Of a stretch of DNA of 64,000 nucleotides, positions 1 to 64,000 are shown in pieces. The notes under the pieces are model-generated. The model ran no database searches, was not told where the DNA came from, and saw nothing but the letters and a program-made list of their open reading frames with translations. The translations under genes and the position numbers were made by a program. The stretch spans positions 442,499 to 506,498 of the forward strand of contig JAKMXF010000066.1 in the NCBI GenBank assembly GCA_024704765.1, given 5' to 3'. Positions within the stretch are counted from its first letter, which is position 1, and each line of letters opens with the position of its first letter. Source of the stretch: Oopsacas minuta. Its lineage: Eukaryota > Animalia > Porifera.

Positions 1-1308
1 CAAGTATCTTGCTGATACATTCAGAATACCTGTAAGTAGTACAAGTATATGGTGTTAAATCTCGCCGCCAATCAGTACCGTAGACAAAGCAACAGATTTG
101 AAAGTATCTGGTGAATTCGGCAATATTCAATCATTAAATATTTCGTAAAATTCGCGTTTGGAATCTTATCTACTATTGTCTTATTCGAATATGTTAAACT
201 GTTCTTCTGAAAACTATTGGTACGAATTTAAATATTTTTAATCCTTTTTTGTAAAATGGGAGTTATCTTATCTCTGGTTATAGGTTATAGTTACTAACCA
301 GATAACACATGCATCTGTCCCATATCAAGATATATTACATGATCCCACATTGTCAGAAGGTCAGGAGAGTTTACAGGCTACTGCTGCTCTCGGATTGACT
401 TGGTCACATTCAGTTAACATTAGAATTATACTACAATATTGGCGAGAGGACGTTAAAACCGTTAGTTAGTATTTTATGTTTGCATGATCCAAGTTAAAAC
501 TAAACTTTGCTTCCTAAAATTACATACATACCATCTTTATGAAAGTTGCAAAATGTAAAGATTACATTGAATTTGATTATCCTTCTAACTATTGGTTTCT
601 TACTTGAGCTTTTGAATTTAGTTTACTATTGCAAAGTCGCCCTATACAGCCAATGTAACGTATCCTTATACAATTAAGAGAGAGGGGATTGTTATAGAGA
701 CAGACCTCCAAGGTATGACTGTCTATTATGTTTGTAATACGATATACTTGTTTGTCTTTTCAGTAGTATTGTGAGGCCTAGTTTAGAGCTTTTTTTTCAC
801 TGGAGGGAGTGTCTTTTGCTCTATACCTCCCATATTATGAATCAGTTAAAATCAGTGTAATTCAATATTATTTTTCCCCCAAAAACAGTCAAACAAATTT
901 GCAATCGTATTTGTTATTCAGTGATTAGCTAAGACACTATTAGCACTATGTTCACACCTATCATTTGTATTTGAACCAATCATAGCTTAAATGTACAGTT
1001 AATAACAATCCATGTTACTCACTTGAAAAGAGTAGCCTTTAGAGTAGCCATCACTTGTTTCATAGTAAAATTTATCAGAAAGATGAGTTACAAAGTAGTT
1101 GTGTAGATATTTCAGTAGCTATCAATGCGCTCACCAGATAATTACTCTTGCGATCATTCTATTGCTTTTCTATTAATAATTTCAAAATTTATCCTTTAAT
1201 TAATTTGAATACGAAATTCCACAAACATACAAATGCACCACTTACATGTATCAGGACAAATTGTAACACCTCGATGCCATGCACATTAACAGTTATATAA
1301 CAAAAATT

Positions 1309-1719
1309 TTACTTAATAGTTGCGTGGTGATAAGAACCGTATTCTGAAAATGGGATTTTAGTACAGTTTTTTCTCCGTTCAATACAGTATCCACATTTTG
1401 TACGATCATGCTTTGTACAAGTTGATGACGTCTTTGTAACTTGTACCTTTCTCTCTTCTCTTGTTCGTAATTCCTCAACATTCAACGGAGGGATTAGATT
1501 ATCACAAATCTTACATTTCTGCCCTCTGCCCAGCCAAATGTACGCTGAAGTCCAAGTGTTCAATTCACAGTGTTTATTTGGACATGTAAACCTACCGTAA
1601 AATCTAGCTGGTTTTAACGGTTTCTTGCTCCAGTTTAGTCTTAACAATTCTCCATCTTTCTTCTTCATCTGAACTGCAAAGATTTTTCTCTCCCTCTCCG
1701 AATCCAATTTAGCCATCAT
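1309..1719 (-). CDS. zf-3CxxC (ZAR1/RTP-type) zinc-finger protein, single ORF
   Basis: Translation contains FTCPNKHCELNTWTSAYIWL...QKCKICDNLIPP...CTKHDRTKCGYCIERRKNC. The Cys/His spacing matches the 3CxxC-type zinc finger of ZAR1/RTP proteins. The N-terminal region may lie in an upstream exon that I did not find. Confidence 0.55.
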   Translation of the reverse strand: MMAKLDSERERKIFAVQMKKKDGELLRLNWSKKPLKPARFYGRFTCPNKHCELNTWTSAYIWLGRGQKCKICDNLIPPLNVEELRTREERKVQVTKTSSTCTKHDRTKCGYCIERRKNCTKIPFSEYGSYHHATIK

Positions 1720-2943
1720 TGTGAATATCGACTAATAACTATAATTAACCTCTGTGTACTTTCAATTGACTATGTTTATATAGCATGCAAACTGCAAAGT
1801 GGCTTCCCTGATTATTACTGATACAAAGACTAATTTATACTGATGACCATGCGATGCACAGTACTATTTTAATATACAACATATAAGAATAATTTACAAG
1901 AATTTTTCTGGATAAACCACATGCTGCCACGTATTAAGACATAATATTATCAGTGAGCCAATCATATTGTGTTACATGGATGCAATATTAATTAAATATT
2001 ACTAGATTACGTATTTATTGGGAGATAATGGAGATGACGATGTCACCATGTGTGCTAAATAGTTAATGAACATTATTATTGAATGGAAAATACATTTATT
2101 CAATGGGAATCACTAAGAGATATTCTCTAGCTCACATTCCCTAAAGTTATGTGCTTTTTGAGTAAAATATTTTATTCACTAATTGACCTCATCAGCTGTT
2201 ATAGCGTATATCTAATAGATTAAAGGAACTATTCTCTGTTTTAATATCCAAAATACCTGCTAAGTACATATTACATTTTGTAGAATACCAAGCTGGCTTC
2301 TCAGTTCTTAATGCTACTTTCTGTGAGAGCTAGATTGTAAATTGTTTCTAGAAGGATTCATTGATATGCATAGAATATCAAATTGATCACTTCTTGCTCA
2401 AGTACCTATAATTTCATGTATGTGTGTGTTTGTGGGCTATGTAGTCTCCAGTTGATCGAGTAGAACAACCTGGAAGTAAACGAAAAGTGAGGTCTGTAGT
2501 AAGTAATTGATTAATTAAGAATTACGCAATTTACTCCGATTTTTGTGATTAATCGACAATCTGGGTCATGAACATTGCTAATCTCATAAAAATCATACTC
2601 TCTTTGCTTGATTGTTTTATGCGTATAATAATTAATTAAATAATTCTGAAAACCTAATATCCAAAAGCTGATCAATTCCCAAATCTTCATTATAGTGTCG
2701 CACGAAACGTGGCTAACACGTGACTGAATTACGTATCTTAACTCAATAAATCAAGCGCGGTTGTTAATCATATTTTTCCATACAAACAACTTTATAATCA
2801 AATTAGTTATCAAACTTACATCCCATAAACAATTTCTTCTCACAAAATTAACTTTAATTATACAAATACGTATTATAGCAAAAAATACTATTATTTCAAG
2901 AGCAAATGACTTATGAATTTTGTGGTTACTGCAAGTGATCCTT

Positions 2944-3921
2944 CTATGCCAGGTGCTTAATTACAACTGTGTGCTCATCAATTTTCGTTGTTCCTTCTAC
3001 GTCAATTTCTTTGATCTTTCCAGTGCTGTTACTTTTGAATCTTGTTAACAATGTTGTTTTGAAATTCGACCACTTCAAGTCTCTCAGAGTGTCTTTGTTC
3101 ACTACGAATAGCATTGTGAATCCTAATCCCAATAGAGGCGTGGAAATTGCATGTAATAGATAGAGGGGGAATAATGGATGATTCGGCACTATAACATTCT
3201 GTATTCTGTTAGCTATTGGGAAGATGTTGATAACTAAGAAGAATATTGGATAGAGAAATAGGGATTTAATCTCATTTCTGATCTTATCTTTTTTCTTATC
3301 ATTTTGTGAGTTGTACAGAGTCCATCTTTTCACTTTGAAAAGCAATTTTACAATTATTATTAAGAATATAATGAAAATGCCTCCTATTATGATCCATAAA
3401 GGAACGTACCAAATTCCAAAGCGTAGGATCTTTCCTGCATACGTCTTATTGGTGATCCAACACCATATACCAGCTGGGCCGTATGATGAGTTTATGAATG
3501 GAAATACAGAGAAACCTATTGGAATCACTACACCGAAAATTACATATCCAATCTCCAGGTATCTATTTGATCGTCTCCCCACTACGACGTTCCAGAAGAG
3601 ATTTACAGTTATGCTACAAACCCATACAACTAGATTCCACCGCAATAACATACGAAAGAATCCTTCTGCAGTACAAGCAGCTGATTCACTCAAATCCAGT
3701 CCCCCTAATGCCAAGGTAATCGCGTCTAACAATGTGGAAATGACTAAATATAGTATCAATCGTTGTGACACGAATTTGTATCTCTGTATAAGGAAAATTA
3801 ATACTAGTACGATAATAGCACACACAGCAGATAACACTGAAATACTCCTTACTGTAACTTCCACGATTGTACAGTATTCTGTATAGTTTTGGAATAGACA
3901 GTTGTTTGTAATGTTCACCAT
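2944..3921 (-). CDS. Seven-transmembrane receptor-like protein (GPCR-like), intronless ORF of 325 aa
   Basis: Seven hydrophobic 20-23-residue segments. The N-terminus carries N-glycosylation sequons (NIT, NYT). There is a charged third loop (KVKRWTLYNSQNDKKKDKIRNEIK) and a C-terminal tail. The GPCR subfamily cannot be assigned from sequence alone. Confidence 0.55.
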   Translation of the reverse strand: MVNITNNCLFQNYTEYCTIVEVTVRSISVLSAVCAIIVLVLIFLIQRYKFVSQRLILYLVISTLLDAITLALGGLDLSESAACTAEGFFRMLLRWNLVVWVCSITVNLFWNVVVGRRSNRYLEIGYVIFGVVIPIGFSVFPFINSSYGPAGIWCWITNKTYAGKILRFGIWYVPLWIIIGGIFIIFLIIIVKLLFKVKRWTLYNSQNDKKKDKIRNEIKSLFLYPIFFLVINIFPIANRIQNVIVPNHPLFPLYLLHAISTPLLGLGFTMLFVVNKDTLRDLKWSNFKTTLLTRFKSNSTGKIKEIDVEGTTKIDEHTVVIKHLA

Positions 3922-4507
3922 TTTAATTTAGCATAAGAATTCCTTCTCTAGATTGTTTATATACTTGTGTTCAATTTACAGTGAAAGGTTTCCTACACAA
4001 GTGAATATAATTTTTTTTTCGTAGAATATTAGATATTACACAACACAAAATGTATTAAATTATTAATCTCCCTGTTTATTACACTTGTTACTGGCTAATC
4101 TCATGATTTGGGATATACTATTATGAAGCAAAATGTGATGTAATCTTTTTAAATGATTGCTCAATTTGTCTGCCCTTTGTGCAACTCGTGTTTGCTACGC
4201 TTAATATTTACATTCAGTTAGCCATTGTAGTAAATTTACTCATTAGCGCAGATGGTCAAGGTTCTTTTTTGAATAATTACACTTTTTAATAAAGGTTTGG
4301 CGACCTATCCCGACTCGAAAACAATTGTATATGCTCAGAAGTTGTGAGTATATTTTATTAAATATCTTGCACCCAAGCTTTATTGGGTACAAGACATTTA
4401 ACCTGAGCTATGTCATTGATTTGCCCTTCAGAAAAATACAGTCTATCACTAAAATTCGATACTAACTAAAACTACAAGTGTTGCTAAAAATAAACTACGT
4501 ATCTTGT

Positions 4508-4957
4508 TCAAAACTCCTTCTTGAACTCGCTCAGATACCCTTTCAATATCTCCTCCGCTCTTGACAATTCATAGTCCACAACTTTGAATCTCTCTCCATT
4601 ATCTGCCCCTCTAATCATAGAGGAAAGTCTTTTACCAGATTCTGGTCTGAACAGACACAACACTCTCTTCCCCATAGCTACGCATCTCCCAATTTCATAG
4701 CCAACTCCCAACGAAGGTTGGGTCACTTCTGCTATAAATACATCTGTCTTCACGAGCCAATCGATATCTCTGTCGTGTATGCCTTTGTTAGTCAGTCCTT
4801 TCTCCAGTTCTTCAACATTTGCTGATCCTACATGTTCTGTCAATACTGTACCGTATCCTTTTAAGATTTCTACTAACTTAGCGTATACATCAGCATCTTG
4901 TCTGCCTGCAGCAATACTGCCTGCAAAGTATATATTCAGGCCTGATCCAGTTGCCAT
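4508..4957 (-). CDS. DNPH1: 2'-deoxynucleoside 5'-phosphate N-hydrolase 1 (DNPH1/RCL), intronless
   Basis: IYFAGSI..GR.D...Y..LV..L...GTVLTEHV ... DVFIAEVTQPSLGVGYEIGRCVAMGKRVLCLFRP.SGKRLSSMIRGADNGERFKVVDYE aligns nearly motif-for-motif with human DNPH1 (nucleoside 2-deoxyribosyltransferase fold). Confidence 0.9.
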   Translation of the reverse strand: MATGSGLNIYFAGSIAAGRQDADVYAKLVEILKGYGTVLTEHVGSANVEELEKGLTNKGIHDRDIDWLVKTDVFIAEVTQPSLGVGYEIGRCVAMGKRVLCLFRPESGKRLSSMIRGADNGERFKVVDYELSRAEEILKGYLSEFKKEF

Positions 4958-5081
4958 TATAAATTAGCTAATGATACAGTAAAACCTTAGGAAGTGTTTG
5001 ATGCTTCAAACTTCATTATACATATACGTATTTGATTTCTACATAATTGCATTATTTTGTTGTTGATATTATTAGCTGAGA
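4958..5081. promoter_or_regulatory. Putative bidirectional promoter between divergent DNPH1 (-) and the Sel1-repeat gene (+)
   Basis: 124 bp of AT-rich sequence separates the two start codons, which face in opposite directions. The only basis is this head-to-head geometry. Confidence 0.35.
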
Positions 5082-6242
5082 ATGTTACGTCAAATATTAA
5101 AGTTAAATCGGATCACAAGTCTCTCACTCAGAGCTATTTCAAGGGAGTACAATTCTACAAACAAACCTATTGGAAATATGATTTTACGGAAATCTGTATA
5201 CTCTTCTCACATACAACTTATCTACAGACGGTTTAGCACTGAGCCATTACCAGAACTTGATTTCGGGGAGTTTATCCCGCTATTCAACCGAAATATGATT
5301 GATTTTTATATTCGAGAACGATTCGCGGTTATTTTCAATGTATTAAAAGATGGAACTCAGTTTAAATTAACCAAGGAAGATGTAGGTGACTTAAATGCGT
5401 CGTATCTACGTCATTTTTGTCAAATTATGGTCGATGCGAACGATGCAAACCCCTCAATTCCTACTCACCGTTTAATACTCCCAATACTAAGATATTTCGT
5501 GGATTATCCGTATGTGCCTGGCCAATGGATGCTATACAATCTTGCACTAGCTCTCAATAGGTATGCAAGTACTGATGAAGAAAGGGAAGAATTAATGGCT
5601 ATTATTAAAGAATTTGATGCGATTCATTTCATGCAAGGCCGCCATATACTGGCTAAAGTGTACTACGAGGGTAGGCATGTGAAACAGAATTTCGTTGCAG
5701 CTCTTGCCTTACTAGAAATAAATGTTAGAACCGCTTATATGCCCAGTCTAATTCTGCTAGCTATAATGCTTAGAGATGGAAATGGAGTAACTCAAGACTA
5801 TTCGAGAGCAGCTGAGATATTTCTCTCTGCTGGGTTAAAGGAAGATCCCGATGGGTTTATTTTACTAGCAGAACTATACCAGAAAGGTTTGGGAGTGGAA
5901 AAATCTGACATAAGAGCTCTTCAATATATGAAAGATGCTGCTAAATTGAAATCTAAAGTCGGGATACATAACGTTGGGTGTGCTTACTTTATCGGTAGAG
6001 GCTGTGAGCAGAGTTATATAAAAGCTTTCAATCAATTTAGAAAAGCTGCTGAACTTGGAAATCCTCTCTCTCAAATAAATTTGGGAAATATGTATTATAA
6101 TGGATTAGGAGTTGCTAAGAATTTGAAAGAAGCACGTAAGTGGTATGTCCAAGCATCTTCGATGAAACGTGAAGCTCTAGATCTTGTTAAAATTGTGGAT
6201 GAGAAAATTGTTGAATCAATGGAGAAAACAAATAAAGAATAA
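5082..6242 (+). CDS. Sel1-like repeat (SLR/TPR-like) protein with predicted mitochondrial presequence, intronless 386 aa
   Basis: The N-terminus MLRQILKLNRITSLSLRAISREY is basic and amphipathic with no acidic residues. Several Sel1 repeats are present, e.g. AAELGNPLSQINLGNMYYNGLGVAKNLKEARKWY and LAELYQKGLGVEKSDIRALQYMKDAA. Confidence 0.7.
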   Translation: MLRQILKLNRITSLSLRAISREYNSTNKPIGNMILRKSVYSSHIQLIYRRFSTEPLPELDFGEFIPLFNRNMIDFYIRERFAVIFNVLKDGTQFKLTKEDVGDLNASYLRHFCQIMVDANDANPSIPTHRLILPILRYFVDYPYVPGQWMLYNLALALNRYASTDEEREELMAIIKEFDAIHFMQGRHILAKVYYEGRHVKQNFVAALALLEINVRTAYMPSLILLAIMLRDGNGVTQDYSRAAEIFLSAGLKEDPDGFILLAELYQKGLGVEKSDIRALQYMKDAAKLKSKVGIHNVGCAYFIGRGCEQSYIKAFNQFRKAAELGNPLSQINLGNMYYNGLGVAKNLKEARKWYVQASSMKREALDLVKIVDEKIVESMEKTNKE

Positions 6243-6796
6243 TCTAGTAATGTATTTTAAGCTAAAAATGTGTATGACGTAATAGTTAATAATATACGCA
6301 TTTACTGGTTTATTATCACAATGGGTATGTAGAAATTCATCACACACAGTGCAACTATAGTGACCTATTTCCAATTTGTTCCCTTCATCCATCGTATCAT
6401 TTGTATGTACAATGTAGTTCACTTATTAGCAAGTCTTTTGCACGAATTTCCTTGTTATTAGGCGAACGCCACTGTAGTCTTATATATTTTGTTATTATCT
6501 AGATTTGTTAGATATGGAGGAATCCTTTCCAAACAAGGGAATATCCGTTAGGAGTAAATAATCCTGAATTATTAAATGTTCTACCAGTGATATTAGATGT
6601 TGTTATTCACATAGTTTATTGTATTCAATAAATACACAATTGATATTATGCAAAGTTGTGATATGCATATTTTGGGATCATCAAAATTACCTCTATAAAT
6701 TTAAGTAGAAAGTGTATTTACTGATCGAACAGCTCTCCGAGTGTAGGTATAACAATTTATATATTTTAATAAGAGAGACAGGGAATACTAATTCCT

Positions 6797-9700
6797 GATT
6801 CTGATGGCTAAGCTCGTATTAGAGGATGGAGCTGAATATATAGGCGTATCTTTTGGACACAATTCCGCTGCTACAGGGGAAATAGGTAATTAAATACAAC
6901 GTATTTACTTATAGAGTTTATGAGCAATTTTTGTATAGTTTTTCAAACTGGGATGGTTGGCTATGTGGAATCTCTGACTGATCCTTCTTATTACGGACAA
7001 ATTCTTGTGCTAACATATCCACTGATTGGGAATTATGGAGTACAGGCTAAACTCTACACAAAGTGAGTATTCAGTTCACATGTTCTGTACTTTTAATTAT
7101 TGTGATTAAAATTTAGGGACAAACTCATCAAAACTCCCTTCCAATCAGATAAGATTCAGGTTAGAGCTGTTATAGTGGGTGACTACATTGATGATATGTC
7201 TCATTGGACAGCTGAGAGGACACTATCTCAGTGGCTTAAGGAGGAGGGAGTACCAGCTATCACAGGTAAGATGTTATCTCACGATTATAAAGCGTGGGTG
7301 AATAACTGTCTATTTTTCGTTTCGTTCTGTCCTTATCGTTTGTAATCCCAACAAGGAGTTGATACTAGAGCTCTAACAAAAAGACTCAGAGAGAATGGGA
7401 CTATGTTAGGACAGGTATTAACTATCGTTTGTATGCACAGTCAACTCCCCTTATATCGAAGCTGAGACCGAAATAATTACTACGGCAATATAAGCGAGTT
7501 TCGATGTAATAAAATATCTGTTTCTTTGGTTTGGAACAACATCGTACAATTTCAGACTTCGATATAAGCGGGTATCAGAACATTTTGAAATTTTATTTCC
7601 TCGAATTTGCACTCACATTTTATTAGATCGTACAATCAAAAGGAGAATTAATTGAAACTATTCCAGACCCCAACAAGGAGAATTTGATAGCAACAGTATC
7701 CTGTAAGGTAACCAATCAAATCACATACATTATATGCTTATTTATTTATTAATAGTAAGCAGAATTTATTTTATTTTATTGAATCCAAAAATGTTTGAAA
7801 TTGATTCTGTTGATGAGGATAATCCTAAAGTACAGGGTAAGCTACAGGACATTACGGAGAGAATGTCTCTCCTGCTCACTAGCTATGAAGGTCCTTCCGA
7901 TAAGCTAAGTCAGCGACTAGCTCTCAAGAGAGAGAAAAAGAATAATCAAGTGAAAGCTGAGATATTTGACATTTTAACGGATTTTGATCAGATTGTGGAT
8001 GAAAGAGACGATTTGCTTTCTTCTATTGAGAGTTGGTTTGATGGTTCTTCTAGGCTAATGCAGGGAGTTAATACAGATGGAAATGCTGAAGAGGCCTGGA
8101 AGATGATTGAGAATGAAATGAAGAAATTGTTTGGTGTTCTTCAAGCATATAAGAATTCTAGTAAAGATGTATCAGCACTGGAGCGTAGACTTTTAGAAGT
8201 TGTATTTAAAGATACTGCTGATATTGGAGAATTGGAGAAAGTTCGTAATAAAATATCTTTTAACAGTTTTAGGAAGAAAACGAAATCTAAATTGAATTCA
8301 CGAGTTAAGAAAAATACACGTTTGGAATCAGTCGAGGAAATTAAATCAGAATTAAGTATCACATCTTTGTCAAAAGCTAAAAAGGATTCCTCTAATTTAC
8401 CAGCCAAGTTGTGTCCAGTAGAAATACAAACAAACCTTCTAAATGATTCACAAAAAACTAACGGAAATGTAGTAATGAAATGTGTCAATAAAGAACAGGT
8501 CAAACCTCATAAAAATAAGAACAGAATTAATGTAGCTATACAAACAGATGATTTTGAATGTGAACCTAACTTTTCGAATGAGAAAATCATTGCAGAATGT
8601 TTGCCTGACTCAATTGATGCTATTCAATCTATTTCTTGTTTGCAGGATAGTTTGGTAGAAATTATAGATCAGTCAGATACAAGCATCAATACAAATAATA
8701 TGAATTTTTCCATCACTGATGCATTAAAGAATGAATTGGAATTTCTCTCTTACAAGCCAAAACGTAACCACTTAACAATCAGAAAAAATACTACATCTAC
8801 ACCAACTAAACAAGCAAATATATCTACACCAACAAAACAAGCAAATACATCAGCCAATTCTCCTTTTATACATTTGAAGAATTCTCCTGTTCTATCCCCG
8901 ATAACTTCCAAACCTATTCTATCTAACAAACGTGACACGAACAACTTTTCTCCCAAATTTCCTAACCTAAGTTTCATTCAGAAAGAACAATTAAAACACG
9001 ATAACATTGAGCTGTATCTATCAAAATCTAACAGAAGGAGTCCTGTAATGGATCATAGACTATTTACTCCAATTTCTGAGTATCCCTCGAAGAAGAACAG
9101 TAGTACTATAAGGACTCTAGGTAGTGTCAGAATGGATCGAGCTATGCCTACTCATATATTCAAACAAGATGACCAAGTTAAGAAATGGGGAAGCAGTCTT
9201 GTTGATTTTATGAAGGACATGTGTATCTAGTGACTTTATTGCAAACTTTTTCACCAAATATTTGTTATTAGAAATCTTACGATTTAATATGTGAATCTAC
9301 TATACAGGAAACATATCAGTACCCTATTTATTTGTATTTCAGTCAGGTTATACATGAATTTAATTGCTATTTATTCTAATTCTCCAGTCTACACATCTCT
9401 ACAATGCAACAGGATCTCCTCGTATAGTGCTAGTAGATTGTGGAGTTAAATCTAACATAATTCACTGCTTGACAGAGAGAGGAGCTCAAGTTTTGAGGGT
9501 ACCTTGGAATTATGATTGGACGCAAGAAAAAGTGTGTTGGGTATTATACTAATGTCCCTATGAAGTTTCATTATTGCTACAACTTATTTAGTTTGAGGGA
9601 GTAGTGATCAGTAACGGACCTGGTGATCCTGCTCTCTGCAAAGAATGCGTACATATAACTGAGAAATATATTAAATCTGATGGAAGCAAACCTCTATTTG

Positions 9701-12700
9701 GTATTTGCATGGGTAATCAGATTCTTGCTTTAGCAATTGGTGCAAAAACATATAAACTCAAGTAAGAACTTTTTTGCATTTCAACTTTTAAATTCAGATA
9801 TTTCTATATTGAGATAATGCATATTGTCATTCGAATTTATATGTTATATTTCCCGTAAGATATGGAAACAGAGGATTCAACCAACCTTGCAGAATCGACT
9901 CTGTTCATTCTATCCTAACTACACAGAACCATGGATATGCTGTTGACACTAGTACACTCCCTGATGACTGGTTTTCTCTATTCCAGAATGCAAATGATTT
10001 AACTAATGAAGGCATAGCTCATAAAACAAGACCGTTTTTCAGTGTACAGTTTCATCCAGAGGGCTGTGGAGGTCCCAGAGATGCAGAGGGACTATTTGAC
10101 CTGTTTCTTGATTCAGTTAAGAAGTGTAATAAGGGAGGAAGTATTGATATACAGGAAAGAGTTATAGCTAAGTTTGCTCCAGTACAAGTTGCAGAGAGTA
10201 AGGACAATGACATTAAGAAGGTGCTGATATTAGGCAGTGGAGGATTGTCTATTGGACAAGCTGGAGAGTTTGACTATTCTGGATCTCAGGTAATTGTTTA
10301 ATATTGTCTTTTATAAGATTATCCGATGTCCTACAGCCAATAAAACTGCTATTTGACTGTGCTATACCTAGGCTCTCAAAGCTTTCAAAGAAGAAGGTAT
10401 TCATACTATCCTAGTAAATCCTAATATTGCTACAGTTCAGACGTCAAAAGGAATGGCGGATAAGATATACTCTATTCCCATTACTCCTGATTATGTATCA
10501 CAGGTTAACATTCACGTATAACTAAAACAGTACATCTAGTATTTATATGTATTGTATTTAGGTAATTGAATGTGAGAGGCCTGATGGGATAGTTCTATCA
10601 TTTGGTGGTCAGACTGCCCTCAATTGTGGAGTAGCTCTAAATGAACAAGGAATATACGATAAGTATAATATACAGGTTAGTCCAGACAGCAACTTTGAAA
10701 TCATTTGACTTAATTTTACTGTGCTTGGTTATAGGTTTTAGGTACTTCTATCGATGCTATAAAATGCACAGAAGATAGACAAAAGTTTGCTGAGAAATTG
10801 AATTGTATTGGAGAGAATGTTGCATTTGGGAAAGCAGCTAGTTCAGTTGATGAGGTAACTTCCTAGTACAATTATTTAATAGCATATATTAAATTGAATA
10901 ATAGATGTATAACAATTTCCATTACAAATTTATTCGAATGTTTCGTCGATACTAAGCTTATCTTTAGGCTATCAAGTTCGTTAATGAGATTGGATACCCT
11001 GTGTTAGTTCGAGCAGACTTTTCTCTCGGCGGTTACAGATCAGGTTTTGCTTCTAACGAGTTAGAACTGACTACTATAGTAACTGCAGCACTGGTACATT
11101 CACAGCAAGTGTTTGTTGATAAATCTCTTAAAGGCTGGAAAGAGATTGAGTATGAGGTTATGAGAGATGTGTATGGTAATGCAGTAACGGTAAGATTACT
11201 GAAGGGGTATATACACTTAGTATGCAAATTGAGGAAGTTCGATATTTGTAGATTTTTCAATTTTTTGCAGTTTCAAAAGCATGAATTTATTGGTAAAAAC
11301 TCAAAATCTTCCTAGGTACAGTCAAACCTCTACAAATGGGTGGAAACGGAATTCTGAAAACGGTATGAAAATTAAATCGGGCGAATTCCTAAATCAACCG
11401 CGCCACTAACGGGGAAACGGTGTAGCATTTTTCGGCTTCCCTGGCTCTCCGTTCATGGAGGTTACACTGTATTTGTATTATGTGTAGATCTGCAACATGG
11501 AGAATCTGGATCCAGTAGGAATTCACACTGGGGAGAGTATAGTTGTAGCTCCCAGCCAGACTCTGACTGATCAGGAGTACCAACAGCTCCGGAGTGTTTC
11601 TCTCAAAATAGCTCACTATTTGGGGATTGTAGGGGAGTGTAATGTGCAATTTGCTCTAAACCCTATTAAGAATGAGGTACAGTATTTATAATAAGAATTA
11701 CAATACGTCCCAAAAGTAGGAGAACGATTTGATTCAATTTATAGATATGAAATTCTCGGTTTACTTATTTGCCAACCGAGCTCCCTGGATTATCCCGGAT
11801 TTACAAGAAACCCAAGAAACTATTCGCGAACTAATAGCCCGAAATGTTATTTATTTATTGGAATTGGAAATCCAGGCAATTTGCCGAAAATCTCGCGAAA
11901 TATAGTGTTAGAAATTTTATGTGTTGTATTACTTGTATAGAAATAATTATATTTTTATTGTGTATAATATTTAGTATTGCATCATAGAAGTTAACGCTAG
12001 ACTATCTCGTAGCTCAGCTTTAGCTTCAAAAGCTACTGGATACTCAATAGCATACGTAGCAGCTAAACTAGCTCTCAATATGTCTCTGCTACGATTGGAG
12101 AATAACGTTACTGGTACTAATACTGCTTGCTTTGAACCTAGTCTTGATTACGTCACTGTTAAACTACCTCGATGGGACTTTGGAAAATTCGCTGGAGTCA
12201 ACAATAGGGTATGTGTGTATTTCTATATCTAGAAATTGTGAGTTTTGTATAAATGTTGATAGATTGGTAGCTCTATGAAGAGTGTTGGAGAAGTTATGGC
12301 AATTGGGAGGAAGTTCGAAGAAGCTTTACAGAAAGCTCTGAGAATGATTGATGAAAAAGTTACTGGTCTTGATGCTAATGCTTATAAATTTAACCCAGAC
12401 GTAAGTATCAGTTATTTTCGCATTTATACAATGTAATTTCCACAAACAAGGAAACGAGGTATCATTTTCCAGCGATGATATACATTTAAGCGACCGCTAC
12501 GTATACTGGTGATTATGTTTCTGTAAAGTTATTGTTTACTGTTACATTGTTAGGATTTAAGCAATCCCTCAGATAAGAGAGTGTTTAGCATTGCAGCTGC
12601 AATGAAAGAAGGATACACTATAAAGAAACTATCTAATCTTACACAGATAGATCCCTGGTTTTTAAACAGGATGAAAAGAATTGTTGATTTCTCTTCTCAG

Positions 12701-15700
12701 CTAGAAAGTATGCAAAAAAAGGTTAAGAATTTAATAATATAAAGTTAGTAGAAATTTGTTGAATATTTTATTAAAATTTAGATGAGTGAGATTGATCCAT
12801 CACTCATTCTGGAGGCAAAAAAGTTGGGATTTTCTGACAAACAGATAGCTCGTCATGTCAACAAGTTAGTACCCGTATATTCCTGTGTGCTTCTTCTAAT
12901 TATAATCACGTTCTTACAGCATAGAGTTAAATGTGAGGAAATACAGACTTGAGCATAACATTGTACCATACGTGAAGCAGATAGATACAGTAGCTGGAGA
13001 ATATCCAGCTTACAGCAACTACCTCTATCTAACATATAATGCTACTGAACATGATTTGCTTCCATCTGATAATGCTATTCTAGTATTAGGAAGTGGTGTA
13101 TATAGAATTGGTAGTAGTGTAGAGTTTGATTGGTGTGCTGTAGGGTGTATCAGAGAGCTGAGAAAGGTAAAATGGAATTTTTGTTACATTTTATTCTACT
13201 TTGATATTTCTTTCATTTTTACCGTGCACTTGACCTACGCAGTGCATTATTTATTGGTATACAGTGAAGTTCGCTTATTTGCAAGTCGTATTATCTACGA
13301 ATTTCCCTTGCTATTAGATAAAATATTTCCAAAATTCATTTGATAGCAAGTTTACGTATTAGCAAAGGTTGACTCTAAGTCCCTGAAAAAAACTTGCTTT
13401 TAGGCGAATTGCTAATATGCGAATTTATTTTTAATGTATCTTATGTTTAGCTCACTTATAGTACAATAATGGTTAATAACAATCCAGAGACCGTTAGTAC
13501 AGATTATGATGAGTGTGATAGACTGTATTTTGAGGAATTAAGTTTTGAGGTAAGAAAATATAATAAATATCTACAGTTCCTTTGTAATATATATTCTTGT
13601 ATAATTAGGTTGTACTCGATATTTATAACCTTGAGATGCCACAAGGAATGATTGTAAGCGCAGGAGGACAGCTACCTAACAATATTGCTCTAGCTCTACA
13701 CAGACAACGTGTATGTTGTAAATATCTTATATATCTTAATATATGTATTTGTCGATGGTTTGTTTTTTGTCCGGAATTGATTGAGCGCTAGAGACTTGAA
13801 AATTTGGCATGTGTGTGGACTATAATGAGGAATATTATTAATATTTCAGTGGACTATTGAAACCATATTATTCCACCAAATATCTATTTTGGCAAAAAAT
13901 TTCAAATTGCATATAAATAATCGTGTTATACATTTGAAAGTGTCCGAATCGAATTCTACACTCCTATTTTCCCCTAAATAGCAGGTAATCTCAAGGACAG
14001 TTTTGAAAGATTGATAAAGAGTGAAAATATGATATTGTCAACAAGATATTGTCTATTTTTTGTTGTTTAGATGCATAAAGTAAACAATTTTCTAAATAGT
14101 CTTAGAAACTTGGATTCAACGGTTATACCGGGGTAATCGGATACGCTGATTCCGAATTACGCACTTTCAAGGTACTCATGTGTGAATAATAGTTGGTCTT
14201 AAACGAGCAAGCGAGGCGGCTCGTTATTGATAATTATCGGTCTTTTTTTAAAGTGTTCGCAAAACTTGCTTATATTAAATTAATTTCGTATATTCTTGAT
14301 GTTATTTCATAGGTTAAAATACTTGGTACAAGTCCTGAGATGATAGATACAGCTGAGAACAGATTTAAGTTCTCTCGTCTTCTCGATTCTATTCAAGTTA
14401 CACAACCAAAATGGAGAGAAGTGAAGGACATAGAAGTAAGTGACGAAATCACTAATATGCCCAAATCTCAAAATTTATTTATTTATTTGATGTAGACTGC
14501 TTCTGAATTCTGCAATGAAGTAGGATATCCTTGCTTACTGAGACCATCCTATGTATTGAGTGGAGCTGCAATGAATGTAGCAATGAATGATGAAGAATTG
14601 GAGCAGTATCTCAAAGATGCTATGATTGTGTCGAAAGATTATCCTGTTGTTATTTCAAGATACATTGTAGATGCTCAGGTGTATTATTTGAATATAGATT
14701 TTGTATCATCTTAAATAATCTGAAAAGTACGAAGTATGACTTTTAACCAATGCAACTCACCATCAAAATGGTGGGAAAATATCCAATGGATTCCGGTTAT
14801 AAGACCCCCTTCTTGGGGGTAGCAACACATGTTCTTATAATCAGTATATTTACAGTTGTATATGGTGAACTTTATCCAGAGGATGGTGCTTATATTTGGC
14901 ATGTTCTTATAAGTTATAACCGGCGCCCACTGTATATTGTACAATTTTCTAGAATTATATGAATGTTCTTGGATTGTAGGAGATTGATGTAGATGCAGTT
15001 GCACAGAACGGTAAATTACTAGCTATAGGTATAGCAGAACATGTAGAGAATGCTGGAGTGCATTCAGGAGATGCTACACTAATAACTCCACCCAAAAATA
15101 TTAAGAAAACTATCTTGAAACTCATTGATAAGATTGTGAGGAAGATTGCTCAAGCTCTGCATGTTTCTGGACCTTTCAACTTACAGCTAATCGTTAAGGT
15201 AAATACCTTTAATTAGTCCTGTGTTTATATTTGATTAATTCTATTATATTAGTTAATTTTGGCTAATTCGGTTATAGGAAGATGATATTAAAGTGATAGA
15301 GTGTAACTTGAGAGTTTCAAGGTCTCTCCCTTTCATTTCTAAGACGCTCGACACAGACTTTATGTCCCTAGCAACCAAAGTTATCATGGGAATTCCCTGT
15401 CAACCTGTAAAGATGTCAACCAGCATTGAACGTGTTGGAGTTAAAGTGCCTCAGTTCTCGTTCTCCCGACTGGAGGGAGCTGATTGTAAAGTAGGAGTAG
15501 AGATGTGTAGTACTGGGGAAGTAGCTTGTTTCGGAGAGAATGTGTATGAGGCTTATATCAAGGCACTGTTAAGTCGTGGATTCAAAATACCAACCAAAGC
15601 CATTCTCTTATCAATCGGAACTTATAAAGTAAGTCTTTTAAACATTTATGTGATATATTTGCAGATTCGAGATATATTGATTAGCGTAGAGACACTGATG

Positions 15701-18700
15701 CTACTTTCAATATATATCGGTATTTTAAATTATATAAACTAATCTAGGCTAAAAGAGAGCTTTTGGATACTGTGAAGTTGTTACAGAAGTTGAATTATGA
15801 GCTCTACGGGAGTTCTGGTACTGCAGATTTCTACTCAGAGAACGGAATACAAGTAAGCTAATCATACGAATTCACCCATATATGTTCTAAAATAAATTCA
15901 ATTCAGATTACGGAGGTCTACTGGCCACAAAATCAATCAGATGGTACATCATCTGGGCCCTTAAAGACTACAACAGATTATTTGAATCAACAAATGTTCG
16001 ATTTACTGATTAATATTCCTAAACGAGCGTATTTCAAAGCTCCATCTCTCCTCTCACACGGTTATAAGATAAGGAGACTAGCTACTGATCAATCGGTACC
16101 TGTCATTGTAGATATCAAGAGTGCTATATTATTCACTGAGTCACTCGCCTTTCTCAAGAAACAGCCTCCTCCAGTTAAGACAATGATAGATTCTATATCT
16201 ACTCATCAGATTGTCAGACTACCAGGGTTGATAGATGTACACGTGCATGCTAGAGATCCTGGTCAGACACATAAAGAGGATTTTGATTCTTGTACTTGTG
16301 CTGCTCTGGCTGGAGGTATTACCTTTATTGGTGCTATGCCGAATACTAACCCTCCTATAACTGACTTTGATATATTCTCCAACACGATAGAGGTAATATT
16401 AATATTGAAATTCTAATTACAGTAAACTCCTGATATATCGAAACTCAAAGGATCGCGATGTTCGATATAACCGTTGAAAATTATTTTACATTAACGATTT
16501 GGGACAGTATGTGTACAATTTCGGACTTCTATATAAGCGGATATTTCGAACATATCGGTGATCGATATAACGGGATTTACTGTATATTATCCAAATTTCA
16601 ATTTCTTGTATTATATACGTATTAGGATCTGTCATTGAAAGCTAGATGCGATTTTGGCTTGTTCGTGGGAGCTACAAACACCAATATGAATGAATTATCA
16701 CATCTCCATGAGGATGCTTTTGCACTTAAAATGTATCTCAACCAAACATTCTCTACTCTCCAGCTTGATGATATGTCCGTATGGACTAACCATCTGGAGA
16801 AATGGCCTGTTACTAAGCCTCTGTGTGTGCATGCAGAAGGACATACTATGGGAGCTATAATATTACTAGCTGAGCTCATTAACAGACCGGTACACATATG
16901 TCATGTAGCTAGGAAGCAAGAAGTGAGTTATTACGTATATAGTACAGTGGAGTTCGCCTCCTACCAAGTCGTATTTTGTATGAATTTCCTTTGCTATTAG
17001 AAGAATTTTTTCAATACAAAATGGACTCCAGGTCTCTAATACAATTATTGGCGAATATTGCTAATAGGCGAACACCACTGAAACAGATATTTGTATTTTA
17101 AGATTGAACTGATCAAGCGAGCCAAACAACGTAACATCCAAATTACATGTGAAGTATGTCCTCATCATTTATTCCTGTCTACTGAGGATGCTGATAGCTT
17201 AGGACTATCACAAGGAAGGAGGGAAGTTAGACCACGTCTGCAATCTAAAGCTGATCAACAAGCTCTATGGGATAATTTAGATATCATTGATTGTTTTGCT
17301 ACTGATCATGGTATGTATTGAAATCTTTATGTTCTATGTTTTCAAGTTTAATACCAATCATTTACTGTAGCTCCGCACACAATTGAGGAGAAGGATAGGG
17401 AGAATAATCCACCTCCTGGATTCCCTGGACTAGAGACTATGCTCCCTCTGCTTTTGACTGCTGTCAGTCAGGGAAGAATGACAATGAATGTAAGCTTATA
17501 CATAAATTGAAGTTATTATCGAGTGCCCTCTACATTGTTCAATACGATTGTAAATTTGACATACGTATATCAATGAATATAAATTTCAACGCATCATATG
17601 GATCTTGATTTGGATCATTTCCACAGTACGTACAACAAAGGGAAAATACAGTGGTACCTCGTTAATACGAATTCCAATGGACGGTCATAATAGTTCGCTT
17701 TATCCAAACTTATACGTATTAAGTTCCACTGTAATTAACAATGCTATTAATCTAGGATATAATAACTCGTCTCCACACCAACCCACTCCGTATATTCAAT
17801 ATACCTCCGCAACAAGACACTCATATAGAAGTAGATCTAGACGAAGAATGGATAATACCAGCTGCTACCAAACACAGTAAAGCAGGATGGACTCCATTCG
17901 CAGGGATGAGAGTTAAAGGAATTGTTAAGAGAGCTGTATTGAGAGGACAGACTGTATTTGTTGATGGGAAGGTAAGAAAATATTAATATAGCAATTCATA
18001 TGGTGAAAGTATGTATCACTTTTTCTCACTATATCAGGTGTTATCAGAACCGGGTACGGGGAGACACTTCTTATCGAAGTCCCTGACGTCACCCAGACCC
18101 TCCTCTGGTTATCTAACTCCATCCAGACTATTTCCAAGCAAGATAGAGGATACAGAGATAATATCTGTTCCTCAACTCCCCGCAGATACTAAAGTAGCTT
18201 CTACTATTAGTTCTTATCCTGATTTAGATTCTCCAATGCAAGGGAGTTGGACTCACAAACATGTTATTTCAGTAGACCAGTTTACAAGAGGACAGGTATA
18301 CAAATAATTAAATAATTTATGACTTGTTTTCATGAGTTTGTTTGCTCATTTAGCTCCATGACTTATTCCAGTTGTCCCATGAGATGCGTCTTAAGGTACA
18401 GGGGAAAGGAGGATGTGACTTACTCAAAGGTAGGGTCCTGGGATCTGTGTTTTATGAACCTAGCACTAGGACAAGTTGTTCATTTCAGTCTGCTATGCAG
18501 AGACTTGGAGGTACTGTTATTGACTTGAAGATGGAATCATCTTCTATTGTTAAGGGAGAATCTATTGAAGGCGAGTTTGTTTATTATCATTATTATCAAT
18601 CTCATAGTTTCGAATACGGATATACCGAAATACCCGCTTATATAGAAGCATGAAATTGTACAAATATAGTTCCAAACCTTCAAAATTACTTATATTTATC

Positions 18701-19557
18701 GGTTTTATCGAACTCCTCTCATATTTCGGTCCCTTGAGCTTCGATATAACGTGAGTTGACTGTAATTGTTTTCCTTATAGATACAATTCAAATGCTATGT
18801 GGATACTGTGACATAGTAGTGTTGAGGCATCCTGATGTAGGTGTATGTCAAAGATTGTCTAGGATAGCTACAAAACCGTTAATTAACGCAGGAGATGGTA
18901 CTGGAGAACATCCTACACAAGCATTACTGGATATATTCACTATCAGAGAAGAGATAGGGACTGTGAATGGACTTACAGTGAGTTTATATATAATAATACA
19001 ATTAGAATTTAGCACAATAGAAAAGCTTCTATGGGATTTTATTGAGGATTTGACTTTTTTCACTCAATTTCTAGATTACCTTAGCTGGAGATCTCAAACA
19101 CGGACGTACAGCTCATTCGCTGTCTCGCCTCTTAACTTTATATCAGGTTAGATTGCTTTACGTTTCTCCACCGGGACTTGAAATGCCTGACAGTGTTACT
19201 AACTTCATTTCCAAACGCGGAATTCGTCAAAGCAGTTACAAATCTCTACAAGAGGTACTACCCCATACAGATGTATTGTATATGACACGAATACAAAAGG
19301 AGAGATTTACAGCGCCATCACATTACGAATCATCCGAAGGTAATCTTATTCTCACTTCTGACCTTATGATGCTAGCTAAAGAGAAAATGGTTGTGTTACA
19401 TCCTCTTCCTCGTGTGGATGAAATTTCCCCTGAAGTAGATGCAGATCCTAGAGCAGTGTATTTTAGACAAGCTACATACGGGATGTATATACGTATGGCT
19501 CTACTCGCGAAACTTTTCCCTACTCTCTCAACTACTATTGGTAGTAGTGAGCTTTAG
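6797..19557 (+). CDS. CAD: CAD trifunctional protein (glutamine amidotransferase + carbamoyl-phosphate synthetase + dihydroorotase + aspartate transcarbamylase), about 33 exons
   Basis: Exon 1 (6797-6887) reads [27 protein letters not shown] (CPSase small subunit). GATase: [29 protein letters not shown] (9596-10100). CPSase large chain: [73 protein letters not shown]. DHOase: [22 protein letters not shown] (about 16210). ATCase: [27 protein letters not shown], ending ...[18 protein letters not shown] at 19557. Short GT-AG introns throughout. The 1.67 kb intron at about 7711-9385 is the exception. Confidence 0.95.
7437..7575. mobile_element. MITE-like element family A (TIR TACAGTCAACTCCCGTTATATCGAAG), copy in a CAD intron, right end truncated
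   Basis: Starts ACAGTCAACTCCCCTTATATCGAAGCT and has the internal TTGTACAATTTCAGACTTCGATATAAGCGGGTAT core shared by all copies. Confidence 0.75.
7791..9230 (+). CDS. Intronic ORF (about 480 aa) inside the large CAD intron: coiled-coil/low-complexity Ser-Thr-Lys-Asn-rich protein with a TSTPTKQAN tandem motif; candidate nested gene
   Basis: Uninterrupted ORF 7734..9230; the likelier start is the ATG at 7791 ([12 protein letters not shown]...). Codon usage looks coding-like, the N-terminal 150 aa have charged coiled-coil character, and an imperfect tandem ([24 protein letters not shown]) is present. It lies entirely between CAD exons at about 7710 and 9386, on the same strand. Confidence 0.4.
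   Translation: MFEIDSVDEDNPKVQGKLQDITERMSLLLTSYEGPSDKLSQRLALKREKKNNQVKAEIFDILTDFDQIVDERDDLLSSIESWFDGSSRLMQGVNTDGNAEEAWKMIENEMKKLFGVLQAYKNSSKDVSALERRLLEVVFKDTADIGELEKVRNKISFNSFRKKTKSKLNSRVKKNTRLESVEEIKSELSITSLSKAKKDSSNLPAKLCPVEIQTNLLNDSQKTNGNVVMKCVNKEQVKPHKNKNRINVAIQTDDFECEPNFSNEKIIAECLPDSIDAIQSISCLQDSLVEIIDQSDTSINTNNMNFSITDALKNELEFLSYKPKRNHLTIRKNTTSTPTKQANISTPTKQANTSANSPFIHLKNSPVLSPITSKPILSNKRDTNNFSPKFPNLSFIQKEQLKHDNIELYLSKSNRRSPVMDHRLFTPISEYPSKKNSSTIRTLGSVRMDRAMPTHIFKQDDQVKKWGSSLVDFMKDMCI
13260..13426. mobile_element. MITE-like family B copy in a CAD intron
   Basis: TACAGTGAAGTTCGCTTATTTGCAAGTCGTATTATCTACGAATTTCCCTTGCTATTAGATAAAAT...TTAGGCGAATTGCTAATATGCGAATT. Shares the GTCGTATT..C.ACGAATTTCC.TTGCTATTAG / AGGCGAA..GCTAATA.GCGAA blocks with 16942-17080 and 22719-22819. 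Confidence 0.6.
16418..16584. mobile_element. MITE family A, complete copy in a CAD intron
   Basis: TACAGTAAACTCCTGATATATCGAAACTCAAAGGATCGCGAT...TGTACAATTTCGGACTTCTATATAAGCGG...CGATATAACGGGATTTACTGTA. Terminal inverted repeats are present at both ends. Confidence 0.8.
16942..17080. mobile_element. MITE-like family B (TACAGTGGAGTTCGCC ... GGCGAACACCACTG termini), copy in a CAD intron
   Basis: TACAGTGGAGTTCGCCTCCTACCAAGTCGTATTTTGTATGAATTTCCTTTGCTATTAG...GGCGAATATTGCTAATAGGCGAACACCACTG. Related copies at 13260-13426, 22719-22819 and 6424-6477 (partial). Confidence 0.65.
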
Positions 19558-20727
19558 TTGATTAACTAGCAATATTTCTAACAAAAATTAGGAATATAGC
19601 AATTTTATGCAAATAGTAACAATTTTAGGAAATTGGAATAATAAATTTTGATATTTTATTCCTGGTTTATTATTTCTGTGTTTGTTATGTTGATAAAACG
19701 GTTATTTGAAGATAATGTTGTAGGGGTTATAAACTCATTGATAGAGTCTCTCTGTCAATATATTACAGTGTAACCTCCACACACGCCAATTCCTCGTTTG
19801 TGGAGGTTTCCCTGTATTCGTTTAAAAATAGGATAAATTGGATAATTATTGCTAATCTATGCTATGAAATAAAATTTTCAGAGAAATATAAGATACTACC
19901 GGTTAATTAGTAAATTTATAAATGATTCCTCTACACTAATATTCGGGGCTATTACTTGATTTGTTATTCTATCCTGATAACATCAATTTGAAGGGGATTG
20001 CATGCGTGTAAGGTAGATAGCATTAATTATGCTAAATTAATGGCAAATTGTATCAGATATGATTTCATTTTTATTATAATAAATAGGATATTATTACATT
20101 GTGGTTGATTCCTTAAACAGATCAATTTTAGATAAATGTATTAGCTAATACAACACATGAGGCCGATGATTATCAAATATATCCTCTTATTTGTTATGAA
20201 GTAATTCTCCATAAGTGCTTATTGATTATTGTTGTTAATTATTTGAGAATGTCTAATTCATCGGTTTCCAGGTTGGAATTGCTGATCTAAATGCTTAAAA
20301 TTGAAACTATATTATAACAGTCCCTACAATTGCTTTAGAGATAAAGTTTAGAATCACTCATTCTCTACAAGCACACATAACTTACAACCGTGTAAAGGTC
20401 TCGTGTAGTCCCATGACTTTAGCCACGAATTTCTTTGTGTATACATCAATACTAATAGAATACAATTGTAGAATCATACAGAAATATCATGAGGATATAA
20501 TTCAGAAGAAATATGGCCTCTGAATTATAGAAATATGATATTTAACACAATATAATGCTATTATGTATATATGTATGCATACAATAAATGGTGAGAGTCA
20601 AATATTGGACATAATTGGAATACTCTATACCTAGCCACGAATAATGAATGCCAATTGTGAGTAGTATAAATAGGTTGCTCTGTTAGTGGGTTTATAACGA
20701 ATCTCTTAAATTTTATTAATTTGTAAA

Positions 20728-23700
20728 ATGACTACTAATGAAGATATTCAGGATCAGAAAATCAATCGAATCCTTGCTGATAATTGTGGATATGAAAGTG
20801 TGAATGAATGGATTTTAGGTATGGGACTTGGACAGTATTACGATCTGTTCATTGAGAATGGTTATGATAGTTTCAGAATATGTTCAGAGATTCAGAAGAT
20901 CGATATTGAGACGATTGGTATTCGTAATCAATTTCATGCAAGTATTCTTATTAAAGGGGTTGCTAAAATGAATAATCCAAAATCTCAATCTGTTTACCAT
21001 CGTTTATCGGTTTGTACTCCTGACGACAATGAAAATAAAAGTATTGCCAGTGAGCTGAATATTACTCCACCCACACAGACTGAACACAAATTAACAAATG
21101 GTTGTGATCCTTCTAAACTAACTGAGGACTTTTATAAGAAGAAACCAAGTCTTCTAGAGAAGAGATCAGTTCGTACCCTGCTAGTACAACTTAAAATAGA
21201 TTTGTCAGAACCGATCTATGAAGAAAATGTAAGTTTTTGATTTCTTATTTTATTTTAATGATTTTATCATTGAATTTATTTGTCCCATTCATTTTAACTC
21301 TCATGGGTATATTTAATAGGAAATCACATATTGACACACTCAGTGATTATAGTTTATTGTATTTCATACTTATCGATTTATTCCGGTTTTATTATAGTAA
21401 GAAAAAACCGATTTCTAGTGTCCATTTTTTCAATTCATACCTGTATATGACTGCTATCTACGGAATAGTCAAAATAATCAGAGCAATTTTGATGTTGTGA
21501 ATTCATAGTTTCCCTTGACAGTTTTCACTTATCACTTTATGGATTAATTTATAATTCATAAATATATGACGAATACATAGTCAACACCCGTTATATCGAA
21601 GCTCAAGGGACTGCGATAATTACTTCGATCTAACGGATGTATTCTATGTTACTTTGACGGGTTGGGGCCAGATTTGTACAATTTTAGACTTAGTTAAAAG
21701 CTGGTATCTCGATATTACGGGTATTGACTGCTTGTAAACATATTTAATGGTAAAATTGGCAGTGAGTGCCAATTTGTCCAAATTATTCATTTCCTATAAT
21801 TTACCTTGAACTTGTAATGGCGTCTGTATACAATGATATTTGTAATACTTAATATTGTTACCAATCATTCTTAGTAGATTTATTGAGATTATTCAGTTTC
21901 TTCAGTTGCTAACATTTTAAGTATAGTATGACTGTGTAATATTATCCTTACAAGTAATACAGTACAATCAATTTCTAAGAAATATTGTTGAACTCTCACG
22001 TGTTTAAGATTTTATTTATCAATAAGATGAGTTTCTCTATTATTTAAATGTAAAGAGGACTGCACCATCTGTGTATTTAAGGGAAAGTTATGAAATACCA
22101 AGATTAGTAAGATTTGTCAAACTAGCTTAAAATGGCATAAATCTTATTTTAGCTTATATAAACTACAGAGAACTCAGTTAGTAGGTACTCGGCTTAAGAC
22201 GTACTCTCGGTAGATATTGATACACACTATCCTAATTGTATCTAAATTTACAGATTGGAGCGATAAGCAAAGCCAGTAATATCTATTATTAATACACATG
22301 TATATGTGTTCCACCAGGATACCCAACCTAACCCGGTTACATAACCGGCGTCTCATAACGGCATTGAGGTTGGGTATCCAGGAGGAACATATATTATACC
22401 ATATGACTTCACTGTATTCGTATATTAATAAACGTATGTTTAGTCTCGTTCTTTGGATGGACTCGCTGAACAGATCAGTCAACAGCTTACTATGGAGGAA
22501 TTATCTGTATACGATATTCTATGTTTGTTGAGGAGGATGGCTGTAGATAATAATTCTCCTAGACCCAATAAACTACCTATACAATTACCTAATAATGTTA
22601 TACCTAATGGAGACCCCACTTCTGTCTCTTCACCTGGGGAAAATGTGTTCTCAAGTCCGGACAGTTTTACTCCTCTCAGTCCAGACCCCGTAACTACGAA
22701 CATTCAATCGGTATGTTAATACAGTGGAGTTGACCCATTAACGAATCGTATTTTCCACGAATTTCCCTGCTGGTACTAAGTCCCTTAGGCGAATTGTTAA
22801 TGAGTAAACATCACTATAATGCAATAATTATTCCATTTTCCAAATTTGATACACCAATCACCCTTGACGAATATATTTCTATTCATTTGAACTATTCCCA
22901 TATTCACATATAACTGATGCCATTCCATCTCTATCATATCTCAATTAGAACATTAACGACATGAAACATTCCTTTTCAACTTTGTTGAATCCTTGAATTC
23001 TAAATTGTTTATTAATAATAAACTTATCTAGTTTGACTTCTGCAAGGAATCTCCGATTATTTGTTGTTTGTTTCTTTTAGAAACCCCCCAAACCTCCTAG
23101 ATTATTCACAAATCCAGAAGATAAGTCCTTGGTAAGTTTTCACTATTCACGAATCATACCCAATTTGAAGCAGTAAGGAATGGAATTGGTTTCTAATTAC
23201 AACTTGCATTACTTCCAAAAACAAAGATTGTGATTTAATTATGTTAATTGTTTGTTTGACATTATAGCCATATAATTGGCTATTGTAGATTTTGGGATTA
23301 GTTGGTGGTCACTAATTGATATTTACCGAATGTCTTTGATTCCTCTCGCAGATTCCGCTTGCAAATGGAGAATCTTCACTCCCCATTAGTAACAGTATTT
23401 CCTCTAACTCTGTATCTGTAACGGATGTAGCTGCTGGGTGTCCTTATGATATATTACGTGCAGATAGTGTTGAGCCTCAGATTGTATCTACCAGTAATGT
23501 GAGTTGACTTAATTGTAATGGAGTCAGCAAGAAACACGTTGATAAACGACTAGATAATTATTTGATAAATTGTATTATTTCATATATAGCAGATTCATAC
23601 TGCAAACAACTATTCCAAACATTCCCTGTACCCATTCCAACATATATCTCCATTCCATATATCTATATCACTACTACAATATATCATGTGTATATAGGTT

Positions 23701-26700
23701 AAATCTCCAGCCAAAAAGACCACTACCAAACATGAAGATCCTCTCACTCCCCCTCCACCGCCACCTCCTGCTTCTAACGCTGTAATAGAAGAAGCTCTGT
23801 ATATTGAACTAGATGGTAGTATTATTACTGAGAATAATATTGGATCTACTCCCAAAGTCAAGCAATTTACAAATAACATATTTAAGAAATCGTTAGTTGA
23901 CTCAATTCTAGATAAACTGGTAATACTGAATCTTAAATATATTTTGCATGTATCTTCTTCTAGGAAATCTCATCCCAAAAAGGTCCAAGGTAAATACCCC
24001 GAGTATAAATATAACTTACAATGAATATAGCTGTGTAATAGAGTGTAGTGTGTTAGATGGACTGATAGCTTGACCATGAATTCATTGTATGACCGTTAAA
24101 TATTAGAGAAATTCTCCCACCACTCCACTCGCTTACCGTGATTGCATTGCTTACTAAGTATTTGCATAATTATAGTTACAATATTTACTCTAGATGATCA
24201 GAACTTATTTAAGAAGCCTCCTAACCAACCTCCACCTCCGCCACCTGCTAGTTCAACACAAGGTTGTTATTATTTACTATCTAAAAATGCTCTGTTTACA
24301 AACTTGTTATTTATTTTACTATAGAAACAGATCCTCTGAGTAAAGTTAAGACAAGCAAGGCATACAAACGAGATACCAAAGATGATACAGATATTAACGG
24401 TTCAACAACAGTTAACGAAGCTAAGGTATGGCTGAAAAATGTTTCAAATGTGCAGGGGGGGTCTACAGACTAGACTATATTAATGACGTAATTTTTTATA
24501 TTTTTTTCAAAATATTTATAATTCAAAACTCATCTATCAGTATATTTCTATAGTCTAAGAAGCAATCTGGTTTCTTTAAGAAAAGCACGAAGCCTAAAAC
24601 AGATTCCAAAGGGAGACATAAGAAATCTAAAGACGAATCTGACTTGATTTCCAATATGAGGGTTAGCTATTATAGAATTTATTGGATATTTATTCGTAGC
24701 AACTAGCAACATACCGAAATACTAATCCCAAATAAACTTATTTTTGGAATTTTCCCCATTATCGTTACTACTATTTTATCTTATTGCATTCTCAAGGTAG
24801 TTGAAGAAGTAGGATCACTTAAACGTTTGTCAAAGAATCTCTCTAAATCTTCTGGTATGATATTTATGCGGTACTATTGTAGGGGTCGTGTGAGATTGTT
24901 ATATAACAAATCAAGTTCAATGTACTAGTCATCCAAATATGTGATTATTCAATATCTATGTTTGTCTAGATAATCTTCTTGCTCCCACAATTAGTGAAGA
25001 TCTTAATTGTAGTGAAGAGGTAATTACTCATTATTATTCTTTGTAACATTTGGATACATGCTTACAATTATGAATTAAATTTGAATATTTATCACAGGAT
25101 AATAACTGGAGTGGTAAACAAATTAAACAACAAGGATTTGCAAGGTTCTCTCCTGAAGCTACAAGTGAGTTTCAAAGGAAGCTTTTGTCTAGCTCGGATC
25201 ATCAGGTATATTAGAAAATATGATACTTTCTATTATTCATGCATTTATGTTGGTTTAATTAGTTTACGAAAATTATTCAAGTCGATGTAGACGAATCATC
25301 AAATCCTATGAGATCACTCCCACCCAATCCTATCCCCAGGAGACGTAACAGTCCTGATGAGATATTTACACAACCTAGCAACGACATTCCAAAGACCCAA
25401 CAACCAATTGAAGTACATACCTTACCTCGTAACCAAGGCTCTGAAAACAAAGCTCAACCTCCAAAGAAACCAAAGAGGAATATCAGTGCAGATATTTTGT
25501 ATGACAACGTTGAACAAGCAATACCTAATCCTGGTTAGAAATTTGAATTTTTTTGTTTTTTGGAAAAATGTGTGTTATCATAATAAGTTTTGCAGTGCCT
25601 AGAGTAAGAAAGTTAGATTCGCCTCCTCTTACAAAGAAGTTTGATCTCCCTCCTATAACATTCCCACAGCGAGCTTCCAGCATATCCTCACGACCACAAA
25701 TGAAAATATCCAACGATATGAAACAGCCACAAGCTGGTAAGGATACGAGCAGTATAGCTAGAAATAAACCTGAAGTTCCAAAGGGGAAGAAGCCTATCTT
25801 GAAATCTAAACCTGTATTAGATGGATCACAGATCAAGAGGTTAGTATTAATTCTCATGAAATGTATTTGGTAATTATGCTAAAAATGTTTCGATATATCC
25901 GTATTCGATATAACGGGAGTTGACTGCTAGTGTAATGCCAGCTCTGATGACGCTTGTTTGCTCTATAGAAATGATTCCTATACGTAACACATTCTTATAG
26001 GGAAAAGGTGTCAAGGGAGCCTCAACCACGTGATAATCAACTAAAACAAGAAAATGTCATAACTCGTATGACCAGTCCTTTAACTGCTCCTCCCCTCCCG
26101 ACTACAAAAAGACCGGCCACACCCTCAAACTCTAATCAGCCACCTGAAACTCCCCCTATTCACTCAATCCCCTCAATGAAACCAATAGCTCACGTCAGGC
26201 CTACGAAACCTCCGATAATAACTCGCCCCTCAGCGACCAGCTCTAACCCTATAGCAGAACCTAGAAATATAGATAACTGGAAGAAAATAGAAGATAAGAT
26301 AACTTCTATACTTATAGAGGAGGATTTCTTAGATTATCTGGTTACACATTATACTGGAGAGGTACTTATGATAATATAAAGTGTATTCTTGTAATTTCAT
26401 TATTTATAAATTATAGAATGGAGAAAGTGATATTACTCCTGGATTAGTGTGTCGGCTTGCTAATGAGACTTCATTTGCTATACATCACATCGCCTCTGCA
26501 CTGGATAATATTCGTATACAAAGACTAACAGAATTGGGAAGGAATGCTGTAAGTACTAGAATTATCGAACAATTTGGTATAATTTCCAGGGGATACAATA
26601 CAGACAACTCTCCGTTATATCGAAGGTCAAACCGCGGAGTTCGTTATAACCGATATGTTACTCTGACGGTTTGGGACCGTATTTGCACAATTTAAGACTT

Positions 26701-27029
26701 AGCGGGTATTTCAATATAACGGAAGTTGACTGTATAGCCTCTTTGTCTTAAAGTTCATCACAGTAATATTATATGGTATACACATTTATATTATACATAA
26801 TAGATTCCTATCTCACTCGCCGAATTCGATGAAATAGAAACACCTACACACATCGACAACATATCAACTTGGCTAACAAGTATTGGACTACCAAACTACA
26901 TAGAAGTATTCTATGAAAACATTAAAGAAGCTAAAGAGATTAAAAATCTGGATGCAGATGACCTCAGTGAATTCTGTGTAAGTACAAAACATAGAGGCTG
27001 TCTCCTCCATGCAATAGATTTGCTACAAT
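20728..27029 (+). CDS. Two-SAM-domain, proline-rich adaptor-like protein (multi-exon; N-terminal and C-terminal sterile-alpha-motif domains)
   Basis: Exon 1 (20728-21228) carries a SAM domain (VNEWILGMGLGQYYDLFIENGYDSFRICSEIQKIDIETIGIRNQFHASILIKG). Downstream exons encode Pro-rich stretches (PLTPPPPPPPAS at 23745-23775; KPPNQPPPPPPASSTQ at 24213-24260) and basic stretches. The last exon (about 26800-27029) is a second SAM domain (ISTWLTSIGLPNYIEVFYENIKEAKEIKNLDADDLSEFCVSTKHRGCLLHAIDLLQ*). Internal exon boundaries are approximate. Confidence 0.6.
21577..21731. mobile_element. MITE family A copy in intron 1 of the SAM-domain gene
   Basis: ATAGTCAACACCCGTTATATCGAAGCTCAAGGGACTGCGATAATTACTTCGAT ... 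GGTATTGACTGC. Confidence 0.75.
26600..26734. mobile_element. MITE family A copy (intron near the 3' end of the SAM-domain gene)
   Basis: ACAGACAACTCTCCGTTATATCGAAGGTCAAACCGCGGAGTTCGTTATAACCGATATGTTACTCTGACGGTTTGGGACCGTATTTGCACAATTTAAGACTTAGCGGGTATTTCAATATAACGGAAGTTGACTGTA. Confidence 0.8.
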
Positions 27030-27362
27030 AACTTAATATCCCTCCTCTGGAAATATATTTTACAACCACAAATCAGTAACTGAAACAAATATTTATATCG
27101 GTTCTCTATGTGTGTTGTGTTAACACATAAAATTGAATTGGATATCTTGAAATGGTTTTGTTTCGCTTTTTATGAATATTTGTATATTTTGTTTGTTTAT
27201 TTGTTGTTTGCTGGATCAGTCTCTAGTTGTGTATTAAATTAATATTGCTGTGAATGTATGTATGTGCTAGAAATTATATTTCTACGTATTGTGAGAAGAA
27301 TTTGTTAGGAAAAGACTCCAAATACCACACAACTGCCAACCGACATTTTTAATTAATAAATT

Positions 27363-27531
27363 ACAGTAAACTACAGTTATATCTAATACGGATATTTCGA
27401 AATATCCTCTTCTAGCGAAGTCTTAAATTGTACAAATAAGGTCCCAAACCGTCAAAGTAACATCATTAATCAGTTATATCGAAAGAATTATCGCGGTCCC
27501 TTGAGCTTCGATATAACGTGAGTTGACTGTA
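27363..27531. mobile_element. MITE family A copy (inverted orientation) in the convergent intergenic region between the SAM-domain gene and TRMT1
   Basis: ...TTGTACAAATAAGGTCCCAAACCGTCAAAGTAACA...ATCGCGGTCCCTTGAGCTTCGATATAACGTGAGTTGACTGTA. Confidence 0.75.
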
Positions 27532-27600
27532 AAAAGAATTGTGTAACAATATTAGAATATTTCATTGATAAAGCTTCTATTGTGTGTATTATAATTGCTA

Positions 27601-30600
27601 TTATTGTAGTGATTCATTGTTAGTTTCTTGTCTAACTTTCTTATCATCTTGTAATTCAGATATATTCTCATCTTGTGAAGAGTTAGACCTCTTCTTATTC
27701 TTCTTAGCTCGACTCTGCGGCCCCCAATTCGGAGGATTTTCGGGAAATCTCTTCATATTATCAACTTTAGACATCGGTAAAACTCCCTCCCTTAATGTAA
27801 AATCCGCTACAAACTTAATAGGAGTAGATACTATCTTGTGACCAGGCGATTGTTCAGAGGGTATCTTACTGATAGCCTCATCAGACCTAGCATAACACTT
27901 CATAAAGTCCCACATAATATCAGATGGCATGTTTGTTTTGAGAGAACTTTTGTCTGTGTGTGAGTATGATACTTTGTAACCGGCATTTTTGATAGCAGAC
28001 CATAACTTCTGTGTTTTGGGCATGGAAGTATTTAGAGTTGTACAGAGTTGTTGTGTGGTGTAATGTAACGGTACATCCTGTAGCTCTTCTGTTATCATGG
28101 TTAGGATACCTAACAGGGTAGTATTAAGTTATCGAGGATTTGTTATTGGTCATTATTATATATTTATTTCTAATTTTGTATATACAGATTGTAGATACAG
28201 TTTATATACATTCAATTAATAATGTGTTCGTTTCCTGTTTTACTCGTTTTCACCATATATACAGCGACGTAATTATTTTAGAGGTTACCCAGGTAAGTTA
28301 ATATATTTGCAAAATAATAATACAGAATCGGGAATTTTTTTGAAATTTTCAATTTACCATTTAATCTGTCAACTGTCTTGTATTGATGACTTTCAACGTC
28401 TAAACTCGTCAGAACATCTTTTACGAAATTTAAATCATGAATTGGATCAAGCCAGATAGGACCACCTACCAATAAAGTTATAAATTTTTAAAGTGAAAAT
28501 ATTTCAAATTTACCTTTTACAATGTAAGTAAAATGCTCTTTAATTTTCATCAAAAATCTCTAAACAGTTAAAATGACGTGGTTTGAGGAAACCATGATTT
28601 CAAGTCAAATTTAGAATTATTTTGAAATGAAAATTTGTACTTCAAACTGTTGATTATTATACCCAAATACCTATATGATGAGTCCATCCACAGAAAGCAC
28701 ATTCTCTGTCTACTGGGGGTCCAATAGCTGGTTTATACTTTATTGATTTATCATCAGTTATAATCTTGCCTAATGGCTGAGTACTGAAACTCTTACATCC
28801 ACTACAACTATACAACATTCCTATTCTCTCTGCTGAGTGCTTTGCTTGTTCTTTTCCCTTATACACTCTAAAATATATGTATATTTAATAAATATTGATC
28901 TAAATACGGAGGACCTGCCATTTACAAATTACTACGTTTGCCCCACCATCAACTTAGACAAATTAAATTCTGTTATGTACAATTTTGTAGCTATAAAATT
29001 GCTCCAGTTTGAACAAATTTCTAGAAATAACTGAAAATTATATATTTTTGCAGAATTTATTGTATCAGATTGTACAAATCTTAACAGTAGAATTTAGCCT
29101 GGAGAATGTCTAAGATAGAAGTTATCAATGTACAAGTGAAAGACAACCCTTGTCACTTCGTCTCCCCGTTTAAGTTCGAAATAACATTTGAGTGTTTTGA
29201 AGATCTTCCCCAAGATTTAGAATGGAAGATAATATACGTAGGTTCAGCTGCCAGCTCTAAATACGACCAGACTCTTGATAGTGTATTGGTAGGTCCAGTA
29301 CCAGCGGGGAGGCACATGTTCCTTTTTGAAGCAAAAAGTCCTGACGTCACGAAACTGCCTCTTCAAGACACGATTGGCGTAACTGTAGTTCTTCTAACGT
29401 GTTCATATCGTGAGCGTGAATTTGTACGTATTGGCTACTACGTGAATAACGAGTATGATGATGAAGAAATGCAAAGTAACCCTCCACCTCATCCATTGTT
29501 CGACCGTATCAGGCGTAATGTACTCGCTGAATGTCCACGGGTGACAAGATTCGCGATAAACTGGGAAGACAATACCGCGATTGAAAATCTAGATGCTTTT
29601 GGTATACCGAAACAGGAAATAGGGAACATGAATGAATTCTCTAGCCACGGGGCTATTGATTTCAGCGACTTGAATTTATATCCACAATCTGGTCAGAACC
29701 CTGTAATAGCTGGTGCTGCTAAATTAACTTCAAACATAGGACACACCATTTTACAGAGCGGGGATCAGAATCATGTTCAACAAGAATGCTTCGCAAAGAC
29801 AAAAGAAGAACCAATGAATGAACAACATATCTCTTAAATGTTTGAAATTTATTTCTCATAACACAGGAGAGTAGCTCCTTATAGGCTGATCGTTTAGGGT
29901 AGTTATATTGCTTTGAGATCTATCTGGGACTTGTCCTGTATTTTAACCCAATATTATTGTCAATTGCAGTAAATTTATGTACTTCACTTCTAATATATAC
30001 TCGTTGTCGAATTTGTTATATATTACCATATTTGCCAACCCTCCCCCGGGATTTGACTTCATATCTAGGAATAAAAATTTTGATTTCTGGAGAAATACGT
30101 ACGTGATTTCCAGAGATATTTGTAAAAGGAGCGGACTATATGCACGCATTAAGTCTGGACAAAATCTTGGTTTTAGCTGAACTGACCTAACAAATATCCT
30201 AGCATAGAAGTCAATAGAGACTGACAACATAGGTTGTATATAACGTCCATATCTGTTAGCATGAGAACTAACAGTTGACAGTATTATCCTCAAAGCGGTC
30301 TCGTGTATGTGTGGAGTATTTGGTATTGAAGTACTGCCGTATTTAGCATAGCATGTAGTAGAAGCTCTCCCACATAGCACTGCCATATCTGTACACGTCA
30401 CACACAATAAGCCTATATAGCAACGTTTGATTGGTTATTGCGTCTAAATAAGTAAATCAGTGTTTGCCAGATGAAATGCCCACAACTTCATGCCATATTC
30501 ATGTCGCAGACCTGAAAGTTCACGCCAAGTGCTTTCCAAAACTAGAATTTCATTCCTTGTTGACGTAAGGGTTGATGCCAAAGTTCTTGCCAAAGCCAAA

Positions 30601-31419
30601 ATATGTGAACTTTGTTCATGATCTGGCAATACTTATTCCACCCACTAACTTCAACAAATAATGGCGTAATCATCCATATTTATTCAAGTTACACTTACCA
30701 CCATATTCTACAGCTTGTACTGCTGTATCTAGAAAGGGTGAAGGAGATCCATATGGGTCTAAATCCACTACATGGTATCTACCCACTTCTCCATTGGTCC
30801 TATGCATCAGCAGAGCTGCATCATTACATACTGGTACCACTTTATCTGACATTTTATTTAATTCTGAGTTTTGTTTGATAACTTCTACAGCTGTTGAGTC
30901 AATGTCATTAGCTGTGATTTGTAGTCTTCCTTTAACTTCTAGAGCGTATCTAATTGCTCTCAGTCCTGTGGCGGATAGAGCGTCCAATATACGTAGTTCT
31001 AAATATAGTAGAGTTATAATTTATTTGCTTGTGTATAGCAACAATAAAGTACAATGGAATTGAACACGAACATATTTTTGATACCCATTGTAATAATTGT
31101 GATTGAACGCATCACGACATGAGGCATCAGCATAACAACACAGTGATATACCTGGAATGTCTTCTCCGTCAGCAACATATGTCCTATTATCTCCCTCTCT
31201 CTTCGCACTATTTGCTGTAGCTTTCCTGCCTATACCGTCTCTGTAGAATATCTTAGAAAACTCGTTTATAACAGCTACAGTCAGATCTCTATTGAACTCC
31301 TGTACTGGATTATAGAATACACCTGGAGGTAACACAATTTTAGCTCTACCCTCTGTTATTATTCTTGAGTTTTTATCAGTCTTATCAGTTTCATCAGATT
31401 GAGGGTTATTCGTAGCCAT
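27601..31419 (-). CDS. TRMT1: tRNA (guanine26-N2)-dimethyltransferase TRMT1, multi-exon
   Basis: Exons on the minus strand: 31021-31419 ([35 protein letters not shown]), 30670-30987 ([11 protein letters not shown]...[25 protein letters not shown]), about 30190-30407 ([12 protein letters not shown]...TCYAKYG...ALRIILS...[19 protein letters not shown]), 28657-28866 (CSGC...[20 protein letters not shown]), 28278-28465 ([14 protein letters not shown]) and 27601-28098 ([18 protein letters not shown]...[10 protein letters not shown]). These are collinear with human TRMT1. Confidence 0.9.
29106..29837 (+). CDS. ASF1: Histone chaperone ASF1, intronless, nested antisense within a TRMT1 intron
   Basis: [80 protein letters not shown]...[25 protein letters not shown] is nearly identical in pattern to ASF1A/B. 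It lies between TRMT1 exons at about 28866 and about 30190 on the opposite strand. Confidence 0.93.
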
Positions 31420-31972
31420 AATTTATAATCTACTCTAATTCAAAAATATAGTTGTAACTATACTCGAATATGCCAGAGAATTCATTCGCATTATTCCTCA
31501 ATTATGGTAGAATTTACAGACATTGTTCCGACAAGCTCGGAAAATATATTACCAATTTGACAGTATGGCAACACTGCCTATGACCCTCTTTATATACGGG
31601 GGACACCATCCATAGCTGTAGGGGTGATCCAGGCCAACACTTACTGTCTAAGGATATTCATTTGATCAAAATTTCAGATATAAAACTTTTCAGCGTAACT
31701 ACGATCTTCATGCACTTATTTAAACTATGTATCCATGGCTCATGGTCATTATTCTACACATATTCACTGATTGAAATAATTTACACAGAGCACTTTTCGA
31801 TCGACACTTATGAATACATATCATTATTACTCCATTTCCTTCCTTACACGTGTAATAGGCGCTACTAATTAACATAACTGGTATGCAAAAGTCTTCCCTT
31901 TGGTCAAAAGTTTATTGGCATTCTATGCATTTATTGCATCAAATCTATCTTATCTAATCTCAGTATTTTCAC

Positions 31973-41532
<9,560 letters not shown>

Positions 41533-41981
41533 CTCTACAACATATCTTAACATATCACTGTTTTATATGCGAATATTTTATATGAGTTTTTAACCCACAC
41601 AAAAGGAGTATGTGTAAATATGTGCTAGTTTGTTGTCTATATTTGTAGCTCAGTTTAGGTTGCTTTCTTATGTACATTTGTTATGGTTTTTTTAACGAGC
41701 ATGTTGCTCTTTGATGCTGCTTTATTGTATCTTATTTGGCTGACTGAATTCAATTGGAATATATCAGGGCTCCTAACCTTTTTACCTGTGTAATATCAAA
41801 TATGACCAGGGATTGTGTGACAAACTCGTAAATTTTACACGTATTATCAACAGCTAGAAAGCTTGATATAGTTATGGTGGAGTTTCGGATAATCAGGGCG
41901 AACTTCTGTATAATGATTTTAATCACTATAGTTTATTTTAACAATTAATGAAACACTTATCGTAAACCATTCACTCAGTTT

Positions 41982-41982
<1 letters not shown>

Positions 41983-42010
<28 letters not shown>
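41983..42010. repeat. (ATA)n microsatellite in the PKC/TRIM-NHL intergenic region
   Basis: ATAATAATAATAATAATAATAATAAATA read directly. Confidence 0.9.
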
Positions 42011-42012
<2 letters not shown>

Positions 42013-42742
42013 CCGAAGTCTTAATCCGCAATCTGCAAATGGCCATTTTCAGTCCTTGAATTGTTTAGAAATCGTTAGCAAGATGATGGATAATTAATCA
42101 ACTGTCAGGAAGTATAATCGCATCAGTAAATTAGGTAAAGTGTTTCTTGGAAATTCTTCATATTCTGCCAGTCAGACAAGTAATATTGCTTTAACCAAGG
42201 TTCAAACTTACATAACCATTTTAATATGTCAACATGTTATGACTATTCATACATCGTAATCGTACGCACTACACTATTCAATATGTTTTGCGGGCGTAGA
42301 TTTGTTTTCTTTTGATAATTTCATAATTGTTGTCGTTGTGCTGTAGCCAATTCTTTTTGTGACACTCAATATTATGTATAACTAAACATATTAACTATTC
42401 CGGAAATGATTAGATAATTCCTAGAGCACAAATGTTATTCAATGAAATATTACTAATAATTATCAGTTACAATTGAATTTTTAAGCTACTCTGAATAATT
42501 ATTAAATAATACTAATTAAAACCCCCGTTAATGTCTATAAAATCAATCTCTAGTCTCTTACTAATAATGGGCGGTGTTAGCGTGGTTTCTATTATTTATT
42601 TGAGTTATGTATTCTACAATTGTAACTCCCTCAAATATCCACTCACTCTAGTGAGCTTGTAACCCGAGACTAGTTGGAGAAATGAGTATGCCCGCTCTGG
42701 AGCATAAGATACGAGAGTTACAATCTATGAGATAATTTAACG

Positions 42743-45700
42743 ATGGCAACGAATTCAGATAGATTTGAAAACAACATGGAAATATATGATTGTGTGAATC
42801 CTATTGAGCACTTCGGGTTATGTCCTGTATGCTTGAAGGAATTTGAGGACCCCGTATGTTTGCAGTGTTCTCATACCGTTTGTAGAGGATGTTTGAAAGG
42901 GCGAGACGGCCAGCCTGTCATGGCATTTGAGAAGATTGTATGTCCAATTTGTCAGAAAGCTACTGTAACAAATGAGAATGGGTTAGATGGGCTTATGTGT
43001 GATACTTTTGCTAAGAAAATAGCTCAACTCAGCAAGCTAAAGAGCTCCAAACATAACATTAGTAAAATCAGATGTACTGCAGAATGTATGCAAGTAAGTT
43101 CCACACATCTGTTTGATATATTATCTTCAGTGGTTTATTACGCTCTCGTATACGATACAATAGAATAATAGAATTCAGTCCAAATGCTGAAGAACTAATT
43201 TGGCTGATTGTGACGTTACAAATTGACCACTGGTTTCTACGTGGCATGTTGCAATTAACAACTAACATATCGCCAATTTCCCTAATCATATACGTATACC
43301 TGTATAATTAGTACTATATCATTGTGGTGATTATCCATTAATTATAAACACATTTTCTAGCTATGTGACAATTATCTTATCCATAATATTCAAGGCACAT
43401 CTGTTATGAGTAGCCAGAAATATATTTCTATTTTGGCATAAAGGTTTTGCACTTACAGTTTCAATGGGATCATGGGCACTGAACTGAAAGCATTTTAAGC
43501 AGTGCTAAAATGGTGATAAAGCTATAGCAAATAATTCCTTAAATATTCATCATATATGTTGCTACAGTATGTGTACTTTTATAGATGTATAACGTTAAAG
43601 TACACATCGTTACAGCTGGGAAAAGTCCACATAACTCATAGCTATGATTATACATAGACTCTATGGGGTAATCTCTAACGTCAATTTGTTATATTTAGTA
43701 TATCGTATTAGCTATTATGCTATATTTTATTGTGAATACTGTTTAGGGAAGAGCAAAGGCAGTAGGATACTGCCTAGAGTGTTCTGTATATCTGTGTCAG
43801 CTAGATCTTAAAGTTCATCAGAAAGTTACAAAAGAGACCCATATAGTCATACCACTCAAAGAATTAATTTCTAAACAGACTAATGAACTGTTGCTCAAGG
43901 CTGCTCCTGTAAGATGTACTTACCATTTGGATGTAAGTATAGCTTTTATTTGTTAACAAGATCTGTAACGGTATATTATTTGCTTTTTTATAGGAAATTT
44001 ACACTTTCAATTTCTCATTGCGTTTTATGTATATCTTTTAAGACAGCTATTTAACTTTTTTTCAGCACGTGAACCCCTATACAAATTTTAACATATTCTG
44101 TATGACCCCAGTTCGGTATCCGCTAATTTTATTTCCTATATAAAGTAACTCCACATGAAATGCGTTTGTGCTAATATCCGTACTACGTCTATTATACTCT
44201 TATCATTATCAGGTCCAAGCTATGTACTACTGTCTTACATCTCAACTGCTATTATGTGCCCAGTGTAAATCCTCTCACAATCCTAATCACAACATAGAAT
44301 TGCTAGAATCTTATCTTAACTTATTGACAGAACGTACGAGGGAAAACTTAACAGCATACAGAGAAGAATCCGAGAAAATGCAGACAGAGGAGGTTAATCA
44401 GTGGAAGAAAATGAAAGATATAAAAATACAAATCGGGTCTTCATTTGACCGTCTCATATACAAACTGGAGAATCGTAAGAAGGAATTACTTAATAAGTTA
44501 GATAGCATTATTGATGAGACTAGGAATACCCTTGATAGCCACAGGCAGAAGATGGCACAGCTCGATCAACTCAGAGAACTTCTTATTGTAAGTCATTATT
44601 ATGTAGATTTTGGTTATAGTAGTATTACACCTGAAAAATATATTCCAATCCTGTCTAGCTAACCACACTTTACAATTATTCAATTCAAGCAGATTGGCTA
44701 TATTCTTTATTTTGCCAATTCTTGCTTCTGTTACAGAAATATCTTGTGTTTATATTAAAATATTGCTTACGGTAATATTTTGGATATAGTGATAAACGAA
44801 TCTGTGACCTACACGTATATCCAATATATCCTGTATTGATAATCTATTTGAATGACGAAACTGTACTGATACTGAAAGAGTTTAAAATTCAATTTCAAAG
44901 AGTTTATTTAATGAGGAAAAGGTCAAATGATTTGTTTGTTGACAACCTGAGTTGGTATATTGGGATTTAGAATAAGCTTAACTATTTGCAGGTTAAGAGT
45001 CGCTACCCTAAAGATGTATCTATGCTCCACTCCCTCCAGGAGCTGCATCAACGTTTCCAGGACCAGTTAAACATAACACGAGTTGAATACGATGTTCCTT
45101 ACAGTGACATACACTTTGACATGGATCCAAGCATACAAGTATGTTTACAGAATTTGGGTAGATTTCAAGTGACCAGAAATATCCTACCTGTTGCAGTAAT
45201 CAAAGATCCTGGTCAGCATGAAGTATTCAGTCCATACGCTATTGATGTTAAGAATCAGGGAATATTCGTGCTAGTCTCTGGCACTGCTAACCTTATAATC
45301 GTGTTCACTCATACTGGTGAACTTATGAAAACTATTCGGTTAGAAACGCAGAGTGAAGAATCCGTATCATTTGGTGGTTTAACTGTAACAGATTCGATTA
45401 TAATTGTTTGTGTAACAAGTAGGCACTGTTTACAAACGTATACACATGAAGGAGAGCTCATTAATATGATTGGGAAATTAGGACATGCTCAATTTGAATT
45501 CAACACTCCCATCGGTTTAGCTACTACAGTAGAAGGTCATCTTATAGTAGCTGATAGCAGGAATAACAGATTGCAAGTATTCACACCAGAATTGAAATTC
45601 TCTCATTTTATCGGGAGTTCTAATAGTGTACCAGGTGAGCTACGCTATCCAGCTGACGTGGGGCTTACGAAGAATAATCAAATAGTTTGTCTACATCAGG

Positions 45701-46098
45701 GTAATCCTTCTATCCACGTGTATTCATTCACGGGTATGCTGCTTAACCAATTAGGCTCTACTGTTAATAGCAATGAGTTACATTGTCCAGTGAGATTAGC
45801 TATTTCACAGTCAGGCCATATTGTTACAGTAGACAGGAGTAAGCCTTGTCTAGCAGTGTACGGATCAGATACTACTATTATGGTCCGTTTAGCCGGTATG
45901 TATAATGAAGTCTGGGGTGTTGCATTTAGTTCACAGAATAGATTATTCGTATGTGATGGAGATCACATAAAAGTGCTTAATTTACAGCCTTTTGAGTTGT
46001 TAGGTCGTACCAGACACTCCTCACTACCTGGGGATTCTAAACGTCATCTTACGGCTACATCTATTACAGGAAATTTTCCCTCTATTAGCGATGTTTGA
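42743..46098 (+). CDS. TRIM-NHL family E3 ligase-like protein (RING - B-box - coiled-coil - NHL repeats), about 4 exons
   Basis: Exon 1 (42743 to about 43090) is a RING: CPVCLKEFEDPVCLQCSHTVCRGCL...CPICQ. Exon 2 (about 43748-43933) is a B-box: GYCLECSVYLCQLDLKVHQK..H. Exon 3 (about 44212-44590) is a second B-box plus coiled-coil: YYCLTSQLLLCAQCKSSHNPNHN.... Exon 4 (44986-46098) carries six NHL repeats (FSPYAIDVKNQGIFVLVSGTANLIIVF..., TPIGLATTVEGHLIVADSRNNRLQVF...). Exon ends are approximate. Confidence 0.8.
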
Positions 46099-46515
46099 AT
46101 ATTATCTCAACAATGAATTTACTGTATTAACATTTCAATAGCTTATCTTGTATTATCTATCTTATATTATTTTTCCTCTTCATCGCGATTAACTTTGACT
46201 GATAGTATCTTTCTACTTATTCATTTTTTCCAATTTTTCAGAATTATATTATCCTGAATGAATTATTACTGTTATGACGAAAATGCTTATTAGTTTATTT
46301 ATCCATGGATAGTGGATTTAGTTCATCTGCTTGAATGTGTTTTTGAATATTTTGAGGCAGTTCTCGCTTGATTGAACGGGATATTTCTATATTTTTATTG
46401 GCGAAAATGACCTTAATCCCACAATCCATGGTTAAAGAACATACTTTTTGTTTTCACAATAACCTTATTTCATATTATGTCTCTATCTATATTAGCATCT
46501 TATAGCGTTATTTGA

Positions 46516-47509
46516 ATGGATTTCGGAACAGGTGCAGCTCTCCCCGTATCCAAGCCTCCTCTAGCTAGACAATTCAACCCCTATACTTCCAATGGTGGTA
46601 CTATTCTAGCTCTGAGCGGAGAGGACTTCTCTCTGGTAGCTTCTGATACCCGACTAAGCGAGAGATTCAGGATTCATACTAGGGATCAGCCTAAGACCTA
46701 TAAACTCACAGACAATGTTGTTTTAGGTACAAATATACGTAATACCTATATTCTTTTGCTTCGTGATATTGTACGACTACCAACTCCTGTTATATCGAAG
46801 ACGTAATTGTGTAAATATTGGCTCAAACTGTCAAAGTAACAAATTTTATTGGTTATATCGAATTCAGCTTATATCAAAGTAATCATCGCGGTCCCTTAAG
46901 CTTTGATATAACGAGAATTTACTGTACTTTGAAGGTTTGAGACCATATTTGTACAATTTCATACTTCGATATTTTGTGTTTGATATAACAGGAGTTGAAT
47001 GTAGTTAATATCTAGGTTGTTGCGGATTTCATGGTGATGTCCTAACTCTGAATAAATTGCTAGCAGCTCGTATAAAGATGTACAAACACCAACATGACCA
47101 TGAAATATCATGTTCATCTCTAGCTCAGATGCTATCTACTATTCTATACTCCAGACGCTTCTTCCCCTTCTACACTTACAATATTCTTATTGGGTTAGAT
47201 GAACAAGGTAAGGGATGTGTGTATAGCTTCGATCCTGTAGGATCTTATGAGAGGGAGACCTATAGAGCTGGGGGTACAGGGGCCTCTATGTTACAACCTC
47301 TGCTTGATAACCAGATAGGCTTCAAGCATCAGAATATTCCTGAGCAAGATAGACCAGAATTAACAGCTGATAGAGCTATAGCATTAGTGAGGGATGTGTT
47401 TATAGGAGCAGCTGAGAGGGATATCAATACAGGAGATGGATTGCATATGCAACTGGTAACCAAGGATGGTATCAAGACACTAGATAGGTTTCCTCTTAGG
47501 AAAGATTAG
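46516..47509 (+). CDS. PSMB1: Proteasome subunit beta type-1 (beta-6), 2 exons (46516-46732, 47018-47509)
   Basis: [52 protein letters not shown] | [29 protein letters not shown]...[45 protein letters not shown]...[15 protein letters not shown]... is collinear with human PSMB1. The GT donor at 46733 and AG acceptor at 47017 restore the frame. The intron contains MITE copies. Confidence 0.9.
46771..47003. mobile_element. MITE family A: one full copy (46771-46926) plus an adjacent partial copy (46927-47003), in the PSMB1 intron
   Basis: CAACTCCTGTTATATCGAAG...CGCGGTCCCTTAAGCTTTGATATAACGAGAATTTACTGTA followed by CTTTGAAGGTTTGAGACCATATTTGTACAATTTCATACTTCGATATTTTGTGTTTGATATAACAGGAGTTGAATGTA. Confidence 0.75.
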
Positions 47510-47576
47510 ATACTTGATTTATATGTGTGTTGCGTAGTATTGGAGGAGTAGAGCTTATATTTCGTAATAATTATAA

Positions 47577-47840
47577 TACACTTAACTCCCGTTATATCAA
47601 AGCTCAAGGGACCGCAATTATTACATACTTCGATATGACTGATAAAATTTAATACTTTGATATCCAGTCAGCTCTCCTTATAATCGAACACAGATTTATC
47701 GAAAATTCAAAATCACCCTTATATCTGCCCGAAATTGTACAGATATGACCCCAAACAGTAAAAGTCACATAAATTACATCGTCATATCATGTTATTTTTC
47801 GCTTTCCCTTGAATTGCGTTATAACAAGCAGTTGACTGTA
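47577..47840. mobile_element. MITE family A, expanded (about 260 bp) copy downstream of PSMB1
   Basis: CTTAACTCCCGTTATATCAAAGCTCAAGGGACCGCAATTATTACATACTTCGATATGACTG ... GAAATTGTACAGATATGACCCCAAACAGTAAAAGTCAC ... GTTATAACAAGCAGTTGACTGTA. Confidence 0.65.
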
Positions 47841-47913
47841 CATAATCACCAGCTTATGACTATTGTTTGATATTTCATTACTTAATGAATGACACAATAA
47901 AGTATAATTTAGC

Positions 47914-49115
47914 ATGGCTACTAGTTATCACATGGAAGCACTACGAAGACAACGAGTCATAGAGCGAGCCGTTGCTGCTCGCTCACGTATGGAGAAGGCT
48001 CAATTAGAAGCAGTTAGTGTTGAACCTCCCTCAGTGTCTCCCTCTCAAGCACTAGCTAATGGAGTAGCTGAGCCTGAATTAGCTAAACTATCTCAACAAT
48101 CTAATCGCTCTGCAACCAATAGTATATATACTCCTAGTGTAACTCATTCAGTGAGTAGAGCTAGTAATAGAACTGCCTCAAGTAAGTTATTTCGCGAAAA
48201 CATGCTTAATAGATATTTAACCATGTATCCGTGCTTTCATTTATCTGCTTTGATGTTGTTCTAGGTAATTTTAACGCACTCATGACTTGATTGGAGGGCG
48301 ATTTCTTTAGAACACAAATACCCGAATTCCACCATCAATGGTTAAATAGCTAATAAGGGGCTATTTTCGTCAAAACAATCCTTTCTATACTTTTGATTTC
48401 TGTTTATTATTTACGTTCTATACAAATGTGTATAGAACATTCATCTCAGCGATCTCGTCCATCTACTACTGCTACGCTAACTAAAGAGAATGTAGGAGAA
48501 GATAATCAAGTGATTTCATCCCGTCCTACTTCATCGCATGTTTCTAGAGCTGTATCAGCTAGCAGTAACAAGCAACAAGAGAAACAGGAATCTAAGAGTA
48601 ATCATGGATCTAAAGAACCAAGTAGGAATGAGAAGAGAGAAGATGTTGCTAGTGTGAAGAGTCGCGAGGGTTCTAAATTAAGCAACAGAGCAGTATCTAA
48701 TGCTTCTGAGAGGTTAGGATCCGCTGTGAATGCTGAGAGGGCTAAATCTGCTAATTTATCTCAAAAATCTTCAAAGAGGAATTCTCCTATCCGTGGTAAA
48801 TCCATTAATTCTAACTTATATTGTTATTTATACCAATCAAATAATTGCTATGCCTAATTATAGCCAATTCTGTTACTTTGACGTTTTGGGACCATATTTG
48901 AACAATTGTAAAGCTGGTATTTTCGATATATCCGTGTTAGATATAACATAAGTTGACTGTATTTATTTCATAACATTATATAGAGGAAGGAGCACAGCAT
49001 GAGGATACTAATAACAAGTCCTCTCGCCCCCCATCAGAAGCTAGATCAACATCCCATCACTCTTGCAGTGGATCTAATAAGCCTATAACTCATGACGAAC
49101 AAACATCTACATGAC
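47914..49115 (+). CDS. Serine-rich low-complexity protein (about 3 exons), function unknown
   Basis: Exon 1 47914 to about 48181 (MATSYHMEALRRQRVIERAVAARSRMEKAQLEA..., donor CAA|GTAAGT). Exon 2 about 48441-48791 (Ser/Lys/Arg-rich). Exon 3 about 48985-49115. No recognisable domain, so the gene model is tentative. Confidence 0.35.
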
Positions 49116-49308
49116 TATACAACTAATAGGATATACTATTATTATTGCTTTATACTTGGCTACCCTTTCACTAGTATATTATATTATTTATTGCTCACTG
49201 TCTTCTCGTCGTACTGTTTATGTTATTTTCGATTAGATTATTATTATTGTATTTATGATATCTGTACTATATGAATCCGTATACCAATGAGGGTCTGCTG
49301 TTACCAAC

Positions 49309-49436
49309 CTACAGTCAACTGTTGTATCAAAGCTTAAGGGACCGCAATAGCCAATGAAATATATATACATGTTACTTTGACGGTTTGGCACCATATTTGT
49401 ACAATTTCAAATTTCGATATACCGGGAGTTGACTAT
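49309..49436. mobile_element. MITE family A copy between the Ser-rich gene and the EST1/SMG-like gene
   Basis: TACAGTCAACTGTTGTATCAAAGCTTAAGGGACCGCAATAGCC...GTTACTTTGACGGTTTGGCACCATATTTGTACAATTTCAAATTTCGATATACCGGGAGTTGACTATGG. Confidence 0.75.
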
Positions 49437-49513
49437 GGTTGTATTTCTATCCATTGTATAACAGTTACTATTATGCACTAGCGATCTAATTACTGATGTA
49501 AGGTAGCTCCTGT

Positions 49514-51691
49514 TTGAGATGTAGCATGAGTGAGAGCATATACGATCTAGCCAGAGAGGCTGAGCTCCTCAAATCCAATTTAAAACATCAACAAGAAGCC
49601 GCCTCCCCTCTTGACTGCTCCTGGACAACTAGACAGAGACTGGAGGATATTTACAGACAAATGCTATTAACGGATTTAAGCTTCTCGCTAGAGAATAGAA
49701 TAGAAGTTGATCTGTGGAATTGTGTGTTTAGAACTCAAATAAATTATCTACAGACTAATATCACTCATCAACAGGTAATTTTGTTATCATAGATTCCTTT
49801 GATAAATATAGATATTTTTAGTCCTATAAAACGTGATTTATTCGATATAAAGCGTAGTTAAATAATTCCATGAATTTTATGGTATTTTGGCGGTTTTGAG
49901 TCATACATTTAACTCCCGTTACATCGAACACGGATATATCAAAATTTGAAATTGTACAAATAATCAAATATGGTCCCAACTCCCAAACCAAAGTAAGATT
50001 ATATCCAAGTTCTTTATGAAAGTTTACTGTATTCTTGTTAGGGTACACAACGAGAAGAGACATTATCTAGCCTATATATATGTTTGGAAAGTACCTGTTG
50101 TTTCTATCATCAGCTGTTACAGAGCATATGCTATAAATATAATACTTCACTTCCTTCCTACCTTACTCCAGAGCAGATAGGAGTGTGTAGAAGATCAGTT
50201 AGTACTGTAACAGCTGGAGAAGATAATATACGAATTATAGGACAGGACTGTCTATTGAGGTTAGGAGATCTAGCTAGATATAGAGGGGAGTGTAACCTAG
50301 CTACCAAGTACTATAAGCAGGTTAGATTATTTTATTTACTCATAATTCAGTCACTATCTTAATTACATATTATAAGTAAGTATTCCCTTACTTAGGCATA
50401 TGATCTACTACCTGGCAAGAGCATAATATCTAATCAATTAGGACTCATAGCATCATCACAGGGTAACTTCTATAAAGCAGCATTCCACTACTCTCATTCT
50501 ATCATCAGTCACATTCCATTCTCCCCCAGTCGTAACAACCTAGAACAGATATTTGAGACTCACACTAGACAATTCCCAGATGAGATATCTGATTTATTAT
50601 CTTTCCAGACAGGATTCTTATACTTGTTATCTCTTCTGTATTTCTCTAAAGACCTTGCATTTCTTTCATTTCTACTTCCTAAACTCATGACAGCTCTCTC
50701 TTCCTTCTTACAGAAGGGAGAAGCTAAACACGAGTTTATTCTATGTACAGTGGGACTGTGTTTGTTTGCTTGTGTGATTAGTTACCAACCTTTGACTGGG
50801 CTAACACTTCATCAGGTAGTGCTTTATCCTTTCGTTGTAGTTAAATATTCTAATTTTAGAATTATTCTACTCAGTGAAACCTCCATAGACGTGGAAACAG
50901 TGTAGCATTCCCTAGTTTATGGAATTACACTTGTACACTTTCAATAGAGTACACTGTATTTTATTTCTATTATTATTTAGGCTACAGAATGTCTTACAGC
51001 AGAAGAACATCAGAAATGTAAACTATCTCTCATCTTGCTCTTAGAAACTACTTTAGTATTGCTATCAAACTCTCTATCTACTACATCCCATATGAATACC
51101 ATGCTACCATTCATTAACGCAACTCTCCATTGGTTAGCTACACACATACATCATATACCAGTAGATCAGCTGATCCAATTGCCTTCTCTTTGGCAGAGCT
51201 TAGCTAAGTTGTTGAATAGACTATCATTGAAATCTGGTTTTGAAACAAATATTGACGTCGCTCAGTGTTTAAGTGAGGAAATATCTTTAATCGAATTTCT
51301 ATCATACAAATATACACCCACTAACCTAACGAAATGTTCAAATGAAGAATTGTGTTTAGCTAAAATGATTTCTAATATTAAATCTATGACACAAAACAGC
51401 CAATGTAGTTTCCTCTCTCTCAATACACATGATGGTACATACAAACTAGTCTATACTTCTCCAACAGCTGATCAGCCTGTGGCAATAGAACATGACATTA
51501 TGACGTCACCTACTCTAAGCCCTCTCTTCGCTTCTCCACTGCTTAATAATTCTAACGACTGCTCTTTCTTTCCTAGTATATGGTCTGATACTCCTTATCA
51601 GCAGACTAGTCCACTGCTTACTACGCCTACTGTATCCTCCATAGATACTATTCAGTCCCTTTGGAACGCTTCAGACCCTGCTTCATCCTAA
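49514..51691 (+). CDS. EST1/SMG5-SMG7 family protein (14-3-3-like/TPR N-terminal domain), about 5 exons, no C-terminal PIN domain
   Basis: The exon at 50084-50330 reads FYHQLLQSICYKYNTSLPSYLTPEQ...CLLRLGDLARYRGECNLATKYYKQ, the conserved EST1/SMG7 'CL.HLGDIARYR...A..YY..A' signature. The following exon reads AYDLLPGKSIISNQLGLIASSQGNFYKAAFHYSHSI (SMG7-like 'G.PYNQLA.LA...' block). The C-terminal region is low-complexity and ends at 51691. Confidence 0.55.
49907..50031. mobile_element. MITE family A copy in an intron of the EST1/SMG-like gene
   Basis: TTAACTCCCGTTACATCGAACACGGATATATCAAAATTTGAAATTGTACAAATAATCAAATATGGTCCCAACTCCCAAACCAAAGTAAG...AAGTTTACTGTA. Confidence 0.7.
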
Positions 51692-51989
51692 AAGCTTTAT
51701 AATTGTTATATTTCTGTAATTAGATTAATGTAATTCGCTTTATTTCCTGCTTTGTTCATCGCTAAGATTGTTTCTGATTAAATAGTCATTTAAACAAAAC
51801 GAATGAAACTTTCAGAATGTTTTATATATTTTTAACACACTAGACCCTGATTAATACAAACACAGTTAATACGAACTCCAGATAAGCGAACACATTTTGA
51901 CCGTCCGTTCGAATTTGTATTTACGAGGTTCCACTGTATTTGGATAAAATCGCATGTCTACTTTAATATTTACATTTCTATTTACTTAA

Positions 51990-53207
51990 ATGTCTAGATT
52001 TATAGTTTATGAGATGCGAGATAATCTATTACTGATCCTTACTTCTCTTATCTTCACGACTGCTCTATCTACACAAGGCCCTAAGTTTAAATGTGAGCTA
52101 AATTATAAACACAGTACTGAAGGAGTTTACACTGTATACGACATAACTAATGGAATTATGCATGTAGCGAGTTTCGTTGGAGATCCTACCTTTATGATAT
52201 ATCGCACAAACAAATCTGATTCTCTGAAAATTCATTGCAACGAAAGTAAGCAAATAACAAATGTAGCTATCAGTAGTTATGAGTTGTTGTATGGATTTGT
52301 AATTAGGAATTTAATAGAGTTCAAAGTTCAAGGTTCAGGTGTAAATTTTAACCGGCAAAAGTTCGACAACAATACAGTTAACCTGTTCAACACAACATCT
52401 CTATCCAATTTGAAGTATAACATAACTAGTTTAGGTAAGAATTGTGACGAGACTGGGAAAATAACAGTATCTCTACAGCAAAAGAATATTAGTTCAAATT
52501 ACACACAAATGAATATTCTATTTAATTTCCAAGCTTACTCGAGTGAAGGGAGATTGATGAATCAACCTCGTTACGCGTACAGGGGTAATAATTCAGTGAT
52601 AGGTATTGTTATAAAGGATTATCAATACCATCTAACTAATACATCAAATCCTGCTAGCAGGCTAGCCCTAGAACTTGATTTCATACGGAATGATAAATCT
52701 CAGTTATTCTACTCCTCAGTATCTAATATAGATGATGAATACACACCAGCTGTATTCCTACAGAACACACTGTCACTACGACAAGGGGGCTATTACTACT
52801 GGAAGCCTATTGCGTATGTAGCTCAAGATAGAACAGTAGAGACTTCTATGATGGCTACTTACCTGAATGGTACTTATACTAACTCTACTGTTAAATTGAA
52901 TACTACAGGTTTTTACCATTATCTACAGGGTAATATTAATGCTAGTCTTGAGAGAGCATTTATGCTGTTTGGAACTGATGGCGATTCAACACTAAATGCT
53001 GATTATGTCTACTTCCGTATGGAGCTAGGACTAGGTACTCCACCCACTGATAGTATTTCTTTACCTCTGATTATTGCTATTGGGGTTGGATTTGGTCTCC
53101 CTGTGCTTGGACTACTGTTGGGGGTTGTTGGTATGTGTTTCTTTATGGCTTACAAATGCTGTTTCAGGAAAAGCACCAGAAATGCACGCTATGTAATGAT
53201 AAATTAG
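51990..53207 (+). CDS. Type-I membrane glycoprotein (signal peptide, about 20 N-glycosylation sequons, single C-terminal TM, short cytoplasmic tail), intronless, lineage-specific/unknown
   Basis: Hydrophobic N-terminus LLLILTSLIFTTALS. Many NxS/T sites (NKSD, NESK, NFNR, NNTV, NTTS, NITS, NISS, NYTQ, NNSV, NTSN, NGTY, NSTV, NTTG, NAS...). TM segment LPLIIAIGVGFGLPVLGLLLGVVGMCFFMAY followed by KCCFRKSTRNARYVMIN*. Confidence 0.5.
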   Translation: MSRFIVYEMRDNLLLILTSLIFTTALSTQGPKFKCELNYKHSTEGVYTVYDITNGIMHVASFVGDPTFMIYRTNKSDSLKIHCNESKQITNVAISSYELLYGFVIRNLIEFKVQGSGVNFNRQKFDNNTVNLFNTTSLSNLKYNITSLGKNCDETGKITVSLQQKNISSNYTQMNILFNFQAYSSEGRLMNQPRYAYRGNNSVIGIVIKDYQYHLTNTSNPASRLALELDFIRNDKSQLFYSSVSNIDDEYTPAVFLQNTLSLRQGGYYYWKPIAYVAQDRTVETSMMATYLNGTYTNSTVKLNTTGFYHYLQGNINASLERAFMLFGTDGDSTLNADYVYFRMELGLGTPPTDSISLPLIIAIGVGFGLPVLGLLLGVVGMCFFMAYKCCFRKSTRNARYVMIN

Positions 53208-53643
53208 ATATGATGTACATGTTTGTAAGTAACCGCAGTTTGCTTCTTTAACTTTTGAACTTTATTTTAGCGAAACTTTCCCTTCTTGAAACGTATACAT
53301 ACTTGTTACAAAATTTATGTACATTCGTATTTGAGCTATTACTATTATTACATTATAATCTATGTACACTTTATTAGATTAGAGATTTAATCATACAGCA
53401 TGATCAGTCGATGCCCATCAATTCCTTTGCTGTTAGAGTGTTAAATGAATTATTGTACCATCATTATAGGTCGCTCTATGTGTGGCCGTTAAGGCCCCAG
53501 AATGTATAGTTATGGTGGGATGTATTGTCTCGAGACACAATCTTTCGGGTAGAGAGCATTCTGACCTATATTTTCGCAATTTGAGCTTATAAACATCTTA
53601 AGCTATATAATTTTCGGATCTAATCTTTATATATTATAGGTTA

Positions 53644-56600
53644 TTGCTATTTGAAATGTCTAGAATATTCCTGTGTGGCTCTCGTTCAGTAGGAAAGACA
53701 ACTCTATGTAAAGATTGGTGTGAATGGAATAAAGAATATGTTCATATTAATGGAAATGACGTCACTAGTGAAGTAATGGATGCAAATAATATTAGTCGTG
53801 ATGATATTATTAATTCTTTGAATACAGAAGCTAAAGAGTTATATTACAATCTACAGAAGTATCTTTTTATTGAGCAAAACAAGAGAGAAGAATTGCTAAG
53901 TGATCGATTGTTCATATCTGATAGCGGACCAGATCCTCTTATTTATACTCACAAAGAAAGTAAGGATATGTCTTATAAATTGTATAAGCATGAAGATGTT
54001 ACGAATTGCTTCAATCTCTACCGCAAGAGTTTAATAGTTGTAGTAGCTCCTTTAGAAGATGACAGAGAACATAATTCTTATACAAAGGTATTGAGACATG
54101 TATTACAAGAGTGTGGTGTACCTTATATGTACCTGAGAGAGAGGGTTAGATCAAAAAGATTAGAAATACTTAAGATAGCAGCTATTAATGGGTGTGTCCT
54201 TATGCCATTGGATCAGTTAAAAGAACAGCAGTGTCTTGCTTACTACATGGACATAGGAACTGTGAAAAATCGCATATTTTGCTCTCCAATGTCTCTGCAA
54301 GATAATACAGCCTATATTCGTAAATTCATAATATATCCATATGAAATACAATTATCTATTCAATCAATGGACAGTACTAATCGTATGCTAGAGAGATATG
54401 GTATAGGTAATTTTGTATTACTTGAATTCCACTGGAAAGTTAGTGATAATGACATTAAAGATATTCTGGGTATAGGACTATATGTAGATGGTGATGAATA
54501 CCAGTTTATAGGTTGTAGCTCAGAGGAATTGAGGAGTAGGACTTGTTACCTTATGAAGGGAGATACTAATTACATTGATGCTGTATTGAGTGAGTGTGGA
54601 GATTTTTCTGGGGTAAACACGGTTGCTGAGAGGTTGAATAGGATAGGATACCTATTCTCAAAAGGTATAAATACAGGTGTAGCTATTAGCAATGACGAGT
54701 TTGAGGTTATTGAAGATGTCTCAAATGCTGGAAGGATATTCACTGATGGTTGTGGATTAATTGGATTGAATTTAGCTAAGAAATTGGCTATAGGTTCTAA
54801 TGTGGGTATAAACTCTCCAGATGATAATATTCCAGGTGTTTTTCAGATCAGATTCCAAGGGTACCAATGTGTTGTTATGAAGGCCCCAAAAGAAAACCAA
54901 GATTCTTTTCAGTTAAGAAATTCTATGTTGAAATATAATACTGGAACAAAGCCTTTTCCACATATCTGGATCTGCAACCATTCTCGTCCTAATTCATACG
55001 GCAATCTAAACAAACAGTTTATTATGTTACTATCTGGACGAGGGATAAGTGACAAAGTTTTCCTTACAAAACAAGATAGTTATTTCACTGCATTAGAGAA
55101 TATGTTAATCGATCCTAAATTCGCTATTAAACTTCTTAACTGGAAAAACTACACAGAACTAGCCGAAACAGTAGCTGCCTGTCCTTCTACCGAGGATATG
55201 CAACAGAACAAAGAAATACAAAACAAACTCAAATACCTCAAAAATACACTTGTAGAGAGAATTGACGAATTAGAAATTCCAGTTATTAACTCGCGATATA
55301 TGTTTGGTGTCTGTGATCCTAATCAGCTGTTAGAATACGGAGAATGTTTCGTTAGATACACATTGAATGATGAACTAAAAACACTACAGGCAGGAACTTC
55401 TGTGATTGTTGGGAAGAATCCTTGTTATCATCTCGAAGATATTAGAGTTTTAATCACAGTAGATTATCCTGAATTGAATCATTTAGTTGATTGTATTGTA
55501 TTTCCTGTAAAAGGTGAGAGACCCCATACATCTGAGATTGCTGGTTCTAGTCTAGGTGAGGACCGGTATTTTGTGTGTTGGGACGATAATCTGATCCCTA
55601 AAGATGTACCAAAACCTTATAAATACCTTGAAATAGAACCTGATCGAGCTCAAAACATATCTCGTGAAAATATCATCGAGTTCTTCGCTGGTTGTATGAA
55701 TAATATGGATATGATTAATTCATATTATCAATATTGGGCAGATAAACTAGGAGCAGGTTGTAGAGCTTGTAGAGATCTGGCTCAGCTGTTATCCAGAGGT
55801 GTAGCTTCTACAACAACAGTTGATAAGTTACCATGTGATCCCAAACCTCACAGAAATAAAAATCTCACATCACACGGTGAAATGGTTTGGCATAAGATGA
55901 AGATAATAGCTCGTAGTAAAAGGAAGACGTTTACACTAGATACCATTGAAGATGCTCTGGTTAATACATGTTATGTCTCCTCTATTCCAGAAGACTTTAT
56001 GATAAGAATATTGAAGGATAAAGATAGGAGTATTCCTGAATACAAAATACTAATTACCTTATACAAATGGTGTAGGAGACTCAAATTAACTGACATTGAG
56101 ATAATTGATAAATTCATTGAGCTGTCCAGCTTTATAAACTTCGGTATTCTAACACTGAATGAGAGGATTGAAGCTATTAACCATGGCATACCAACTACTC
56201 ATGTAATGAACGCGTTATACAAGTCTAGAATACTCACTACAAAGATGTTACAGTCTCTGAAATTACCTTGTTATGGATGGGAATATTGCTTCAGAGAGAA
56301 GAGTAGTGATTTTGCCTGGAGCGATTTGTCTACTGCTATTACTAGTTTTACTGAATCTTTTATTATTCTTCAACTTGAAGAGTACATTTTAGCTTTCCAT
56401 ATTATTGGTACGATTCGACTAGGGGACTCTGTGTTACCGCCTGGAAGCCTGACGTCATATTTATTCTCTGGGGGACAAATGTTCAGATACGTAACAGAAT
56501 GTCATTATAATATTAATTTAGCTACAGAAGTAATACAATTTTATATCGAACATAAAGAGAATACATTTCTGTTTATGAAAAGATTCGGCAGAAGTTCTAA

Positions 56601-59600
56601 GAATGATTTTGAAGGTGTCAAATATGATATTATTAGTATTGAGTTGGATAAATTCAAAACTGAATCCTCTGGAAATTCCAAACATCCTCTAATACGGAAA
56701 AAGAACTTCCAAATGATTGAGGTATTCGTTAAGAATAAATTCCAGCAGGAGATCAGCTGCTCTTTAGATGCCAATTCCCATCCGACAGAGAACGAGCTGG
56801 AGGATCTGCTGAGTGAAGATAAAGACTGTTTCATTGAACTACAAACTCTACCTGATTCACCGTTATTAGCTATGAAGGAATTTGCTTGTAAAGGAGATGG
56901 TATAGGATTCTCTGGAGTACTACAACATATCAATGTATCTTCTATTAATAGTGTTATATTAATAGAACAATTCCTTATTCTTCTGTCAAATGTTATTGCT
57001 AAAATAGCACATAAATGTAGTTCGGAGTTACATACACAAGCATTGGAAGTCTATTGTAATCCTGGAGATCAAACTATTGAGCAAGAATGTTCGGAATTGC
57101 CAACACCATCAAGTATCTTCGAAATAGCTAGTACAGTTGATAATCAAGTTATTCATACGATAGGAGATAGCTATCATGATACAAATCCATTCGTTCATGA
57201 AGTAGAGCAGTACACACATGATAAGAAGTATAGTAGTAGAAATAGCGTAAGATTAACGGTACCATTAATAGAGGAAAATGGATCAGATCTAGACGCACAA
57301 CCAATGGAGGCTAAGAAATTATCTACAGAGTCACTTATACAGGAAACTGGACCAGAAGAACAAGTATCATCATTGGATAAGTTCAGTGAATCTTTATTAG
57401 AACCTGTAGCTGAAACACAAACAATTCGTAATGGTACTCAATCATCAGGTCTTGTTGTAAAGGAAGTTAGGTCAGAGATACTAATAGAAATCTCTGATAC
57501 AGAAAAAGCACTGGCTACTCCATTTGCCAAGGGAGATCAATCCGAAACACAAACAACTTGCAATGACATCCAATCCTCTAATACTGTTATACAGGAAAAT
57601 AAACCAGCATTACTAATAGAATTGTCTGATACAGAAATTACACCAGATAATACATTTGTACAATCAGATCAACCAAAAATTCAATCAATTTGTAGTGGCG
57701 GACAACCGTCAGAACCTGTTCTGAAAAATCCACCAAAAATACTTATAGAATTATCAGACACAAAAATTACCGCGGAAGATTTATATATCCAAGCAGCTCA
57801 ATCAGAAACACGAGCAATTTGTAATGATATCCATATCCAATCGTCAGAGCATGTTCTCCAGGAAAATATACCTGACTTACTAATTGAATTATCAGAAACA
57901 GAAATTACACCAGATAATACATTAGTACAGTCAGATCAACCAGAAATTCAATCAATTTGTTGTGAAGAACAACCGTCAGAGCCTGTTCTGGAAAATAAAC
58001 AAGAAATACATATGAAATTCTCAGATACGAAAATTACCGCGGATAATTCATATATACAGGCAGATCAATCCGAAACAAAACCAATTTGTAGTGATATCCA
58101 TATCCAATCGTCAGAGCATGTTATACAGGAAAATACACCTTTGTTGCTAATAGATACGTCAGTTTCAGAAATTACACAAGATAATCCAATTATCAACGCT
58201 GATGAACTAGAAATTCAAGAAACAATACAATCAATGGCAGTGATAGATGATCAACTTGTTAAAGCGACTGAATTACGAGATACATTCAAATCCTTGGAAG
58301 AGATATTGAATTCTCCTCATATAGAAATAACACAAGCAAGAGATATACTGCTTCTCTACAGTAGTCTCAGCAAATTACATCTTTATGACGTCATCAAACA
58401 GCATCTTTGCAAGTCAATCGATACAATTGAGATTCCAACAATAGCTCAGTATCTTGACTGTATTTCTAATTGGGAGTTGTGGACATTCCTTCCACTGTCA
58501 GTATCCAGTCAGCTGTCTAATCAGCTGTTTAAGTTATCTCTTAATCTTGACACTATACATACACCGGATCCTGAACATTTTGATGAAAAAGCTCCGAGTA
58601 TTCAGGATTTGTGTATGAAAAGTGGAGTACCTTCATTTGATCAAAACATACTGAATTATTACAGATGTTATTTCTCTCATTTAATACTAAACTCTCTTCT
58701 AAACGAGTCTATTGTAGAAGAAATGATTGAGAATTCTGATACTACATTGTGTATGTGGAGGATGGTTTATTGTCAAGAAGAAGAACGCCTGGATGATGAT
58801 GCTACTGCTAATCCATGTGAAATTAAGAAAAAATGTAAGGCATGCTTCTCTCCAACAAGCAAGATTATGACAGATAAATTCACATTAGGTTCTTATGTCA
58901 AAATCAGCTTTGTAGCTAGATCTACATCTTCTAACTCGAGTATGCCAATTGCACTAGGCTACATATCAACAGTATCAAATATTCTAGGTCGTATTACAGT
59001 AGAAATATTGGATCCTGTCCCTGATTGCCTAAAGAGAGCAGGTCGACTTGAGGTAGGCATATGGACTCTCACCTTGCTAGACAACATTACTACATTCAAG
59101 AATTGTACCAAAGCTCTACATAGCTTACACGAGAGTAAGATTATTTCTATATTAATACATCCTAAAGGGTTCCCTCCTCTTCTAGAGATAGCACAAGAAC
59201 ACAATTTAGACTATACATCTAAACAATCTCTACCTCCAGAAGAGATAGAAAATGTTTCGCATCCTTATGATGTATTCCCTAACTGTCAGGGTTGTAATAA
59301 TAGGATTAGCTTCAATGAGAGACAGGAAAATGCCATCATCTCCGCTCTCGGAGACTCCCTTACTCTGATACAGGGTCTGCCTGGTACTGGTAAGACTGTA
59401 GTAGCAGCAGAGATTGTACATCAGTTACGTCATCTGATTAGACTTAAAGATAGATGTGATACTGCTAAAATGCTAGTTACAGGTGTTACTAATATCACTG
59501 TGGATAATCTCACATATAAACTGTTGGATTTAGGGATGCTAGTGTTGCGTATTGGGGAGACTACCAAAGACCTACGTGAATACTCCTTAGAATATCAGCT

Positions 59601-60573
59601 GCAAATGAAAGGGATAGAACTACAAGAAAATGGAGAGTTTAAAGAAGAAGAAATAATCAATAAAATATTAAAATCAGCTGATATAATCGCTACAACATGT
59701 TCAAGAACAGGAGATAATATTCTGAAGAATATAACATTCCCTTATATACTAATCGACGATGCTACTCAAGTGATAGAACCTATATCATTAATTCCTATAG
59801 TCAAATCTTGTGAGAGGCTTATTCTCATAGGAGACCCACAACAACTAGTACCCAAGTTACCATATGAACCAGAGGGTGTGATTCCTCTAAATGCACTTCG
59901 TGTTACTCTATTCCACAGGTTACATGCTCAAATGGAGCCTCTTTCGCTAGTTGAACAGTATCGTATGCATCCTGCTATAGCTGAATTTCCTTCTAGATTA
60001 TTCTATTCTGGGAGATTGAGAACAGCAGTCAGCTGTTTGAATAGAACACCGCCTAATGTTAGGTTCCTCACTAAAGACAGACCTGTTACATTCTGTAATG
60101 TAGAATCAAGAGAAGAGGAAGCTGGAAGTTCTTGGAAGAATACAGGAGAAGCTAATAAAGTTGTAGAGATTATTAAAGAACTGATAGCTACTACAGAATA
60201 CAAAGTATCTGATATTGGAGTAATTACACTGTATGTCGGACAAGTTAAATGCATTAAAGATACGCTAGGTAGGATACAAGTAGATGTAGATACTATAGAC
60301 AGCTATAGAGGCAGGGAGAAGGAAGTAATTGTATTCAGCACTGTTCGGAACACAAAACACGGAGATATTAGTCTTATAGAAGATTTAAATACAATAAATG
60401 TGTTGTTAACAAGAGGAAGGCGAGCAATAATCGGAGTTGGTAACCCTATGACTCTGTCTAGATCTCATATCTGGAATGAATGGTACTATTTCTATTTTGA
60501 AGGAGACAATGAAGACGATAAACCGCCGCATGATGACGTCACTGAGGCTTCAGATTGGGCATGGGATGCTTGA
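53644..60573 (+). CDS. Giant intronless ORF (2309 aa): P-loop NTPase/kinase-like module + eukaryotic RDR-type RNA-dependent RNA polymerase-like domain (degenerate catalytic loop) + tandem 44-aa repeats + UPF1-like superfamily-1 RNA helicase
   Basis: One uninterrupted reading frame of 6.93 kb. It fuses four modules (see the individual domain features below for the motifs): an N-terminal P-loop NTPase module, an RDR-type RdRP-like core whose DxDGD loop reads SLGED, tandem repeats, and a C-terminal UPF1-like SF1 helicase. Confidence 0.85.
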   Translation: MLFEMSRIFLCGSRSVGKTTLCKDWCEWNKEYVHINGNDVTSEVMDANNISRDDIINSLNTEAKELYYNLQKYLFIEQNKREELLSDRLFISDSGPDPLIYTHKESKDMSYKLYKHEDVTNCFNLYRKSLIVVVAPLEDDREHNSYTKVLRHVLQECGVPYMYLRERVRSKRLEILKIAAINGCVLMPLDQLKEQQCLAYYMDIGTVKNRIFCSPMSLQDNTAYIRKFIIYPYEIQLSIQSMDSTNRMLERYGIGNFVLLEFHWKVSDNDIKDILGIGLYVDGDEYQFIGCSSEELRSRTCYLMKGDTNYIDAVLSECGDFSGVNTVAERLNRIGYLFSKGINTGVAISNDEFEVIEDVSNAGRIFTDGCGLIGLNLAKKLAIGSNVGINSPDDNIPGVFQIRFQGYQCVVMKAPKENQDSFQLRNSMLKYNTGTKPFPHIWICNHSRPNSYGNLNKQFIMLLSGRGISDKVFLTKQDSYFTALENMLIDPKFAIKLLNWKNYTELAETVAACPSTEDMQQNKEIQNKLKYLKNTLVERIDELEIPVINSRYMFGVCDPNQLLEYGECFVRYTLNDELKTLQAGTSVIVGKNPCYHLEDIRVLITVDYPELNHLVDCIVFPVKGERPHTSEIAGSSLGEDRYFVCWDDNLIPKDVPKPYKYLEIEPDRAQNISRENIIEFFAGCMNNMDMINSYYQYWADKLGAGCRACRDLAQLLSRGVASTTTVDKLPCDPKPHRNKNLTSHGEMVWHKMKIIARSKRKTFTLDTIEDALVNTCYVSSIPEDFMIRILKDKDRSIPEYKILITLYKWCRRLKLTDIEIIDKFIELSSFINFGILTLNERIEAINHGIPTTHVMNALYKSRILTTKMLQSLKLPCYGWEYCFREKSSDFAWSDLSTAITSFTESFIILQLEEYILAFHIIGTIRLGDSVLPPGSLTSYLFSGGQMFRYVTECHYNINLATEVIQFYIEHKENTFLFMKRFGRSSKNDFEGVKYDIISIELDKFKTESSGNSKHPLIRKKNFQMIEVFVKNKFQQEISCSLDANSHPTENELEDLLSEDKDCFIELQTLPDSPLLAMKEFACKGDGIGFSGVLQHINVSSINSVILIEQFLILLSNVIAKIAHKCSSELHTQALEVYCNPGDQTIEQECSELPTPSSIFEIASTVDNQVIHTIGDSYHDTNPFVHEVEQYTHDKKYSSRNSVRLTVPLIEENGSDLDAQPMEAKKLSTESLIQETGPEEQVSSLDKFSESLLEPVAETQTIRNGTQSSGLVVKEVRSEILIEISDTEKALATPFAKGDQSETQTTCNDIQSSNTVIQENKPALLIELSDTEITPDNTFVQSDQPKIQSICSGGQPSEPVLKNPPKILIELSDTKITAEDLYIQAAQSETRAICNDIHIQSSEHVLQENIPDLLIELSETEITPDNTLVQSDQPEIQSICCEEQPSEPVLENKQEIHMKFSDTKITADNSYIQADQSETKPICSDIHIQSSEHVIQENTPLLLIDTSVSEITQDNPIINADELEIQETIQSMAVIDDQLVKATELRDTFKSLEEILNSPHIEITQARDILLLYSSLSKLHLYDVIKQHLCKSIDTIEIPTIAQYLDCISNWELWTFLPLSVSSQLSNQLFKLSLNLDTIHTPDPEHFDEKAPSIQDLCMKSGVPSFDQNILNYYRCYFSHLILNSLLNESIVEEMIENSDTTLCMWRMVYCQEEERLDDDATANPCEIKKKCKACFSPTSKIMTDKFTLGSYVKISFVARSTSSNSSMPIALGYISTVSNILGRITVEILDPVPDCLKRAGRLEVGIWTLTLLDNITTFKNCTKALHSLHESKIISILIHPKGFPPLLEIAQEHNLDYTSKQSLPPEEIENVSHPYDVFPNCQGCNNRISFNERQENAIISALGDSLTLIQGLPGTGKTVVAAEIVHQLRHLIRLKDRCDTAKMLVTGVTNITVDNLTYKLLDLGMLVLRIGETTKDLREYSLEYQLQMKGIELQENGEFKEEEIINKILKSADIIATTCSRTGDNILKNITFPYILIDDATQVIEPISLIPIVKSCERLILIGDPQQLVPKLPYEPEGVIPLNALRVTLFHRLHAQMEPLSLVEQYRMHPAIAEFPSRLFYSGRLRTAVSCLNRTPPNVRFLTKDRPVTFCNVESREEEAGSSWKNTGEANKVVEIIKELIATTEYKVSDIGVITLYVGQVKCIKDTLGRIQVDVDTIDSYRGREKEVIVFSTVRNTKHGDISLIEDLNTINVLLTRGRRAIIGVGNPMTLSRSHIWNEWYYFYFEGDNEDDKPPHDDVTEASDWAWDA
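53656..54250 (+). other. N-terminal P-loop NTPase/kinase-like module of the giant ORF
   Basis: Walker A CGSRSVGKTTL at the N-terminus, Walker B-like hhhhD (LFISDSG), about 200 aa. The family is not assignable from sequence alone; nucleotide/polynucleotide kinase-like or AAA_28/AAA_33-like are possibilities. Confidence 0.5.
54400..55850 (+). other. RDR-family RNA-dependent RNA polymerase-like domain; catalytic loop DxDGD replaced by SLGED (55549-55563)
   Basis: VGKNPCYHLEDIRVLITVDYPELNHLVDCIVFPVKGERPHTSEIAGSSLGEDRYFVCWDDNLIP aligns position-for-position with the canonical cellular RdRP block '...NPC.HPGD.R.L.AV..P.L.H..DC.VFPQKG.RPH..E.SGSDLDGD.YFV.WD..L.P'. Confidence 0.8.
57475..58245 (+). 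repeat. In-frame tandem repeats (about 6 units of about 44 aa / about 132 nt, arranged as about 2.5 super-repeats of about 88 aa) inside the giant ORF
   Basis: Units read ILIEISDTEKALATPFAKGDQSETQTTCNDIQSSNTVIQENKPA / LLIELSDTEITPDNTFVQSDQPKIQSICSGGQPSEPVLKNPPKI / LIELSDTKITAEDLYIQAAQSETRAICNDIHIQSSEHVLQENIPD / LLIELSETEITPDNTLVQSDQPEIQSICCEEQPSEPVLENKQEI / HMKFSDTKITADNSYIQADQSETKPICSDIHIQSSEHVIQENTPL / LLIDTSVSEITQDNPI... Confidence 0.85.
58840..60450 (+). other. UPF1-like SF1 helicase domain (AAA_11/AAA_12-type) of the giant ORF, with a preceding beta-barrel-like N-terminal region
   Basis: Motif I LIQGLPGTGKTVV (about 59370-59410). Motif II ILIDDATQ (about 59745). Motif III LILIGDPQQL (about 59820). 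Motif IV-like QYRMHPAIAEFPSRLFYSG (about 59950). Motif V TIDSYRGREKEVIVFSTVR (about 60290). Motif VI VLLTRGRRAIIGVGN (about 60400). Confidence 0.8.
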
Positions 60574-60804
60574 AAGGTTAATTTATTGATACCATGTATA
60601 AATATTTTAATATTTATTAGGTTTGAAAAGTACTTTTTAAATGACAAATAGCTACAGAATTCCATAATAATAATATTCAATTAGTAATTGAATAAATCTT
60701 ATTTATATTTTCTTATAAATAGTCACAGATATTATATGCTAAATAATTATACAAATATTTACAAATTGGGGGAGTTTGTAATCCAAATTAGACAATTATG
60801 AGAG

Positions 60805-61929
60805 CTACATTTGTTCTTCCTTCGCCATTCCCTTCATGAATGGCTCTCTGTTTTTATTTTGAAATTTCCTGACCATTTCATTGACAATTCCATCCTGACT
60901 TTCTGTGAAGTCTGATCTCGTTCTCATCTTTGGATTTTTAATCACGGTTTGTTGTCGCATGTAACAAGGAATATGTTGTAAAGAAGAGGCAATATCTTTG
61001 CTTTCATTTTCCATCAATAGGATATCCCTTTCTCTTGGATCACAGAATTTTATCGAGGACATATTGACATAATTATGATTCATTGCGCTGTTACCCATGA
61101 TAGGAGAATGTGGTGCACTCCTACTAAGCCGTATATTATCTGCTGCTGTATATGAGCTAGGCATATTCAGCCTGCAATATTCATTGGAGTCAAAAGCAAT
61201 TCTATAATCAATATCATTATCCGTTGCCTGATGTTCGTTATCATAAGTATATGCTCTATCCAGTTTATTTAATCTCCTAGAAGTGAATTGTCCAGTAGAT
61301 GGGCTACTTGTATTGATCTTGGTATTATATTGGTGTATACGTTCATAATCTTGTGATTGTGAATAGAAATTCGTGCTTCGTGACTTTTTAAGTTTGCCAG
61401 GTTCGAAATCAAAAGCTTGTTCACATAATGGAGTTACATCTGTGTCGATATAGTTCATAGAACTAGCTACACTCGGATTTGCATTTGTCAAGAGGTCTAA
61501 GTAGAAAGGCATAGTTCTCTCTGTTTGGTTACTAGTAACACAAATCTCCTCTGAATTCTGGATACACCACGTCATGTTTGCAATTTTACTGTGTTTATTG
61601 ATCTCGAATAATTTTACTGTTCTATCCCAGTGTATTTCAATGATAGGTTTTCTTGCTTGATTATACTGAATCTCAGATTCTATATTAGCCATTAATCTTT
61701 TCTTCGAGGAATACAAAGAGCTGTACTCTGATATTTCCTGATCCACATCGTGTTTGACCTTCTGTAATTTCGCGATATCTCTTTTCCACTCCCTCTCTAA
61801 TTTATCTATTTCATCGTATAATTGGTTTTGTATATTATTTAGAAGTCTACTAAACTCGATAAACTTATTCTTTACTACATCTCTAGCATTGTCAAAAGGA
61901 CAATACTCTGAATCTGTTCTATACTGCAT
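60805..61929 (-). CDS. Hypothetical protein (374 aa, intronless): N-terminal coiled-coil (about 100 aa), otherwise low-complexity Ser/Asn/Tyr-rich; no recognisable domain
   Basis: Long ORF convergent with the giant ORF (stops 232 bp apart). N-terminus LLNNIQNQLYDEIDKLEREWKRDIAKLQKVKHDVDQEISEY has a heptad-like pattern. Could be lineage-specific. Confidence 0.4.
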   Translation of the reverse strand: MQYRTDSEYCPFDNARDVVKNKFIEFSRLLNNIQNQLYDEIDKLEREWKRDIAKLQKVKHDVDQEISEYSSLYSSKKRLMANIESEIQYNQARKPIIEIHWDRTVKLFEINKHSKIANMTWCIQNSEEICVTSNQTERTMPFYLDLLTNANPSVASSMNYIDTDVTPLCEQAFDFEPGKLKKSRSTNFYSQSQDYERIHQYNTKINTSSPSTGQFTSRRLNKLDRAYTYDNEHQATDNDIDYRIAFDSNEYCRLNMPSSYTAADNIRLSRSAPHSPIMGNSAMNHNYVNMSSIKFCDPRERDILLMENESKDIASSLQHIPCYMRQQTVIKNPKMRTRSDFTESQDGIVNEMVRKFQNKNREPFMKGMAKEEQM

Positions 61930-63081
61930 TGAATCTGTTGATATTTCATTTTATACTTTATAAACGAGCATATATATATATCACCAAATACACGAGCACG
62001 ATGTCTCCAATTACATATCTTATCTTGATATATCAGGAATTGCTCTACAAATAGGACTTTAGGAGAAATATTACTAAATATTTGTAAGTACAAAAAATAT
62101 CTAATTTTGAAATCTGCTAGCACTACGTATGATATTTCAACACAATCATTTTTACTATATACTTTGTTATATTCATTTATTAGAGGACATATCTTGTCCG
62201 TGATCAGTATTAGTTATATACTCTTGGATCTACCGTGTTAACACAACTGTAGATTCTGCATCAGTTTAATCAACTGTTCTTTACGACACATAACTTCACC
62301 CTCTCTTCTTAACTACATCTAATCTCTACTATATTTATTTTGTGGTAAGTTTAACGATACAATCCAGAGGTTTCATACTTCAGTAGGTTAATTATTGCAA
62401 TATTATCCTTGAAGAGGTTACTTTATGCTTTCTGCATTAATAATCATTATCTTTGCATTTCTATTTCAAATATTGATATATGTGTATAGTAGTTCTAAAT
62501 ATATACCAGTTCTAAATATATACCAGTTCTATTTTGGTATATATTGGTGTATTCAATGTACTTAAGTTACAAGTAGTGGAACCATTAGTCCTGCGTGAAT
62601 CTTTACATAACTATTTACTAGTAGGCTAATTAATCAACTCAGAGTAGTGACTAACTATCCATTTTACCAGCAATTTGCAACCGTTTCATCCGTGGACCAA
62701 CAAGGGGTCATTTGCCCCCAGGTTTGGGATCGCTACATAATGCAATAATTCATGAGATTATTCGTTGTTCCACTTTCGTTTATCCAAATTTCTGAGTCTG
62801 TAAATAGTTCTGTGATGTATCATCCTGTTATGCAACGAATTCTCTAATATTATATGTACAACTGTCTCTACAAAAATATTTATAGACCTAATATTTACAC
62901 AAGTTGCTTATAATCATAAAAATTATTTTCCTACAGATATATTCGCTCAGTATGGCATTTTAAACCAATCAATGTTCCTTTTCAATTCAATGCCCAATTA
63001 TATTCAAATCGTGTTTATAACAAATTACTCAACTGATCACATCTCACACACAAGAGAAAAACTTTTACGCAAATACGCGAA

Positions 63082-64000
63082 ATGTCGCAAGCGGCTAAAA
63101 ATAAGGTGACCATTGGCTTTGATGGCAGTGAAGAGCTGCTGGCTAAGTGTCACATGACCGGACAGAAGGGACGACGTGTTAAACTCGACGCTACACACCT
63201 ACTTAACTTCACCACAGACACTCATAAATATCATGGACAGCATGGAGCTCCATCGAGTGCTCAAAACAGAGCTAGACGGAGTGCTGCTTATACGAGGGGC
63301 TATACTAAGGAGCATTATCTTCTCAGTAATGCCCGATTTGTTGTGCAGCAAGGACTAGACTGTGAAGGTATGTTGCAGTACGCTAGCCTGTGTTTGTAAA
63401 CTAAATAATTGATGGTGCTTTATTCAAAATATCGCTTGTTATAATTGTCCCAACACTAGAGATTACAGTCAACTCCCTTTATATCGAAGCCCAAAGGACC
63501 GTGATAATTACTTCTATATAAGCGGAGTTCGATATAACCGATGAGAATTATGTTACTTCGATATAACTGGAGTTGACTGTATTGTTGTTTGTTCTTATAT
63601 ATAGGATATCTGTTTAATCCAGACCAGATGTTCCCCTGGGAGGTTATTCTACAGATCTACTTGATAACAACCTCTCTTTCCTCCTGTCCCATCTGCTTAT
63701 CTCGTCCTGAAGCAGCTCGTGTTACCAAATGCGGACACACCTACTGTCTCCCTTGTATCATGCATTTCTTCTCATCAGCTGAGGGGAAATGGGAGCCTTG
63801 TCCAGTCTGTGGTGAAATTATAAAACTGTCAGACTCTAAGCCAGTAGTTATCCTCCAAAAGAGAGAATTCAAAAGAGGAGATATGGTTAACTTCGTGCAA
63901 GTATGTCGACCTGTTGATCTTAACTATCCGCTACCTTGCTATCTAGACAGAGGAACGAGTAGAGAACTGTTGACCTGTTCAGATAAAGGAGTACAATTTG
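63082..64000 (+). CDS. RNF10: RING finger protein 10-like E3 ligase (partial: exon 1 63082-63365, exon 2 from about 63604, continues past window end)
   Basis: Exon 1 has ...ATHLLNFTTD (RNF10 'NHLLNF' N-terminal motif). Exon 2 has CPICLSRPEAARVTKCGHTYCLPCIMHFFSSAEGKWEPCPVCGEIIKLSDSKPVV, which matches the RNF10 RING (CPICL.PP.AA.IT.CGH.FC..CI.H....E..W..CP.C) closely. Confidence 0.7.
63464..63581. mobile_element. MITE family A, compact complete copy in RNF10 intron 1
   Basis: TACAGTCAACTCCCTTTATATCGAAGCCCAAAGGACCGTGATAATTACTTCTATATAAGCGGAGTTCGATATAACCGATGAGAATTATGTTACTTCGATATAACTGGAGTTGACTGTA. Confidence 0.8.

Follow-up and report, generated by a model that had tools for sequence, protein, structure and literature searches.

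The window, a 64,000-nucleotide stretch of an Oopsacas minuta contig, carries on its plus strand a complete single-exon coding sequence of 2305 codons plus a stop (53656..60573). The open reading frame list gave this gene as 53644..60573 (plus strand, 2309 aa), but the TTG at 53644 is a start only under translation table 11 and the gene itself begins with the ATG at 53656. Its 2305-aa product is identical, over 100% coverage, to the NCBI protein "Regulator of nonsense transcripts 1 [Oopsacas minuta]", so the single long reading frame proposed in the first-pass annotation is real, and in sequence of 35% GC a stop-free run of 2305 codons is not attributable to chance. The GC content of the gene (0.34-0.36) equals that of its flanks and the rest of the window. 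The upstream neighbour is a GLMP/NCU-G1 lysosomal membrane protein gene (51990..53207, plus strand; Pfam PF15065, E=4.5e-42), which marks what we call locus A; the downstream neighbour is a 374-aa ORF on the minus strand (60805..61929) that has no Pfam match, and a tRNA scan of the window found none. The surrounding genes had been described as carrying many short introns, but those nearby (GLMP/NCU-G1, the minus-strand ORF, and the ASF1, NHL and Sel1 genes) are all long uninterrupted ORFs, and O. minuta averages only 1.59 introns per gene (PMC10280926).

From N- to C-terminus the protein comprises a NadR-like P-loop kinase fold, an RDR-type RNA-dependent RNA polymerase (RdRP), a TLDc-like domain, six repeats and a UPF1-like SF1 helicase; the two AF2 models that were made are both confident (pLDDT 83.4 and 88.3). 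The four modules recognised at first pass, P-loop NTPase, RdRP, repeats and UPF1-like helicase, are all present in the order claimed (Pfam, PDB and TRF searches), and that list was incomplete only in having missed the TLDc-like domain at residues ~876-1026. The N-terminal domain, residues 1-200 (53656..54255, plus strand), is NadR/AAA_28-like, with a nucleoside/nucleotide-kinase fold that in the AF2 model matches NadR, and it keeps the Walker A motif GSRSVGKT. The Arg of the family "ISDR" motif is replaced by Ser (ISDS), a ~13-residue "tDDGfRLvq" segment is deleted in P0001-P0004 (the window protein and its orthologues), and neither the catalytic Arg (DR/ERS-type motif) nor an Arg-containing lid is found in the module; from the TMPK and dNK families we take the lost ISDR Arg and the deleted segment to be the equivalents of the kinase DRx motif and lid. 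The Pfam AAA_28 score is 21.8 bits, under the cutoff of 27, whereas the paralogue P0013 reaches 35.4 bits and a match is found in all 14 relatives scanned (best E 2.2e-18). A search of PDB sequences with this domain gave only non-significant P-loop matches (Rab7) and no informative alignment, and the kinase assignment therefore rests on Pfam AAA_28 and the fold.

The RDR-type polymerase core spans residues ~215-740 (54298..55875, plus strand). Pfam RdRP PF05183 matches residues 231-720 of the 2309-aa ORF with E=2.2e-92 and 311 bits (cutoff 23.8), which confirms that the central region lies within the RDR family, and the AF2 model has the double-psi beta-barrel polymerase fold of RDR2 and QDE-1. 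The metal A catalytic loop is degenerate: DLDGD or DMDGD is kept by 98 of 103 family proteins, and the window protein has S632-L-G-E-D636 (55549..55563, plus strand), which aligns residue by residue with RDR2 D830-L-D832-G833-D834. Two of the three Asp of the catalytic triad (DbDGD) that makes up the metal A site are thus gone and the third is kept, and the loop Gly has become Glu, the equivalent of RDR2 G833E and RDR6 G866E, which are both loss-of-function alleles (PMC8713982). Other RDR motifs are also altered (GCKG to GYQC and LLGD to HLED), the loops of the orthologues P0002, P0003 and P0004 read HYGGD, HLDRD and HSDGD, respectively, and the SLGED loop is among the few low-pLDDT spots of the AF2 model. 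Essentiality has been demonstrated most often for the third Asp of the triad (PMC2896523), and since this residue is retained the protein may have some residual or altered RdRP activity. Judged from its sequence, the protein is an RDR homologue by descent and not a catalytically canonical member, and it has presumably lost enzymatic activity.

After the polymerase core comes a family-specific helical region, residues 744-870 (55885..56265, plus strand; AF2 secondary structure), which is possibly the equivalent of the RDR neck/head; a 427-aa query that includes it, the middle module of the family, matched only 52 clusters among 1.84 billion representative proteins. It is followed at residues ~876-1026 (56281..56733, plus strand) by a beta-rich domain whose AF2 model matches the TLDc fold, a fifth folded module that had not been annotated before and the best-conserved segment (64-67% identity) within the clade of degenerate proteins discussed below. 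TLDc domains, as in Oxr1, NCOA7, TBC1D24 and mEAK7, are otherwise known as a V-ATPase-binding module. Pfam did not report TLDc in the window protein or in the relatives scanned; at this region the family profile had three matches among PDB sequences, all of them TLDc but with E only ~1, and a literature search found no paper linking TLDc and RdRP. A hypervariable acidic linker then contains six tandem 43-46-aa units with the core [IL][LI]IE[LI]SDTE (57478..58218, plus strand), seen by TRF at 57530-58218 as repeats with periods of 267 nt (2.6 copies, 80% match) and 129 nt. The SDTE motif is absent from all other family proteins, the orthologues have different low-complexity sequence at this place, and the repeat expansion is on this comparison the sole O. 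minuta-specific part of the gene. The SDTE repeats resemble SUMO-interaction motifs and may act as such.

A second family-specific helical domain (residues ~1537-1690; 58264..58725, plus strand; AF2 model) precedes a complete UPF1-like SF1B helicase core (58744..60510, plus strand) that has a 1B-type beta-barrel at residues ~1697-1808 and then RecA1/RecA2 at ~1885-2285 (AF2 model of residues 1526-2305: pLDDT 88.3, pTM 0.90). Pfam finds AAA_11 (E=1.5e-36) and AAA_12 (E=1.2e-47), the best solved relatives in a PDB sequence search are Upf1/NAM7 (3e-53), and Foldseek aligns 670 columns of the model with the UPF1 helicase core (4.6e-40), with SETX, DNA2, IGHMBP2 and ZNFX1 next. Motifs I (GLPGTGKT), III, IV and VI (LTRGRR) are intact. 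Motif II, which is DEATQ in 90 of the 95 family members covering the site, is D2034-D-A-T-Q (59755..59769, plus strand), with Asp in place of the catalytic Glu, and motif V has YRGRE in place of the family's FQGRE; from these motifs the helicase likely binds ATP, but its ability to hydrolyse it is doubtful. The joint change in RdRP loop and helicase motif II has a parallel in an independent lineage, P0017, which pairs DLAGD with DDATL. A Pfam scan of the 2309 aa at E<=1 did not find the CH (Cys/His zinc-knuckle) UPF2-binding domain, and upstream of the helicase there are instead the kinase fold, RdRP, TLDc-like and helical domains; the protein is not a UPF1 orthologue, and its NCBI name is therefore a misannotation.

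Profile searches found ~100 co-linear RdRP plus AAA_11/12 proteins in sponges, Actinostola, diatoms, Branchiostoma and ascomycetes (98 at E<=1e-100 with matching domain order). A profile of the sponge members retrieves the Branchiostoma proteins with E=0.0 and the ascomycete ones with 7e-263 to 1e-232, as well as the diatom and Actinostola proteins, and alignments of the RdRP, TLDc-like and helicase regions have a coverage of 86-97% in the family proteins compared. By this co-linear, full-length homology the window protein belongs to the RdRP-SF1 helicase fusion family of the Fgrdrp5/BL02069 type. The first-pass view that this is not an established architecture does not hold in the face of ~100 co-linear homologues, and such fusions are in print for Fgrdrp5 (PMC11237814) and BL02069 (PMC6396948); a literature search found no description of sponge, cnidarian or diatom members.

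The GLMP gene also lies upstream of P0003, P0004, P0006 and P0069, and minus-strand genes of 322-340 aa occupy the equivalent downstream position in loci L001, L002, L005 and L008. Locus A is thus found in five assemblies, O. minuta and four others that carry positional orthologues, with a canonical gene there in two of them; a second locus, B, is found in two assemblies. Family genes are single ORFs at nine of the nine loci examined. The GLMP-flanked orthologues, the single ORFs and a GC content equal to that of the flanks all speak against the earlier suggestion of a lineage-specific, recently assembled or retro-acquired gene. Canonical and degenerate copies coexist (P0001 with P0013 in O. 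minuta, P0003 with P0005 in assembly ERZ25071281). In neighbour-joining trees, the only kind built for the family, the degenerate clade has 100% bootstrap support and groups with the canonical proteins P0005, P0006 and P0069 at 95%; the C-terminal family alignment was built from residue 1526 on. The first whole-family neighbour-joining tree had put the degenerate clade outside all canonical relatives, a placement that the stricter bootstrapped alignment and the synteny mark as a long-branch effect; in that tree branches are longer in the clade than in its canonical relatives, and the O. minuta protein has the same root-to-tip length as its orthologues. From similarity and synteny the clade is presumed to belong to a glass-sponge lineage.

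The gene is kept under purifying selection despite its eroded polymerase triad. Between two orthologues, L001 and L002, dN/dS is 0.28 overall at dS 0.41, and the folded domains range from 0.14 to 0.25 (RdRP 0.245, TLDc 0.16 and helicase 0.18). Between O. minuta and the orthologues dS is 1.5-1.7, near saturation, and constraint on the O. minuta branch is therefore less securely measured than that between L001 and L002.

We think it likely that the window gene is a conserved pseudo-polymerase paralogue with a non-catalytic role. The protein belongs to an old, conserved family whose members, of ~2000 aa, are made up of a NadR-like kinase fold, RDR, TLDc-like domain and UPF1-like helicase. The family would have been duplicated into two syntenic loci in the presumed glass-sponge lineage, the window gene being the GLMP-adjacent locus A copy. 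This copy lost the metal-binding Asp triad together with the kinase-module Arg and loop in a sub-lineage to which O. minuta belongs, and in O. minuta the helicase Walker-B Glu was lost additionally; the copy nevertheless stayed at full length and under purifying selection, with the canonical paralogue P0013 kept in O. minuta. The RDR cleft and the helicase were probably retained for binding or clamping RNA, and the TLDc domain and the acidic SDTE repeats probably as surfaces for protein interaction. We infer from this that the protein would be a scaffold or regulator: making no RNA of its own, it would serve the active paralogue as a partner or regulator without catalysis, or would compete with it.

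The first-pass annotation saw in this gene a candidate self-contained RNA-silencing or antiviral module. Read as an active amplifier, such a protein would use its helicase to prepare templates for copying by the RdRP, with support from the kinase module. All modules are indeed present, folded and co-linear, no catalytic motif is missing from the canonical family members, RDRs are known to partner with UPF1-like helicases (PMC11237814) and the third Asp of the triad survives, but we regard an active amplifier as improbable for the window protein, which retains just one of the three metal A Asp, carries the Gly to Glu change known to inactivate RDR2 and RDR6, and is altered in further RDR motifs and, by E to D, in helicase motif II. 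Moreover, the loop is eroded differently in each of the four orthologues, as is expected once catalysis is no longer selected, and RdRP-dependent small RNAs were not found even for an intact amphioxus member (PMC6396948). The self-contained module idea is plausible for the canonical paralogues. We also give a low probability to a neofunctionalised enzyme, in which the RDR fold would have taken on another chemistry or substrate, for example nucleotidyl transfer through another acidic cluster, with the helicase as an ATP-bound clamp. Such a change would fit the low dN/dS of the RdRP domain after loss of the triad, the presence in the loop of one Asp and a new Glu, and the parallel joint change in P0017; against it, the four orthologues have no common replacement motif (SLGED, HYGGD, HLDRD and HSDGD), and the AF2 model has low confidence at the loop.

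That the gene is a pseudogene in decay, or a relic of the canonical paralogue without function, might be suspected from the degenerate motifs in all three enzymatic modules, the species-specific repeat expansion in the linker and the longer branches of the clade. This is nonetheless quite unlikely, as the 2305-codon ORF is intact in a 35% GC genome, orthologues in three other clusters are intact too, the L001/L002 dN/dS values are low both overall and in the folded domains, members of the clade share 64-67% identity in the TLDc domain, the O. minuta root-to-tip length is the same as that of the orthologues and the two AF2 models have high confidence. That the long ORF is a chimera of neighbouring genes made in assembly or annotation, or was gained recently by retro-insertion or horizontal transfer, might be read from the very long intronless gene, the patchy distribution of the family (sponges, a cnidarian, diatoms, amphioxus and fungi) and the possible horizontal transfer noted for one RDR group (Pinzon et al., PMC6396948), but is extremely improbable when ~100 independent assemblies encode the co-linear protein, four others have orthologues with matching flanking genes, the GC content is that of the rest of the window, all nine family loci examined are single ORFs and the species is intron-poor (PMC10280926).

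There is some chance, although well short of an even one, that the canonical family is an ancient and unstudied single-polypeptide RNA-copying machine that the glass-sponge pseudo-polymerase paralogue regulates or targets through its TLDc domain and SDTE (SUMO-interaction-like) repeats. In that case the paralogue would be the first pseudoenzyme regulator within the animal RDR family. Conservation of the covalent fusion from sponges to fungi is "Rosetta-stone" evidence that both activities act on the same RNA. What goes beyond the published record is the TLDc-like domain in the family and the NadR-like kinase fold in many of its members, the family-specific middle module limited to ~50 protein clusters among 1.8 billion, and the eroded-triad glass-sponge paralogue still under purifying selection, which is a natural separation-of-function allele and could reveal the role of the non-catalytic parts. 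One survey recorded the sponge Amphimedon as lacking an RdRP (PMC6211395). In public databases the two O. minuta genes go under the wrong name "Regulator of nonsense transcripts 1", and sponge RdRPs are thereby hidden from surveys of animal RNAi.

Cooperation between RDRs and helicases has usually been studied in trans, as with Rdp1-Hrr1 and RDR6-SDE3. The full architecture is shared by canonical sponge paralogues, among them P0013 of O. minuta, P0043 of Dysidea avara and P0092 of Ephydatia muelleri, with 35-51% identity per domain; these paralogues keep DLDGD, GCKG, LLGD, DEATQ, FQGRE, ISDR and the kinase loop, and lack SDTE repeats. Fusarium graminearum Fgrdrp5 has an RdRP (PF05183) and then an SF1 helicase (DEXDc plus AAA_12/PF13087) in one polypeptide, the order also seen in the window protein, and its knockout affects ascospore discharge (PMC11237814). 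Fgrdrp5 itself is outside the sequences compared here, but ascomycete proteins P0114-P0119 match the family profile with E values of 7e-263 to 1e-232, and the ascomycete members examined align over the RdRP, TLDc-like region and helicase. The fungal proteins are ~1720 aa long, have no kinase-fold domain at the N-terminus and retain DLDGD and DE(A/S)SQ, whereas in the window protein the triad is degenerate and there are additional repeats. Similarly, Branchiostoma BL02069 was described as an RdRP that also has an AAA_12 domain (Pinzon et al. 2019, PMC6396948), and P0112 and P0113 of that genus have the same co-linear RdRP and UPF1-like helicase; unlike the window protein, the amphioxus proteins have an intact catalytic site and no kinase-fold N-terminus, and no RdRP-dependent siRNAs were detected in amphioxus (PMC6396948).

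More distant systems resemble single parts of the protein. Plant RDR2 and RDR6 and Neurospora QDE-1 are active stand-alone enzymes with no fused SF1 helicase, kinase fold or TLDc; relative to RDR2 the window protein lacks D830 and D832 and has the equivalent of the G833E null allele. The UPF1/NAM7 helicase core, including the 1B barrel, matches at 26% identity (Foldseek), but in the window protein it is the C-terminal third of an RdRP fusion and its motif II has DD rather than DE. Fusion of a helicase with an RDR is established in the DEAD-box helicase-RDR proteins of Dictyostelium, oomycetes, Hydra and Nematostella (PMC4791657), where the helicase is an N-terminal SF2 Dicer-like DEAD/Helicase_C module, in contrast to the C-terminal SF1 UPF1-like helicase here. 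Paramecium Rdr3, whose catalytic loop is highly divergent and which occurs alongside canonical paralogues, is required for both transgene-induced and endogenous siRNAs (PMC2896523). Like the window protein it is a divergent-loop RDR paralogue beside canonical ones, and unlike it Rdr3 has no helicase fusion and has a role established by experiment. Since Rdr3 is needed for siRNA accumulation in spite of its divergent loop, loss of the catalytic motif does not imply loss of a role in silencing.

The uninterrupted reading frame at 53644..60573 on the plus strand has a TTG start in the table-11 listing; its first ATG lies at 53656, and the 2305-amino-acid product from there, which opens with MSRIFLCGSRSVGKT, matches the NCBI protein 'Regulator of nonsense transcripts 1' of the glass sponge O. 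minuta residue for residue from end to end. Given a GC content of 0.34-0.36 over the gene and 0.30-0.37 throughout the window, a stop-free frame of 2305 codons is far beyond chance and bears no compositional mark of foreign origin. The single long ORF with the four elements described in the first-pass annotation (P-loop NTPase, RdRP core, tandem repeats and UPF1-like helicase) is real and lies where it was placed, according to Pfam, PDB sequence matches and Tandem Repeats Finder; the interpretation put on it there is supported in part. A Pfam scan of the ORF finds RdRP (PF05183, E=2.2e-92), AAA_11 (1.5e-36), AAA_12 (1.2e-47) and, weakly at the N-terminus, AAA_33 and AAA_28; the nearest solved structures are Arabidopsis RDR2 for the polymerase (6e-45) and Upf1/NAM7 for the helicase (3e-53). 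Two AlphaFold models built from a family alignment of 60 sequences are confident for residues 1-1200 (pLDDT 83.4, pTM 0.81) and 1526-2305 (pLDDT 88.3, pTM 0.90). The protein has a helical region at residues ~744-870 and, before the helicase, more helices, a disordered acidic linker that holds the repeats, and a family-specific helical domain, in that order. The helicase core, 1B barrel included, is complete and UPF1-type: Foldseek matches it to UPF1 at 4.6e-40 across 670 columns, with SETX, DNA2, IGHMBP2 and ZNFX1 ranking next. The TLDc assignment is strong at the level of the predicted fold and unproven at the sequence level, since Pfam reports no TLDc domain in the window protein or its relatives and the family profile gave only three hits among PDB sequences, all TLDc proteins, at E about 1.

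The tandem array (57530-58218) encodes six units of 43-46 amino acids, each with the core [IL][LI]IE[LI]SDTE. It is the sole species-specific part of the gene: the SDTE motif is absent from every other family protein compared, and at this point of the linker the orthologs have low-complexity sequence unrelated to it. Within 57478-58218 the units consist of a hydrophobic core followed by an acidic/phosphorylatable SDTE tail (ILIEISDTE, LLIELSDTE and similar), and presumably resemble SUMO-interaction motifs.

The catalytic loop DLDGD is found in 98 of the 103 aligned family proteins (once as DMDGD); the other five are the window protein (SLGED), its closest orthologs P0002 (HYGGD), P0003 (HLDRD) and P0004 (HSDGD), and P0017 (DLAGD). 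Aligned with the RDR2 chain, S632, G634, E635 and D636 of the window protein correspond to D830, D832, G833 and D834. The metal A site consists of three Asp, and RDR2 G833E and RDR6 G866E were recovered as loss-of-function alleles (PMC8713982); in a survey of 90 RDRs only one complete sequence deviated beyond DxDGD (PMC4791657). The conserved 'GCKG' and 'LLGD' have become GYQC and HLED in the window protein, and by spacing the Glu of HLED is probably equivalent to RDR6 G825, another loss-of-function site. Polymerase activity has very likely been lost. This is not proven, since the third Asp of the triad, the one most often tested (PMC2896523), is retained; that the protein is an active amplifier is nevertheless the less well supported reading. 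Its helicase motifs II and V read DDATQ and YRGRE (vs DEATQ and FQGRE), with motifs I, III, IV and VI preserved. In the kinase module of all four degenerate proteins ISDR has become ISDS and a ~13-residue 'tDDGfRLvq' segment is missing; if TMPK and dNK kinases are a guide, these may be the catalytic Arg and the lid. A neofunctionalised enzyme is likewise less well supported than a non-catalytic protein. P0017, in a lineage independent of P0001-P0004 (P0001 being the window protein), combines DLAGD with DDATL, a pairing that hints that constraint on the helicase ATPase may relax after polymerase death. The P0017 gene (L006 4001-10042, assembly ERZ20067936) represents a second degenerate lineage, in which 'GCKG' is GYTC and RdRP and helicase motif II have changed jointly, as in the window protein; that assembly also has canonical P0009.

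That the eroded gene is a pseudogene is less well supported than that it is maintained. For the closest pair of orthologs, with dS at 0.41, the Nei-Gojobori dN/dS is 0.28 overall; by domain it is 0.14 (kinase fold), 0.245 (RdRP), 0.16 (TLDc-like domain) and 0.18 (helicase). O. minuta gives 0.22-0.26 against its orthologs, at dS values close to saturation. Within the degenerate clade no segment is better conserved than the TLDc-like domain (64-67% identity). The window gene is a maintained gene with positional orthologs. The gene order NHL, EST1-like, GLMP/NCU-G1, family gene and a minus-strand gene of ~325-374 amino acids recurs in three assemblies, those of the window, P0003 (ERZ25071281) and P0004 (ERZ25069837). 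Two more assemblies have canonical genes at this GLMP-flanked locus (locus A), P0006 (ERZ25072740) and P0069 (ERZ25072730). Locus B has the order bZIP_Maf, family gene, 470-519-amino-acid gene, NIF, Amidase in two cases, canonical P0011 and P0007; P0007 and P0069 are in one assembly. In a bootstrapped NJ tree (1604 ungapped columns) the degenerate clade has 100% support and its grouping with P0005, P0006 and P0069 has 95%; a clade of the canonical O. minuta paralog P0013 and the locus-B genes has 100%. Synteny and tree together make the window gene a locus-A paralog, the catalytic loss having arisen within this clade. P0001-P0004 all have the kinase deletion and ISDS and all lack the first Asp, which argues for a single origin of degeneration, with later erosion proceeding independently. 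O. minuta has both a canonical and a degenerate copy (P0013 and P0001), as does ERZ25071281 (P0005 and P0003).

The upstream block (44986-53207 in the window, and at the P0003 and P0004 loci) comprises an NHL-repeat gene, (a proteasome subunit), an EST1/SMG5-7-like ORF (51035-51691; weak Pfam match, E=0.009) and GLMP/NCU-G1, its order kept in at least three assemblies. Canonical P0005 is at a non-syntenic locus adjoining a DDE_3 transposase ORF (L003 9940-10443), which suggests that this extra copy may derive from a transposon-associated duplication. The 374-amino-acid ORF at 60805-61929 on the minus strand has no Pfam match; it is probably a real, lineage-restricted gene, since positional counterparts of 322-340 amino acids occur in four other assemblies.

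The first-pass annotation had taken the lack of introns, together with the tandem repeats, to suggest a possibly recent or retro-acquired origin. The family gene is a single ORF at 9/9 loci examined, the mean in O. minuta is 1.59 introns per gene (PMC10280926) and the immediate neighbours are uninterrupted too, so the intronless state is not unusual and that origin is not upheld; a chimera or recent insertion is less well supported. Other long uninterrupted ORFs of the window encode a GPCR-like protein (GPR_Gpa2_C; 2944-3921, minus), a Sel1-repeat protein (5082-6242, plus), a complete ASF1 histone chaperone (29106-29837, plus) and a second NHL-repeat protein (39268-40866, minus); a 498-amino-acid ORF (7734-9230, plus) has no Pfam match, and a tRNA scan found no tRNA genes within the 64 kb.

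Nor is the architecture new, although the first-pass annotation did not know it as an established one. The window protein as query finds about 50 proteins of 1900-2100 amino acids sharing its domains, among them P0013 and one of the demosponge Dysidea avara, and a profile of 14 diverse members finds 98 at E<=1e-100, with Ephydatia muelleri, the sea anemone Actinostola, the diatoms Amphora and Seminavis, Branchiostoma lanceolatum and B. belcheri, and several ascomycetes represented. RdRP, TLDc-like region and helicase are alignable in all; the anemone, the diatoms and most of the sponge proteins also have the kinase fold, which amphioxus and fungi lack. A sizeable sponge subgroup (P0089-P0105, ~1770-1980 amino acids) is also without it and keeps all RdRP and helicase motifs, so this module is dispensable in some lineages. 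A search of 1.84 billion representative proteins with the family-specific middle module (residues 744-1170) gave just 52 clusters, almost all 1600-2400 amino acids long and matching at the same position. Databases and two papers already contain the RdRP-helicase fusion itself: F. graminearum Fgrdrp5 is RdRP + DEXDc + AAA (PF13087) and has a deletion phenotype (PMC11237814), and Branchiostoma BL02069 is an RdRP that also has an AAA_12 domain and whose active site is intact (PMC6396948). Fusions with an N-terminal DEAD-box helicase occur in Dictyostelium, oomycetes, Hydra and Nematostella (PMC4791657). In the literature searched we found no account of the members in sponges, cnidarians or diatoms, nor of the family's TLDc domain or kinase fold; the newly described features are the family's TLDc-like and NadR-like modules, its small size, the two-locus paralogy in this sponge lineage and the pseudo-polymerase state of P0001. 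The demosponge Amphimedon encodes no RdRP according to Calcino et al. 2018 (PMC6211395), whereas D. avara, E. muelleri and many sponge-type assemblies encode the family, so RdRP presence is patchy in Porifera. P0001 and P0013 are both called 'Regulator of nonsense transcripts 1' (UPF1) in NCBI and UniRef; we reject this identity, as both are RdRP fusions with no UPF1 CH domain, and because of the wrong name sponge RdRPs escape keyword surveys.

The window protein is a full-length, selectively maintained family member without the polymerase metal site, with a canonical paralog alongside it. It would not itself make RNA; the RDR cleft and the helicase would offer RNA-binding surfaces, the helicase probably binding ATP and hydrolysing it poorly, and its TLDc domain and acidic repeats would serve as protein-interaction surfaces. 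Such properties suggest that it partners, regulates or competes with the active paralog without catalysis of its own. In Paramecium, the RDR protein Rdr3 has a divergent catalytic loop and yet is required for siRNA accumulation.

Follow-up and report, generated by a model that had tools for sequence, protein, structure and literature searches.

The window analysed here, a stretch of 64,000 nucleotides from the glass sponge Oopsacas minuta, carries on its plus strand a single-exon gene of 2305 codons plus stop (53656-60573), delimited from the open reading frame list, its translation and Pfam domains. The gene product is identical to GenBank KAI6659112.1 of the same species (exact protein match), which bears the label 'Regulator of nonsense transcripts 1'. 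The single long exon raised the question of an origin as a transposon or retrogene; this was rejected, as O. minuta is intron-poor, with a mean of 1.6 introns per gene (PMC10280926), and three species share synteny at the locus.

The domains of the protein follow one another on the plus strand. An AAA_28-like P-loop NTPase lies at the N-terminus (53656-54150; Pfam AAA_28 E=2.5e-5, below the gathering score) and contains the Walker A motif GSRSVGKT (53677-53700); in alignments it lacks the 13-residue 'DDGFRMVP' segment of canonical family members, which is absent from the Vazella orthologue too. It is followed by a cellular two-barrel RNA-dependent RNA polymerase (RdRP) domain (PF05183, aa 227-716, 54334-55803), which matches the PDB entries of RDR2 and QDE-1 and covers profile positions 2-528 of 582 (E=2.2e-92), a full-length match. 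The family-conserved middle region (aa 745-1095, 55888-56940) consists of a helical part and then a beta-sandwich with a predicted TLDc-like fold at about aa 874-1026 (AlphaFold model, pLDDT 73.7); the best 11 Foldseek matches in the PDB are all TLDc domains, while searches of Pfam and of PDB profiles returned no sequence match for the region. In the linker that follows, TRF detects in-frame tandem repeats (57530-58218; period 267 bp x2.6 and 129 bp x3.8) whose units encode ...LLIELSDTEITPDN... These repeats are specific to Oopsacas and expand a linker that is poorly conserved, that has the highest dN/dS among all regions of the gene and at which the Vazella orthologue has a gap. The family-specific pre-helicase region (aa 1546-1880, 58291-59295), recognised by colinear conservation in the loci L001-L003 and in family proteins, holds no known domain by Pfam or by PDB profile search. 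A Upf1-like SF1 helicase core (AAA_11/AAA_12, 59311-60444) completes the protein, with Upf1/Nam7 as its best PDB match (E=2e-55).

The gene is a member of a widespread animal fusion family that joins a P-loop NTPase, an RdRP, a TLDc-like domain and a Upf1-like helicase. Membership is indicated by domain order that is colinear end to end (tblastn against L001-L003), by more than 90 full-length relatives and by placement by descent in the tree; members include Ephydatia, Dysidea, Mercenaria, Mytilus, Actinostola, Hydractinia and Rotaria. The motifs D.DGD, KG and GD occur in about 90 of 95 family members, and about as many also keep GPPGTGKT, DE and FQG, whereas the window gene and its two orthologues are without the polymerase motifs. 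This AAA_28-RdRP-TLDc-Upf1-like-helicase family is uncharacterised. A literature search found no paper on a P-loop-RdRP-TLDc-helicase fusion family in sponges and none mentioning an RdRP in Oopsacas, and in databases the architecture is masked under 'Regulator of nonsense transcripts 1' or 'uncharacterized protein'.

The helicase core resembles that of UPF1 (AAA_11/AAA_12, about 30-35% identity), and the GenBank name would make the gene a UPF1 orthologue. We reject that assignment, and with it correct a misleading annotation: true UPF1 matches carry PF09416 and PF18141 in a Pfam scan, whereas the gene at E<=0.01 has neither of them and so lacks the CH zinc-knuckle (PF09416) that binds UPF2; moreover, it contains an RdRP domain and has DD at Walker B. 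A ZNFX1/Hrr1-type helicase was likewise rejected, since Upf1 is the far better match (E=2e-55 vs 5e-31 for ZNFX1). The original prediction took the helicase to be presumably active, which the motifs do not bear out. Pfam recognises the core clearly (AAA_11/AAA_12, E=1e-47 and 1e-36), and a GxxxxGK[ST] Walker A motif is present as GLPGTGKT (59374-59397), where most of the family reads GPPGTGKT. In motif II (LIDDATQ, 59749-59769), however, the catalytic glutamate of Walker B is replaced, so that DE reads DD (E2035D), and motif V (SYRGREKE, 60301-60324) carries Q2218R. Of the 105 nearest helicase relatives in which motif II is detectable, not one has DD, and not one has the motif V arginine. In 82 canonical family members, Glu makes up at least 95% of the Walker B column, and the orthologues in Vazella and a third sponge species keep DE; P0183, another degenerate family member, likewise has an aspartate there. 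To judge from the Glu to Asp change in Walker B, the ATPase of the Oopsacas helicase is probably weakened.

The central anomaly lies in the RdRP domain. Positions 55486-55584 translate on the plus strand to VDCIVFPVKGERPHTSEIAGSSLGEDRYFVCWD, and the segment on which the original prediction was based (55540-55587) spans AGSSLGEDRYFVCWDD. In a gapless phmmer alignment to Arabidopsis RDR2 from the PDB (E=1e-45), ...ECSGGDLDGDQFFVSWD stands against ...EIAGSSLGEDRYFVCWD, which puts SLGED (aa 632-636, 55549-55563, codons AGT CTA GGT GAG GAC) at the catalytic loop in place of DLDGD. Translation and alignment thus bear out the reported gapless match of SLGED to the conserved block. The same report named the first and third aspartates as lost; it is the first and second that are gone (Asp1 to Ser, Asp2 to Gly), the substitutions at pentapeptide positions 1, 3 and 4 being D632S, D634G and G635E, with the third aspartate, D636, kept. 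To pass from DLDGD to SLGED takes at least four nucleotide substitutions and no indel, and the remaining two frames are stop-rich. A first-round word-index protein search with the RdRP domain gave 47 matches. The gene itself and its closest relatives were not among them and were recovered by an exhaustive representative search and by searching with the canonical paralogue. Of the first-round homologues, 40 span the loop, and every one of these reads DLDGD; the deviation is far beyond chance.

What such a deviation means for catalysis is known from mutational and structural work on canonical enzymes. In QDE-1, D1007A, D1009A and D1011A each leave no detectable activity, and metal A is bound by all three aspartates and metal B by the first two (PMC9508822). 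The Gly to Glu change in the loop is the same as in the loss-of-function alleles RDR2 G833E and RDR6 G866E (PMC8713982). With two of the three metal-binding aspartates gone, metal A would therefore keep a single Asp ligand out of three, and metal B no direct one.

The remaining active-site motifs of the domain are in part retained and in part altered, so the original description of the flanking motifs as extremely well conserved holds for several of them and fails at K404Q, G405C, G594E, D717A and K720T. The motif FTDGCG (54739-54756, family alignments) keeps D364, which from its place in the motif appears to be the equivalent of QDE-1 D709, the fourth, DPBB1 aspartate, whose role is described in PMC9508822. 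In the DPBB1 product/NTP-binding motif QIRFQGYQC (54844-54870), Q397 and R399 of the QxR pair are present alongside D364, and the near-invariant 'KG' of GxKG is replaced, reading GYQC; K404 corresponds to QDE-1 K743, and of the QDE-1 contacts Q736/R738/K743 it is K743 that binds product and NTP phosphates (PMC9508822). The DPBB2 'PGD' motif reads NPCYHLED (55417-55440, placed by spacing and family alignments), and from its spacing of 38 residues before the first triad aspartate, G594E would sit at the position of RDR6 G825E, a silencing-defective, loss-of-function allele (RDR6 G825E/D826N; PMC8713982). Downstream, GVASTTTV (55798-55821, by alignment to RDR2 and a conserved-column test) stands for the conserved aVDFaKTG, with D717A and K720T in VDFxKTG; K720 corresponds to RDR2 K923 and QDE-1 K1119, the lysine that is proposed to act in the trigger loop and to contact the NTP as it enters (RDR2 K923; PMC8713982). 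Compared with canonical RdRPs (Arabidopsis RDR2 and RDR6, Neurospora QDE-1), the gene shares FTDGCG, QxR, NPC, VDCIVFP..G.RPH and YFVCWD, and differs in its triad, its DPBB1 lysine, its PGD glycine and its trigger-loop lysine, as well as in the placement of the domain inside a protein of 2305 aa that also carries a P-loop NTPase, a TLDc-like domain and a Upf1-like helicase. Six of the nine deviations found in a first test fall within active-site motifs (Fisher p=2e-4, with the grouping made post hoc). Across 107 RdRP columns that are at least 95% conserved in 90 canonical members, differences number 16 in the Oopsacas gene, 24 in its Vazella orthologue and 19 in that of the third species, whereas the canonical paralogues from these species show 0 and 1.

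Orthologues from two other glass sponges place these changes in an evolutionary context. The gene order EST1-like / GLMP / gene / minus-strand gene is common to the window, to the Vazella pourtalesii loci L004-L007 and to L012, and the syntenic orthologues are degenerate at the loop as well, reading HYGGD in Vazella (SRR11455650 is V. pourtalesii; Table S1, PMC7426153) and HSDGD in the third species, which retains Asp2. We found no point in favour of a sequencing or assembly error, under which the true loop of the window, itself a single assembly, would read DLDGD. Such an error would have to account for separate substitutions at the required number within five codons without an indel, for the additional changes elsewhere in the active site, and for degenerate loops at the orthologous locus in independent assemblies of two other species. 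The O. minuta assembly was built from PacBio reads polished with Illumina/Pilon (PMC10280926), and together with the degenerate orthologues this excludes sequencing error for practical purposes.

The residues that replace the catalytic ones vary among the orthologues: in the order Oopsacas, Vazella and third species, position 1 is S/H/H, position 3 is G/G/D and position 4 is E/G/G. This pattern bears on whether the polymerase could still work through an unusual active site, for example with E635, D636 and D364 holding the metals, as the original prediction allowed. The retention of D636, D364, Q397 and R399 fits such a solution, as does the purifying selection on the domain described below, and the new acidic E635 beside D636 makes an Asp/Glu pair in the loop through which residual or altered metal binding would be possible. 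Yet alanine at the first or second aspartate alone abolishes QDE-1 activity, the loop Gly to Glu change is by itself a loss-of-function allele in RDR2 and RDR6, and the NTP- and product-contacting K404 and K720 are also lost. The varying replacements mark these positions as unconstrained and so argue against a new catalytic solution, which we regard as improbable. The RdRP domain is, on its sequence, almost certainly non-catalytic.

The possibility of an early-stage pseudogene whose reading frame is open by chance has to be weighed. All three enzymatic modules of the Oopsacas protein show degeneration at catalytic or near-invariant residues, the branches leading to the gene and its orthologues are long, and evolution is faster than in the closest canonical relative (Tajima test, significant with three of six outgroups). 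Against this, the chance of a random 2305-codon open reading frame at this base composition is about 7e-74, and in a neutral simulation the observed amount of change brought 19 stops on average, with the frame still open in 0 of 200 runs at 12% amino-acid divergence and in 0.5% at 3%. The original prediction would have been undermined by decayed genes in sister taxa; instead, the frames are intact in all three species (2305, 2097 and 2082 aa in Oopsacas, Vazella and the third species), and four Vazella individuals have the same intact frame. Polymorphism among these four samples amounts to 3 synonymous and 3 non-synonymous codons, very small numbers.

Estimates of selection point the same way. 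Synonymous sites are saturated between Oopsacas and Vazella (pS ~0.70), and YN00 gave no estimate for the whole gene and four of six regions; the third species was therefore added to obtain an unsaturated pair. For the RdRP domain, dN/dS is 0.31 (CI 0.23-0.40) between Vazella and the third species, at an unsaturated dS of 0.37, and about 0.15 between Oopsacas and Vazella, where dS is saturated. The comparison called for by the original prediction thus finds purifying selection on the RdRP domain, and dN/dS is well below 1 in every domain, the dead RdRP included. A value of about 0.3 lies above what is usual for core enzymes and therefore indicates partial relaxation. With confidence intervals so far below 1, a pseudogene is highly improbable.

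A canonical relative exists in the same genome, as the original prediction had proposed to check. The paralogue P0336 of O. minuta (2061 aa, on a separate contig) has DLDGD and all other motifs in canonical form, and in Vazella the DLDGD paralogue P0176 comes from the same samples as the degenerate P0175. Identity in the RdRP domain between Oopsacas and Vazella is 63% for the canonical pair vs 53% for the dead pair. In a neighbour-joining tree, the dead clade has a bootstrap of 100/100 and adjoins the canonical glass-sponge clade, with longer branches.

The reading that best accounts for these data, to which we assign a probability of roughly 80%, is that the gene is a duplicated glass-sponge RdRP paralogue that is catalytically dead yet maintained by purifying selection. 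The canonical paralogue, dN/dS and intact sister-taxon orthologues support the central proposal of the original prediction, a non-catalytic RdRP domain under purifying selection, and they are also what is expected of a pseudoenzyme: essential residues lost from a recognisable domain, a canonical paralogue in the genome, and dN/dS below 1 with intact orthologues. We hypothesize that duplication came first, and that one copy kept all catalytic motifs (P0336 in Oopsacas, P0176 in Vazella), while the second, the window gene, would have lost RNA-polymerase catalysis. To the loss of metal ligands are added the change of both the DGD and the PGD glycine to glutamate and the replacement of the DPBB1 and trigger-loop lysines; on the mutational data for QDE-1, RDR2 and RDR6, phosphodiester bond formation by the domain is not plausible after these losses. 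The gene is nonetheless maintained at one syntenic locus in three species as an intact reading frame of more than 2000 codons, its RdRP fold presumably now serving a non-catalytic part within a helicase-containing, RNA-handling protein.

The dead fold may hold RNA or a partner protein. Given that RdRPs of the QDE-1 type function as dimers, the dead copy may also form a pair with its active counterpart. That the old active site still binds RNA is doubtful, as the three orthologues do not all keep the product-binding residues: Vazella and the third species have lost R399, and Oopsacas has lost K404. With a weakened helicase, the Oopsacas protein would come closer still to acting purely as a binder or scaffold. 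A more far-reaching proposal, which we consider unlikely as it stands, would give the dead paralogue a dedicated place in a glass-sponge machine for RNA silencing or surveillance, as its regulatory or recognition subunit, and would make the family an unstudied 'RDRC on one polypeptide'. Such a subunit could pair with the active paralogue, as QDE-1-type dimers have one idle protomer, or its inert polymerase cleft and helicase could together form an RNA clamp or sensor. If this were true, the fusion family would be the basis of what RdRPs do in sponges, cnidarians, molluscs and rotifers.

Complexes of an RdRP with a helicase are familiar from RNAi, as in the RDRC of S. pombe (Rdp1 with Hrr1) and in RRF-1 with DRH-3 in C. 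elegans, and the plant RDR6 pathway uses the SDE3 helicase. In these systems the RdRP works with an SF1/SF2 helicase, and the fusion family puts both on one polypeptide; however, the partners there are separate proteins of other helicase subfamilies, whereas the helicase of the window gene is nearest to Upf1 and its polymerase is dead. Conservation of the dead copy in three or more species implies that the RdRP fold has some function that does without polymerisation, and the presence of an active-looking and a dead RdRP-helicase in the same glass-sponge genomes offers a natural experiment. For animals other than nematodes, the role of cellular RdRPs is a question still open (Pinzon et al. 2019), and RdRP gene counts offered as evidence of RNAi amplification need an active-site check.

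Non-canonical RdRPs are found in other lineages. Rdr3 (and Rdr4) of Paramecium tetraurelia is non-canonical as here, in an unrelated lineage and with no helicase fusion, and Rdr3 is genetically required for transgene-induced RNAi, so that a non-canonical RdRP can be functional (PMC2896523). Three aspartates remain in Rdr3 at altered spacing, and its function is known genetically, whereas the Oopsacas gene is known from sequence. Amphioxus, like the glass sponges, has RdRP paralogues without an intact DbDGD beside intact ones: three of its six RdRP genes have the motif, and several are truncated (Pinzon et al. 2019, PMC6396948). The glass-sponge gene differs in having orthology across three species and a measured dN/dS. 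One amphioxus gene, BL02069, combines RdRP and AAA_12 (Pinzon et al. 2019), a domain pair that, likened by description, resembles that of the fusion family.

The best explanation for the gene at 53656-60573 (plus strand) is that it encodes a catalytically dead RdRP paralogue, or pseudo-polymerase, in a multidomain RNA-handling protein, one that purifying selection has maintained beside a canonical copy in at least three glass sponges. The ORF list and translation give one uninterrupted ORF of 2305 codons whose product exactly matches GenBank KAI6659112.1; seven ORFs of the window have exact matches among GenBank Oopsacas minuta proteins, encoded on a contig of 1.37 Mb. A single-exon gene is not unusual in this genome (PacBio assembly, Illumina polishing), because its genes carry only 1.6 introns on average (PMC10280926). 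In Pfam, aa 227-716 match the cellular RdRP domain in full (PF05183, E=2e-92) and aa ~1890-2263, near the C terminus, match an SF1 helicase core (AAA_11/AAA_12); a weak match marks an N-terminal AAA_28-like P-loop NTPase (aa 3-163; 53656-54150). The Walker A of this N-terminal domain is kept; a segment of 13 residues conserved among canonical members (consensus DDGFRMVP...) is missing from it in the Oopsacas and Vazella dead copies. The closest match of the helicase core is Upf1 (E=2e-55; ZNFX1, 5e-31). Its GenBank label, 'Regulator of nonsense transcripts 1', is nevertheless unjustified, since an RdRP domain is present and a Pfam scan of the protein found no UPF1 CH domain; the helicase core has led to this misannotation, here and in the canonical Oopsacas paralogue P0336.

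The original prediction read SLGED at the RdRP catalytic loop, and that reading is real. The block at 55486-55584 aligns without gaps to Arabidopsis RDR2 (GGDLDGDQFFVSWD vs GSSLGEDRYFVCWD; phmmer against PDB), with the loop at 55549-55563 (codons AGT CTA GGT GAG GAC), and DLDGD is found in 40/40 first-round homologues that cover this position. Turning DLDGD into SLGED takes a minimum of four nucleotide substitutions and no indel, and the other frames are closed. The prediction was mistaken in naming the first and third aspartates as lost: the first two are replaced (D632S, D634G) and the third, D636, is retained, while the Gly of DGD is indeed Glu (G635E). Further changes fall in the GxKG motif (K404Q and G405C), the PGD motif (G594E) and the VDFxKTG motif (D717A and K720T); D364 of FTDGCG, Q397 and R399 are kept. 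By comparison, FTDGCG, QIRxxGxKG, NPCxxxGD and D.DGD are present in 90 of 95 aligned family members, with helicase motifs, where detectable, of GPPGTGK[TS], DE and [FY]QG.

Published work assigns roles to these residues. In QDE-1, D1007, D1009 and D1011 are ligands of metal A and the first two also of metal B, and every single Ala mutant of the three is without detectable activity; in DPBB1, K743 and K767 touch the phosphates of product and NTP, and product is also bound by Q736 and R738 (PMC9508822). K743 lies seven residues past Q736 and so corresponds to K404Q. Plant loss-of-function alleles include RDR2 G833E and RDR6 G866E at the Gly of DGD, and RDR6 G825E and D826N in DPBB2; the proposed trigger-loop lysine touching the incoming NTP is RDR2 K923, or QDE-1 K1119 (PMC8713982). 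E635 reproduces the RDR2 G833E change, T720 corresponds to RDR2 K923 in the RDR2 alignment, and E594, which lies 38 residues ahead of the first Asp, would by this spacing occupy the RDR6 G825E position. We infer that polymerase catalysis has very probably been lost, because the protein naturally combines several changes that are each inactivating alone in other RdRPs.

Contigs from four samples encode the closest relative, P0175 of Vazella pourtalesii (2097 aa, 53-56% identity across the RdRP domain); one of these samples, SRR11455650, appears as a Vazella pourtalesii metagenome in a table (Table S1) of Bayer et al. 2020 (PMC7426153). A third species has an orthologue of 2082 aa, P0343, on a 656-kb contig (L012). 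Gene order is conserved among the three glass sponges (window 49478-53228 and 60805-61932; L004, a Vazella locus, 2112-5730; L012 226-7664). The Vazella locus shares with the window an EST1-like gene, a ~200-aa gene, GLMP/NCU-G1, the dead gene and a minus-strand gene, and the synteny of L012 is longer, with NHL, proteasome subunit, EST1, GLMP, dead gene, RING, MBT and Na/Ca exchanger. Directly upstream of the dead gene in all three species are an EST1-domain (SMG5/6/7-like) gene and the GLMP/NCU-G1 gene. Further upstream, in the window and L012, are NHL-repeat and proteasome-subunit genes; the window has two TRIM-NHL-like ORFs, at 39268-40866 (minus strand) and 44986-46098 (plus strand), one with a syntenic L012 counterpart.

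These orthologues bear on the alternative that SLGED is an unusual active-site solution. Positions G572, G594, D632, D717 and K720 are altered in all three species. Vazella reads QITFQGYKG at the QxR/KG motif, LLSD at the PGD motif and HYGGD at the loop; the third species reads QITFQGYKG, LLTD and HSDGD. The loop replacements therefore vary in the order Oopsacas, Vazella, third species (S/H/H, G/G/D and E/G/G), and a new arrangement is disfavoured: these look like unconstrained positions, unlike a new conserved catalytic arrangement.

A decaying pseudogene is another alternative to a retained pseudo-polymerase. The ORF is intact in 3/3 species, including both sister taxa in which decay might have appeared. 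For Vazella and the third species, an unsaturated pair (dS 0.37-0.58), dN/dS is 0.29 for the whole gene, 0.31 for the dead RdRP domain (bootstrap CI 0.23-0.40), 0.25 for the helicase and 0.52 for the linker. Between Oopsacas and Vazella, where synonymous sites are saturated (pS ~0.70), the RdRP domain gives ~0.15 and the whole gene 0.20. When the Oopsacas ORF is evolved neutrally in a simulation with substitutions only, it stays open in 0.5% of replicates at 3% amino-acid divergence, and in 0/200 at 12%, with a mean of 19 stops. Because the ORFs are intact, dN/dS is low and neutral simulation closes the ORF, the dead gene is not decaying. The predicted selected pseudo-polymerase was largely right, with an error in which aspartates are lost. 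The dead gene does evolve faster than its canonical counterparts: 3/6 outgroups give a significant Tajima relative-rate test, and root-to-tip length is 1.30-1.38 vs 1.05-1.08. Of the columns with 95% or more conservation among canonical members, dead genes have lost 15-22% in the RdRP and 10-12% in the helicase, compared with 0-1% in canonical paralogues of the same species.

Such a canonical paralogue exists in the same genome. P0336 (2061 aa, also named 'Regulator of nonsense transcripts 1 [Oopsacas minuta]') lies on a contig other than the dead gene's and reads FTDGCG, QIRFLGCKG, NPCYLLGD and DLDGD, with helicase motifs GPPGTGKT, DE and FQG. Its Vazella counterpart P0176, with all motifs canonical, is on contigs from the same Vazella samples, adjoining an ATR-like gene. 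In four independent assemblies (L008 8001-14314, and L009-L011) this Vazella paralogue is called as two overlapping ORFs, of 1507 aa and then 613 aa with the helicase; probably either a short intron or a real frameshift separates the pre-helicase region from the helicase. An NJ tree of the RdRP domain unites the three dead genes in one clade (100/100 bootstrap), which groups with a degenerate relative, P0183 (37/100), beside the clade holding both canonical glass-sponge copies, and all these groups sit within sponge sequences. Most simply, the gene would have duplicated in the glass-sponge lineage, and one copy would then have lost catalysis before the three species split.

The helicase had been presumed active, which is unsafe for Oopsacas. 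Its Walker A is GLPGTGKT (59374-59397), its Walker B has Glu replaced by Asp (LIDDATQ, 59749-59769) and its motif V has Gln replaced by Arg (YRGRE, 60301-60324); among the nearest helicase homologues with a detectable motif II, DD occurs in 0/105 and the motif V Arg in none. DE and FQG are retained in Vazella and the third species; GPPGTGKT is kept in Vazella, and one Walker A proline is Ser in the third species. The Walker B change has arisen independently in P0183. The Oopsacas helicase might be a slow ATPase or act as an ATP-bound clamp.

Since the dead genes do not all retain the residues that bound product in the old active site, their conserved function more likely rests on the overall fold, which might bind a partner or template, or pair with the active paralogue. 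Two precedents come closest: Paramecium Rdr3, which RNAi requires despite its divergent catalytic domain (PMC2896523), and those RdRP genes of amphioxus that lack an intact DbDGD. The finding adds a variant to two known kinds, cellular RdRPs and pseudoenzymes, and indicates a larger uncharacterised family of animal RdRP-helicase fusions.

An exhaustive HMMER search across 1.84 billion representative proteins, together with one that started from a canonical relative, found well over 100 proteins of 1500-2400 aa in which the RdRP is in the same place and a helicase is C-terminal. The named ones are from demosponges (Ephydatia muelleri, Dysidea avara), cnidarians (Actinostola, Hydractinia), bivalves (Mercenaria, Mytilus) and rotifers (Rotaria); an amphioxus RdRP with an AAA_12 domain was noted by Pinzon et al. 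2019. Family loci L001-L003 are colinear end to end with the window protein. On L001 (1-11682; ERZ26869290 ctg329792) there are several partial inverted copies of the canonical paralogue with frame breaks, which look like a fold-back long-read assembly artefact, not real gene copies. The family-conserved middle region (aa 745-1095; 55888-56940, plus strand) had no sequence-detectable relatives in Pfam or PDB sequence searches; its AlphaFold model (pLDDT 73.7) comprises a helical part and a beta-sandwich, and its best 11 Foldseek PDB matches are all TLDc domains, including NCOA7, OXR2, mEAK7 and TBC1D24. On the basis of these matches, the family architecture is a P-loop NTPase, RdRP, helical region and TLDc-like domain, linker, pre-helicase region and Upf1-like helicase. 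To our knowledge, no TLDc domain has been reported within an RdRP-helicase protein. The linker carries in-frame tandem repeats (57530-58218, plus strand; 267-bp period x2.6 and 129-bp x3.8), which encode repeated ...LLIELSDTEITPDN... units and are missing from the Vazella orthologue.

Other degenerate RdRPs occur independently: the family members P0183 (2013 aa; DLAGD, QVM..TC), P0224 of Pycnogonum litorale (NLGGD), and P0035 and P0042 (DLGG[TS]K with GFEG), as well as P0374 (GG for GD). Dead RdRP paralogues may thus be recurrent in animals.
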